Positions 1 through 64,000 of a stretch of 64,000 bases of DNA are shown in pieces. The DNA lies in contig NW_027266269.1 in assembly GCF_022045235.1 (NCBI RefSeq), positions 16,802,001 to 16,866,000 on the forward strand, written 5' to 3'. How positions within the stretch are numbered: position 1 is the first letter of the stretch; each line of letters begins with the position of its first letter. The notes beneath the pieces are model-generated. The model saw only the letters and a list, made by a program, of their open reading frames with translations. It was not told the DNA's origin and did no database searches. The position numbers were made by a program, and so were the translations under genes. Source of the DNA: Haliotis cracherodii (Eukaryota).

Positions 1-1114
1 ATGATGGTTCAAATTGCTTCTGAATTCAAGATTTAGTCTTATACAATATATTGTGATACATATTGCAATATGGCCTTGTGCATTTTAAAATATTGTGATA
101 CACTTCTAACCTCCAATACCCATCTCTAGAATTTTATGAATGTCATGTCATGACCTTCTCCGTCGCTCAACATGAGATTTGACCTTGAATAGCAACCAAA
201 AGGTAGTCACAGATCCATCAGCAACTCGAAGCTGCAATGGTGCAGGAGTGGAACCAACTTCCTTAGGCTTTCTTTCAGACACTCATCAACTCAAAAAAGT
301 TATGCTTGTATAGCTGCTCGGGAGGCCATAAAAACTATTGGTGGACGTTTTTGAGGCTGCAGGCACCTGCCATTTTGGCACTTGAACGGGTACCTTGTTG
401 AGCATGTATATTTTAAGCGAACATTCATATGGTAATCAAACACATGCCCTCAAAGTTGTTAACGACTGTTTGACCTGTCAGAAAAATGAATTAAAATGAA
501 TGGATCTGTTTGCGTTGCTGCTCAGTATATATCTCCATATGTTAAGATTAAGTTTGTGGTTACATTTTCTCAAAAAAGTGTTATGTATTTCAATTAAACT
601 AGTAGATGCCTTCTTTATTAGGAGATGGTCATGCTTTGGAAATGTCTTGGTCTAAAGTGTTCAGAGTTCAGGTTTTTGTAAAACATGTATTTCATTGTCA
701 GCTTTCTGATGCATTGTTACTTCTACTTTCAAACAAACACGTGGAGATGATATGTAATTTTGAAATGAGGCTGATGATATAGTTCAGGAAAGCTTAGTTG
801 TTCACAGTAGAACAAGGTAATTGACACCATACCACATAAATACATCAAATTGGGTGCATCTGTTGAAATGTCCAAAGACAATTTTGCGTGAAGCCATGTT
901 TATTGAACAAAAGTGGTGTCAAGTGCCACAACATGCCAACAAGCAACATGTAGCCAATAATCAGTCCGATCATCTGTCACAATGAGAGTATCCTACCTAA
1001 ACTGAAACGTAAACAATGTAAACAATCGATAGAGTGGAGTTCTGGTGACACGGCTGGCCGCTCCATGCAGACAGGGTCTCCTGCTCTAAGTATGCATCAA
1101 TGACCATTGCATGA

Positions 1115-1432
1115 TAAGGTTGGTTGCTTGGTTTGTTGTTTAACACCGCATTAAGCAGTGTTCCACCTATATTTGACGGCGGTCTGTAAATAATCAAGTC
1201 TGGACCAGACAATCCAGTGATTGAAAACATGAGCACCATGACCCTCGTAAGACGGGGCTAACAGGATCTGGTTAGTCTTACTGACTTGGTTGATGCATGT
1301 CATTGTATCCCAATTGCATGGAACAGTACTAATGATACCAATCACTGGATTGCCTGGTCTAGACTTGATTATTTGCAGTCAGACGTCATATAGCTGTAAT
1401 ATTGTATTGCATTGAACACAAAACAAACAAAC
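1115..1432. mobile_element. Two opposed, truncated copies of an abundant SINE-like family
   Basis: Shares 'gactTGGTTGATGCATGTCAT..ATCCCAATTGC...AATCACTGGATTGTCTGGTCCAGAC...' and a caaa/caac tail with the copies at 13541, 14095 and 17561. The first copy is on the minus strand and the second on the plus strand. Confidence 0.7.
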
Positions 1433-1439
1433 TTATCGT

Positions 1440-2110
1440 CCTTGAGGATTAAGACTGGTCCGATTGTACCAGCATGTCGTTTTCTGATACACCCAGAATG
1501 TCCTCCTTATAGTGCACATGTGTCCACATGCCCCGATAAAGGACATGGACATCAGTTCTTCCAGCTCTACTGATCCCATGCCAAATCACGATTGAGCCCC
1601 CTCCACAGCGGTTATGTTCGGCTATGTTGGAATACTGAAATCCTTGTCTAGGCCACACTCAGGCACAATGGTCTGTGAAGTCTAGGCAATATCTCGATTC
1701 ATCAGTCAAAAATACTGGAGGCCAGTTCTTATGTCCAACCGATGTGATTTTCATCCCAATCTAAACGTGCCTGCCAATGAAACCGATCTTCCCGCTGTGT
1801 GGTGGAAGGATGTCGACCTCTGGCATGTCAAATGGTAGCGGATCCAAACGTCTCGTATCGATTCCATGTTCTGATGACACACTTTAGCTGGCACTAAAGA
1901 TGTTTGCAACGTGATGTTGACCCTATGCATCTGCCTAAATACTTCGTCCATCAAACGATGTCTCCATTGGGGGAGCATAAGTGCATTCAGTTGTTGCAAT
2001 CTTCCGTAGAAAAAGTTGTTGTACACTCTAATAATGATGTGCAGCCATTGTGTCATGATACATCCAGACACAGGTTTTTTCCAGCACCTTATGCACATCA
2101 TGCCCATTAC
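1440..2110 (-). mobile_element. Decayed Tc1/mariner transposase fragment
   Basis: Minus strand reads VFLTDESRYCL...GGGSIVIWHGIS...YKEDIL with frameshifts and stops. Confidence 0.75.
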
Positions 2111-2335
2111 TGCATGCCTCTGTCCTTTCATCAGGAAATTTGAGGCCAATAGGGGCCACCCAATCATTGTGTACAGGGATATTTCAATCTATATTGTTGG
2201 ATGTTTTTTGCTATCATCAAAACTTGATCCTGAGCAAACTTTTGAGTAGAAAAGTATGTTTGATTTTTCTTCTTTGTTTATTCTTATTTTAAGATAAAAA
2301 GTTTTATCCTTAACTCTACCCACATATTGCTACAG

Positions 2336-2408
2336 TGGTCTGCGTAAGAAGCTTGAGGTGCAGCCGCCATCTCTTCCAGAACTGGAGATCACGCCAAAGA
2401 AGGAAAAG
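2336..2408 (+). CDS. RFX7: RFX5/RFX7-like transcription factor, internal exon (end of RFX DNA-binding domain plus PxLPxL motif)
   Basis: tacag|T GGT CTG CGT AAG AAG... translates (S)GLRKKLEVQPPSLPELEITPKKEK and ends AAG|gttt. It matches the RFX5/7 'YSGLRKK...PxLPxL' segment. Phase-0 end fits the next exon. Confidence 0.85.
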
Positions 2409-4143
2409 GTTTATTTTATTAGCTGTTTCTTGATGTCAATTGGATTACGACAGTGCATCAACTGTGAGATGCTTACAGGGCAGTTTGTGAGAGGCAACGG
2501 TCATGGAAGAAGTACACAGTTCATTTTTTTTCAAATCTAAGAGTTATAAAAATCAACACGTCATGAAATCCAAAATTTTTTAACAGTGGTCCTCTTCACT
2601 GCTAACTATCCATCATAGTTGCAATAGCTTCCCCCACATGAACCCTGTGCATGCACTGTCAAAAATAACCTCACTACTTGTGTGTGCTGATGTCATCATG
2701 AAAGAGTAGTCCTTTTAAATATTTTTTTTATCACACTTATGTTTGACCCACTGGATCCTTCCTCACCTTTTTGATTTCTGGCGACCATCATGACACCTGC
2801 TAGAAGTGAGGCCCTTAGGATTGCTATCATAGAATGAAGGTGCTCACTACGGCCACCATATGGGTGATGACCTTTCTGTGTTTGAGCCATTTCGATCTTT
2901 ACACTGCACTGTTGAATGGGCTTGTGGTCACCTGGGAGCCACCCTGCCATTGCATGATGGTTTTGGATCTTTTGACTATACCAAGGACACTATTGGATGG
3001 GGCCGTAGACAGCCAAGGACCCTTGAATTGCGTGATGCTACCGTTCAAATGGGTTGTGATTGGCATTTTACCGCCCGCCCAGATCAAAGGAGAACAATCA
3101 ACCTAGTTATGACTTGGGTCAAAGACTGTTGGATATTGGATTTAGTCATAGTGCTACCAATGGCCTGTGACATAAGTCAGGATTCAGATTGGCACAGGAC
3201 GTCTGTGGACCAACCTTGGCATGATGTGAAGGAAGGACACACGCTTATATCTGGATCAAACAGCGGTTGACTTTACTGCTGGAAATTTTGGTTTATCTTT
3301 CTTCAGTAATATTCAGAATTATGTTAACTATCTTTGGTATTGCTAGATGGCAGAACCCGCCGATCACTTGGGTGTATTCTGGTGCTGATGAAATACGTTT
3401 TCTATTTGAAAGAATTATAAATTCAAAATCAATTCAAAGAATATTATTCTCAAGTACAGCCAGTACTATTCTTTCCCCCCCCCCCCCCCCCCCCCCCCCC
3501 TGTATTCTGCAGAGAGGTTGTAAATATTGACAAAAGTGAGGTATCCTGGATGCCAAGCATAGGGTTCAGGTGGGGGATACTAATACTATCTTTTTAGTAG
3601 TATTCTTTGAATTATTAACAACAACTATTGTTTGATACGTGCATGTTTGTAACAAATATTACCTAATTGTATGCCAATGACATTTCTGTCAAGGTCACAG
3701 TTAAGGTAATTGTAAAATGTGGTTGTCCCATTCATTTTCCTGAATATTTGCAAATATAAACATTAAAGGATATGATGTAACAGGCTTCTTCATAATCAAT
3801 TTCTAATGTGGAGCACAAATGCATCTGTCAATGTTCAGTATTCCAGATATGCATTCGACTTTGTTATTCATTTGGCTATCAGCAAAAGAAATCCTACTCT
3901 TTTATAATCAAATGTTTCACTAAATCCAGAAGTGATGCTATCCCCTTATCAGAATGGATTTGCATTTGATGTTTCTATCAAGGTGGAAGTGTGGGATCTG
4001 AGTGAAGTTGCATACAACATGAGGGCTTGCCCAGCTATTTATCAACCTAGTAACATATTGAGGAAACAATGATGAAAGGTATGCTTTTTTACAAGGTCTT
4101 GCACACATCTAAAGTCATCAACTCATTACTCTTTTTGTTTTAG

Positions 4144-4348
4144 GAAGAAAAGACTGAGGAAGACGAGGTTTACACTGCTTCACGTCAGCTTGTGTGTGAA
4201 TGGGCACATAAGCTTTTGGGAACAAATTTCAACAATTTACGAGAATTGGCTGAGTTTCTGGTTGGGAATCTGTATGTCAACAGTAAATCAACTGCAGCAT
4301 TCACTGTGTTAGCTGCCATGCAAGATGCAGGACTTCATAATTCAAAAG
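4144..4348 (+). CDS. RFX7: RFX5/RFX7-like, internal exon
   Basis: tttttag|GAA... translates EEKTEEDEVYTASRQLVCEWAHKLLGTNFNNLRELAEFLVGNLYVNSKSTAAFTVLAA, similar to the RFX7 'ACRLVCEWAQKVL...LELARFLV...SMAALTV' helical region. Ends AAA G|gtaaaa (phase 1). Confidence 0.88.
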
Positions 4349-4425
4349 GTAAAATAGGTTCTCAACATGCCCAATAACAGCATTGCACCTGTTCCAGTAC
4401 CAATTTTTGTTAACATACGTTTTGG

Positions 4426-7200
4426 TATACAAGGGAAGGTGTATAACAGTGACTGTATGACAGGGTAGGGTCCCCACACAGCCAGTGTATGGGCAGTGAC
4501 TGTATGACAGGGTAGGGTCCCCACACAGCCAGTGTATGGGCAGTGACTGTATGACAGGGTAGGGTCCTCACACAGCCAGTGTATGGGCAGTGACTGTATG
4601 ACAGGGTAGGGTCCTCACACAGCCAGTGTATCGGCAGTGACTATGACAGGGTAGGGTCCCCACACAGCCAGTGTATCGGCAGTGACTGTATGACAGGGTA
4701 GGGTCCCCACACAGCCAGTGTATGGGCAGTGACTGTATGACAGGGTAGGGTCCTCACACAGCCAGTGTATGGGCAGTGACTGTATGACAGGGTAGGGTCC
4801 CCACACAGCCAGTGTATGGGCAGTGACTGTATGACAGGGTAGGGTCCCCACACAGCCAGTGTATGGGCAGTGACTGTATGACAGGGTAGGGTCCCCACAC
4901 AGCCAGTGTATGGGCAGTGACTGTATGACAGGGTAGGATCCTCACACAGCCAGTGTTTGGGCAGTGACTGTATGACAGGGTAGGGTCCCCACACAGCCAG
5001 TATATGGGCAGTGACTGTATGACAGGGAAGGATCCTCACTTTACAGGTGTATGGGAAGTGACTGTACGGCAGGGAAGGGTTCTCACTTTACAGGTGAATG
5101 GGCAGTGACTGTATGACAAGGAAGGATCCTCACTTTACAGGTGCATAGTAAGTTACTGTATGACAGGGAAGGATCCTCACTTTACAGGTGCATGGTAAGT
5201 TACTGTATGACAGGGAAGGATCCTCACTTTACAGGTGTATGGGCAGTGACTGTATGACAGGGAAAGGTTCTCACTTTACAAGTGTATAGTGAGTTACTGT
5301 ATGACAGGGAAGGGTTCTCACTTTACAGGGGTATGGGCAGTGACTGTATGACAAGGAAGGGTTTTCACTTTACAAGTGTATAGTGAGTTACTGTATGATA
5401 GGGAAGGGTTCTCACTTTACAGGGGTATGGGCAGTGACTGTATGACAGGGAAGGGTTCTCACTTTACAGGTGTATGGTGAGTTACTGTATGACAGGGAAG
5501 GATTCTCACTTTACAGGGGTATGGGCAGTGACTGTATGACAGGGAAGGGTTCTCACTTTACAGGGGTATGGGCAGTGACTGTATGACAGGGAATGGTTCT
5601 CACTTAACAAGTGTATGGTGAGTTACTGTATGACAGGGAAGGGTTCTCACTTTACAGGTGTATGGTGAGTTACTATATGACAGGGAAGGGTTCTCACTTT
5701 ACAGGTGTATGGGCAGTGACTGTATGATGGGGAAGGGTTCTCACTTCACAGGTGTATGGTGAGTTACTGTATGACAGGGAAGGGTTCTTACTTAACAGGT
5801 GTATGGTGAGTTACTGTATGATAGGGAAGGATCCTCACTTTACAGGTGTATGGGCAGTGACTGTATGACAGGGAAAGGTTCTCACTTTACAAGTGTATAG
5901 TGAGTTACTGTATGACAGGGAAGGGTTCTCACTTTACAGGTGTATGGGCAGTGACTGTATGACAAGGAAGGGTTTTCACTTTACAAGTGTATAGTGAGTT
6001 ACTGTATGACAGGGAAGGGTTCTCACTTTACAGGGGTATGGGCAGTGACTGTATGACAGGGAAGGGTTCTCACTTTACAGGTGTATGGTGAGTTACTGTA
6101 TGACAGGGAAGGATTCTCACTTTACAGGGGTATGGGCAGTGACTGTATGATAGGGAAGGGTTCTCACTTTACAGGGGTATGGGCAGTGACTGTATGACAG
6201 GGAATGGTTCTCACTTAACAAGTGTATGGTGAGTTACTGTATGACAGGGATGGGTTCTCACTTTACAGGTGTATGGGCAGTTACTGTATGAAAGGAAAGG
6301 GTTCTCCCTTTACAAGTGTATGGTGAGTTACTGTATGACAGGGAAGGGTTCTCACTTTACAGGGGTATGGGCAGTGACTATATGAAAGGAAAGGGTTCTC
6401 CCTTTACAAGTGTATGGTGAGTTACTGTATGACAGGGAAGGGTTCTCACTTTACAGGTGTATGGGCAGTGACTAAATGAAAGGGAAGGGTTCTCACTTTA
6501 CAGGTGTATGGGCAGTGACTGTATGACAGGGAAAGGTTCTCACTTTACAAGTGTATAGTGAGTTACTGTATGACAGGGAAGGGTTCTCACTTTACAGGGG
6601 TATGGGCAGTGACTGTATGACAGGGAAGGGTTCTCACTTTACAGGTGTATGGTGAGTTACTGTATGACAGGGATGGGTTCTCACTTTACAGGTGTATGGG
6701 CAGCGACTGTATGACAGGGAAGGGTTCTCACTTTACAGGTGTATGGGCAGTGACTGTATGAAAGGGAAGGGTTCTCCCTTTACAAGTGTATGGTGAGTTA
6801 CTGTATGACAGGGAAGGGTTCTCACTTTACAGGGGTATGGGCAGTGACTATATGAAAGGGAAGGGTTCTCCCTTTACAAGTGTATTGTGACTTACTGTAT
6901 GACAGGGAAGGATTCTCACTTTACAGGTGTATGGGCAGTGACTGTATGACAGGGAAGGGTTCTCCCTTTACAGGTGTATGGGCAGTGACTGTATGACAGG
7001 GAAGGGGTCTCACTTTACAGGTGTATGGGCAGTGACTGTATGACAGGGAAGGGGTCTCACTTTACAGGTGTATGGGCAGTGACTGTATGAAAGGGAAGGG
7101 TTCTCCCTTTACAAGTGTATTGTGACTTACTGTATGACAGGGAAGGGTTCTCCCTTTACAAGTGTATTGTGACTTACTGTATGACAGGGAAGGGTCCTCA
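4426..7200. repeat. 47-bp minisatellite (about 59 units, two subtypes) in the RFX intron
   Basis: gacagggtagggtccccacacagccagtgtatgggcagtgactgtat up to about 5030, then gacagggaagggttctcactttacaggtgtatgggcagtgactgtat. Confidence 0.97.
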
Positions 7201-7389
7201 CCCTCTTGTTATTGTACAACCATGATCAAAGGGAAAATGCCACAAACGGGAAAGTTTTAAAATGTCTATAAAATAAGTTACTGTTTTTGTTTGCAGAAAC
7301 TGTGTTAACATGTATTTGATTAAAGAAATGTTTGACATCAATTTGCTTTGAGGTTTGCTTGCTATTTTTATGTTTTTTTTGTGTTGCAG

Positions 7390-10300
7390 TTCCTGTATCA
7401 AGCCTGTTTACATGCACGTCTGGTGGCAACAAACACAAGGAGACTCAGCTTCAGCTCCAACGGAAGTTGCAAGAGAGAGAACTTATTAAGGAACAGAAGC
7501 GAAGACTACAACAACAGCGATCTGAGAATGAACGTGAGAATGATCACCTTCGTTCACAATCTCTTGGTCATTCACCATCACCATTTCAGTTAGCTGCAAA
7601 AAGTGCTGCTCGCAATATAACCAAGCTTCTGCAGTCTCCAGGAGCCGGGGACAACTGTCTCAAGACAAGCCCCCACACTCTGCAGGAAATGATAAAGCAA
7701 CAAGACAGAAAGTCTGGTGTGGAGGCTAGCATAGACAACCATTGTAATGGCCACAGTGATATGGATGTTCAGGCTGACAGTGGTAGTGTTAATGGAAGGC
7801 AGAGTGATAATGGCCAATACCATGTTGTCAAAAAGCCAGCTGTAAGGCCTGCTAGCCAGTTAGGAGATATTTCAGATAAAGCAGTTCAGAAGACAGATGT
7901 TCACACAGACCATAAGTCAAACCCTTTAAACTCTAATTCTGAAACAAATTCTGAAAATGGACATTTTGCTTTGCCAACAACTCCTTCACGCAGTGCTTTT
8001 GTACCTGTATCAAATCAAAGAAAGGATTTTTGTTCCACAACAACGCATCCTAATTCAGGTTTGATAGACTTCTTAGAGGAATCAGGAGAAGACAAGCATA
8101 CTTTACTAACTGAATCGTTTGACACTGATTCAAAGACCAATGGGAAGTCAAACTATTTAAAGGACATGCTTCAGAGAGAAACAAGTTCTGATAACAAATC
8201 CAGCAACTCACCTGTTATTGTCTGTGGTGAAAGTAGCACAAGTACTGTTCCTTCGTCACCTCAGACACCTAAGAAGTCTCGAAGTCGCTTTACACCAATA
8301 CGCCCTAAAATAACACCAACAAAGACTGTATCATCGATCCTCAAAGACCACAAGAATGCAAACGGTGATGGTCCTGCATATGACAGCAGACCTGTTTCGG
8401 CTATTCTGAAAGAAAAACGTGCCCGTGAAGCTCAAGAAATTTTGACTCAATTGGCAAGCAATGTTCAGTTGCAAAGCAGTCCTTTACCTCAAGGCATGAA
8501 TGTCTCTGGACCTGTTTCCTCGGTTTCGTCAGATGTCCTTAAATTGCCACTACCTGCAGGGAATTGTTCAAATTCAAATGAAGTTTTCATTATTGTTGGA
8601 TCCCCAAAAGCAGGAACATCAAAAGTAAATAGTCAATCAATTACAGTATCCCAGGGAGCATTTGACATTATGAGCAACACTCAGTTCCCCCCAAATGTGA
8701 CAGCACCAATGCCATCCTCAGTTCCATTAACTTTGTTGCTAGCAAAACAAGAAGAAATGCAATTTCAAGGTAGTAGACAATTGGACAGCAACTCACAGGA
8801 CAATTCAGATTTATCTGATAATGGCAATATCACTGACAGTGATATACAAAAATCTGATGAATCTCAGGACATGATCATTTCAAGAGACACTGACACACCA
8901 TCAGGAAGAAAACGCAAGTCCAGTGACAGAGATGTGGAAAGTAAAACCAAAAGAATGAATTCTACCGACGTAAGAAATGAAGAAGATGAAGTGTTTCTTC
9001 CTCCTGGTGAAACGCAGACAGCACGAACAGTTGATCCAAACTCAAAGACAGTGTCTGTGTTGGTTCAAGCTGAGGCAGTGTCATGTGGCTGTGAGAGTCG
9101 TGCATCTGGTGGCAAGTTGAGTGTGGAGAGTCTGGAGAGTGATGCCTTGCTTGACAGTGCACCCATGGCAGTGGACCAGGATCTTGTTTCTTCTCTTTCA
9201 AAACCAAATCTTCTCACAAGTCAGACTGCTTCTATTGGCATCAGTGCAAAGTCAATGAGATCAACACAAAAACAACTTCTGCAGCAAAAACTGCAGCTAG
9301 ATCAGCGCGTCAGTAATTATCTTAGTAAAGGTCATAAAAGCAGCAAGGAGATAGAATCTGTCACTCAGCAATTGTCAGTAGTAGACAAATCAAGGGTTGA
9401 ACAAATACTGCAACAATACATTCAGCATCAGCAAAAGCCTGATGTGAAATCATGTGTAGCATTTCCAAGCAAATCAACCCCAATGCCAAACAATCAACCA
9501 GTTAACCTCTTGTCATTACTTCAAAGACCTGTGTTTGATAGTAAAAAATCAGTGTTAAGTTCTGTCAGCAAATCAAAGGAAGTTTGTCTGAATATTGAGA
9601 ATTCAGGTCAGAGGATGGCCTCTGAAGTAAGCACCCAGATAGTGGTGAACAAGGATACCCAGCAAGTGAATAGTAATACTGTTGATATGTGTGAAGACAG
9701 TTCAGATTTACCTTCAGATGTTGCAGATTTTATAACAGAAAATATGGCTGCCAGAGACAATTCGACTGGGCCAGTTGATCCTGTGAATCAACAAATGAAA
9801 AGTAAACAGACTGTTGGAACATCCAACAAAGTGAGACACTTGCTACAAACAGATCACCCTCAGAATCAAGGCGAATGTGAAACTGATGATGCAGGTATCC
9901 GTGGATCCACCGAGCAATTTACTGTTCCATCCACCCCACCCCCACGCCAAAAGGAGCTAACTAGTTCTAAGCCAAGGTTTGCTACAGTACAGAGGAGTGC
10001 CTCTCTACCAATGTTTGCTCCACTTTTAGCCAATAATCAGTGCCAAACATCTCTTATGACACTTGGAAAAGGACTGGATATGCCAGCACCCCCAAACAGA
10101 GTGATAGATTCAAATTCACCACAGCCCTTGCTTCAAAAATCGACAACTCCCATAAGTTTTGCTAATTGTGTCCGTCAACCGTCTGGAAGGCAACGCCAAA
10201 ATTCAATTGACCGTCTCAGTAACCATACTCCCATGTCAGATGCAGGTTACCATAGCTTTGATGCAAGTCCTGTGATGAATTCTACACCAATTCCTCCAGT

Positions 10301-12071
10301 AGGAACAAGTGATAATTTGACAAATAATGCCAGCAATACAAGTACAAATTCTGTGAGATCTGATTCAGCACAGAGCTTAGTTAATGAGTCAGTTGTTGTG
10401 CAAAGTCCCATACAACTGGCATCACCTCAAGTTCACAGTGCACGGTCCACACCTAGTTCTATTATGTCGCCACAAATGGCATCCCATAATAGTATCAACA
10501 CAAGCCCGAGTGAGAACATCACTTCTCCAAATTCTTTTATCCCAATTCAGGGTGGACTGACAACGGGCTGTTCAACACTGAGTAGTCCACAGCTGGTGAC
10601 TCCCATCAAACCCATGGTGACTGTAGCAGCTTCACCCAGTACAGTTTCATCAGTTACATTCAGTAGTAGTATTTTGATGCAGCTTACATCAAATAATAAT
10701 GGAGATCCCAAGTCCAGTCTCCTCTTCCATCACACACCCAATAACCAGCATAAGCAGAGGGACATGAAGTCATCTTCAAACACAACAGATGTCAAGGAGT
10801 CAAGTGCTAAAACTGGAGTTTTGCATAAACTACTCAATTCAAAGAGTTTGCCAAGCTATGAAGAGGCTGTACACCACTTGGGCAGGATCAACTTTGAGGA
10901 AAATGGCACAAGTGGTACCGCTGGGGTGACATCAGTTGCAAATCCTTGTTTAGAGACAGAAGCTCAAAAACAGGTTGTCAAAAGTGTCAATGTGAGTAAG
11001 CCTGTGAATGTTTCACTTACACGGTCAATTAGTGTTTCTGAAAATGATTTAAAGCTAAAACCAGATAACAGTCCCGACACCCAAGATAGAACTACTACAG
11101 GATCAGATGGAAGACACATCTCAACTAGTGAATACCCCTTCTCTTATCAACTTGCATTACTTAGAGAAAAGTGTCTAAATCCTCCTGGAAAGGAGAATAA
11201 AAGTGAACAAGGTAATAACAACAAAGGGCAATCCGTCCAGAGAATGTCTGCAGTGAACATAATGCCCTCAGAACTTAAAACCTTTTCAAATGGTAATAGT
11301 GCGCTTGCCAATGAATCAAAAGAGACCAAATTGCCTGATCCCCTGCAAGTAGATTCCACTGTTGAGGCAAATGATAACTTAATTCATGGTAAAGCTAATG
11401 TAACACACCATCATTATGGCACTGCTGCACAGAAACTTTCATCATTAAGCCAAAGCATGCCTGTGTCAAGTACAAATGCACGATTGAAAGCATCAACAAC
11501 TGTGATAAAACCATCTGCAAGTCCAGCATATCCGCGCACATTCTCTACAGATTTGGTGCCTTCTATTCCATCCAATGCATTGTTATCTACCAATAAACCT
11601 AGGCAGCTGGCACCAACAGCATTTGCTACTTTTGATTTACCAAACGTCAACTATATGGGCAATGCCCCTAATATTGACCTAGGGAGTATTCTGCAAGGCA
11701 AACAGGGAGCAGCTGGAGGTCTTCATACCGCCAGTGATAGTGCTGGCGGTGACCGAAGCAGACTTACCTTGATGCAGGCATTACAGCCCACTCAGACAAT
11801 AAATGAAGAGGAGCTGCAGTCAACATTAGAGATCCTTCGCAGTCTCGACAGTCAGTATTTCTCTCAGTCTGACCTAGACCTAGACACCATGCAGCCCTCT
11901 CTACAGCAATCACATCAATCTTCATCTCAGCATGAACTGCAGCTTCAGTCACAGGCCCTTTCTGTTAACCAAATAGACCAGGATGGTGCTGCAAACTCAA
12001 GTACTTCCTCTGATACTCAAGAACAAAAGAGTAGCATGAGGTCATTTACAAATAATGTGTCCAGCAGATAG
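7390..12071 (+). CDS. RFX7: RFX7-like giant terminal coding exon (coiled coil, then a long S/T/Q/N-rich disordered region)
   Basis: The 1579-aa ORF is entered through a strong acceptor ttttttttgtgttgcag|TT. Phase 1 matches the upstream exon (G+TT=Val). It begins with 'ETQLQLQRKLQERE' as in RFX7, has an NLS-like GRKRKS, and stops at TAG 12069-12071. Confidence 0.85.
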
Positions 12072-13094
12072 CTCTTAGCCATTTTTGCTCACTCCATGTT
12101 ATCAAAGCAGCTATGCAGTTGATAACTTGATCATAAAACTTTATAATTATTAAGAAGATGACAAATGCATGGCTTGTGATCATCTTAAATTATTATGGCA
12201 ATTGTCAGTTGTACATTCATGTTGATAGCCAAGTTGATAAACAGTGTGTTGTGTGTTTGGGAAACAATTCAGATCTGTAGCTTCTTGTCCAAAGTAATCA
12301 TTCCCTATAATAGCATAACTTTTTGAGATGTGTGTACATTTTTCAAAAATAACTCATGATATTGCAAAACATGGCATGGTACCTAGTTGATCAACAAGAC
12401 AGGGTCACAGTATTGGACCAACAAATCATTGTTACTAATTTTATTATATCAGTAGTGAATACAGTTACCTTTTGTATCAACCCAACATTAAATGATCTGA
12501 CAATCTGTCTAATCTGACATTACATTTTGGTCCTTTTCTAGATTGTGAAATCATCTCGAGTTCACAAACCATTTGGTCCATGTACATATCTTCAAGATCA
12601 TGTTTATGCTGTGCAAAACATACATTTTTGGGTTACTTGATGTGAGCCATGTCAGCTGAAGTCATGACATGTGTGTCCTGCTGTCAATCCTTGCTTCTTT
12701 AAACACTGGCTGAGTAGGCACATGAACTGATATATAGCATGCTTATCAACACCATTGTGTTTATTTGAAGACAACTTAATTTTTTATTTTTTGTGTGACA
12801 TTTTGTTCAAAAGAAAGAACAAAAAACGATATTTATGAACATCTCAGAAACTACAATGCAGTAAATGGTTTAGTAGATTAAAGATTGATATTCGACTTGA
12901 ATGGTTGTAGAGGATGCTGCCAAAAAAAAAAAGAATTCTCAGAGACTGTTCCCAAATGTGTACGTATGTACTTGCAAAATTAATGAGTTCAAGATTGACA
13001 AGTTCATTAGAATTAGCTTTTTGAAAACAAAATTAGGACGAATATATTTCAACGTCTTGAAAGAAAGCACATTTTTTAAGACTGGAAACTTTAA

Positions 13095-13325
13095 GTGAAT
13101 GAGTTGTGTTTAACACTGCTCTGAACAATATTTTAGTATTTTAGTTATTTCACAATGTGTCAGCTTAATGTGGGGGAAAAGCCAAAGAGATGCATGTTTT
13201 GGACATTTGCCACTTTTGTGAAACCAATGAACACAGGTGTAGTGCTGATAAACATAATTGTAGGTTTCAGGTGTGCCTAAGAGATGCAACTCTGCTCAGT
13301 GAATTGTTGCAGCTCAGACACCCTG
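13095..13325 (-). mobile_element. Degenerate copy of the tRNA-derived SINE seen at 20547-20827
   Basis: Colinear blocks tgtcagcttaatgtg, gtgaaacc, gtgctga.aaac, taggtttc.ggtgtgcc, gcaactctgc. Confidence 0.7.
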
Positions 13326-13350
13326 GAAAATTTGATATAAAAAACAATGC

Positions 13351-14040
13351 CATCTTCCTAAGGCAAATGATTTAACTGACTACTAAAGTCAGTTTCCACC
13401 CTTGCTGAACTTGGCTTGAATTTCTGGGTTCGATGGTAGCGTCACCAGCGGCTGTTACGAGTAATGTCCCTTCTATGCCTCTGCTTATTGACCAATCAGA
13501 TTCCACCACTCATATTGCCTGCATTTGCTTCAAACATGGTTGATGCATGTCATCGTATCCCAATTGCGTGGATCATTGCTCAAGATGTCAATCACTGGAT
13601 TGTTTGGTCCATACTCAATTATTTACACACTGCCGTATTGCTGGAATATTGCTGAGTGCAGCCTTAAACAACAAACCAAACCAAAAATCAAACATGGTAG
13701 GGCCCAGTCAAGACAATCTGATCGATAACCAAGATCTATATTGTCATAAAACAGGTCTTGTATAGCAAATCGCATCAAATCACATGAGCAGCTGGATTGA
13801 AAACATGGAAAGATTTGGAAATTATCTCTTGACACTGATGCACATGCTTTGCAAATCCTGCAGTTGACTCAAATCTGCACAACAGTTTACAAACCGAATG
13901 TTGATTTCTTTATGCGATTTTCATCTACTATGCATAACTCGTTAGTCCAACCAAAATTTAACTCCAAAATACGAGCCTAGTTCGGCAAGGGTGGAAACTG
14001 GACTTTTAAAGTCTGTTAACTCCCATGCCTCAGGAAGATG
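13351..14040. mobile_element. Non-autonomous DNA transposon (MITE), same family as 21749-22285 but in opposite orientation; carries a SINE insertion
   Basis: About 60-bp TIRs CATCTTCC...GGAAGATG. The flanks share aacaatg. The interior is the reverse complement of the 21.7-22.3 kb copy. Confidence 0.85.
13541..13687 (+). mobile_element. 5'-truncated SINE nested in the MITE
   Basis: Matches the 3' half of 17561-17820 and is flanked by an 11-bp TSD tcaaacatggt (13530-13540 and 13688-13698). Confidence 0.85.
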
Positions 14041-14094
14041 TAACAATGACAGAATAGTTTCAAATGAGGCATGAACATCCAGCTTTGGCCATTT

Positions 14095-14216
14095 GTTTGT
14101 TTATTTGTTTAGCGCTGCACTCAGCAATATTCCAGCTATATGACGGCGGTCTTTGAGTAATCGAGTCTTAACCAGACAATCCAGAGATTGATATCATGAA
14201 CCTCCATCCACGCAAT
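14095..14216 (-). mobile_element. SINE 3' fragment
   Basis: gcactcagcaatattccagctatatgacggcggtct...ccagacaatccag is the reverse complement of the same SINE tail. Confidence 0.75.
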
Positions 14217-14445
14217 TAAAAACAATGCAGACAGAATTACCCAAACGATTTTGAGTATTGGTGCTATCAGTTTTGCACACACAACCACAGGAACATTTTG
14301 TTAATGCGTATGCATAGAAATGTCAATAATACCCATGTTTGGGCATATATTAATATTCATATTCCAGATTTGCAACCGGTTTCAGTTTGGTCTTTTAACG
14401 AACAAAAAGTGTTATTTATTTACTCTTTAACGTGGGTAATAAATG

Positions 14446-14594
14446 TAATACCACACTCATTCTCGTTAGATACCATTTTTACGAAACTCCTGAACTTTCT
14501 ATCGTTTCTGACCTCGCTTTTGTTCGGTGAGATACCATAGGAAGACCCACACGTTTCGTACAAATGGTATCTTACGAGATTGGGTGTAGTATAC
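14446..14594. repeat. Long imperfect inverted repeat (hairpin), probably a non-autonomous element
   Basis: ataccacactcattctcgttagataccatttttacgaaac pairs with gtttcgtacaaatggtatcttacgagattgggtgtagtat. Confidence 0.75.
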
Positions 14595-15539
14595 TTTGGT
14601 CTTTTTACCGAAGCGACCCTGAATGCAGCCCGCCTGAAATCAAGGCGTCCTTTGAAGGGTGTGTGACCTTAACGGATTGTCATTGGCGGCAAAGATAGGG
14701 GTATGCTAGGCATAACCAGGGACGTTACACTATGTATATAGAATAATCAAGGTGTCAGGGTGACGGGCGGTTTAACACAGGCGTGCTGTGGTTGTTCCTT
14801 GGCTAAAATTATCAGCAGAAATTTTGAACTGCAGGATAACACATCAAGTCGTCACTAGTTGTCTCAGACGACAAGGCTTACAGATATGTGAGATGTCAGC
14901 CCGAGAGAGTCCATCAGATACCCACTACACGCCAACGTGACCCAGCTTTGGGTAACTCTTCGGGCGAAATGGCGGGCAATACCAAGGGCACCCATACGGA
15001 AGTTAATCAACAGTATGCCACCAAAGTATCGTGCATTAGTCGTCCAACATGGAGGACACAACACCTATGTATCTACACGTCCGAAAATAATTTTACAGAC
15101 ATATATCATCATTACACCTTCAGTATCATCAGTTCCAATGTCTTTTGTGGCACGCCAAACTGTTGATGCAAGTACCTATACTGTCATAAAGCGCACATGT
15201 GTAACCCAGATGATAAAACAAATTGTAATTTGCATGTGGTACCTTCAGAATCAGGATTGACGATGTTAGTTTTGATAGTTATGCGAAAACAAACATTATG
15301 GAAACAATACTAGTAGATATGTTCACAACAATGACTTCTGAAACATTCGTTGTTTTCAAGAACAAACGGTATTAAGTTGACACAGTCATAGTGGTATACA
15401 TGATGATATTGACATTGCAGTGGTAAAGTCATATATATATATTTATATTTATAAGTAATCTTCTGAAAGTAATAGCTACATTGATGTAGTATTATGTTTT
15501 ATTGCAGTAAAACAGTGGAGACGTAAATATTGTCAAAAT

Positions 15540-16690
15540 AAACTGAGTCAAATTAAAAACTTCACATTTTTAAAAGTAATCCCATATATGATATACAACG
15601 GACAAATGTATTCGAGAAGCTAATTTTTAATCATTTATGTCCAAAGAAGGATTTTAATTAACCGTGGAAACCATAATTTGTTCCAAGCATCTACGGTATT
15701 GGGAAATAGCATCAACAGTTTAAATCATAAGTCCCAAGAACGAGAATCTGATGGCAAGCAAGTTGCGTTGACAACTGCCAGACAACGCCTCCGCATGGAC
15801 TTTGTGATACTTGTGAACACATGATTGGGTAGGCGACGCCATTGTTGCTGCAAAATGGTGCCAGGATCTTGCAAATTGTGTGGTTGGTTCTGGAGAGTAC
15901 GCAGACTTCTGCCAAGAGCATCCCAGACATGTTCGATGGGATTGAGGTCGGGAGACCTTGACGACCAGTCCATGACGTTGACTCCCGCATTCTGAAGGAA
16001 ATTCCTTGTCAAAATTGCTGTGTGGGGTCTGGCATTGTCGTGTTGGAAGATCAAACCGGGTCCATGAAGTTCTGGTGCCAGTACCTGGTCGCGGTAAGCA
16101 GCCGCGTTGAGGTTGCCGCGGATGACAAGAAGCCTGGACGTGCATTGCAACAAAAAGCACCCCACACCATGACACTTCCGCCTCGAAATCTGTCAACTTC
16201 CTGTACACAACACTGGGCGTAACGTTCATGACGGCGCCTCCACACCCTCGCCCTATCATCAGCAAATCGAAGATTAAATCGGGATTCATCACTGAAGACG
16301 ACTTGATTTTTCAGTTCCTCTGAGTCCATCGTAAGTGTTGCTGTGCCCACAATTGACGTTGACGTCTGTGTAATGGAGTCAGAATCGGTCCGCAGTATGG
16401 CCGTTGTGCTTGAGGGTGAGCAGTTCTCAGACGGTTTCGGACAGTTTGCGCACTCAGTCTACCCCTAAACAGTTCATTTCTGGTTGATGTAGCCGTCAAA
16501 TATCGGTTACGAGGGTGACGTAAGACAATCTGACATCCTCTGCATGTGACGTCACACGTGGTCGACCTAGCAGAGGGCGATCAGCGGTGGTACCCGTTTG
16601 CTGTAGACGCGTCTGTAAATCAAACAGTCCGTCGACTACAACCCATCGTCGTAGCGACTTCAGCTTGAGAGATTTTATACGTTCAACTAT
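15540..16690 (-). mobile_element. Tc1-family transposon with frameshifted DDE transposase pseudogene
   Basis: Overlapping ORFs give SAQTVRNRL, VVFSDESRF, GGSVMVWG, FQHDNARPH and SPDLNPIEHVW, all canonical Tc1 motifs. Confidence 0.93.
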
Positions 16691-17147
16691 CTAGTGAACA
16701 CATATTCACTCATACTGGCAATTTCTATGTGTAGGTTAAGGTTTCAAAGCAATGGATGTGTTAGTATCACACATTAAGATCTGTAATTCTAGTCCTAAGA
16801 CATGTTATCAACTGTTTAACTATTTCGTAACTTCTACAACGTGTTATGGATGAGAAGTCTAGGGTGCTGTTACTGCACCGTGTATTAAAAATGTCCACTT
16901 GAATTTTTTCAAAATAATTTCAAATGTGCACCGAAAAAATCTAATGCAGCAGTATACGGGGAACTGGTGCGCTATCCTTATTGAATTGTTAGATATGCGA
17001 GAATGATAAATTATTAGTTTAAATTTGTTAAATACTAATAACGTTTCAATGTGAAGTCTACATGATATACGACTTTTCCATTGGGCGGGAGGTAGAACAC
17101 ATGACCGCGAAACCTAAGTTCATAAATATGTGATGTCTTTATTTGAA

Positions 17148-17559
17148 GTTTTCTCTATAAACTGCTTTTCTATTGGAGGAGAGGCCAGTCACGAGAGCTC
17201 GAAACCAAAGTTCATTTAAGAATTGAACGTCAGTTTGGATTGGTTCATTGAAGTGTGAACGATTTAAAGGAGCTGGTTAAACACGAAAATTAATCCGACA
17301 CTTTTAAATCGTTCACACTTCAATGAACCCATCCAAACTGACATTCAATCCTTTTTCTCTATAAACTGCTTTTCTATTGGAGGAGAGGCCAGTCACGAGA
17401 GCTCGAAACCAAAGTTCATTTAAGAACTGAACGTCAGTTTGGATTGGTTCATTGAAGTGTGAACGATTTAAAGGAGCTGGTTAAACACGAAAATTAATCC
17501 GACACTTTTAAATCGTTCACACTTCAATGAACCCATCCAAACTGACATTCAATCCTTTT
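17148..17559. repeat. 204-bp tandem duplication, each copy containing a roughly 130-bp palindrome
   Basis: ctctataaactgc occurs at 17153 and 17357. Arms tgaacgtcagtttggattggttcattgaagtgtgaacgatttaaa and tttaaatcgttcacacttcaatgaacccatccaaactgacattca. Confidence 0.9.
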
Positions 17560-17560
17560 C

Positions 17561-17820
17561 GACCCCTGAAGATCCTGGTTAGAATAGGTCTTCAGCAATC
17601 CATGCTTGGCCTATAAAAGGCGACTATGCTCGTCGTAAAAGGCGACTAAGAGGATCGGGTGGTCAGGCAGGCTGACTTGGTTGATGCATGTCATCGTATC
17701 CCAATTGCTTTGATCGATGCTCATGATATTAATCACTGAATTGTCTGGTCCAGACTCGTTTATTTACAGACTGCCGTCATATAACTGGAATATTGCTGAG
17801 TGCGGCCTTAAACTACCAAC
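17561..17820 (+). mobile_element. Longest copy of the SINE-like family
   Basis: Five related copies in the window. Carries a GTCGTAAAAGGCGACTAA hairpin motif (as I recall, a conserved central domain of metazoan SINEs) and the tail ggaatattgctgagtgcggccttaaac. Confidence 0.75.
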
Positions 17821-19730
17821 ACACATGCTCTTATAATTTCATACTTCATAGTTTACTGGTCTCGCGGATAATATCGCAACAATGATTGCTTACTTTGAAG
17901 TTCTCTGTTTAAGCCGTAGAATATTGTTTTGTCGGTATTTGCCGGCTCTCGATCGCATGCTTTTCCCCATTCATACTCAGAAAAAATAGTTTTTTGAATA
18001 TATGCAACTAAAGCTGAATATATGTCAGCATCAACATAATTTTATTCCCTGAACAACTTGACAAATACTATTTGGAATTAATCTAACCTCAACAAAAGGT
18101 AACAGGAAAGTTAATAAAAATCATTCTTTCGGAAAATATACTGTACATACGTCTTTAGGAAATATGGTCATCAGGTTTACGTCCATATTTAGGATCGCTG
18201 TGGGGACTCGCGTCCATGACGAGATATCCATATTTATTGCCTTCAATTGTGTCACGTAACTATTCGGAGATGATGAAAGTATAAATAGATTATGTGGAAA
18301 GTGTAACAGCATTAGTGCTGGAAGATGAACTGCACTTATTACTCTTTGACTGTAGTGCATAGACAGTTCCCAAAAGATGATGGTTTAATCTGCAATCGTA
18401 CGAAAAGCTACCTAGAGCAATGATATGCTTGTAATTGCAATCGGAGACCGTTAATGTTAGATTTTATAGTTAACAAATATTGTTAATGTATTTATTGTAA
18501 TGTTTTGTTTGTAATATATTTATACGTGGAAATACCGGCTGTTGGGAACATCCCATGTTAAGTCTATGGCAGGCTGCATATGTTGTTGTGTTGGGTCGTT
18601 GCAGGCTGCTGGGACGCTATTAAAAAAAAACCTACTCCTATTCTCTTGAGAAGTATATTTCCCGCGGGTTTATGACTGGAATGTGGTGTGACAACTGTAG
18701 GTGGAGAGGCCATGTCTCAGCTTTGTACAGCCGACGTTATGCGCGCACGTGATTTCCTTAGTTCGTTTCTGCAGGCGTTTTCTACTGGCATTATGCAGTA
18801 CTGTCTCTCTGCCACTTCTGAAATCGGTTATCCAGTCATCACACACAGTTGCAGTTACCAAGGGAACAGAACACAGCATCACATCACAGAGGTCACAGGG
18901 TCCAGTATTAATTTTAGCAATACCTATACCTATTAGAAGGCAGTGAACGGGGCTTATTTGTACCTTGTCTGCTGCTTTCAGTATCTTTACTGCATGCAAT
19001 CTACAGATGTTACTAATGACGTAGGGTGTCTTTTGGATGACGTAGACGTCCTTTGGGTGTTACTACTTAATTATTTAAGGATTTATTCAAGTAGGTTGTT
19101 ATATTGCTTAACTGGCCCTTACATCACTGTCGGACTGACTACGTATGCCGGCACTGTGACGTGAAGTTAACTCACTAATCACTGGTTCTGAGAGAGAGTG
19201 ACCCTTTGTGTCAGCCTGGCTGGGCAGACTTGCATAATGGGCCACTGTCCCACAGCTTGAGTGACCGTGAGTTAAGCCGCATATGTGAAACATAAAATAT
19301 CTTGTATGTGGCAGTCAGTTAGTGCATTCTCTACACTGAATTTACTTTGAGAATAGTCATATTAGTTTACCCATATAGGTTGCTTAATATATATTTTCTA
19401 ATAGGAATTTGGTGTTAGAAGAAAGCTATGACACTAAAATAAAACCGCAAAGACGCTTTAGTTTTTACATGCACCACTAACCAAAAATACGATGTTGATA
19501 TGTAATACCGTATTGCAATGTTTGATAAGCAGAACCGTTGAAGATACGAGCGTAAACGTCTATATATAGTTCGTTTCTGCTACCACAGTGAGGCGCTTTT
19601 TCAATATCTTTACTGCATTACCGTATAACAAACAACTGAAAATCAAATAGAGCCGCAAAGTACCACTCGTGAGAACATTTTTCACTGTATGCCTCTATAT
19701 TTTTTCTGGCGGCCGCTAGTTACTTCCAAT

Positions 19731-19874
19731 NNNNNNNNNNNNNNNNNNNNNNNNNNNNNNNNNNNNNNNNNNNNNNNNNNNNNNNNNNNNNNNNNNNNNN
19801 NNNNNNNNNNNNNNNNNNNNNNNNNNNNNNNNNNNNNNNNNNNNNNNNNNNNNNNNNNNNNNNNNNNNNNNNNN
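19731..19874. other. Assembly gap (144 N)
   Basis: Run of n. Confidence 1.
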
Positions 19875-20546
19875 TGCTGTTTATATAGGGGCTCCTTAGC
19901 TCATTATTAGCTGTGACACTCAAATCTTTAGGGGGTCATAACAAGTTCGTGGTGCCATAAACTGGAAACTCTTGGTCAGCAACTGTCCGATTTATGACCA
20001 TAACCTGGTCATTGAATAACACTCAAATCTATAGGGGGGTCAAAACAAGTTCTTCGTACAATAAACTCGAAACGCTTGGTCAGCAACTGTCTTGATCTAT
20101 GACCATCACCATCATTAAATACAAGAATGCATGGCGGGTGTCTCTATTCTTATTACCATGGGTCAGGAACTGTTTCGTCTGATGACCACAATAAGCCCAC
20201 CTGTCTACAGAGCCACTGGCCACACTGGATAGTGCAGTAGATGTACAGGATGATTTGTTTAGATGTAACTGAAAGACAATAGTCTTTAGTTTTCACATGT
20301 ACACAAGAACGAATGTTTTCTATAAAGAACCCTTGAAGATACGTGTTGAAAAGTAAGTTTCTGAAGACTTTGAACTGTCGTACAATCTCTTTGTCAAAAG
20401 GACATGTTCAAAACATGTCAGATCACAGTTTGGTGTACCAGGACATATGGACATCATACATAGGATGTTTGGATCCATTTCAATATCGATTTGGAGACGT
20501 AAATACTAAACAGTGACAAGTCTGACAGTTGGATGATCTGCTGAGG

Positions 20547-20827
20547 AGTGAGTGAGTCAGTTGGGATTAACGCCGCTTTTAACAGTATTCCAGTTATATC
20601 ACGGAGTGTCAGCTTAATGTGTGAGGAAAGCCCGAAGTGATGCAGGTCTCAGACGTTTACCACTTCGGTGAAACCCACGAGCGTGGGTATGGTGCTGACA
20701 AACCTAGAAACATAATCGGGATGAACCGGGATTCGAACCCACAATCATAGGTTTCTGGTGTGCCCAAAGGGACGCAACTCTGCACAGCGAATCGCGGCAC
20801 CTTAGACGACTGGGACACCCGTGCCCC
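20547..20827 (-). mobile_element. Full-length tRNA-derived SINE
   Basis: The minus-strand head has an A-box-like TGTCCCAGTCGTCTAAGG and a B box GGTTCGAATCC, with a (cact)n tail. TSD ctgctgagg at 20538-20546 and 20828-20836. Confidence 0.85.
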
Positions 20828-21748
20828 CTGCTGAGGGACAATAGATCAAAAGATGTTGTTATATATGAAATATATTATATTTTTCTCTCCGTAGTCTTCA
20901 ATCTAACATCATAGTCAGCATACACTTACAAAATTTGGTAGAAATCGGACCAGTGGTGGCCGGGTTACGGGTATTTAAAAGTTGCTGGCATTTTCAGGGA
21001 CCAAAATCTTCGAAATCTTCGAAATCTTCTAAGTCGGACATATGGTTTTTATCCATATCGTTAGAGCAGTCTCCACAGAATTTTAAGGCGACAAAACACT
21101 CTTTGAAAATTGAAAAAAAAGGTGAAAAATCGGTCATTTTCAGGTGCCAAAAACTTTAACATCTTCTTAGTCGGACATATGGTTTGTATTTAGCCCCAGG
21201 TATCTGTCCCGCAGTTACCCTGGTTACAACAACTATGTTATCATTGTAATACTTTAACAAGGCACCAGTAATGTACTTCACTTGTTTATTACTTGTACTA
21301 TTAAATTCAAAATATGAGGTAATTAAGTTTAAGAATATTAAGAATTATTAAGTGAAAGTATTTTACTCTACTGTAATGGTGAATTCATTGTTCAAGAAGA
21401 GTATTGTAAGATCTGTGTCTTAGTCACTGCACGCTGTAGGTTACAACTTACACATGACGCCTGAACAGACAGTGCCTTTGTAACATATTATGAGTATGAG
21501 TGCATTATACTTCATTCTGGCGCGTATTACACGAAAAAACAGTGGGTTTGTTTTTGGAACAAGCAAATGTTGAATTAATGAGCACTTTTAAAAGAAAGGT
21601 TCTTGGACATGTTTTCCCTTTCTTTTAACTGAAATTATATGACAGGTGTTTATAAAATGCGTTAAGTTTCACACATTGAGAAAGTGTCCAACCACGAGCA
21701 TGTCCGCGTTATTGGAAGGTAAATATACATGCCCTGTAGTCATAGATA

Positions 21749-22285
21749 CATCTTCCCAAGGCAAGAGAGTTAACTGACTATAAAAGTCTAGTTTCCACCC
21801 TTGTCGAACTAGACTGGTGTTACGGAGTTACATTTTGGCTGGACTAATGAGTCTATGCATCAAAATCAAAATCGCGCACCGAAATCGAAATCCGGTTCGT
21901 AAACTGTTGTGCAGATTTTGGTCGATTGCAGGATTTGCAAAGCACGTGCACCGCCAACTCATTGTCTGCAGATATTTTCAGAATCTTTTCATGTTTTAAA
22001 TCAAGGTGCTCACGTGATTTGATGCATTTCGCGATGTAAGACACGTTTTATCACAATATAGATCTTGATTATCGATCAGATCGTCCTGACTCGGCGCCGC
22101 CATTTTGAGTGAAGTAAATGCAAGTGATACGAGAGGTGGAATCTGATTGGTCCAATGGAGAGGTTTAGAAGGGACATAACTGGTAATAGCCACTGGTGGC
22201 GCTACGATCGATCCCAATAATTCCAGTTCGGCAAGGTTGGAAACTGGACTATTAAGTCACTTGACTCTCTTGCCTCGGGAAGATG
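21749..22285. mobile_element. MITE with about 60-bp TIRs inserted in the first minisatellite unit
   Basis: catcttcccaaggcaagagagt... and ...actctcttgcctcgggaagatg, with tcatagata duplicated on both sides (TSD 9 bp, or 7 bp if the TIRs extend by one base). Confidence 0.9.
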
Positions 22286-22569
22286 TCATAGATACGACTT
22301 TAACCTCTCATTGGAAAGTAAATTTATTCATGCCATGTAGTCGTGGCTACGGCTTTAACCTTGCATTGTAAATATACATGCCATGTAGTCGTAGATACGA
22401 CTTTAACCTCTCATTGGAGAGTAAATTTATACATGCCATGTAGTCGTAGATACGACTTTAACCTCTCATTGGAAAGTAAATTTATACATGCCATGTAGTC
22501 GTAGCTACGGCTTTAACCTGTTATTGGAGGGTAAATATACGTACCATGTAGTCGTAGATACGGATTTAT

Positions 22570-23392
22570 AAACCTATTCATTGGGATCTCTATTAAGTAA
22601 GAGAGTTCTTTCTATAGGCATTAAAACCTATTATGAGGTTTTATTTTCGTTCTGGAGGTTTTACTTTGAATGTAAAACCTTAAATCCCAGGTTTAACCTC
22701 GAAAAAATGACTACAAGTAGCAATTCAAAATTTTGTCATGTGTACAGTGAATGAAGACTGGGTAACAAAATGAAAGTCGTCGTCGTCTCTCATCTTTCCA
22801 ATTCAGAGTCTCTGGTGAAAGGACAGCGAGGTTTCAAAACACGTGCTTTTAAACAAGTGCTTATAAATGCTGCACAATTTGCACGTGAAGTAACTGCTAG
22901 CCGTTACGTCACAACTACCTCTGCGTAACGGTTGGATTGTTTAAAGTCGTAAATCTTGTAAAGCAAAAGACACCTTTTAAATTTCCGAATTTTCGTTTTG
23001 AAAAGTTTAAAAGAAGTGGAATATTGCAAAACAAACATTTAGAGACCGAAGATTTCACTTTCATTTAAAAGTAAGTATTTTAGTTGTGTTTTGTTGTTGA
23101 CACATCCAAGTGCTCTTGACCGCCTGGCAAGTCAGCGAATTTCACGTGCAAGTTATGATATCACGTCTTCAAGGAAGCGCTATAATGAAGCGCCTCATTT
23201 ATCGATGCTCGTTGTAACATTTAATCAATTTAGACGGTTTATAAGTATGGAAAAATACTTTCCCTCGGTTTGGGTAGACAGAGCATGCCCTGGGGGTCGG
23301 GAAAAACCGCGGAGGCTTCGCCCCCATGGTTTTTCCCTCTCCCCAGGGCATGCTCTGTCTACCAAAACCTCGTGAGCGTGTTTTCTCCAATT
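22570..23392. mobile_element. Probable non-autonomous element ending in a long GC-rich hairpin
   Basis: Unique sequence splitting the minisatellite. Perfect 23-bp arms ggtagacagagcatgccctgggg and ccccagggcatgctctgtctacc around a gcttcgc loop (23267-23369). Confidence 0.6.
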
Positions 23393-24857
23393 CTTAATCT
23401 CTCATTGGTAGGTAAATAATTACATGCCATGTAGTCGTAGATACGGCTTTAATCTCTCATTGGTAGGTAAATAATTACATGTCATGTAGTCGTAGATACG
23501 GCTTTCACCTAACATTGGAAGGTATATATATATATATGCCATGTAGTCGTAGATACGTCTTTAATCTCTCATTGGTAGGTAAATAATTACATGCCATGTA
23601 GTCGTAGATACGGCTTTCACCTCGCATTGGAAGGTAAATATACATGCCCTGTAGTCGTAGATACGGCTTTCACCTCGCATTGGAAAATAAATATACATGT
23701 CCTGTGGTCGTAGATACGGCTTTCACCTCGCATTGGTAGGTAAATAATTACATGCCATGTAGTCGTAGATACGGCTTTCACCTCGCATTGGAAAATAAAT
23801 ATACATGTCCAGTGGTCGTAGATACGGCTTTCACCTCGCATTGGTAGGTAAATAATTACATGCCTGTAGTCGTAGATACGGCTTTAACCTCGCATTCGAA
23901 GGGGGGCTAGCTGGGATTTTGCTCGGCTACAGCTGCAAAACCAGATATTTTTATATTAGAACTATGATGCTAAATCATAAATGATAAAAACATCTTGCAA
24001 CAATGTATTTTCTGTGTCTGGGAGTTTTGTTTTTGTAACCTGTCTGAAGCATAATACCATATATGTCCCAAGTCCCTGACGTTCCCGCCCCTCTCAACTC
24101 TATTCCACCCCTTTATCTATTTCCTCATCTGGCTAATCATTTTTCGTTAATGTATAGCCCTCGACCTACTACCCTCACCCCTGGATGCTCGTGGCCAGGC
24201 ATGCTCCCGTAGTCTTCAACTACCAGAGCTGCCTGTATTATACCTATATTTATATTCCCGACTTACCGACCCCAACTCCCCCTCTTGATCTTTTATATAA
24301 TCAGTATGTCTCTTAATGCTTTATTAATTACTTTAATTATTTGTTAATTATCTAAATATATATTACACTATTATGCCTATAATACTAGGACAATGTATTT
24401 TTTTCGATAAACTCCCATTGTGATAGTGTGTAATTCATGCGCAAGGATGTATAATATTCAGTTTAAATTTGGACCTAAGCTCTTTGTATATAATTGTCAC
24501 AGGAACTAGTACCAGCTGTCAATCATTGCTCCACTCGCGTACACTTAAAATGATGTATGGCATATCCCGTACACACTGTTAGATACAGAATTATTATGAA
24601 GTAATAGGTTCGTTTTACTCAAAAGTGGTTGCATGATCTATCTAATTTGAATAAAAGTGGTTCAGTTTTAGGTCACTGATGGCTCAGAATATGAATGCTA
24701 TTCGGATTTCCAGTACTCGAAATACCAGGAGCTGAACTCTGCACTCTGTGGTGCCACTTGCAATTGCGACTTATCTATAACGATTCTAGACTATTGTCAC
24801 AGATCTTCTTGCATATCAAATTGCATAATCAGCACACATTACCTTCTAAGAATGGCT

Positions 24858-27218
24858 TTGAGTGTGTATATAGCCTGTACTGTGTGTGTGTCTGACATGG
24901 CTCCTACCGGAATGTGTATATAGCATGAACTGAGTGTGTATGACATGGCTCCTAACTGAACGTGTATATAGCATGTACTGTGTGTATGACATGGTACCTA
25001 CCTGTCTGTATATATAGTATGTACTGTCTGTGTATGACATGGCTCCTACCTGTCTGTATATATAGCATGTACTGTCTGTGTATGACATGGCTCCTACCCG
25101 ACTGTGTATATAGCATGTACTGTGTGTGTATGACATGGTACCTACCTGACTGTGTATATAGTATGTACTGTCTGTGTATGACATGGCTCCTACCTGAACA
25201 TGTATATAGCATGTACTGTGTGTATGACATGGTACCTACCTGACTGTGTATATAGTATGTACTGTCTGTGTATGACATGGCTCCTACCTGAACGTGTATA
25301 TAGCATGTACTGTGTGTATGACATGGTACCTACCTGAACGTGTATATAGTATGTACTGTCTGTGTATGACATGGCTCCTACCTGAACGTGTATATAGCAT
25401 GTACTGTGTGTATGACATGGTACCTACCTGTCTGTATATATAGTATGTAATGTCTGTGTATGACATGGCTCCTACTTGAATGTGTATATAGCATATACTG
25501 TCTGTGTATGACATGGCTCCTACCTGTCTGTATATATAGTATGTACTATGTGTATGACATGGCTCCTACCTGTCTGTATATATAGCATGTACTGTGTGTA
25601 TCACATGATACCTACCTGTCTGTATATATAGCATGTACTGTCTGTGTATGACATGGAACCTACCTGTCTGTATATATAGCATGTACTGTGTGTGTTACAT
25701 GGTACCTACCTGTCTGTATATATAGTATGTACTGATTGTATGACATGGTACCTACCTGTCTGTATATATAGTATGTACTGATTGTATGACATGGTACCTA
25801 CCTGTCTGTATATATAGCATGTACTGATTGTATGACATGGAACCTACCTGTCTGTATATATAGCATGTACTGTGTGTGTTACATGGTACCTACCTGTCTG
25901 TATATATAGTATGTACTGATTGTATGACATGGTACACACCGGTCTGTATCTATAGCATGTACTGTCTGTGTATGACATGGTACCTACCTGAATGTGTATA
26001 TAGCATGTACTGTGTGTGTCTGACATGGTACCTACCTGTCTGTATATATAGCATGCACTGTGTGTGTCTGACATTGTACCTACCTGGATGTGTATATAGT
26101 ATGTACTGTGTGTGTCTGACATTGTACCTACCTGAATGTGTATATAGCATGTACTGTGTGTGTCTGACATGGTACCTACCTGTCTGTATATATAGCATGC
26201 ACTGTGTGTGTCTGACATTGTACCTACCTGAATGTGTATATAGTATGTACTGTGTGTGTCTGACATTGTACCTACCTGAATGTGTATATAGTATGTACTG
26301 TGTATGTCTGACATTGTACCTACCTGAATGTGTATAGAGTATGTACTGTGTGTGTCTGACATTGTACCTACCTGAATGTGTATATAGTATGTACTGTGTG
26401 TGTCTGACATTGTACCTACCTGAATGTGTATATAGTATGTACTGTGTGTGTCTGACATTGTACCTACCTGAATGTGTATATAGTATGTACTGTGTGTGTC
26501 TGACATTGTACCTACCTGAATGTGTATATAGTATGTACTGTCTGTGTCTGACATTGTACCTACCTGAATGTGTATATAGTATGTACTGTGTGTGTCTGAC
26601 ATTGTACCTACCTGAATGTGTATATAGCATGCACTGTGTGTGTCTGACATTGTACCTACCTGAATGTGTATATAGTATGTACTGTGTGTGTCTGACATGG
26701 TACCTACCTGTCTGTATATATAGCATGCACTGTGTGTGTCTGACATTGTACCTACCTGAATGTGTATATAGTATGTACTGTCTGTGTCTGACATTGTACC
26801 TACCTGAATGTGTATATAGTATGTACTGTGTGTGTCTGACATTGTACCTACCTGAATGTGTTTATAGTATGTACTGTGTGTGTCTGACATTGTACCTACC
26901 TGAATGTGTATATAGTATGTACTGTGTGTGTCTGACATTGTACCTACCTGAATGTGTATATAGTATGTACTGTGTGTGTCTGACATTGTACCTACCTGAA
27001 TGTGTATATAGTATGTACTGTGTGTGTCTGACATTGTACCTACCTGAATGTGTATATAGTATGTACTGTGTGTGTCTGACATTGTACCTACCTGAATGTG
27101 TATATAGTATGTACTGTCTGTGTATGACATTGTACCTACCTGACTATGTATATAGCATGTACTGTATGTATAAGACTTTGTACCTCCCTGGCTGTGTATA
27201 TATTATGTACTGTGTGTT
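24858..27218. repeat. 46-48-bp minisatellite
   Basis: Unit acattgtacctacctgaatgtgtatatagtatgtactgtgtgtgtctg; 16-aa periodicity in the spurious ORFs. Confidence 0.97.
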
Positions 27219-27529
27219 TTTAACAACTGGACCCAGAGAGATTTTATTGGTTAAGCTTCTTGAACTCTTTGACCAAGTAGTTTATCAATACGACAGTCTC
27301 AAGACATGGGTGTTTTCACATCCTCTGTCTATCATACTGGACCAATATAAGTTGTCTATTGTCAATATGGCAAAGCCGAAAGGTAAAAGCTGGGTCTGTA
27401 TGTATGTATGAATACGTCTTGTCACCACAAAGAGATGCCACATCAATCAACGGAGAAGAATGTAGGCCATAGAAAGCCCTGCTGAATAATCACTGTCAAA
27501 CACAACTAGCAATGCATAACGATGCATAT

Positions 27530-30500
27530 CTATACACGACCATACACAGCCATAGACAACAATACACTGTCATACACAGCCATACACAACTATACACTGT
27601 CATACACAGCCATACACAACAATACACTGTCATACACAGCCATACACAACAATACACTGTCATACACAGCCATACACAACTATACACTGTCATACACAGC
27701 CATACACAACAATACACTGTCATACACAGCCATACACAACAATACACTGTCATACACAGCCATACACAACAATACACTGTCATACACAGCCATACACAAC
27801 TATACACTGTCATACACAGCCATACACAACAATACACTGTCATACACAGCCATACACAACAATACACTGTCATACACAGCCATACACAACAATACACTGT
27901 CATACACAGCCATAGACAACAATACACTGTCATACACAGCCATACACAACAATACACTGTCATACACAGCCATACACAACAATACACTGCCATACACAGC
28001 CATAGACAACAATACACTGTCATACACAGCTATAGACAACAATACACTGCCATACACAGCCATACACAACAATACACTGCCATACACAGCCATAGACAAC
28101 AATACACTGTCATACACAGCTATAGACAACAATACACTGCCATACACAGCCATAGACAACAATACACTGCCATACACAGCCATACACAACAATACACTGC
28201 CATACACAGCCATACACAACAATACACTGTCATACACAGCTATAGACAACAATACACTGCCATACACAGCCATAGACAACAATACACTGCCATACACAGC
28301 CATAGACAACAATACACTGCCATACACAGCCATAGACAACAATACACTGCCATACACAGCCATACACAACAATACACTGTCATACACAGCCATAGACAAC
28401 AATACACTGCCATACACAGCCATAGACAACAATACACTGCCATACACAGCCATACACAACAATACACTGCCATACACAGCCATACAGAACTAAACACTGC
28501 CATACACAGCCATACACAACAATACACTGTCATACACAGCTATAGACAACAATACACTGCCATACACAGCCATAGACAACTATACACTGCCATACACAGC
28601 CATAGACAACTATACACTGCCATACACAGCCATACACAACAATACACTGTCATACACAACAATACACTGCCATACACAGCCATACACAACAATACACTGT
28701 CATACACAGCTATAGACAACAATACACTGCCATACACAGCCATAGACAACTATACACTGCCATACACAGCCATAGACAACTATACACTGCCATACACAGC
28801 CATACACAACAATACACTGCCATACACAGCCATACACAACAATACACTGCCATACACAGCCATACACAACTATACACTGCCATACACAGCTAAACACGGC
28901 CATACACAGCCATACATGGTCATACACCGCCATACACAACTATACATAACCATGCATAGTCATACAATGCCATACACAGCCATACACTGCGATATATAGT
29001 CATACACAGCCATACACAGCCATACACAGCCATACACAACCGTACATAGTCACACACTGCTAAACACCGCCATACACAGCTATACAAAGCCATACACAGC
29101 TAATATAGTCATACAGAGCCATACGCAGCCACACACAGCCATACACAACCATACACAATGATACACAACTATACACATCCATGCACAGTCATAAAGAGAA
29201 ATACACGGCGAAACACAGCCATACACAGCCATACACAACCACACACAACCACAGCCAGCCATACACAACCATACACAACCTTACACAACCATTCACAACC
29301 ATATACAACCATACACACCCATACACCGACATACACAGCCATATACAACCATACACACCCATACACCGACATACACAGCCATATACAACCATACACACCC
29401 ATACACCGACATACACAGCCATATACAACCATACACACCCATACACCGACATACACAGCCATATACAACCATACACACCCATACACCGACATACACAGCC
29501 ATATACAGACATACACAGTCATACACAGCCATACACAGCCATACACAACCACACACAACCTTACACAACCATTCACAACCATATACAACCATACACAACC
29601 ATACACCGACATACACAGCCATATACAGACATACACAGTCATACACAGCCATACACAGTCATACACAGCCATACACAGCCATACACAACCTTACACGTTT
29701 ATACACAGCCATACACCGTCATACACAGCCATACACCGCCATACACAGCCTTACACATTTATACACAACCATACACAGCCATACACAGCCATACACAGCC
29801 ATACACAGCCATACACCGCCATACACAGCCATACACAACCATATACAGACATACACAGTCATACACAGCCATACACAGCCATACACAGCCATACACAGCC
29901 ATACACCGCCATACACAGCCATACACAACCATACACAGCCTTACACAGCCATACACAACCATATACAGACATACACAGTCATACACAGCCATACACAGCC
30001 ATACACAGCCATACACAGCCATACACCGCCATACACAGCAATACACAACCATACACAGCCATACACAACCATACACAGCCTTACACATTTATACACAACC
30101 ATACACAGCCATACACAGCCATACACAGCCATACACAGCCATACACCGTCATACACAGCCTTACACATTTATACACAGCCATACACAGCCATACACCGCC
30201 ATACACAACCATACACAGCCTTACACAGCCATACACAACCATACACAGCCATACACAGCCATACACCGCCATACACAGCCTTACACATTTATACACAACC
30301 ATACACAGCCATACACAGCCATACACCGCCATACACCGCCATACACAGCCTTACACATTTATACACCGCCATACACAGCCATACACAGCCATACACAGCC
30401 TTACACAGCCATACACAGCCATACACAGCCTTACACAGCCATACACCGCCATACACAGCCATACACAGCCTTACACAGCCATACACCGCCATACACAGCC

Positions 30501-31930
30501 ATACACAGCCTTACACAGCTATACACCGCCATACACAACCATACACAGCCTTACACATTTATACACAACCATACACAGCCATACACAGCCATACACCGCC
30601 ATACACAGCCTTACACATTTATACACAACCATACACAGCCATACACAGCCATACACCGCCATACACCGCCATACACAGCCTTACACATTTATACACCGCC
30701 ATACACAGCCATACACAGCCATACACAGCCTTACACAGCCATACACAGCCATACACAGCCTTACACAGCCATACACCGCCATACACAGCCATACACAGCC
30801 ATACACAGCCTTACACATTTATACACAGCCATACACCGACATACACCGCCATACACAGCCTTACACATTTATACACAACCATACACAGCCATACACAGCC
30901 ATACACCGCCATACACCGCCATACACAGCCTTACACATTTATACACAACCATACACAGCCATACACAGCCATACACCGCCATACACAGCCTTACACATTT
31001 ATACACAGCCATACACCGTCATACACAGCCATACACCGCCATACACAGCCTTACACAGCCATACACAACCATACACAGCCATACACAGCCATACACCGCC
31101 ATACACAGCCTTACACATTTATACACAACCATACACAGCCATACACAGCCATACACAGCCTTACACAGCCATACACCGCCATACACAGCCATACACAGCC
31201 TTACACATTTATACACAGCCATACACCGCCATACACAGCCATACACCGCCATACACAGCCATACACAACCTTACACATTTATACACAGCCATACACCGCC
31301 ATACACAGCCATACACCGCCATACACAGCCATACACAGCCTTACACATTTATACACAGCCATACACCGCCATACACAGCCATACACCGCCATACACAGCC
31401 ATAGACAGCCTTACACAGCCATACACCGCCATACACAGCCATACACAGCCTTACACATTTATACACAGCCATACACCGCCATACACAGCCATACACCGCC
31501 ATACACAGCCATACACCGTCATACACAAACATATACAACCATACACATTTATACAAAACCATACACCGTCATACACAGCCATGTACAGTCATACAGAGCC
31601 ATACACAACCTTACACGTTTATACACAACCATACACGGTCATACACAGCCATACACCGCCATACACAACCTTACACATTTATACACAACCATACACTGTC
31701 ATACACAAACATATACAACCATACACATTTATACAAAACCATACACCGTCATACACAGCCATGTACAGTCATACAGAGCCATACACAGTCATACAACCTT
31801 ACACATTTATACACAACCATACACCGTCATACACCCCCATACACGACCTTACACAACCTTACACATTTATACACAACCATACACCGCCATACACAGCCAT
31901 ACACAGCCATACACAACCACACACAGTCAT
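27530..31930. repeat. 10-bp satellite (catacacagc variants) with a 30-bp higher-order unit in the first third
   Basis: (catacacagc catacacaac aatacactgt)n to about 28880, then mixed 10-mers. Confidence 0.98.
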
Positions 31931-32679
31931 AGATAACATTGATGTCATGTGTCAGTGATGGAATGTAGTGGTGCCTTTATGCCCAGTACTACTGTTGCGA
32001 GAAAAGCAACGAGGAAGTTTAATGGACTTGTCACTTTAGTTGACGTGTTACTGCTGCTGGATGCGCGACATGCTTCTTACACCTGACAGGAAACGACCCA
32101 TCTTAAAATGTTGTCTTATCTTACATTGCCTATCCGATGTTGAATATCATCAGAAAATGATATGTCAGGAAATGTCCTTTAAGGGGACAAGACTAGACTT
32201 TGCAGTCCCAAGTCATTCACAATTGATTTTGTTTCCCTGCAAAATAGATGTCAATCTTGCAGATTATTATACCCGTATTTCTGTCTCAGTTTAAAATTGT
32301 CATCAGTTGGCGGAGCATATAGTCCTCCTTTGAAAAGCACAATTGCTAGCGAGTTTTAAATCTGTATGGGTGGAGCTGACCAGGTCTGACTTATATTTTA
32401 GTAGAACCAGTGGAAACATAGGTGTATCAGCTTAACAATTTCATATTTCATACAGGCCAGGTATGACAGTTATATTAAAAAACAAAAAACAAACATGCCA
32501 TATTACCACGTTATAAAAGATGGATACAAATATATACCACAAGATATGAAACGGCTGAAGGAAAGTGTAAAGTTTTCTCTCAATCTTTTGTCTAATTCTC
32601 GTCACAATGTTCTGTTGGAATATGGGTTAGTGAACGATAAAGCCATCGCCCGGGGCAGGTTGTGGGACGCCCAGGGGGA

Positions 32680-32735
32680 TATAAAAGAAGAGACCAAGAC
32701 GTAGCCTCACATCCAACTCCTGCTACTACTCAGAG
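32680..32735 (+). promoter_or_regulatory. Probable TATA box and short non-coding first exon of the aldo-keto reductase gene
   Basis: TATAAAAG at 32680 and a consensus donor GAG|GTAAGT at 32736. The first coding exon has an acceptor (ttttttctag| at 36160) upstream of its ATG, so an upstream exon is implied. Confidence 0.55.
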
Positions 32736-32914
32736 GTAAGTTGTTGAGCTACATCCTTGTCATGGAAAGGTGAGCGAGCCACCTGTGTCCCCCATTTACG
32801 ATCTTAAGCTGGTCACGGTTAACGTACGTCGTCAGAAGGAGGCGATTGATGCAATAGTTAGTAGTGGAAATGTTTTGTTACCTAAAATGGTTAATAGTGT
32901 CCCTATGATATGAG

Positions 32915-35900
32915 TTGCTGGTATATTTGCTGGTGGATGTGTATCTTTATGGATGTACATTGGTTGGTGGATGTACATTGGTTGGTGGTTGAATATTTGT
33001 TGGTGGATGAATATTTGTTGGTGGATGTAAAATAGTTGGTGGATGTATATTTGTATGTGGATGTATATTAGTTGGTGGATGTACATTAGTTGGTGGATGT
33101 ACATTAGTTGGTGGATGTATATTTGTTGGTGGGTATATATTTGTTGGTGGATGTATATTTGTTGGTGGATGTATATAAGTTGGTGGATGTACATTAGTTG
33201 GTGGATGTACATTAGTTGGTGGTTGAATATTTGTTGGTGGGTATATATTTGTTGGTGGGTATATATTTGTTGGTGGATGTATATTTGTTGGTGGATGTAT
33301 ATTAGTTGGTGGATGTACATTGGTTGGTGGTTGTACATTGGTTGGTGGTTGAATATTTGTTGGTGGATGAATATTTGTTGGTGGATGTATATTAGTTGGT
33401 GGATGTATATTTGTATGTGGATGTATATTAGTTGGTGGATGTACATTAGTTGGTGGTTGAATATTTGTTGGTGGGTATATATTTGTTGGTGGATGTATAT
33501 TTGTTGGTGGATGTATATTAGTTGGTGGATGTATATTAGTTGGTGGATGTATATTTGTTGGTGGATGTATATTTGTTGGTGGATGTATATTTGTTGGTGG
33601 ATGTATATTTGTTGGTGGATGTATATAAGTTGGTGGATGTATATTAGTTGGTGGATGTATATTAGTTGGTGGATGTATATTTGTTGGTGGATGTATATTT
33701 GTTGGTGGATGTATATTAGTTGGTGGATGTATATTTGTTGGTGGATGTATATTAGTTGGTGGATGTATATTTTTGTGGGTGTATATTAGTTGGTGGATGT
33801 ATATTAGTTGGTGGATGTATATTGGTTGGTGGATGTACATTGGTTGGTGGATGTATATTTGTTGGTGGATGTATATTTGTTGGTGGATGTATATTTTTTG
33901 TGGATGTATTTTGGTTGGTGGATGTGCATTGGTTCATAGATGTATATCTGTTTGTGGATGTATATTAGTTGGTGGATGTACATTTGTTGGTGGATGTATA
34001 TTTGTATGTGGATGTATATTTGTATGTGGATGTATATTAGTTGGTGGATGTATATTTGTATGTGGATGTATATTAGTTGGTGGATGTATATTAGTTGGTG
34101 GATGTATATTTGTATGTGGGTGTATATTAGTTGGTGGATGTATATTAGTTGGTGGATGTATATTAGTTGGTGGATGTATATTAGTTGGTGGATGTATATT
34201 AGTTGGTGGATGTATATTAGTTGGTGGATGTATATTAGTTGGTGGATGTATATTTGTTGGTGGATGTATATTAGTTGGTGGATGTATATTAGTTGGTGGA
34301 TGTATATTAGTTGGTGGATGTGAATTAGTTGGTGGATGTATATTAGTTGGTGGATGTATATTAGTTGGTGGATGTATATTTGTTGGTGGATGTATATTTG
34401 TTGGTGGATGTATATTTGTATGTGGATGTATATTAGTTGGTGGATGTATATTAGTTGGTGGATGTATATAAGTTGGTGGATGTATATTAGTTGGTGGATG
34501 TATATTAGTTGGTGGATGTATATTTGTATGTGGATGTATATTAGTTGGTGGATGTATATTAGTTGGTGGATGTATATTAGTTGGTGGATGTATATTTGTT
34601 GGTGGATGTATATTAGTTGGTGGATGTATATTTTTGTGGGTGTATATTAGTTGGTGGATGTATATTAGTTGGTGGATGTATATTGGTTGGTGGATGTACA
34701 TTGGTTGGTGGATGTATATTTGTTGGTGGATGTATATTTGTTGGTGGATGTATATTTTTTGTGGATGTATTTTGGTTGGTGGATGTGCATTGGTTCATAG
34801 ATGTATATCTGTTTGTGGATGTATATTAGTTGGTGGATGTACATTTGTTGGTGGATGTATATTTGTATGTGGATGTATATTTGTATGTGGATGTATATTA
34901 GTTGGTGGATGTATATTTGTATGTGGATGTATATTAGTTGGTGGATGTATATTAGTTGGTGGATGTATATTTGTATGTGGGTGTATATTAGTTGGTGGAT
35001 GTATATTAGTTGGTGGATGTATATTAGTTGGTGGATGTATATTAGTTGGTGGATGTATATGTGTTGGTGGATGTATATTAGTTGGTGGATGTATATTAGT
35101 TGGTGGATGTATATTAGTTGGTGGATGTATATTTGTTGGTTGATGTATATTAGTTGGTGGATGTATATTAGTTGGTGGATGTATATTAGTTGGTGGATGT
35201 GAATTAGTTGGTGGATGTATATTAGTTGGTGGATGTATATTAGTTGGTGGATGTATATTTGTTGGTGGATGTATATTTGTTGGTGGATGTATATTTGTAT
35301 GTGGATGTATATTAGTTGGTGGATGTATATTAGTTGGTGGATGTATATAAGTTGGTGGATGTATATTAGTTGGTGGATGTATATTAGTTGGTGGATGTAT
35401 ATTTGTATGTGGATGTATATTAGTTGGTGGATGTATATTAGTTGGTGGATGTATATTAGTTGGTGGATGTATATTTGTTGGTGGATGTATATTTGTATGT
35501 GGATGTATATTAGTTGGTGGATGTATATTAGTTGGTGGATGTATATTTGTATGTGGATGTACATTAGTTGGTGGATGTATATTAGTTGGTGGATGTATAT
35601 TAGTTGGTGGATGTATATTTGTTGGTGGATGTATATTAGTTGGTGGATGTATATTTGTATGTGGATGTATATTAGTTGATGGATGTATATTAGTTGGTGG
35701 ATGTATATTAGTTGGTGGATGTAGATAAGTTGGTGGATGTATATTAGTTGGTGGATGTATATTAGTTGGTGGATGTACATTGGTTGGTGGATGTATATTT
35801 GTATGGGGATGTATATTTGTTTGTGGATGTATATTTTTTGTGGATGTATATTAGTTGGTGGATGTATATAAGTTGGTGGATGTATATTAGTTGATGGATG

Positions 35901-35925
35901 TATATAAGTTGGTGGATGTATGTTG
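32915..35925. repeat. 18-bp minisatellite in the probable 5'-UTR intron of the reductase
   Basis: (ttagttggtggatgtata)n with an 861-bp internal duplication. Confidence 0.98.
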
Positions 35926-36175
35926 GTTTGTACACGGAATATTGCTACATTTACCATTTTAAATGGTATATGATGCATCTACATGTCACGCACCTGTCAA
36001 GTCTCCATGTTGGAACGTAGGGTAGTAACGTGACAAAATCGGGAAGTGTGTCAACAACTGGTACCTCTAGTGAACTGAAGGAAGGCCTTGTCCTACCTCT
36101 TACCGTGTAGGCAGTTATCCTCAGTGCATGTGGTCTGTGATGAGTTGTGTTTTTTTCTAGCCGACACGTGGAATA

Positions 36176-36274
36176 ATGAGTGGCACCACCAAGATAGAGT
36201 ACCGCTACATGGGACGTTCCGGGCTGAAGGTGTCCTGCGTGTGTCTGGGTACCATGATGTTCGGAGAGAGGCAG
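36176..36274 (+). CDS. Aldo-keto reductase (Tas/YajO-like) coding exon 1
   Basis: MSGTTKIEYRYMGRSGLKVSCVCLGTMMFGERQ, the typical AKR N-terminus (YRxLGxSGLKVSxxxLGTM). Donor CAG|gtaggg, phase 0. Confidence 0.92.
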
Positions 36275-36727
36275 GTAGGGCTGACTCCACAATCCTCATC
36301 TGTACGTCAGTTACTGTCCATATCACCTCACTTTCTTCTGTTTGACCTTTTCGAGCACATAAATAAAACCAATTGGGCTGTGGGTGATGTGACGTCCAAG
36401 GTTTTGAGTTGTTTCAAATGAATGTTGTAGGCAAACATTGTGTGTAAATTGTTAATTGCAAACAAAATGAACTTTGCCTGAATGTATAGAAACTACAACT
36501 TGGAATGTTGCAATTAGCAAGTCAGTATCTGAAACCGACTACCCCTGATCGCCTACCTGGTGGGCTGACAATGTCTGCTGCAAGATCCTACCCTGGCTAT
36601 GCAAGTTTAATCTCACCCAGCAAGCAGCACGTGCTGCATGCTAACTTAAACGCAATCCACGAAGCTGTTGTGTATTTTTTAATCAACCACTATCTATCGG
36701 AACATGACTCTTGTTCCCGGACGCTCC

Positions 36728-39700
36728 AGAACACCCCTACCCTGTGACTGTGTTGACAATATGTGTTGCAAAACCACTACCTGGGGTAGTGTGACTGTGT
36801 TGTCAATGTGCGTTGCAGAACCCCTACCCTGGCCAGTGTGACTGTGTTCATTGGTGTGTTGACAATGTGTGTTGCAGAACCCCTACCAAGGCCAGTGTGA
36901 CTGTTGACAGGTGTGTGGACAATGTGTGTTGCAGAACCCCTACCCTAGCCAGTGTCACTGTGTTGACAGGTGTGTTGCAGAACCCGTACCCGGGCCAGTG
37001 TCACAGTGTTGACAGGTGTGTTGCAGAACCCTTACCCTAGCCAGTGTCAACGTGTTGAGAGGTGTGTTGACAATGTGTGTTGCAGAACCCCTACCATTGC
37101 CACTGTGACTGTGTTCATTGGTGTGTTGACAATGTGTGTTGCAGAACCCCTACCCTTGCCAGTGTGACTGTGTTGTCAATGTGTGTTGGAGAACCCCTAC
37201 CCTAGCCAGTGCCACTGTGTTGACAGGTGTGTTGCAGAACCCCTACCCTAGCCAGTGTCAATGTGTTGACAGGTGTGTTGACAATGTGTGTTGAAGAACA
37301 CCTACCCTGACCAGTGTGACTATGTTGTCAATGTGTGTTGTCAATGTGTGTTGCAGAACCCCTACCCTGGCCAGTGTCACTGTGTTCATTGGTGTGTTGA
37401 CAATGTGTGTTGGAGAACCCCTACCCATGCCAGTGTGACTAAGTTGTCAATGTGTTGGAGAACTCCTAACCCTGGCCAGTGTCACTGTGTTTTCTGGTGT
37501 GTTGACAATGTGTGTTGCTGAACCTCTACCTTGGCAAGCGTGAATATGTTGTGTTGTGTGTTGACAATGTGTGTTGAAGAACCCCTTCCCTGGCCAGTGT
37601 GACTGTGTTGTCAATGTGTGTTGGAGAACCTCTAACCCTGGAGAGTGTGACTGTGTTGTCTGGTGTGTCGTGAACCCCCACCCTGGCCAGTGTGACTGGG
37701 TTATCAATGTGTGTTGCAGAACCCCTTCCCTGGCCAGTGTGACTGTGTTCATTGGTGTGTTGACAATTTGTGTTGCAGAACCTCTACCCTTGCCAGTGTG
37801 ACTGTGTTGTCAATGTGTGTTGTGAACCCCTAACCAGGCAAGTGTGACTGTTGACAGGTGTGTGGACAATGTGTGTGGCAGAACCCCTACCCGGGCCAGT
37901 GTGACTGTATCGTCAATGTGTTTTGCAGAACTACTCTCCTGGCCAGTGTGACTGTGTTGTCTGGTGTGTTGTGAACCCGTACCCGGGCCAGTATCACTGT
38001 CTTGACAAGTTATTGCAGATCCCCTACCCTAGTCAGTGTCACTGTGTTGACAGGTGTGTTGACAATGTGTGTTGCAGAACCCTTACCCTGGCCAGTGTAA
38101 CTATGTTGTCAATGAGTGTTCTCAATGTGTGTTGGAGAACCTCTAACCCTGGCCAGTGTGACTGTGTTGTCTGGTGTGTTGCAGAACCCCTACCCTAGCC
38201 AGTGCCAATGTGTTGACAGGTGTGTTGACAATGTGTGTTGCAGAACCCCTACCCTGGCCAGTGTGACTATGTTGACAATGTGTGTTGCAGAACCCCTACC
38301 CTGGCCAGTGTGACTGTGTTGTCTGGTGTGTTGACAATGTGTGTTGCAGAACCCCTTCCCAAGCCAGTGTCAATGTGTTGACAGGTGTGTTGACAATGTG
38401 TGTTGCAGAACCCCTACCCTGACCAGTGTGACTATGTTGTCAATGAGTGTTGACAATGTGTGTTGCAGAACCCCTACCCTGACACCCTGGTGTGTTGACA
38501 ATGTGTGTTGTCAATCAGTGTTAAAGAACCTCTAACCCTGGCCAGTGTGACTGTGTTGTCTGGTGTGCTGACAATGTGTGTTGCAGGACCCCTACCCGGA
38601 CAAGTGTGACTATGTTGTCAATGTGTATTGCAGAACCCCTATCCGGGCCAGTGTGACTGTGTCATCAATGTGTGTTGCAAAACTCCTCCTCTGGCCAATA
38701 TGACTGTGTTGTATGGTGTGTTGTGAACCCGTACCCGGGCCAGTGTCACTGTGTTGACAGGTTTTTGCAGATCCCCTACACTAGCCAGTGTCACTGTCTT
38801 GACAGGTGTGTTGCAGAGCCCGTACCCGAGCCAGTGTCACTGTGTTGTCTGGTGTGTTGCAGAACCCTTACCCTAGCCAGTGTCAATGTGTTGACAGGTG
38901 TGTTGACAATGTGTGTTGAAGAACACCTACCCTGGCAAGTGTGACTGTGTTTATTGGTGTGTTGACAATGTGCGTTGCAGAACTCCTACCCTTACCAGTG
39001 TGACTGTGTTGTCATTGTGTGTTGTCAGTGTGTGTTGCAGAACCCCTATCCTGACCAGTGTGACTATGTTGTCAATGTGTGTTGTCAATCAGTGTTGGAG
39101 AACCTCTAACCTTGGCCAGTGTGACTGTGTTGTCTGGTGTGTTGACAATATGTTTTGAAGAACCCCTACCTTGACCAGTGTGACTGTGTTGTCAGTGTGT
39201 GTTGCCAATGTGTGTTTGAGAACCCCTACCCTGACCAGTGTGACTGTGTTGTCTGGTGTGTTGTGAACCCCCACCCTGGCCAGTGTGACTGTGTTGTCAA
39301 TGTGTGTTGCAGAACCCCTTCCCTGGCCAGTGTGACTGTGTTGTCAATGTGTGTTGCAGAACCCCTTCCCTGGCCAGTGTGACTGTGTTGTCAATGTGTG
39401 TTGCAGAACTCCTAACCCTGACCAGTGTGACTGTGTTGTCAATGTGTGTTGCAGAACCCCTACCCTGACCAGTGTGACTGTGTTGTCTGGTGTGTTGTGG
39501 ACCCCCACCCTGGCCAGTGTGACTGTGTTGTCAATGTGTGTTGCAGAACCCCTTCCCTGGCCAGTGTGACTGTGTTGTCAATGTGTGTTGCAGAACCCCT
39601 TCCCTGGCCAGTGTGACTGTGTTGTCAATGTGTGTTGCAGAACTCCTAACCCTGACCAGTGTGACTGTGTTGTCAATGTGTGTTGCAGAACCCCTACCCT

Positions 39701-42700
39701 GACCAGTGTGACTGTGTTGTCTGGTGTGTTGTGGACCCCTACCCTGACCAGTGTGACTGTGTTGTCTGGTGTGTTGTGGACCCCCACCCTGGCCAGTGTG
39801 ACTGTGTTGTCTGGTGTGTTGCAGAACCCCTACCCTGACCAGTGTGACTGTGTTGTCTGGTGTGTTGTGGACCCCCACCCTGGCCAGTGTGACTGTGTTG
39901 TCTGGTGTGTTGTGGACCCCCACCCTGACCAGTGTGACTGTGTTGTCTGGTGTGTTGCAGAACCCCTACCCTGACCAGTGTGACTGTGTTGTCTGGTGTG
40001 TTGTGGACCCCCACCCTGGCCAGTGTGACTGTGTTGTCTGGTGTGTTGTGGACCCCCACCCTGGCCAGTGTGACTGTGTTGTCTGGTGTGTTGTGGACCC
40101 CCACCCTGACCAGTGTGACTGTGTTGTCTGGTGTGTTGTGGACCCCCAACCTGGCCAGTGTGACTGTATTGTCAATGTGTGTTTGAGAACCCCTTCCCTG
40201 GCCAGTGTGACTGTGTTGTCTGGTGTGTTGTGGACCCCCACCCTGGCCAGTGTGACTGTGTTGTCTGGTGTGTTGTGGACCCCCACCCTGGCCAGTGTGA
40301 CTGTGTTGTCTGGTGTGTTGCAGAACCCCTACCCTGACCAGTGTGACTGTGTTGTCTGGTGTGTTGTGGACCCCCACCCTGGCCAGTGTGACTGTGTTGT
40401 CTGGTGTGTTGTGGACCCCCACCCTGACCAGTGTGACTGTGTTGTCTGGTGTGTTGCAGAACCCCTACCCTGACCAGTGTGACTGTGTTGTCTGGTGTGT
40501 TGTGGACCCCCACCCTGGCCAGTGTGACTGTGTTGTCTGGTGTGTTGTGGACCCCCACCCTGACCAGTGTGACTGTGTTGTCTGGTGTGTTGCAGAACCC
40601 CTACCCTGACCAGTGTGACTGTGTTGTCTGGTGTGTTGTGGACCCCCACCCTGGCCAGTGTGACTGTGTTGTCTGGTGTGTTGTGGACCCCCACCCTGGC
40701 CAGTGTGACTGTGTTGTCTGGTGTGTTGTGGACCCCCACCCTGACCAGTGTGACTGTGTTGTCTGGTGTGTTGCAGAACCCCTACCCTGACCAGTGTGAC
40801 TGTGTTGTCTGGTGTGTTGTGGACCCCCACCCTGGCCAGTGTGACTGTGTTGTCAATGTGTGTTTGAGAACCCCTTCCCTGGCCAGTGTGACTGTGTTGT
40901 CTGGTGTGTTGTGGACCCCCACCCTGGCCAGTGTGACTGTGTTGTCTGGTGTGTTGTGGACCCCCACCCTGGCCAGTGTGACTGTGTTGTCTGGTGTGTT
41001 GCAGAACCCCTACCCTGACCAGTGTGACTGTGTTGTCTGGTGTGTTGTGGACCCCCACCCTGGCCAGTGTGACTGTGTTGTCTGGTGTGTTGTGGACCCC
41101 CACCCTGACCAGTGTGACTGTGTTGTCTGGTGTGTTGCAGAACCCCTACCCTGACCAGTGTGACTGTGTTGTCTGGTGTGTTGTGGACCCCCACCCTGGC
41201 CAGTGTGACTGTGTTGTCAATGTGTGTTTGAGAACCCCTTCCCTGGCCAGTGTGACTGTGTTGTCAATGTGTGTTGTGGACCCCCACCCTGACCAGTGTG
41301 ACTGTGTTGTCTGGTGTGTTGCAGAACCCCTACCCTGGCCAGTGTGACTGTGTTGTCTGGTGTGTTGTGGACCCCCACCCTGACCAGTGTGACTGTGTTG
41401 TCTGGTGTGTTGCAGAACCCCTACCCTGACCAGTGTGACTGTGTTGTCTGGTGTGTTGTGGACCCCCACCCTGGCCAGTGTGACTGTGTTGTCTGGTGTG
41501 TTGTGGACCCCCACCCTGACCAGTGTGACTGTGTTGTCTGGTGTGTTGCAGAACCCCTACCCTGACCAGTGTGACTGTGTTGTCTGGTGTGTTGTGGACC
41601 CCCACCCTGACCAGTGTGACTGTGTTGTCTGGTGTGTTGCAGAACCCCTACCCTGACCAGTGTGACTGTGTTGTCTGGTGTGTTGTGGACCCCCACCCTG
41701 GCCAGTGTGACTGTGTTGTCAATGTGTGTTTGAGAACCCCTTCCCTGGCCAGTGTGACTGTGTTGTCTGGTGTGTTGTGGACCCCCACCCTGGCCAGTGT
41801 GACTGTGTTGTCTGGTGTGTTGAAGAACTCCTAACCCTGACCAGTGTGACTGTCTTGCCTGGTATGTTGTCAATGTGTGTTGCAGAACCCCTTCCCTGGC
41901 CAGTGTGACTGTGTTGTCAATGTGTGTTGCAGAACTCCTAACCCTGACCAGTGTGACTGTGTTGTCAATGTGTGTTGGAGAACCCCTTCCCTGGCCAGTG
42001 TGACTGTGTTGACAGGTGTATTGACAATGTGTGTTACAGAACCCCTACCAAGGCCAGTGTGACTGTGTTGACATGTGTGGACAATGTGTGTTGCAGATCC
42101 CCTACCCTAGCCAGTGTCATTGTGTTGACAGGTGTGTTGCAGAACCCGTACCTGGGCCAGTGTCACAGTGTTGCCTGGTGTGTTGCAGAACCCCTACCCT
42201 AGCCAGTGTCAATGTGTTGAGAGGTGTGTTGACAATGTGTGTTGCAGAACCCCTACCCTGGCCAGTGTGACTGTGTTCATTGGTGTGTTGACAATGTGTG
42301 TTGCAGAACCCCTACCCTTGCCAGTGTGACTGTGTTGTCTGGTTTGTTGTGAACCCCTACCCTGGCCAGTGTGACTGTGTTGTCAATGTGTGTTGGAGAA
42401 CCCCTACCCTAGCCAGTGCCACTGTGTTGACAGGTGTGTTGCAGAACTCCTACCCTGGCCAGTGTCACTGTGTTCATTGGTTTGTTAACAATGTGTGTTG
42501 GAGAACCCCTACCCATGCCAGTGTGACTAAGTTGTCAATGTGTGTTGTCAATGTGTGTTGGAGAACTTCTAACCCTGGCCAGTGTGACTGTGTTGTCTGG
42601 TGTGTTGACACTGTGTGTTGCTGAACCTCTACCTTGGCAAGTGTGAATATGTTGTGTTGTGTGTTGACAATGTGTGTTGCAGAACCCCTACCCTGACCAG

Positions 42701-45237
42701 TGTGACTGTGCTGTCAATGTGTGTTGGAGAACCTCTAACCCTAACCAGTGTGACTGTGTTGACAATGTGTGTTGCAGAACCCCTACCCTGACCAGTGTGA
42801 CTATGTTGTCAATGTGTGTTCTCAATGTGTGTTGGAGAACACCTACCCTGGCCAGTGTGACTGTGCTGTCAATGTGTGTTGGAGAACCCCTTCCCTGGCC
42901 AGTGTGACTGTGTTGTCAATGTGTTTTGCAGAACCCCTTCCCTGGCCAGTGTGACTGTGTTGTCAATGTGTGTTGCAGAACCCCTCCCCTGGCCAGTGTG
43001 ACTGTGTTGTCAATGTGTGTTGCAGAACCCCTTCCCTGGCCAGTGTGACTGTGTTGTCAATGTGTGTTGCAGAACCCCTACCCTGGCCAGTGTGACTGTG
43101 TTGTCAATGTGTGTTGCAGAACCCCTTCCCTGGCCAGTGTGACTGTGTTGTCTGGTGTGTTGTGAACCCGTACCCTGGCCAGTGTGACTGTGTTGTCAAT
43201 GTGTGTTGCAGAACCCCTTCCCTGGCCAGTGTGACTGTGTTGTCAATGTGTGTTGCAGAACCCCTTCCCTGGCCAGTGTGACTGTGTTGTCAATGTGTGT
43301 TGCAGAACCCCTTCCCTGGCCAGTGTCACTGTGTTGTCTGGTGTGTTGTGAACCCGTACCCGAGCCAGTGTCACTGTGTTGACAGGTTATTGAAGAACCC
43401 CTACCCTAGCCAGTGCCAATGAGTTGACAGGTGTGTTGACAATGTGTGTTGCAGAACCCCTACCCTGGCCAGTGTGACTGTGTTGTCAATGTGTGTTGCA
43501 GAACCCCTATCCTAGCCAGTGTGACTGTGTTTATTGGTGTGTTGACAATGTGTGTTGCAGAACCCCTACCCTGACCAGTGTGACTATGTTGTCAATGTGT
43601 GTTCTCAATGTGTGTTGGAGAACACCTACCCTGGCCAGTGTGACTGTGCTGTCAATGTGTGTTGGAGAACCCCTTCCCTGGCCAGTGTGACTGTGTTGTC
43701 AATGTGTTTTGCAGAACCCCTTCCCTGGCCAGTGTGACTGTGTTGTCAATGTGTGTTGCAGAACCCCTCCCCTGGCCAGTGTGACTGTGTTGTCAATGTG
43801 TGTTGCAGAACCCCTTCCCTGGCCAGTGTGACTGTGTTGTCAATGTGTGTTGCAGAACCCCTACCCTGGCCAGTGTGACTGTGTTGTCAATGTGTGTTGC
43901 AGAACCCCTTCCCTGGCCAGTGTGACTGTGTTGTCTGGTGTGTTGTGAACCCGTACCCTGGCCAGTGTGACTGTGTTGTCAATGTGTGTTGCAGAACCCC
44001 TTCCCTGGCCAGTGTGACTGTGTTGTCAATGTGTGTTGCAGAACCCCTTCCCTGGCCAGTGTGACTGTGTTGTCAATGTGTGTTGCAGAACCCCTTCCCT
44101 GGCCAGTGTCACTGTGTTGTCTGGTGTGTTGTGAACCCGTACCCGAGCCAGTGTCACTGTGTTGACAGGTTATTGAAGAACCCCTACCCTAGCCAGTGCC
44201 AATGTGTTGACAGGTGTGTTGACAATGTGTGTTGCAGAACCCCTACCCTGGCCAGTGTGACTGTGTTGTCAATGTGTGTTGCAGAACCCCTATCCTAGCC
44301 AGTGTGACTGTGTTTATTGGTGTGTTGACAATGTGTGTTGCAGAACCCCTACCCTTACCAGTGTGACTGTGTTTATTGGTGTGTTGTCAGTGTGTGTTGC
44401 AGAACGCCTATCCTGACCAGTGTGACTATGTTGTCAATGTGTGTTGTCAGTCAGTGTTGGAGAACCTCTAACCCTGGCCAGTGTGACTGTGTTGTCTGGT
44501 GTGTTGACAATGTGTGTTGCAGAACCCCTACCTTGGCAAGTGTGACTGTGTTGTCTGGTGTGTTGACAATGTGTGTTGGATAGCCTCTAACCCTGGCCAG
44601 TGTGACTGTGTTGTCTGGTATGTAGACAATGTGTGTTGCAGAACCCCTACCCTGACCAGTGGTGACTGTGTTGTCTGGTGTGTTGTGAACCCCTACCCTG
44701 GCCAGTGTTACTGTGTTGTCAATGTGTGTTGGAGAACCCCTACCCGGGCCAGTGTGACTGTTGACAGGTGTGTTGACAATGTGTGTTGCAGAACCCCTAC
44801 CTAGGCCAGTGTGACTGTGTTGTCAATGTGTGTTGCAGAACCCCTTCCCTGGCCAGTTTGACTGTGTTGACAGGTGTGTTGCAGAACCCCTACTCTAGCC
44901 AGTGTCACTGTCTTGACAGCTGTGTTGCAGAATCCCTACCCTAGCCAGTGTCACTGTCTTGACAGCTGTGTTTGCAGAACCCCTACCCTAGCCAGTGTCA
45001 CTGTGTTGACAGGTGTGTTGGTAATGTATGTTGCAGAACCCCTACCCTAGCCAGTGTGACTATCTTGACAGGTGTGTTGACAATGTGTCTTTCAGAACCC
45101 CTACCCTAGCCAGTGTCACTGTGTTGACAGGTGTGTTGGTAATGTATGTTGCAGAACCCCTACCCTAGCCAGTGTGACTATCTTGACAGGTGTGTTGACA
45201 ATGTGTCTTTCAGAACCCATACCCGGGCCAGTGTGAC
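36728..45237 (+). repeat. 45-47-bp (some about 59-bp) minisatellite whose unit copies the acceptor site and the start of reductase coding exon 2
   Basis: Unit tgtgttgcag AACCCCTACCCTGGCCAGTGTGAC tgtgttgtcaatg versus the real junction tgtctttcag AACCCATACCCGGGCCAGTGTGAC gcc. Confidence 0.97.
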
Positions 45238-45356
45238 GCCGCCACCTCGCATGCTCTGCTCGACCGTTTCTTTGAACTAGGAGGCAACTTCATCGACACG
45301 GCCGACCTCTACTCTTTGGGTCAGTCGGAAGCCATCATAGGACAGTGGATGAACGG
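45214..45356 (+). CDS. Aldo-keto reductase coding exon 2
   Basis: tgtctttcag|[47 protein letters not shown](G)|gtgcgt. Contains the GxNFIDTAxxY motif with the catalytic Asp and Tyr. Confidence 0.92.
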
Positions 45357-45699
45357 GTGCGTCACTAGACCTTAGAGCTTTTTCCCTATTCAACATTTAC
45401 ATAACCAAAACCGTGCCTGTCAGGAGCAACATATTGAAAAATAATGTATTTACATACCAGCGTAAAAAGTAACTGTCCATCTTATGAAATGAAACCTAAT
45501 ATTTGGTCATTCGTCTGATCAATGTTTCTTCATAACAAATATATATATTTCAGCACATCTGTCATAGCTTGGCACTGCGAGTGTGAACATACGTACAATG
45601 CGTCTCTAAAGTTTCAACACCCCTTTTCAACATCAATGTTATTGCCTATTCTGAGTGTCTTGTTTCTTAATTTTTGGAAGATTACAGTCACTGAATCTT

Positions 45700-48400
45700 C
45701 TCAACACAAATCCATACCAATCAGGGAAGCCAAACCGACCTTGACGGGGTACCAGACCCATTGTGTACAGTGGTGAGCAGCGTCCATACATCAGGTTACT
45801 CAGCTCAATCAAACTTTCCAGGCTTACTTCATCCTTTAACATTGCATGCGCAGGCAGGAAGCGCACGAGACGGGGTTGCCGAGGAGGTAGAAAAAAGAAG
45901 CGATACATACAAATTGTTATCTCATCACGAAGACATCTCGGGGCACAATCAGCACAGCATGGGATAAACAAAGACAACCTGATGTATGTATCTACGCATC
46001 TAAATAAGAGAGAGACCAACAGGTTGTGTTAATGCGACGCCAGATCAGTCCGGAAAAAGTCGGCAGGGCTTAATGAATGCATTAGTGAACATACTCTTGA
46101 GGTATTTGTTATTACAGAAACAATGGTGAAAGAATGTGATTTGTACATAGACCTGAAGTTGGTGTCAAACATGTAGGTCAAAACCTCAGGTCGTACAGTT
46201 GCTTAGCCATCAGATTAGCCATAGATGGGGCGCCATTACCTTGTGTCTACCATCCTCCTTCAACGGGGAACAACACAACATCTCCTGACCAGGTTATTGG
46301 AGAACTCACCCATTTCTGGAACTAGCCAGTAACACCAGTGAACATTTATTATTTGCTGGGGATTTTAACATCCATGTCGATGGTGATAAAAATCCACGAA
46401 CGAGAAAGTTTTAGGACTCTGTTTTCAGACTAAGTCTGAAGCAGCATGTCTCTCATCCTCCACATCAGAATGGACGTACGCTTGATTTGTCAATCAGTAA
46501 ATATTCTGATGATATCATACCCAACGTTCAGACAACCAACAGTGGCATCGCTGACCACTACAGTGTTGTTACGAACCTTAAAATCAAGAAACCAAAACCA
46601 ATAAGAAAGACCATCTCCTATCGGAAGAACAGATCAATCGACCTCAACCAGTTTGAAAACAATATTAAAATCGTGGATTACCTGAATGAAAGTGATATCG
46701 GAATCAAAGACTGCGATACTTGACTCTAAAAATGCCACATAGGAGATTACAAGGACACTTCTTCACGTGCTGAACAGCTGTGGCATACACCTGTAACGAC
46801 GTATAGTTCGAGTTGGATGACAGATGCGGTCACAACTGCTAAGCATGGACGTCGATTGGTAAAAAAAAGAGGAGGCATACAAGGCTTGAGCTTCACAGTC
46901 AGGTATTTCAATCAGCAAGGAACAAAGTGATTGTTCTTTTATGGCAGTCGAGGCTTTCCATAGCAGGCAAACAGTTATTGAAAATGGAAACAACTCCAGG
47001 CAACCCTCGGTGTACAAACGTTTTGGAACAAGCGGAATTACAGTTAACCGTTTATTTCTTTCCATTTGTGCAGAGTACAAATATTTTGCTAAATTGGTAA
47101 AAATGTTAAAATTTGGCGATGACATCAAAATGTTAAATTATGTATGTTAGTTTGAAGATGTATAACTGTCTTAACTGTACATATGCTGGACACACTGAAA
47201 GAAAATGGAATTCATGCAGTTTCAACGCAGTGTAAGTTACAAATTTACATTTTCTTAAATTCCTAGGTCTATTGAAGTGACTTTAACGCTAAATTTTCAG
47301 ATCATGACAACTTAAACAAAAAAGAAAATAGCGCTAAGAAATGAAATATTTATATGTCTGTATTTTGGGCCTTGCCTAAACGAAAAAGAGAAAGAGCAAT
47401 TTTGAATTTGAATTGTGTTAGTTCAAATAGTTTTCGCAATTTATACAAATGTATAATTATAGGACATGTTTGGTAATTCACTGTGCCAAATTTGCTGGAA
47501 TTTACCCTTTAAACATTCCTAACATATTTTGTGAATATATTTTTGTTACCATACATTTGAAATAACCGGATAATCCAAACCCTAATGTACACAGACAGTT
47601 TCTTAGCTTTGTAGTCACGCCAGGTTTTGGGAGAACCTGTGGTTTCCGGAAACAGATCCCAAAGAAACAAAGACCACAATCAAGGCAGCACCATGTCAAT
47701 CATGCACTAGATCCTGTGTGAAAAGATGCACAAACGCCTGTGCTCCAGTGGTGGCATCTATCATTAACACTACATTAGAAGAGGATGTTTTCCGAATTCC
47801 TTCCAATGTGCCATTATCACCCCCTCCTCTCTGGACAGGACAGGACAGGCCTTAAGAAGTATTCCTATCCAAGACTGTTCTCATGACGTTAAATCAACAT
47901 TGATATGACCATCAGCTCCTTGAGGAATTCCAATCTGCCTATAAGTCGAAACACCGAAACTGTTCAACGAAAAGTCCATAATGACGTTCTGCGATATCTG
48001 GATATGCATGAAGTTGTGCTTTTGGTAATGCTAGATCTGTCGGTTAATTTCGACACTGTCCATCACCATATTCTTCTTACTCTTCTAGAATATGAATTTA
48101 TAATTCAGGGTCTTATCTGACTTGGCGTACAAGTCCAAGTTGATGGAAAAAAATCCACTTCATGTTGTATTTCCTGTGTCGTCCCGCAAGGTTCAGCTTT
48201 GGGACATTCTTTGTTTTCATTATACAGTCAACCCATTGGCAGCATAATAGGGGAAACATGGACTCAACTGCGGATGTGTTCATGACAATCAGTTATATCT
48301 TGGAATCAAGCCAGATAAAGTTCAACATTACAGTGTGGGCTGGATGACTGTATTACGATATCCGTCGCTGGACGTCAGCTAATTCACAATTCCTGGTACT
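45700..48400 (+). mobile_element. Decayed L2/CR1-like LINE (endonuclease plus reverse transcriptase remnants), interrupted
   Basis: AGDFNIHVD and QHVSHPPHQNGRTLD (APE endonuclease); KVHNDVLRYLD...VLLVMLDLSVNFDTVHHHILL and VPQGS (RT). Many stops and frameshifts. Confidence 0.85.
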
Positions 48401-48519
48401 CACCAACAGTTTCTGAAAGTTCTATTTACATCTGCGGAACCCATATTCACCCCACGCATCAAGTGCGACTATCCCAGTCTTCTCTTCTGAAGATCAGCGT
48501 ACCCGCAAAGTTTGGGGCA

Positions 48520-48790
48520 AAATTGAGCGAATCGCTGGACGTCAGGCCTGGATGTTTGTGCTCCCTCAACCAGTTGCGTACGGTTCTGTCATTAATTGGT
48601 TTCAACCCGGGATTTGTTGAAGCTGTTAATGTGTCGGTTTGGTATCGATTTCGTAGAAGCACCAGATGAAAATTGTTGTCTTGTTGACGTGATGTCACAA
48701 GTGGAGCACCGGCCCGTGACAAGTCATGAGTGTTGCCTTGCTGTAGATAATGTCTCCAAAGGGATTATATTGTGTTTCGATGAACATTAA
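48520..48790 (-). mobile_element. Tc1 transposase N-terminal fragment
   Basis: VTSRQQD...LRNR...TASTNPGLKPINDRTVRNWLREH resembles the Tc1 HTH region. Confidence 0.65.
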
Positions 48791-49165
48791 AGCGCCTGGC
48801 AACTTCGTTTTGCGCCATTCCTGTTTGCTCCTAACAAAAATCTAAATTGTGCGCCGAACAAATGTGCAAACTGTGAAACATGCCCTAGAAATATCTTCAT
48901 GAATATGTATTGAAAGATGCATTATTTAATTTTAGAATACATTTATTTTAATTGAACCTCATATGAAGCACAGTTACTATTTTCCCCGTTAGTATACATG
49001 TACATACGGGTGAATCACACAACTGTTAGGTAATTGAAAATAACCAAATATGACCTAAATAAAATAGGCGAACCATAAAAGGTTTTGTTTGTTCTCTTCC
49101 CCGTCACTAATGTTTAAATTTCAAACAGAGCAAGGGGATGTCATGTTTTTTACCTCACCTTGCAG

Positions 49166-49304
49166 ACGCAGCCGAGACGATGTCGTGCTGGCGACAAAGG
49201 TGGGACTCCACTCCGATAGCCAGGGGTTGAGCCGACGATCCATCACACAGTCCGTGGAGAGAAGCCTTGGGAGATTACAGACACACTACATAGACCTGTA
49301 TCAG
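49166..49304 (+). CDS. Aldo-keto reductase coding exon 3
   Basis: ccttgcag|RSRDDVVLATKVGLHSDSQGLSRRSITQSVERSLGRLQTHYIDLYQ|gtactc. Catalytic Lys in ATK and the SLxRLxTxYIDLY motif; phases agree. Confidence 0.93.
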
Positions 49305-52300
49305 GTACTCCAATAACACAAATATAGGTCATTGACCGAGACCAGCAACACGTGCTAAGGCTGCCCTAATACATTGACCGCGACTAGCCCCACACGCTAA
49401 GAGTGCCCCATACCACAAACACAGGGCATTGACCGCGACTAGCCCCACACGCTAAGGGTACCCCATACCACAAACACAGGGTATAAACCGCGACTAGCCC
49501 CACACGCTAAGGTTACCCTATACCACAAACACAGGGCATTGACCGCGACTAGCCCCACACGCTAAGGGTACCCCATACCACAAAAACAGGGCATTGACCG
49601 CGACTAGCCCCACACGCTAAGGGTACCCCATACCACAAAAACAGGGCATTGACCACGACTAGCCCCACACGCTAAGGGTACCCCATACCACAAACACAGG
49701 GCATTGACCGCGACTAGCCCCACACGCTAAGGGTACCCCATACCACAAACACAGGGCATTGACCACGACTAGCCCCACACGCTAAAGGTACCCCATACCA
49801 CAAACACAGGGCACTGACCGCGACTAGCCCCACACGCTAAGGGTACCCCATACCACAAACACAGGGCAGTGATAGCGACTAGCCCCACACGCTAAAGGTA
49901 CCCCATACCACAAACACAGGGCATTTACCGCGACTAGCCCCACACGCTAAGGGTGCTCCCATACCACAAACACAGGGCAGTGATAGCGACTAGCCCCACA
50001 CACTAAAGTTACCCCATACCACAAACACAGGGCATTGACCGCGACTAGCCCCACACGCTAAGGGTGTCCTATACCACAAACACAGGGCAGTGATAGCGAC
50101 TAGCCCCACACGCTAAGGGTGTCCCATACCACAAACACAGGGCTTTGATAGCGACTAGCCCAACACGCTAAGGGTGCTCCAAACCACAAACACAGGGAAT
50201 TGACTATGACTAGCCCCAAAAGCTAAGGTGCTCCAATACCACAAACATAGGTCACTGACCAATATTAGCAGCATGCCCTAAGGTTGCTCCAATACCACAA
50301 ACATAGGTCACTGACCAATATTAGCAGCATGCCCTAAGGTTGCTCCAATACCACAAACATAGGTCACTGACCAATATTAGCAACATGCGCTAAGGTGCTC
50401 CAATACAGCAAACAGAGGTCACTGACCAATATTAGCAACATGTGCTAAGGTTGCTCCAATACCACAAACATAGGTCACTGACCAATATTAGCAACATGCG
50501 CTAAGGGTGCTCCAATACCACAAACATAGGTCATTGACCAATATTAGCAACATGCGCTAAGGTTGCTCCAATACCACAAACATAGGTCATTGACCAATAT
50601 TAGCAACATGCGCTAAGGGTGCTCCAATACCACAAACATAGGTCAATGACCAATATTAGCAGCATGCCCTAAGGTTGCTCCAATACCACAAACATAGGTC
50701 ATTGACCAATATTAGCAACATGCGCTAAGGTTGCTCCAATACCACAAACATAGGTCACTGACCAATATTAGCAGCATGCCCTAAGGTTGCTCCAATACCA
50801 CAAACATAGGTCACTGACCAATATTAGCAACATGCGCTAAGGGTGCTCCAATACCACAAACATAGGTCACTGACCAATATTAGAACATGCGCTAAGGTTG
50901 CTCCAATACCACAAACATAGGTCATTGACCAATATTAGCAACATGCGCTAAGGGTGCTCCAATACCACAAACATAGGTCATTGACCAATATTAGCAACAT
51001 GCGCTAAGGTGCTCCAATACCTCAAACATAGGTCATTGACCAATATTAGCAACATGCCCTAAGGTTGCTCCAATACCACAAACATAGGTCACTGACCAAT
51101 ATTAGCAGCATACCCTAAGGTTGCTCCAATACCACAAACATAGGTCATTGACCAATATTAGCAGCATGCCCTAAGGTTGCTCCAATACCACAAACATAGG
51201 TCACTGACCAATATTAGCAACATGCCCTAAGGGTGCTCCAATACCACAAACATAGGTCATTGACCAATATACGCAACATGCGCTAAGGGTGCTCCAATAC
51301 CACAAACATAGGTCACTGACCAATATTAGCAACATGCGCTAAGGTTGCTCCAATACCACAAACATAGGTCACTGACCAATATTAGCAACATGCGCTAAGG
51401 TTGCTCCAATACCACAAACATAGGTCACTGACCAATATTAGCAGCATGCCCTAAGGTTGCTCCAATACCACAAACATAGGTCATTGACCAATATTAGCAG
51501 CATGCCCTAAGGTTGCTCCAATACCACAAACATAGGTCACTGACCAATATTAGCTACATGCGCTAAGGTGCTCCAATACCACAAACATAGGTCACTGACC
51601 AATATTAGCAGCATGCCCTAAGGGTGCTCCAATACCACAAACATAGGCCACTGACCAATATTAGCAACATGCGCTAAGGTGCTCCAATACCACAAACATA
51701 GGTCACTGACCAATATTAGCAACATGCCCTAAGGTGCTCCAATACCACAAACATAGGTCACTGACCAATATTAGCAACATGCGCTAAGGGTGTTCCAATA
51801 CCACAAACATAGGTCACTGACCAATATTAGCAACATGCGCTAAGGGTGCTCCAGTACCACAAACATAGGTCACTGACCAATATTAGCAGCATGCGCTAAG
51901 GGTGCTCCAATACCACAAACATAGGTCATTGACCAATATTAGCAACATGCGCTAAGGGTGCTCCAATACCACAAACATAGGTCACTGACCAATATTAGCA
52001 ACACGCGCTAAGGGTGCTCCAATACCACAAACATAGGTCACTGACCAATATTAGCAACATGCGCTAAGGGTGCTCCAATACCACAAACATAGGTCACTGA
52101 CCAATATTAGCAGCATGCGCTAAGGGTGCTCTAATACCACAAACATAGGTCATTGACCAATATTAGCAACATGCGCTAAGGGTGCTCCAATACCACAAAC
52201 ATAGATCATTGACCAATATTAGCAACATGCGCTAAGGGTGCTCCAATACCACAAACATAGGTCACTGACCAATATTAGCAAAATGCTGAGGGTGCTCCAA

Positions 52301-53972
52301 TACCACAAACATAGGTCATTGACCAATATGAGCAACATGCGCTAAGGCTGCTCCAATACCACAAACATAGGTCATTGACCAATATTAGCAACATGCGCTA
52401 AGGGTGCTCCAATACCACAAACATAGGTCACTGACCAATATTAGCAGCATGCGCTAAGGGTGCTCCAATACCACAAACATAGGTCATTGACCAATATTAG
52501 CAACATGCGCTAAGGGTGCTCCAATACCACAAACATAGATCATTGACCAATATTAGCAACATGCGCTAAGGGTGCTCCAATACCGCAAACATAGGTCACT
52601 GACCAATATTAGCAAAATGCTGAGGGTGCTCCAATACCACAAACATAGGTCATTGACCAATATGAGCAACATGCTGAGGGTGCTCCAATACCACAAACAT
52701 AGGTCATTGACCAATATTAGCAACATGCTAAGGGTGCTCCAATACAGCAAACATAGGTCATTGACCAATATTAGCAACATGCGCTAAGGGTGCTCCAATA
52801 CCACAAACATAGGTCACTGACCAATATTAGCAACATGCGCTAAGGGTGCTCCAATACCACAAACATAGGTCATTGACCAATATTAGCAACATGCGCTAAG
52901 CGTGCTTCAATACCACAAACATAGGTCATTGAGCAATATTAGCAAAATGCTGAGGGTGCTCCAATACCACAAACATAGGTCATTGACCAATATGAGCAAC
53001 ATGCTGAGGGTGCTCCAATACCACAAACATAGGTCACTGACCAATATAAGCAACACGTGCTAAGGTTTATCCAATACCACAAACATAGATCATTGACCAA
53101 TATACGCAACATGCGCTAAGGGTGCTCCAATACCACAAACATAGGTCATTGACCAATATTAGCAACATGCGCTAAGGGTACTCCAATACCACAAACATAG
53201 ATCACTGACCAATATTAGCAACATGCGCTAAGGGTACTCCAATACCACAAACATAGATCATTGACCAATATTAGCAACATGCGCTAAGGGTGCTCCAATA
53301 CAGCAAACATAGCTTATTGACCAATATTAGCAGCATGCGCTAAGGGTGCTCCAATACCACAAACATAGGTCATTGACCAATATTAGCAACATGCGCTAAG
53401 GGTGCTCCAATACCACAAACATAGGTCACTGACCAATATTAGCAACATGCGCTAAGGGTGCTCCAATACCACAAACATAGGTCATTGACCAATATTAGCA
53501 ACATGCGCTAAGGGTGTTCCAATACCACAAACATAGATCATTGACCAATATTAGCAACATGCGCTAAGGGTGTTCCAATACCACAAACATAGCTTATTGA
53601 CCAATATTAGCAACATGCGCTAAGGGTGTTCCAATACCACAAACATAGCTTATTGACCAATATTAGCAACATGCGCTAAGGGTGTTCCAATACCACAAAC
53701 ATAGCTTATTGACCAATATTAGCAACATGCGCTAAGGGTGTTCCAATACCACAAACATAGCTTATTGACCAATATTAGCAACATGCGCTAAGGGTGTTCC
53801 AATACCACAAACATAGCTTATTGACCAATATTAGCAACATGCGCTAAGGGTGTTCCAATACCGCAAACATAGCTTATTGACCAACATGCGCTGTGGGTGC
53901 TCCACACAACAAACATAGGTTATTGACCGAGACCAGCAACATGCACTAAGAGTGCTCCAATACCACAAACAT
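49305..53972. repeat. 55-56-bp minisatellite starting at the exon 3 donor; two subtypes
   Basis: Subtype A cattgaccgcgactagccccacacgctaagggtaccccataccacaaacacaggg to about 50220; subtype B ggtgctccaataccacaaacataggtcactgaccaatattagcaacatgcgctaag after that. Confidence 0.97.
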
Positions 53973-54009
53973 CGCCCCATCATCAAAATAGACCGACGTT
54001 CCAGAGCAT

Positions 54010-54125
54010 GTTTGTACGCCGCTTTTAGCAGTGTTCCAGCAGGGGACACCAGTATTGGGATTCAAACATTGTACCCAATGGCGAGGCGGGCGAACGTTTC
54101 AACCACAACGCTAACCCGCCGCTCC
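54010..54125 (-). mobile_element. Internally deleted tRNA-derived SINE
   Basis: Minus-strand head ggagcggcgggttagcgttgtggttgaaacgttcgc and tail ctggaacactgctaaaagcggcgtacaaa, similar to the other SINE tails. Confidence 0.6.
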
Positions 54126-54201
54126 GTTGCAGGGTAGAAGGTTGTTGAATTACATAGCACGATTTACCGCTATACTGACAAGGTGTTTTTGTGTATATCA
54201 G

Positions 54202-54375
54202 ACACACTTCTGGGACAAGGGGACTCCTGCTGAGGAGACTGTGCGGACGTTTGACGACCTCGTCCGGTGCGGTAAGATCCGGTACGGCGGCAACAGCAAC
54301 CTGTGTGGCTGGATGGTGCAGAAGATGGCAGACATCACAGACCGACTTGGGCTCAACCCCTTCATCAGCCTACAG
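54202..54375 (+). CDS. Aldo-keto reductase coding exon 4
   Basis: tatcag|THFWDKGTPAEETVRTFDDLVRCGKIRYGGNSNLCGWMVQKMADITDRLGLNPFISLQ|gtgagc. Catalytic His and GKIRYxGxSN motif. Confidence 0.93.
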
Positions 54376-54799
54376 GTGAGCCAAACACGCATGTATCTCA
54401 ACCCACGGGCCGTACCCATCGTACTTATCAGTTAGTTCCTAAGAAAGATAGGTCTGTGTTAACTCAAGAACCCGCCATGCTCTCATGTTGTGGGTATTAC
54501 CTATTCTGTTGAGAGGGCATTTATGAAATTGAGATTATTTAGAAACCATGTACATGTGTAAAGGGAATCATATATTTAAAAACTACCGACAACCTAATGA
54601 TTTGAAAGTGGCTATCGTTGAGGTGAACATTTACAACATCGTGGAGTCTGAACGCAACATCTAATCACAATGAAAGTTTACGTTATGCATGAACAGCACA
54701 CATAAGGTACACACATAAGACAAACCCACAATCACTAAATCACCTACAACCGCTAAGCACAAGTTTAGAAATGCCTCCGAGACAGTAGCTTTATGTAAA

Positions 54800-55100
54800 G
54801 ACAAAATGGCGAATTGTTGGGACCTCAATACCCCAAGTTCCCAGCATGTTTGGCAGATCAAAGAGTGCAATTTGTCGACAATTCTAAAGAGTACCGTCAA
54901 ACGCGTCTGGTTGCAATGAGACCCGGGCGTGGCAGGCCTTCTAAATGGCACCTATGCAAGATCGTCTCATTACATTACTTACATTACACAATAGATTCGG
55001 CTCCTGTTCTCCAATATAGAATTCCGTACGATAACAGGAAGGCAAATTTCAACATCTACCGTAAAAATGTCTTTATTGAGCCCGCCTGAAAGCGGGTGAG
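54800..55100 (+). mobile_element. Possible Tc1 N-terminal fragment
   Basis: KEYRQTRLVAMRPGRGRP (Tc1 'RSGRP' linker-like). gcccgcctgaaa is shared with a Tc1-like fragment at about 14620-14710. Confidence 0.45.
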
Positions 55101-55105
55101 CGCTA

Positions 55106-56164
55106 CTTGACCACAGATCGACATGTGGTAACTGTGTCTGTGTGTGGTAACTGTGCCTGTGTGGTATATGTGTCTGTGTGTGATAACTGTATCTGTGTGT
55201 GGTAACTGTGTCTGTATGCGGTATATGTGTCTGTGTGTGATAACTGTGTCTGTGTGTGGTAACTGTCTGTGTGGTATATGTGTCTGTGTGTGATAACTGT
55301 GTCTGTGTGTGGTAACTGTGTCTGTGTGTGATAACTGTGTCTATGTGTGGTAACTGTGTCTGTGTGTTGTATGTGTGTCTGTGTGTGGTATAAGTGTCTG
55401 TGTGTGATAACTGTCTGTGTGTGTGGTAACTGTGTCTGTCTGTGTGTGATAACTGTGTCTGTGTGTGGTATATGTGTCTGTGTGTGGTAACTATGTCTGT
55501 GTGTGATAACTGTCTGTGTGTGATAACTCTGTGTTTGTGTGATAACTGTCTGTGTGTGATAACTGTGTCTTTGTGTGGTAACTGTGTCTGTATGTGTCTT
55601 TGTGTGGCAACTGTCTGTGTGGTATATGTGTCTGTGTGTGATAACTGTGTCTGTGTGTAGTAACTGTGTCTGTGTGTCATAATTGTGTCTGTGTGTGGTA
55701 ACTGTGTCTGTGTGTTGTATGTGTGTCTGTGTGTGGTATATGTGTCTGTGTGTGATAACTGTGTCTGTGTGTGATAACTGTGTCTGTGTGTGATACTTGT
55801 CCTCAGATCTACATGTGGTAACTGTGGCTGTGTGTCATAATTGTGTCTGTGTGTGGTAACTGTGTCTGTGTGTTGTATGTGTGTCTGTGTGTGGTATATG
55901 TGTCTGTGTGTGATAACTGTGTTTGTGTGTGATAACTGTGTCTGTGTGTGATACTTGTCCTCAGATCTACATGTGGTAACTGTGGCTGTGTGTCATAATT
56001 GTGTCTGTGTGTGGTAACTGTGTCTGTGTGTTGTATGTGTGTCTGTGTGTGGTATATGTGTCTGTGTTTGATAACTGTGTCGGTGTTATAACTGTGTCTG
56101 TGTGTGATACTTGTCCTCAGATCTACATGTGGTAACTGTGTCTGTGTGTGGTATGTGTCCACAG
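55106..56164. repeat. TG-rich 18-20-bp minisatellite ending at the exon 5 acceptor
   Basis: (tgtgtggtaactgtgtctg / tgtgtgataactgtgtctg)n with a 156-158-bp higher-order unit. Confidence 0.95.
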
Positions 56165-56262
56165 CAACGCTACAGCCTTGGTACCCGTGATTCGGAGTGG
56201 GATGCCTTCGCTGTGTGTAATCAGGTCGGCATGGGTGTGATGGCTTGGGGGACACTGATGAG
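56165..56262 (+). CDS. Aldo-keto reductase coding exon 5
   Basis: tgtccacag|QRYSLGTRDSEWDAFAVCNQVGMGVMAWGTLM(S)|gtgaga, matching QxxYSLxxRxxE...GxGxxxW. Confidence 0.9.
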
Positions 56263-56591
56263 GTGAGACATTCTGAAGGCGATGTTTCATACATTGGCTT
56301 TCGATCTATCTGTGTACCAGGGCATTTCCATATCGTGTTCATCGCAGCAATTCACACGTAGGTATATTCGGACTTACATGTGTAGGATTAGGATGATGCC
56401 ATTATATATTTTGGCTCGATCACTCACGCACTTGTGCGTGATCCAGCTAGCTGTACATTATCATATATCAATTATACAATTGCAGTTCAAAAAATGTCAT
56501 TACCAAAATAAGTTGATTTCGGCTCGAATTTAGAATGACTGTGACATAAAGCCAATATACATTATTACAAAAGCCATATGCCCTGTGACAG

Positions 56592-56779
56592 CGGCCTGCT
56601 CACGGGGAAGTACAAGCGCGGGGACCCGCAGGTCAACAGTAGTCAGGGGACCCGCCTGGCCTGGCTGGCGGAGGACGAGTCCAGGTGTCAGCGGATCTTC
56701 CCCTCTTGGACCAAGCTGCAGGCAGACACACGACTGTGGAACACACTCGACGTTCTCACGCATGTCGCCAACACCCACA
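56592..56779 (+). CDS. Aldo-keto reductase coding exon 6
   Basis: tgacag|(S)GLLTGKYKRGDPQVNSSQGTRLAW...LDVLTHVANTH|gtaggt. GLLTGKY motif; phases agree. Confidence 0.9.
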
Positions 56780-57558
56780 GTAGGTACCACGCTCACACAG
56801 CTTGCCCAACCCGACTGTGTACAGTGTACACGGGCTGACAGGTCTGCCTGGTGTACATAGATTAACAAAATCGGATCAAAACTTAACGGCTGGAACAAAA
56901 TTTAGCTCCATATGAATGCGATCACGATGCCTATTGCTGGTTAAAAGCGATTAAATTGAATTGAAGGCTGAATCTGTTTCTGGAAGTTATGTTTTGGCCA
57001 TTCAACATATTCTCGTAAGTAGGTATACGTTAAGTTAAAGATTGTAGTTTTCAAAGTCATCGTAAACCATGTGGGTATAACTTTTCTAACTGACCCCTTT
57101 ACAGAAATGACATTTCAGTTTACAGACACGCGTGTTTCACGATCGAGCGCTTGGAAGTCTTTTTCAGTCGTTCAGTCGACATTAATCATTTTTCTGAACA
57201 GATATGTTTCAGTTGTGAAAACGTATAGAAATACACCTTGTAATACCGAAATGCAGGGGTCAGCTACAGTGTTAGGTTTGTCGGTAGCCTTTTGCTCAAG
57301 TGTTTTGTTTGAATACGATGGTTTTATTTCCTTCGGTGTGCGGATAGATTCCTGTCGACCGATTTATGCAATTCAATGAAATCATGAGTTGCAGCAGTGA
57401 CTACTTCATCCCTGTAAACGAGGGTTTAACAGTGGACGCCAAGATTGTTATATCTCTGGTATACCAAATAACCATGCACTGCCACACTGCAGATATGCCA
57501 GTCGTGGGAGCCCGCACCTCTTGCAACCGCCTGCTCAACATCTCCAAATGTCTTTCAG

Positions 57559-57698
57559 ATAGGAGTGTATCCCAAGTTGCACAGAAGTGGGTCCTGCAGA
57601 AAAACGTAGCATCAATAATTATCGGCAGCAGGGACATCCCACAACTCGAGGCCAACATGGCGGCTGGCCACAGGGACTGGGAACTCTCCCCACAGGAG
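57559..57698 (+). CDS. Aldo-keto reductase coding exon 7 (final exon lies beyond the window)
   Basis: tctttcag|(N)RSVSQVAQKWVLQKNVASIIIGSRDIPQLEANMAAGHRDWELSPQE|gtagga, the C-terminal NADP-binding segment. No stop codon is reached. Confidence 0.9.
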
Positions 57699-57699
57699 G

Positions 57700-60600
57700 T
57701 AGGACACCAACAACGTTTAACATTAGGACACCTCAGACAACATTTAACATTAGGACACCTCAGACAACATTTAACATTAGGACATCACCGACAACGTTTA
57801 ACATTAGGACATCACCGACAACGTTTAACATTAGGACATCACCGGCAACGTTTAACATTAGGACACCGCCGACAACGTTTAACTTTAGGACACCTCAGAC
57901 ATGTTTCATTAACACACCTCTGACAATGTGATTCATTAGGACATCCCCAACAATGTTTAACACTAGGACACCACCGACAACATTTAACAGAAGGACACCT
58001 CCGACAACGTGTTTTATTAAGACACCTCTGACTGTGTGTTCCATAAGGACACCTCCAACAACGTTTACAATAGGACACCTCTGATAATATGTTTCATTAT
58101 AGACTATTATGACACCTCTGACAATGTTTAACATTAGGACACCTCCGACAGCGTGTTTCATAAGGACACCTCCAACAACGTTTAACATTAGGACACCTAC
58201 GACAGCGTGTTTCATTAAGACACCTACGACAGCGTGTTTCATTAGAACAACTCTGACAACGTGTTGCATTAGGACACCACCGACAATGTGTTTAATCAGG
58301 ACACCTCTGACACCGTGTTTCATCAGAACACATCAGACAGCGTTTCTCATTAGAACACCTACGACAATGTATTCATTAGGACACCTCTGACATCGTTTAG
58401 CATTAAGACACCTCCGACAACGTGTTTCATGAGGAAACCTCAAACAGCGTGTTTCATTAGGACACCTCCGACAACGTGTTTCATTAGGTCACCTCCGACT
58501 GCGTGTTTCATTAGGACATTTCCAACTGTGGGTTTCATTAGGACACCTCCGACATTGTGTTTCATGGGGACACCTCCGACAACGTGTTTCATTAGGAAAC
58601 CTCCGACAACATGTTTCACTAGGACACCTCCGATTGCGTGTTTCATTAGGACACCTCCGACGTGTTTCATTAGGACAACTCCGGCTGTGGGTTTCATTAG
58701 GACAACTCTGACAACGTGTTGGTACATCTCGACAGCGTGTTTCATTAGGACACCTCCGACAGCGTGTCTCATTAGGACACCACTGACAACGTTTAACATT
58801 AGGACACCTCTGACAGTATGATTCACTAGGACACCTCCGACAGTGTGTTTCATGAGGAAACCCCCGACAACATGTTTCACTACGACATCTCCGACTCTGT
58901 GTTACATTAGGACACCTCTGACAATGTGTTTCATTAGGACACCTCAAACAGTGTTTCTCATTAGAACACCTACGACAATGTATTCATTAGGACACCTCTG
59001 ACATCGTTTAGCATTAAGACACCTCCGACAACGTGTTTCATTAGGAAACCTCCGACTGCGTGTTTCATTAGGACATTTCCAACTGTGGGTTTCATTAGGA
59101 CACCTCCGACATTGTGTTTCATGGGGACACCTCCGACAACGTGTTTCATTAGGAAACCTCCGACAACATGTTTCACTAGGACACCTCCGATTGCGTGTTT
59201 CATTAGGACACCTCCGACGTGTTTCATTAGGACAACTCCGGCTGTGGGTTTCATTAGGACAACTCTGACAACGTGTTGGTACATCTCGACAGCGTGTTTC
59301 ATTAGGACACCTCCGACAGCGTGTCTCATTAGGACACCACTGACAACGTTTAACATTAGGACACCTCTGACAGTATGATTCACTAGGACACCTCCGACAG
59401 TGTGTTTCATGAGGAAACCCCCGACAACATGTTTCACTACGACATCTCCGACTCTGTGTTACATTAGGACACCTCTGACAATGTGTTTCATTAGGACACC
59501 TCAAACAGCGTGTTTCATTAGGACACTACCAAATGTGGGTTTCATTAGGACACCTCCGACATTGTGTTTCTTGAGGACACCTCAAACAGCGTGTTTCATT
59601 AGGTAACCTCCGACAACATGTTTCACTAGGACACCTCCGGTTGCGTGTTTCACTAGGACACCTCCAACAACGTGTTTCATCAGAACACATCAGACAGCGT
59701 TTCTCATTAGAACACCTACGACAATGTATTCATTAGGACACCTCTGACATCGTTTAGCATTAAGACACCTCCGACAACGTGTTTCATGAGGAAACCTCAA
59801 ACAGCGTGTTTCATTAGGACACCTCCGACAACGTGTTTCATTAGGTCACCTCCGACTGCGTGTTTCATTAGGACATTTCCAACTGTGGGTTTCATTAGGA
59901 CACCTCCGACATTGTGTTTCATGGGGACACCTCCGACAACGTGTTTCATTAGGAAACCTCCGACAACATGTTTCACTAGGACACCTCCGATTGCGTGTTT
60001 CATTAGGACACCTCCGACGTGTTTCATTAGGACAACTCCGGCTGTGGGTTTCATTAGGACAACTCTGACAACGTGTTGCATTAGGACACCACCGACAATG
60101 TGTTTAATCAGGACACCTCTGACACCGTGTTTCATCAGAACACATCAGACAGCGTTTCTCATTAGAACACCTACGACAATGTATTCATTAGGACACCTCT
60201 GACATCGTTTAGCATTAAGACACCTCCGACAACGTGTTTCATGAGGAAACCTCAAACAGCGTGTTTCATTAGGACACCTCCGACAACGTGTTTCATTAGG
60301 TCACCTCCGACTGCGTGTTTCATTAGGACATTTCCAACTGTGGGTTTCATTAGGACACCTCCGACATTGTGTTTCATGGGGACACCTCCGACAACGTGTT
60401 TCATTAGGAAACCTCCGACAACATGTTTCACTAGGACACCTCCGATTGCGTGTTTCATTAGGACACCTCCGACGTGTTTCATTAGGACAACTCCGACTGT
60501 GGGTTTCATTAGGACACCTTAGACATTGTGTTTTGTGAGGACACCTCAAACAGCGTGTTTCATGAGGACACCTCCGACATTGTGTTTCATGAGAACACCT

Positions 60601-62665
60601 CAAACAGCGTGTTTCATTAGGAAATCTACGACAACATGTTTCACTAGGACACCTCCGATCGCGTGTTTCATGAGGACACCTCAAACAGCGTATTTCATGA
60701 GGACACATCCGACAACATGTTTCACTAGGACACCTCCGATTGCAGGTCTCCTTAGAGCACCTCCGACAGCGTGTTCCATTAGGACACCTCCGACTGCGTG
60801 TTTCATTAGGGCACCTCCGACAATGTGTTTCATTATGACACCTCCGACAACATGTTTCACTGTGACATCTCCGATTGCGTGTCTCCTTAGAGCACCTCTG
60901 ACAGCGTGTTTCATTAGGACACCTCCGACTGTGTGTTTCATTGGAACACCTCCGACAATGTGTTTCATTATGACACCTCCGACAACGTGTTTCATGAGGA
61001 CACCTCCGACTATGTGTTTCATTAGGACACCTCAAACAGCGTGTCTCTTTAGGACACTTCCGACAGCGTGTTTCATTAGGACACTTCCAACTGTGGGTTT
61101 CATTAGGACACCTCCGACATTGTGTTTCATGAGGACATCTCAAACAGCTCGTTTCATAAGAAAACCTCCGACAACATGTTTCACTAGGACACCCCCGATT
61201 GCGTGTTTCCTTAGAGCACCTCCGACAGCGTGTTTCATTAGGACACCTCCTACAATGTGTTTTATTAGGACACCTCCGACAGCATGTTTCATTAGGACAC
61301 CTCCGACAGCTTGTTTCATTGGTACATCTCGACAGCGTGTTTCATTAGGACACCTCCGACAGCGTGTCTCATTAGGACACCACTGACAACGTTTAACATT
61401 AGGACACCTCTGACAGTATGATTCACTAGGACACCTCCGACAGTGTGTTTCATGAGGAAACCCCCGACAACATGTTTCACTACGACATCTCCGACTCTGT
61501 GTTACATTAGGACACCTCTGACAATGTGTTTCATTAGGACACCTCAAACAGCGTGTTTCATTAGGACACTACCAAATGTGGGTTTCATTAGGACACCTCC
61601 GACATTGTGTTTCTTGAGGACACCTCAAACAGCGTGTTTCATTAGGTAACCTCCGACAACATGTTTCACTAGGACACCTCCGGTTGCGTGTTTCACTAGG
61701 ACACCTCCAACAACGTGTTTCATCAGAACACATCAGACAGCGTTTCTCATTAGAACACCTACGACAATGTATTCATTAGGACACCTCAAAAAGCGTGTGT
61801 CATTAGGACACTTCCAACTGTGGGTTTCATTAGGACACCTCCGACAATGTGTTTCATGGGGACACCTCAAACATTGTGTTTCATTAGAAAACCTCTGACA
61901 ACATGTTTCACTAGTACACCTCCGATTGCGTGTATCCTTTGAGCACCTCCGACAGTGTGTTTCATTAGGATACCTCCGACAATGCGTTTCCTTAGGACAC
62001 CTCCGACAGCGTGTCTCATTAGGACTCCTCGGACAATGCGTTTCATGAGGACACCTCCGACAGCTTGTTTCATTGGGACATCTCGACTGCTTGTTTCATT
62101 AGGACACCTCCGACAACAAGTTTCGTTAGGACACCTCCAACAGAGTGTCTCATTAGGACACCTCAAGCAGCGTGTTTCATTAGGAAACTTCCAACTGTGG
62201 GTTTCTTTAGGACACCTCCGACATTGTGTTTCATGAGGACACCTCTAAAAGGGTGTTTCATTAGGACACCTCTGACAACGTGTTTCATTAGGACACCTCC
62301 GACATTGTGTTTCATTAGGACACCTCAAACAGCGTGTTTCATGAGGACACCTCAAACAGCGTGTTTCATGAGGACACCTCCGACAACATGTTTCATTAGG
62401 ACACTTCCCATTGCGGGTCTCCTTAGAGCACCTCCGTCAGCGTGTTTCATGAGGACACCTCCGACAATGTGTTTCATTAGGACACCACCGACAACATGTT
62501 TCACTAGGACACCTCCGACAATGTGTTTCATTATGACACCTCCGACAGTGTGTTTCATGAGGACACCTCCGACAATGTGTTTCATTAGGACACCTCCGAC
62601 AGCATGTCTCATTAGGACACCACTGACAACGTTAAACATTAGGACACCACCGACAATGTGATTTA
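57700..62665. repeat. 27-bp minisatellite starting at the exon 7 donor
   Basis: (ttaggacacctccgacaacgtgtttca)n with several 450-560-bp block duplications. Confidence 0.97.
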
Positions 62666-63985
62666 TTCGACAGTGTTTGTATCAGTGTGACACCTCCAAC
62701 AGTGTGTGTATCAGTGTGACACCTCCAACAATGTGTGTATCAGTGTGACACCTCCAACAGTGTGTGTATAAGTGTGACACCTCCGAAGTGTTTGTATCAG
62801 TGTGACACCGACAGCCCGTGTATCAGGGTTACGCTACCGAAAGTGCTTGTATCGGTGTGACATCTCCGACACTGTGTGTATCGGTGTGACATCTCCGACA
62901 GTGTGTGTATCGGTGTGACATCTCCGACAGTGTGTGTATCGGTGTGACATCTCCGACAGTGTGTGTATCAGTGTGACATCTCTGACAGTGTGTGTATCGG
63001 TGTGACATCTCCGACAGTGTGTGTATCGATGTGACATCTCCGACAGTGTGTGTATCGGTGTGACATCTCCTACAGTGTGTGTATCAGTGTGACATCTCCG
63101 ACAGTGTGTGTATCAGTGTGACATCTCCGACAGTGTGTGTATCGGTGTGACATCTCCGACAGTGTGTGTATTGGTGTGACATCTCCGACAGTGTGTGTAT
63201 CGGTGTGACATCTCCTACAGTGTGTGTATCAGTGTGACATCTCCGACAGTGTGTGTATCAGTGTGATACATCCTGCAGTGTGTGTATCAGTGTGACATCT
63301 CCGACAGTGTGTGTATCAGTGTGATACCTCCGACAGTGTTTGTATCAGTGTGATACCTCCTACAGTGTGTGTATCAGTGTGATACCTCCGACAGTGTGTG
63401 TATCAGTGTGATACCTCCTACAGTGTGTGTATCAGTGTGACATCTCCGACAGTGTGTGTATCAGTGTGATACATCCTACAGTGTGTGTATCGGTGTGATA
63501 CCTCCTACAGTGTGTGTATCAGTGTGATACCTCCTACAGTGTGTGTATCAGTGTGATACATCCTACAGTGTGTGTATCAGTGTGATACCTCCTACAGTGT
63601 GTGTATCAGTGTGATACATCCTACAGTGTGTGTATCAGTGTGACATCTCCGACAGTGTTTGTATCAGTGTGATACATCCTACAGTGTGTGTATCAGTGTG
63701 ATACCTCCTACAGTGTGTGTATCAGTGTGACATCTCCGACAGTGTGTGTATCGGTGTGACATCTCCGACAGTGTGTGTATCGGTGTGACATCTCCGACAG
63801 TGTGTGTATCAGTGTGATACCTCCTACAGTGTGTGTATCGGTGTGACATCTCCGACAGTGTTTGTATCAGTGTGACATCTCCGACAGTGTGTGTATCAGT
63901 GTGATACCTCCTACAGTGTGTGTATCAGTGTGATACCTCCTACAGTGTATATCATTGTGACGTCTCCGACAGCGTGTTTCAATGT
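62666..63985. repeat. 29-bp minisatellite contiguous with and related to the 27-bp array
   Basis: (gtgtgacatctccgacagtgtgtgtatca)n; shares the gaca(c/t)ctccgaca core. Confidence 0.96.
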
Positions 63986-64000
63986 GTGAATGAGTATTTG

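Follow-up and report, generated by a model that had tools for sequence, protein, structure and literature searches.

A large tandem array of an intron/exon junction in an aldo-keto reductase gene of the black abalone

Known junction-derived repeats

Minisatellites whose units cross the boundary between an intron and an exon have been described in lancelets under the name of 'mirage' minisatellites, with examples in Adh3, troponin C, the globins BflGb6 and BflGb9, and PGBD5 (PMC3087553, PMC3902484). In these tandem repeats the splice sites are duplicated along with the boundary, and splicing is left undisturbed (PMC3087553, PMC3902484). A related arrangement is found in intron 7 of human F7, where the first element of a 37-bp VNTR lies across the donor of exon 7 (PMC1557585). 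Tandem duplication of an exon segment containing AG|GT is also the basis of the Rogers model of intron gain (cited in PMC3087553), with a case described in potato (PMC4974935).

The array considered here comes from the black abalone, Haliotis cracherodii, where it lies in intron 1 of a gene for a YajO-like aldo-keto reductase. It adds a large new example to a known kind of repeat and does not introduce a new principle. It was analysed in a window of 64 kb (the whole stretch of DNA under study, to which unprefixed positions refer; a run of Ns occupies 19731-19874). With a probability of roughly 80%, we read it as a mirage-type minisatellite in which a junction segment was duplicated, the copies are non-coding passengers and the last copy alone is used. 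As in the lancelet mirages, units of tens of base pairs follow each other head to tail and span the intron/exon boundary, carrying a splice signal together with sequence of the host exon, which is ancestral. Also as in the lancelets, 5' and 3' boundaries are both affected, the authentic copy stands at the array edge, normal splicing is retained, and turnover is by unequal exchange, with edge units escaping homogenisation. As to the length instability of mirages, an internal duplication of 783 bp, 99.9% identical in this one assembly, suggests recent change. The differences are that the host is a gastropod mollusc and not a cephalochordate, that there are ~170 units over 8.5 kb against 3-6 in the lancelet globin cases, and that the authentic acceptor has here diverged to a stronger tract.

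With the F7 VNTR the array shares its seeding from a junction, the silence of identical pseudo-sites and the choice of the copy adjoining the exon. The few copies of the F7 array, however, lie on the donor side, whereas the focal array is on the acceptor side, so that the last copy must be chosen when all decoys have already been transcribed. A first element lying across a donor boundary, as in F7, is not a feature of the focal array; it is found at 49305 and 57700, and the donor-side arrays of introns 3 and 7 that begin there are the closer analogues within this gene. The likeness to intron gain by duplication is that a tandem duplication included splice signals, but it gave rise to neither a new intron nor a new exon. 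The paralogues, too, are interrupted by an intron at this codon, which lies three codons ahead of PGQ; since its position and phase are common to paralogues on other chromosomes, the intron is older than the array. Intron gain by tandem duplication was therefore rejected.

Host gene and array anatomy

Seven exons align by tblastn to homologue P0026 (Table 1), the homology searches having been run exon by exon and not with an assembled full-length reductase. Exon 2 on its own matches Pfam PF00248 with 39.8 bits (cut-off 24; E 3.6e-10) and PDB 7utf with E 8e-13. The donor GT of exon 1 is at 36275-36276.

Table 1. Positions of the reductase exons and of the repeat features in the window
Feature	Position	Strand	Basis or remark
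Exon 1	36176..36274	+	33 codons, ends ...FGERQ; translation, tblastn with P0026, transcript loose end
Decayed unit copy, old outer edge of array	36566..36597	+	Local alignment score 35 (22 at most in shuffles)
Intronic part of array	36728..45213	+	168 decoy copies
Most homogenised block	39210..41870	+	91/136-bp higher-order repeat, 91% matches
Two tandem 783-bp multi-unit blocks	42778..44343	+	99.9% identical
Strongest decoy	45074..45119	+	Core starts 45096; 22 nt upstream are those of the real acceptor (TGTCTTTCAG)
Exon 2	45214..45356	+	Ends ...QWMNG; Aldo/keto reductase domain; PF00248, PDB 7utf, transcript contigs
Exon 3	49166..49304	+	Transcript joint; canonical GT..AG reading
56-bp array, ~82 units, starting at exon 3 donor	49305..53972	+	Unit-to-flank alignment begins 49304
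Exon 4	54202..54375	+	tblastn; loose end behind 49304 is its first 30 nt
19-bp array	55124..56159	+	Ends 5 nt before exon 5
Exon 5	56165..56262	+	tblastn; sequence
Exon 6	56592..56783	+	tblastn; sequence
Exon 7	57560..57698	+	tblastn; sequence
27-bp array, ~180 units, from position +2 of exon 7 donor	57700..62655	+

The preliminary description of this DNA had reported an 8.5 kb satellite built from the 3' splice site and the first 8 codons of exon 2, with some 170-180 units. The composition was confirmed by the unit structure and by 169 copies of the 24-nt exonic core, all on the + strand from 36772 to 45214, found in a fuzzy search of the window that tolerated up to 6 substitutions in 24 nt; the unit number was slightly high, as one degenerate unit, hidden in a 119-nt spacing, is all that is added to these. 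The same search found no core outside the array within the 64-kb window. The tandem array at 36728-45237 thus comprises 168 decoy units and the real one, which ends in the first 24 nt of exon 2 (45214-45237). Every unit combines the 3' splice region of intron 1 with these 24 nt of exon 2, a decoy being made up of a branch-point-like TTGAC, a GU-rich tract, (C)AG and the exonic core, with unit lengths of 45-47 or 59-60 bp. Tandem Repeats Finder reports one composite array (36749-45237) with periods of 45-47 and 59-60 and higher-order periods of 91/136/181. A decayed copy farther upstream places the old array edge upstream of 36728.

An AG directly precedes the core in 109 of the 168 decoys, is shifted by 1 nt in 12, and has TG in its place in 44, so that the early statement that most units keep an intact AG holds, at 65%. 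AG-bearing units are unevenly distributed, numbering 6/22 and 9/22 in the bins of 39.7-41.7 kb against 13-17 of 18-20 elsewhere, and two thirds of the units in the most homogenised block read GTG|GACCCCCACCC, without AG. The 783-bp block at 99.9% identity and the 136-bp higher-order repeat suggest that the array grew recently via multi-unit duplication. The array also holds 21 copies of CAG|GTGTGT, an abutment of AG and GT as in recursive splice sites that are used stepwise.

Transcripts and the choice of acceptor

Transcript data were Logan contigs from public runs, which carry neither read counts nor strand information nor rare junctions. Over 45211-45357 the contigs of the RNA-like runs X1 and X2 show 0 differences and carry the A (position 6) and G (position 12) of the real exon 2. 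In these contigs exon 2 is preceded by 113 nt, the last of which are the 3' end of exon 1, and followed by exon 3. The last 30 nt of exon 1 before its final CAG form the loose end joined to 45211/45214; this link was read from the letters of the loose end and not from a mapped joint, the region compared being 43500-49400 and exons 1 and 2 lying 8.9 kb apart. The joint 45357->49167 is present in both X1 and X2, and a canonical GT..AG reading puts its ends at 45356|45357 and 49165|49166. That joint is absent from the DNA-like runs X15 and X16. The RNA-like runs differ from the genome at 5/138 nt of exon 3 and may hence represent another individual or a sister species.

The acceptor in use is the last copy, 45214, past all decoys. 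Regular splicing is thus kept, with the authentic edge copy used (contigs X1, X2), as in the lancelet mirages. The preliminary description had noted that a silent gene would have no splicing problem to solve, but contigs of X1 and X2 span exon 1, 45214 and exon 3, and the gene is transcribed. Its proposal that the spliceosome skips the run of decoys agrees with the joining of exon 1 to 45214, as far as the main assembled product is concerned. Contigs drop rare isoforms, and decoys may be used at a low level, or their use may be masked by decay. Short, low-depth contigs of the array are also present in the RNA-like runs and could be pre-mRNA, DNA carry-over or decoy products.

As originally described, the real junction and the unit consensus match at 22/24 exonic nt, and both differences (exonic positions 6 and 12) are at third codon positions. 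On the intronic side the real site reads TCTTTCAG, unlike the decoy version, and bears two tract-improving changes, with an uninterrupted TCTTTC before the AG where decoys have G at -4 and -7. Acceptor quality was assessed with simple tract measures, the ~40 inferred acceptors being too few for a genome-specific weight matrix, and was examined together with stop codons for the last six decoys. The pyrimidine run before the AG is 6 nt at the real site against 0-1 in decoys, that at 45096 excepted: besides the real core at 45214, the core of this decoy is the only one preceded by TGTCTTTCAG. It had been suggested that a better pyrimidine tract, confined to the last units, could explain the selection of the real site. 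The tract of the real site is indeed better, but that of decoy 45096 equals it over the same 22 upstream nt, and the tract alone therefore cannot explain the choice. Use of this decoy would add 118 nt and lead to a stop after 46 codons.

Several properties could contribute to the choice of the real site. Its uninterrupted pyrimidines would favour it over the decoys with their two G interruptions, and no other site is followed by genuine exon sequence and, 143 nt on, by the true donor. The decoy 'exons' (35 nt to CAG|GTGTGT) and the inter-unit gaps of 10-24 nt would probably leave too little room for a spliceosome to assemble. Splicing to any of the last decoys would give an early stop, so that such RNAs would be removed by nonsense-mediated decay.

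Origin, recurrence and significance

The array would have arisen when a segment of ~46 bp spanning the intron 1/exon 2 boundary, in which ~22 nt of intron tail, including the branch-point-like TTGAC and the AG, ran on into the first 24 nt of exon 2, was duplicated in tandem, the trigger probably being slippage between similar short repeats at the segment ends (TGTGTTGAC ... AGTGTGAC). Growth to ~170 units would have followed by unequal exchange and multi-unit duplication, the copies presumably being neutral, non-coding passengers, of which only the last is contiguous with the remainder of exon 2 and only that one is used. Of the codon changes in decoy cores 235 are non-synonymous and 37 synonymous, without an excess at third positions, whereas both differences between the real exon and the consensus are synonymous; the decoy cores evolve without coding constraint.

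Sequence comparison supports the original proposal that an exon junction was amplified into an array, and not that a satellite was captured by the exon. Six paralogues and distant animal homologues share PGQ[CA][DT] at this exon start. Among the paralogues exon 2 begins with AEFPGQCD, AKLPGQAT, AKRPGQAT or GSRPGQAT, in each case directly after an AG in the corresponding place, and homologues from lancelet, bivalve, snail and flatworm read [RFT]PGQ[CSA]D. The PGQ motif, being common to paralogues and distant phyla, predates the array, and a search for the unit as an independent satellite found no copy in the rest of the 1.18 Gb genome, the sole match being C6:16838749-16847237. Conservation of the motif and uniqueness of the unit to this locus together argue for an origin of the array from the exon. 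Capture of a pre-existing satellite, with the first 8 codons of exon 2 derived from the repeat, would sit well with the position of residues 34-36 (NPY) in a variable linker, at whose codons conversion from array to exon may have taken place. It is nevertheless hardly credible, being largely refuted by the conservation of PGQCD in paralogues and across phyla, the shared intron position and the absence of the unit elsewhere in the genome, and was rejected. An assembly artefact, by which the array was wrongly expanded or misplaced, is also very improbable. Duplication during assembly could account for the two 783-bp blocks (99.9% identity), but contigs of the independent runs X15 and X16 pass from exon 2 into the last units and also match array units elsewhere, the units are diverse with an ordered higher-order structure, and the same architecture occurs at other loci.

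Three other arrays in the same reductase gene touch splice sites (Table 1). Units of the 56-bp array keep a donor-like GGTGCTCC, with 34 copies of GGGTGCTCC; the 19-bp array, by ending so close to exon 5, forms the tract in front of that acceptor; and units of the 27-bp array read TTAGGACACC, the exon 7 donor reading GTAGGACACC. Arrays that combine an exon end with the donor are present in several paralogues, and minisatellites make up ~36 kb of 84 kb (the window plus 20 kb downstream). The focal array is therefore not the one-off event as which it had been treated, and belongs to a described class that recurs in the same gene and its paralogues. Homologue P0001 shows a tandem duplicate of intron tail and exon 2 head, and homologue P0083 (an Octopus model) a repeat of 7 residues immediately behind the position of the exon 3 donor. 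Unit ends of the donor-anchored arrays resemble branch-point motifs. A lariat or rolling-circle origin of these arrays was nevertheless rejected, as their unit junctions do not read from branch A to G+1, and as the focal array contains exon sequence.

This recurrence bears on whether a junction-targeted mutational process, such as transcription- or splicing-coupled breaks or RNA-templated repair, makes arrays preferentially at splice sites, the focal array among them. Among 23 intronic arrays of seven reductase genes, 7 span or touch a junction, against 2.3 expected from random placement (P 0.0005) and 3.6 under a null of short ancestral introns (P 0.03), and four further arrays start at exon 7 donors. 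The roughly twofold excess over the latter null leaves room for a junction-biased process or for selection. The enrichment is, however, modest once the small non-array part of the introns is considered, a single origin may underlie the arrays of the three tandem paralogues, a 2.7 kb intronic array of the neighbouring RFX-like gene has no junction anchor, and ascertainment may contribute, since junction arrays are easier to notice; on balance such a process is doubtful. We offer only as a speculation, itself unlikely, that in abalone genomes junction-biased duplication, by producing mirages at splice sites, is a main driver of intron growth and that the arrays, with a hundred or more near-identical acceptors or donors, are silenced by a dedicated mechanism (such as GU-rich-binding repressors or strict exon-definition rules). 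If this were so, the locus would be a natural assay for choosing the last of ~110 acceptors.

It is improbable, too, that the array is functional, its weak acceptors and GU-rich sites binding splicing repressors (TDP-43-like or CELF-like) or U2AF; if so, it would tune splicing speed, unproductive splicing or reductase expression. The 109 AG-bearing decoys, the 97 (TG)3 runs and the two tract-improving changes at the authentic site would suit such a role, and selection on decoy strength could account for the AG depletion of the block that is youngest and most amplified. The genome has homologues of the TDP-43 N-domain (PF18694), at two loci above the cut-off. Cryptic exons repressed by TDP-43 are flanked by UG repeats, and classic sites are much longer than (TG)3. 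The array resembles them in that GU-rich sequence adjoins unused splice sites; it lacks a long UG repeat, and the likeness is one of resemblance only. Its UG runs are 97 (TG)3 and one (TG)4, with none longer than four in the array, and the preliminary view that every decoy is followed by a UG-rich TDP-43 substrate is not supported as worded. The free drift of decoy cores also speaks against function, and the occurrence of the same kind of array at many unrelated junctions, in this genome and in lancelets (PMC3087553), suggests a mutational by-product.

Read as a mirage-type minisatellite, the array indicates that boundary-derived minisatellites are not confined to lancelets and that they occur in a mollusc too, recurring within one gene family, with a copy number far larger than in the lancelet globin cases. 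Such arrays inflate introns. Repeat-like stretches in the predicted homologues P0083 and P0011 suggest that they may mislead gene prediction, and in this species, which is critically endangered, the calling of repeats and variants may be biased by them. The locus is also a natural experiment in 3' splice-site choice: ~110 AG-bearing decoys are transcribed before the real site, one of them with an identical 22 nt upstream, and the assembled mRNA uses the real one.

Structure and growth of the intron 1 array

Seven exons of the aldo-keto reductase gene that hosts the array were placed by tblastn with a full-length homologue (see table). In searches with individual exons, exon 2 also resembles aryl-alcohol-dehydrogenase-like structures (7utf); no final exon turned up in the 20 kb that follow the window. 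Positions 36749-45237 form a single composite tandem array with periods of 45-47 and 59-60 and higher-order periods of 91, 136 and 181, in which each unit joins the 3' splice region of intron 1 to the first 24 nt of exon 2. A fuzzy search of the whole window (up to 6 substitutions) recovered 169 copies of this 24-nt exonic core from 36772 to 45214, all on the + strand, and none outside that span; exon 2's true start (45214) is the final copy. The preliminary description of an array of exon-junction units is borne out; its estimate of 170-180 units comes down to ~170. Core-to-core spacings are mostly 47 (n=44), 45 (n=43), 59 (n=34) or 46 (n=27), the 59-nt form being the 46/47-nt form plus one additional copy of a 12-13-nt sub-repeat. 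Among the 168 decoys (copies other than the real exon start), 109 have AG immediately 5' of the core, 12 have it off by one base and 44 have TG instead. A decayed unit at 36566-36597, upstream of the recognisable array, indicates that the former outer edge lay further upstream.

The array is layered. Besides a homogenised higher-order block, a 783-bp multi-unit block (42778-43560) is duplicated in direct adjacency at 99.9% identity, and other segments recur at 85-88%. The unit starts with TGTGTTGAC and finishes with AGTGTGAC, a short imperfect direct repeat which, judging from the sequence, could have primed the first slippage. The youngest block is AG-poor (6/22 and 9/22 units, versus 13-17 of 18-20 elsewhere in the array), which is compatible with selection against decoys and equally with drift.

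Features of the reductase gene, its paralogues and the upstream gene
Feature	Position	Strand	Basis or remarks
RFX-domain protein gene	2325-12068	+	PF02257, PF18326; annotated 'serine-rich adhesin for platelets-like'
Exon 1	36176-36274	+	ends ...FGERQ; tblastn with full-length homologue
Higher-order repeat block, homogenised	39210-41870	+	period analysis
Exon 2	45214-45356	+	PF00248, 39.8 bits; tblastn
Exon 3	49166-49304	+	tblastn
56-bp array	49305-53972	+	starts at exon 3 donor; alignment from 49304; 34 donor-like GGGTGCTCC copies
Exon 4	54202-54375	+	tblastn
19-bp array	55124-56159	+	stops 5 nt short of exon 5
Exon 5	56165-56262	+	tblastn
Exon 6	56592-56783	+	tblastn
Exon 7	57560-57698	+	tblastn
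27-bp array	57700-62655	+	begins at +2 of exon 7 donor
Paralogue 25-bp array			50 copies of GTGAGTAC; starts at exon 3 donor
Paralogue arrays, 30-39-bp units			final ~20 nt of exon 4 + donor GTAGGACA; three tandem genes
Paralogue arrays, 55-66-bp units			final ~50 nt of exon 7 + GTGAGTCTG; three genes, two chromosomes

Origin of the unit from the exon junction

Whether the exon seeded the array or captured a satellite was to be judged from the distribution of the unit and the age of the PGQxD segment, and both favour the amplification of an exon junction. All 34 unit matches in the 1.18 Gb genome, in a search that skips very common words, lie inside C6:16838749-16847237 on the contig of the window. 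Six paralogous exon 2 copies are present on other chromosomes, and four of them start, immediately 3' of AG, with AEFPGQCD, AKLPGQAT, AKRPGQAT or GSRPGQAT; PGQ and the intron position therefore predate the array. The motif [RFT]PGQ[CSA]D occupies the equivalent position in lancelet, bivalve, freshwater snail, octopus and flatworm homologues. Only two positions, both synonymous third positions, set the real exon apart from the array consensus. The decoy cores have evolved without coding constraint, with 235 non-synonymous versus 37 synonymous codon changes, no third-position excess and stops in three units. The array is real, and the main proposal, that a junction was amplified, is right.

Use of the last acceptor

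Splicing was read from assembled contigs of public runs, in which rare isoforms are hidden. In the RNA-like runs X1 and X2, from one study, a contig covers 45211-45357 with 0 differences and then jumps to 49167-49304. Since it has A at position 6 and G at position 12, as in the real exon, this contig is not decoy-derived. The joint is missing from X15 and X16, which are DNA-like. One such contig has 113 extra letters in front, of which the final 30 are the exon 1 3' end up to its last CAG; the alignment takes in these last three bases as well, since CAG also ends the acceptor. The loose end past 49304 is the exon 4 start. The gene is therefore transcribed and spliced from 36274 to 45214, 45356 to 49166 and 49304 to 54202, with the last copy as acceptor. 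Exon 3 differs from the window at 5/138 nt in these contigs, which, with the coded organism label, means that the RNA may stem from a different individual or from a sister species. Short low-depth contigs of array sequence, ambiguous in meaning, are also present in X1 and X2.

A better pyrimidine tract had been ascribed to the last units only; the real site indeed has six uninterrupted pyrimidines before its AG, versus 0-1 in decoys, but decoy 45096 matches it, its 22 nt upstream being the same as at the real acceptor. The last ten intron bases at exon 7 (57550-57559) and at real exon 2 (45204-45213) are identical (TGTCTTTCAG), and the array consensus differs. CAG|GTGTGT lies 35 nt past the decoy AG in 21 units, delimiting 'exons' of 35 nt with gaps of 10-24 nt. 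Such short exons and small gaps are poor splicing substrates, and those of the decoys would be too small to serve as good ones. Splicing to any of the last six decoys leads to a stop codon within 46 codons; early-stop transcripts get degraded, and decoy-spliced ones would be removed in this way. Exon definition prefers an acceptor with a true donor downstream and would pick 45214, whose true donor lies 143 nt downstream. Repression of decoys by TDP-43 is a possible lead only; the genome has two TDP-43 N-domain loci, and UG runs in the array are only ~3 repeats long. One of these loci (G000:C6:16986477-16986698, - strand) lies ~120 kb downstream of the window on the same chromosome, probably by coincidence.

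Splice-site-anchored arrays in the gene, its paralogues and other phyla

Splice-site-anchored arrays are not unique to intron 1, and recur within the gene and at paralogous reductase loci (G000:C56:55507001-55567000 and G000:C7:28876001-28916000). The 40 introns compared contain 23 array blocks, of which 7 touch or cross a junction, versus 2.3 expected by random placement (P 0.0005); under a fairer null, in which a unit-sized duplication may land at any point of an intron's small array-free portion, 3.6 are expected (P 0.03) and the excess is therefore modest. Tandem paralogues may also share array events. Among protein homologues elsewhere, P0001 shows the intron tail and exon 2 head repeated twice, P0083, a model from Octopus vulgaris, has a 7-residue repeat that directly follows ...VDLYQ, where the exon 3 donor lies, and the Bulinus model P0011 has a C-terminal translated tandem repeat; from their sequences, these oddities may be intronic arrays taken for coding.

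Minisatellites make up ~36 kb of 84 kb (window plus 20 kb downstream). A 47-bp array (4447-7201, 2.7 kb) in an intron of the RFX-like gene, whose large last exon (7389-12068) matches an annotated Haliotis cracherodii protein at 100% identity, is without junction anchoring, running from ~100 nt past the donor to ~190 nt short of the acceptor. Most of the 11 kb 5' of the reductase gene (24859-35921) is taken up by three more large arrays (48 bp x 50, 10/30 bp x 147, 18 bp x 167), the last stopping 255 nt 5' of that gene's ATG. Intron 2 holds a LINE-like reverse-transcriptase fragment (45549-48120), with ORFs at 46487-46723 and 47905-48120 that look retroelement-like on inspection by eye alone; in X2, a contig of 1.8 kb over 45549-47368 has a depth near that of the mRNA contig, probably explained by a multi-copy element. 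A Tc1/mariner-type transposase-like remnant with overlapping broken frames (15720-16350, - strand) and 144 N (19731-19874, a gap or masked stretch) were also seen.

The name 'mirages' was given to tandem repeats across intron/exon boundaries in lancelet Adh3; further reports cover lancelet globins, troponin C and PGBD5, and 5' as well as 3' boundaries are affected, with splicing undisturbed and a turnover typical of minisatellites (PMC3087553, PMC3902484). In human F7 intron 7, the first unit of a 37-bp minisatellite spans the donor, and the pseudo-sites, though functional, stay silent (PMC1557585). Pacific abalone has an ordinary intronic minisatellite on record (PMC6905558), and no report of boundary-spanning arrays in molluscs was found in the literature searched. 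The abalone array belongs to the same described class as the lancelet mirages, but in a new phylum and on an unusual scale. It most likely has no function. The value of the locus is that it tests acceptor choice naturally and points to the way in which this genome's introns grow.
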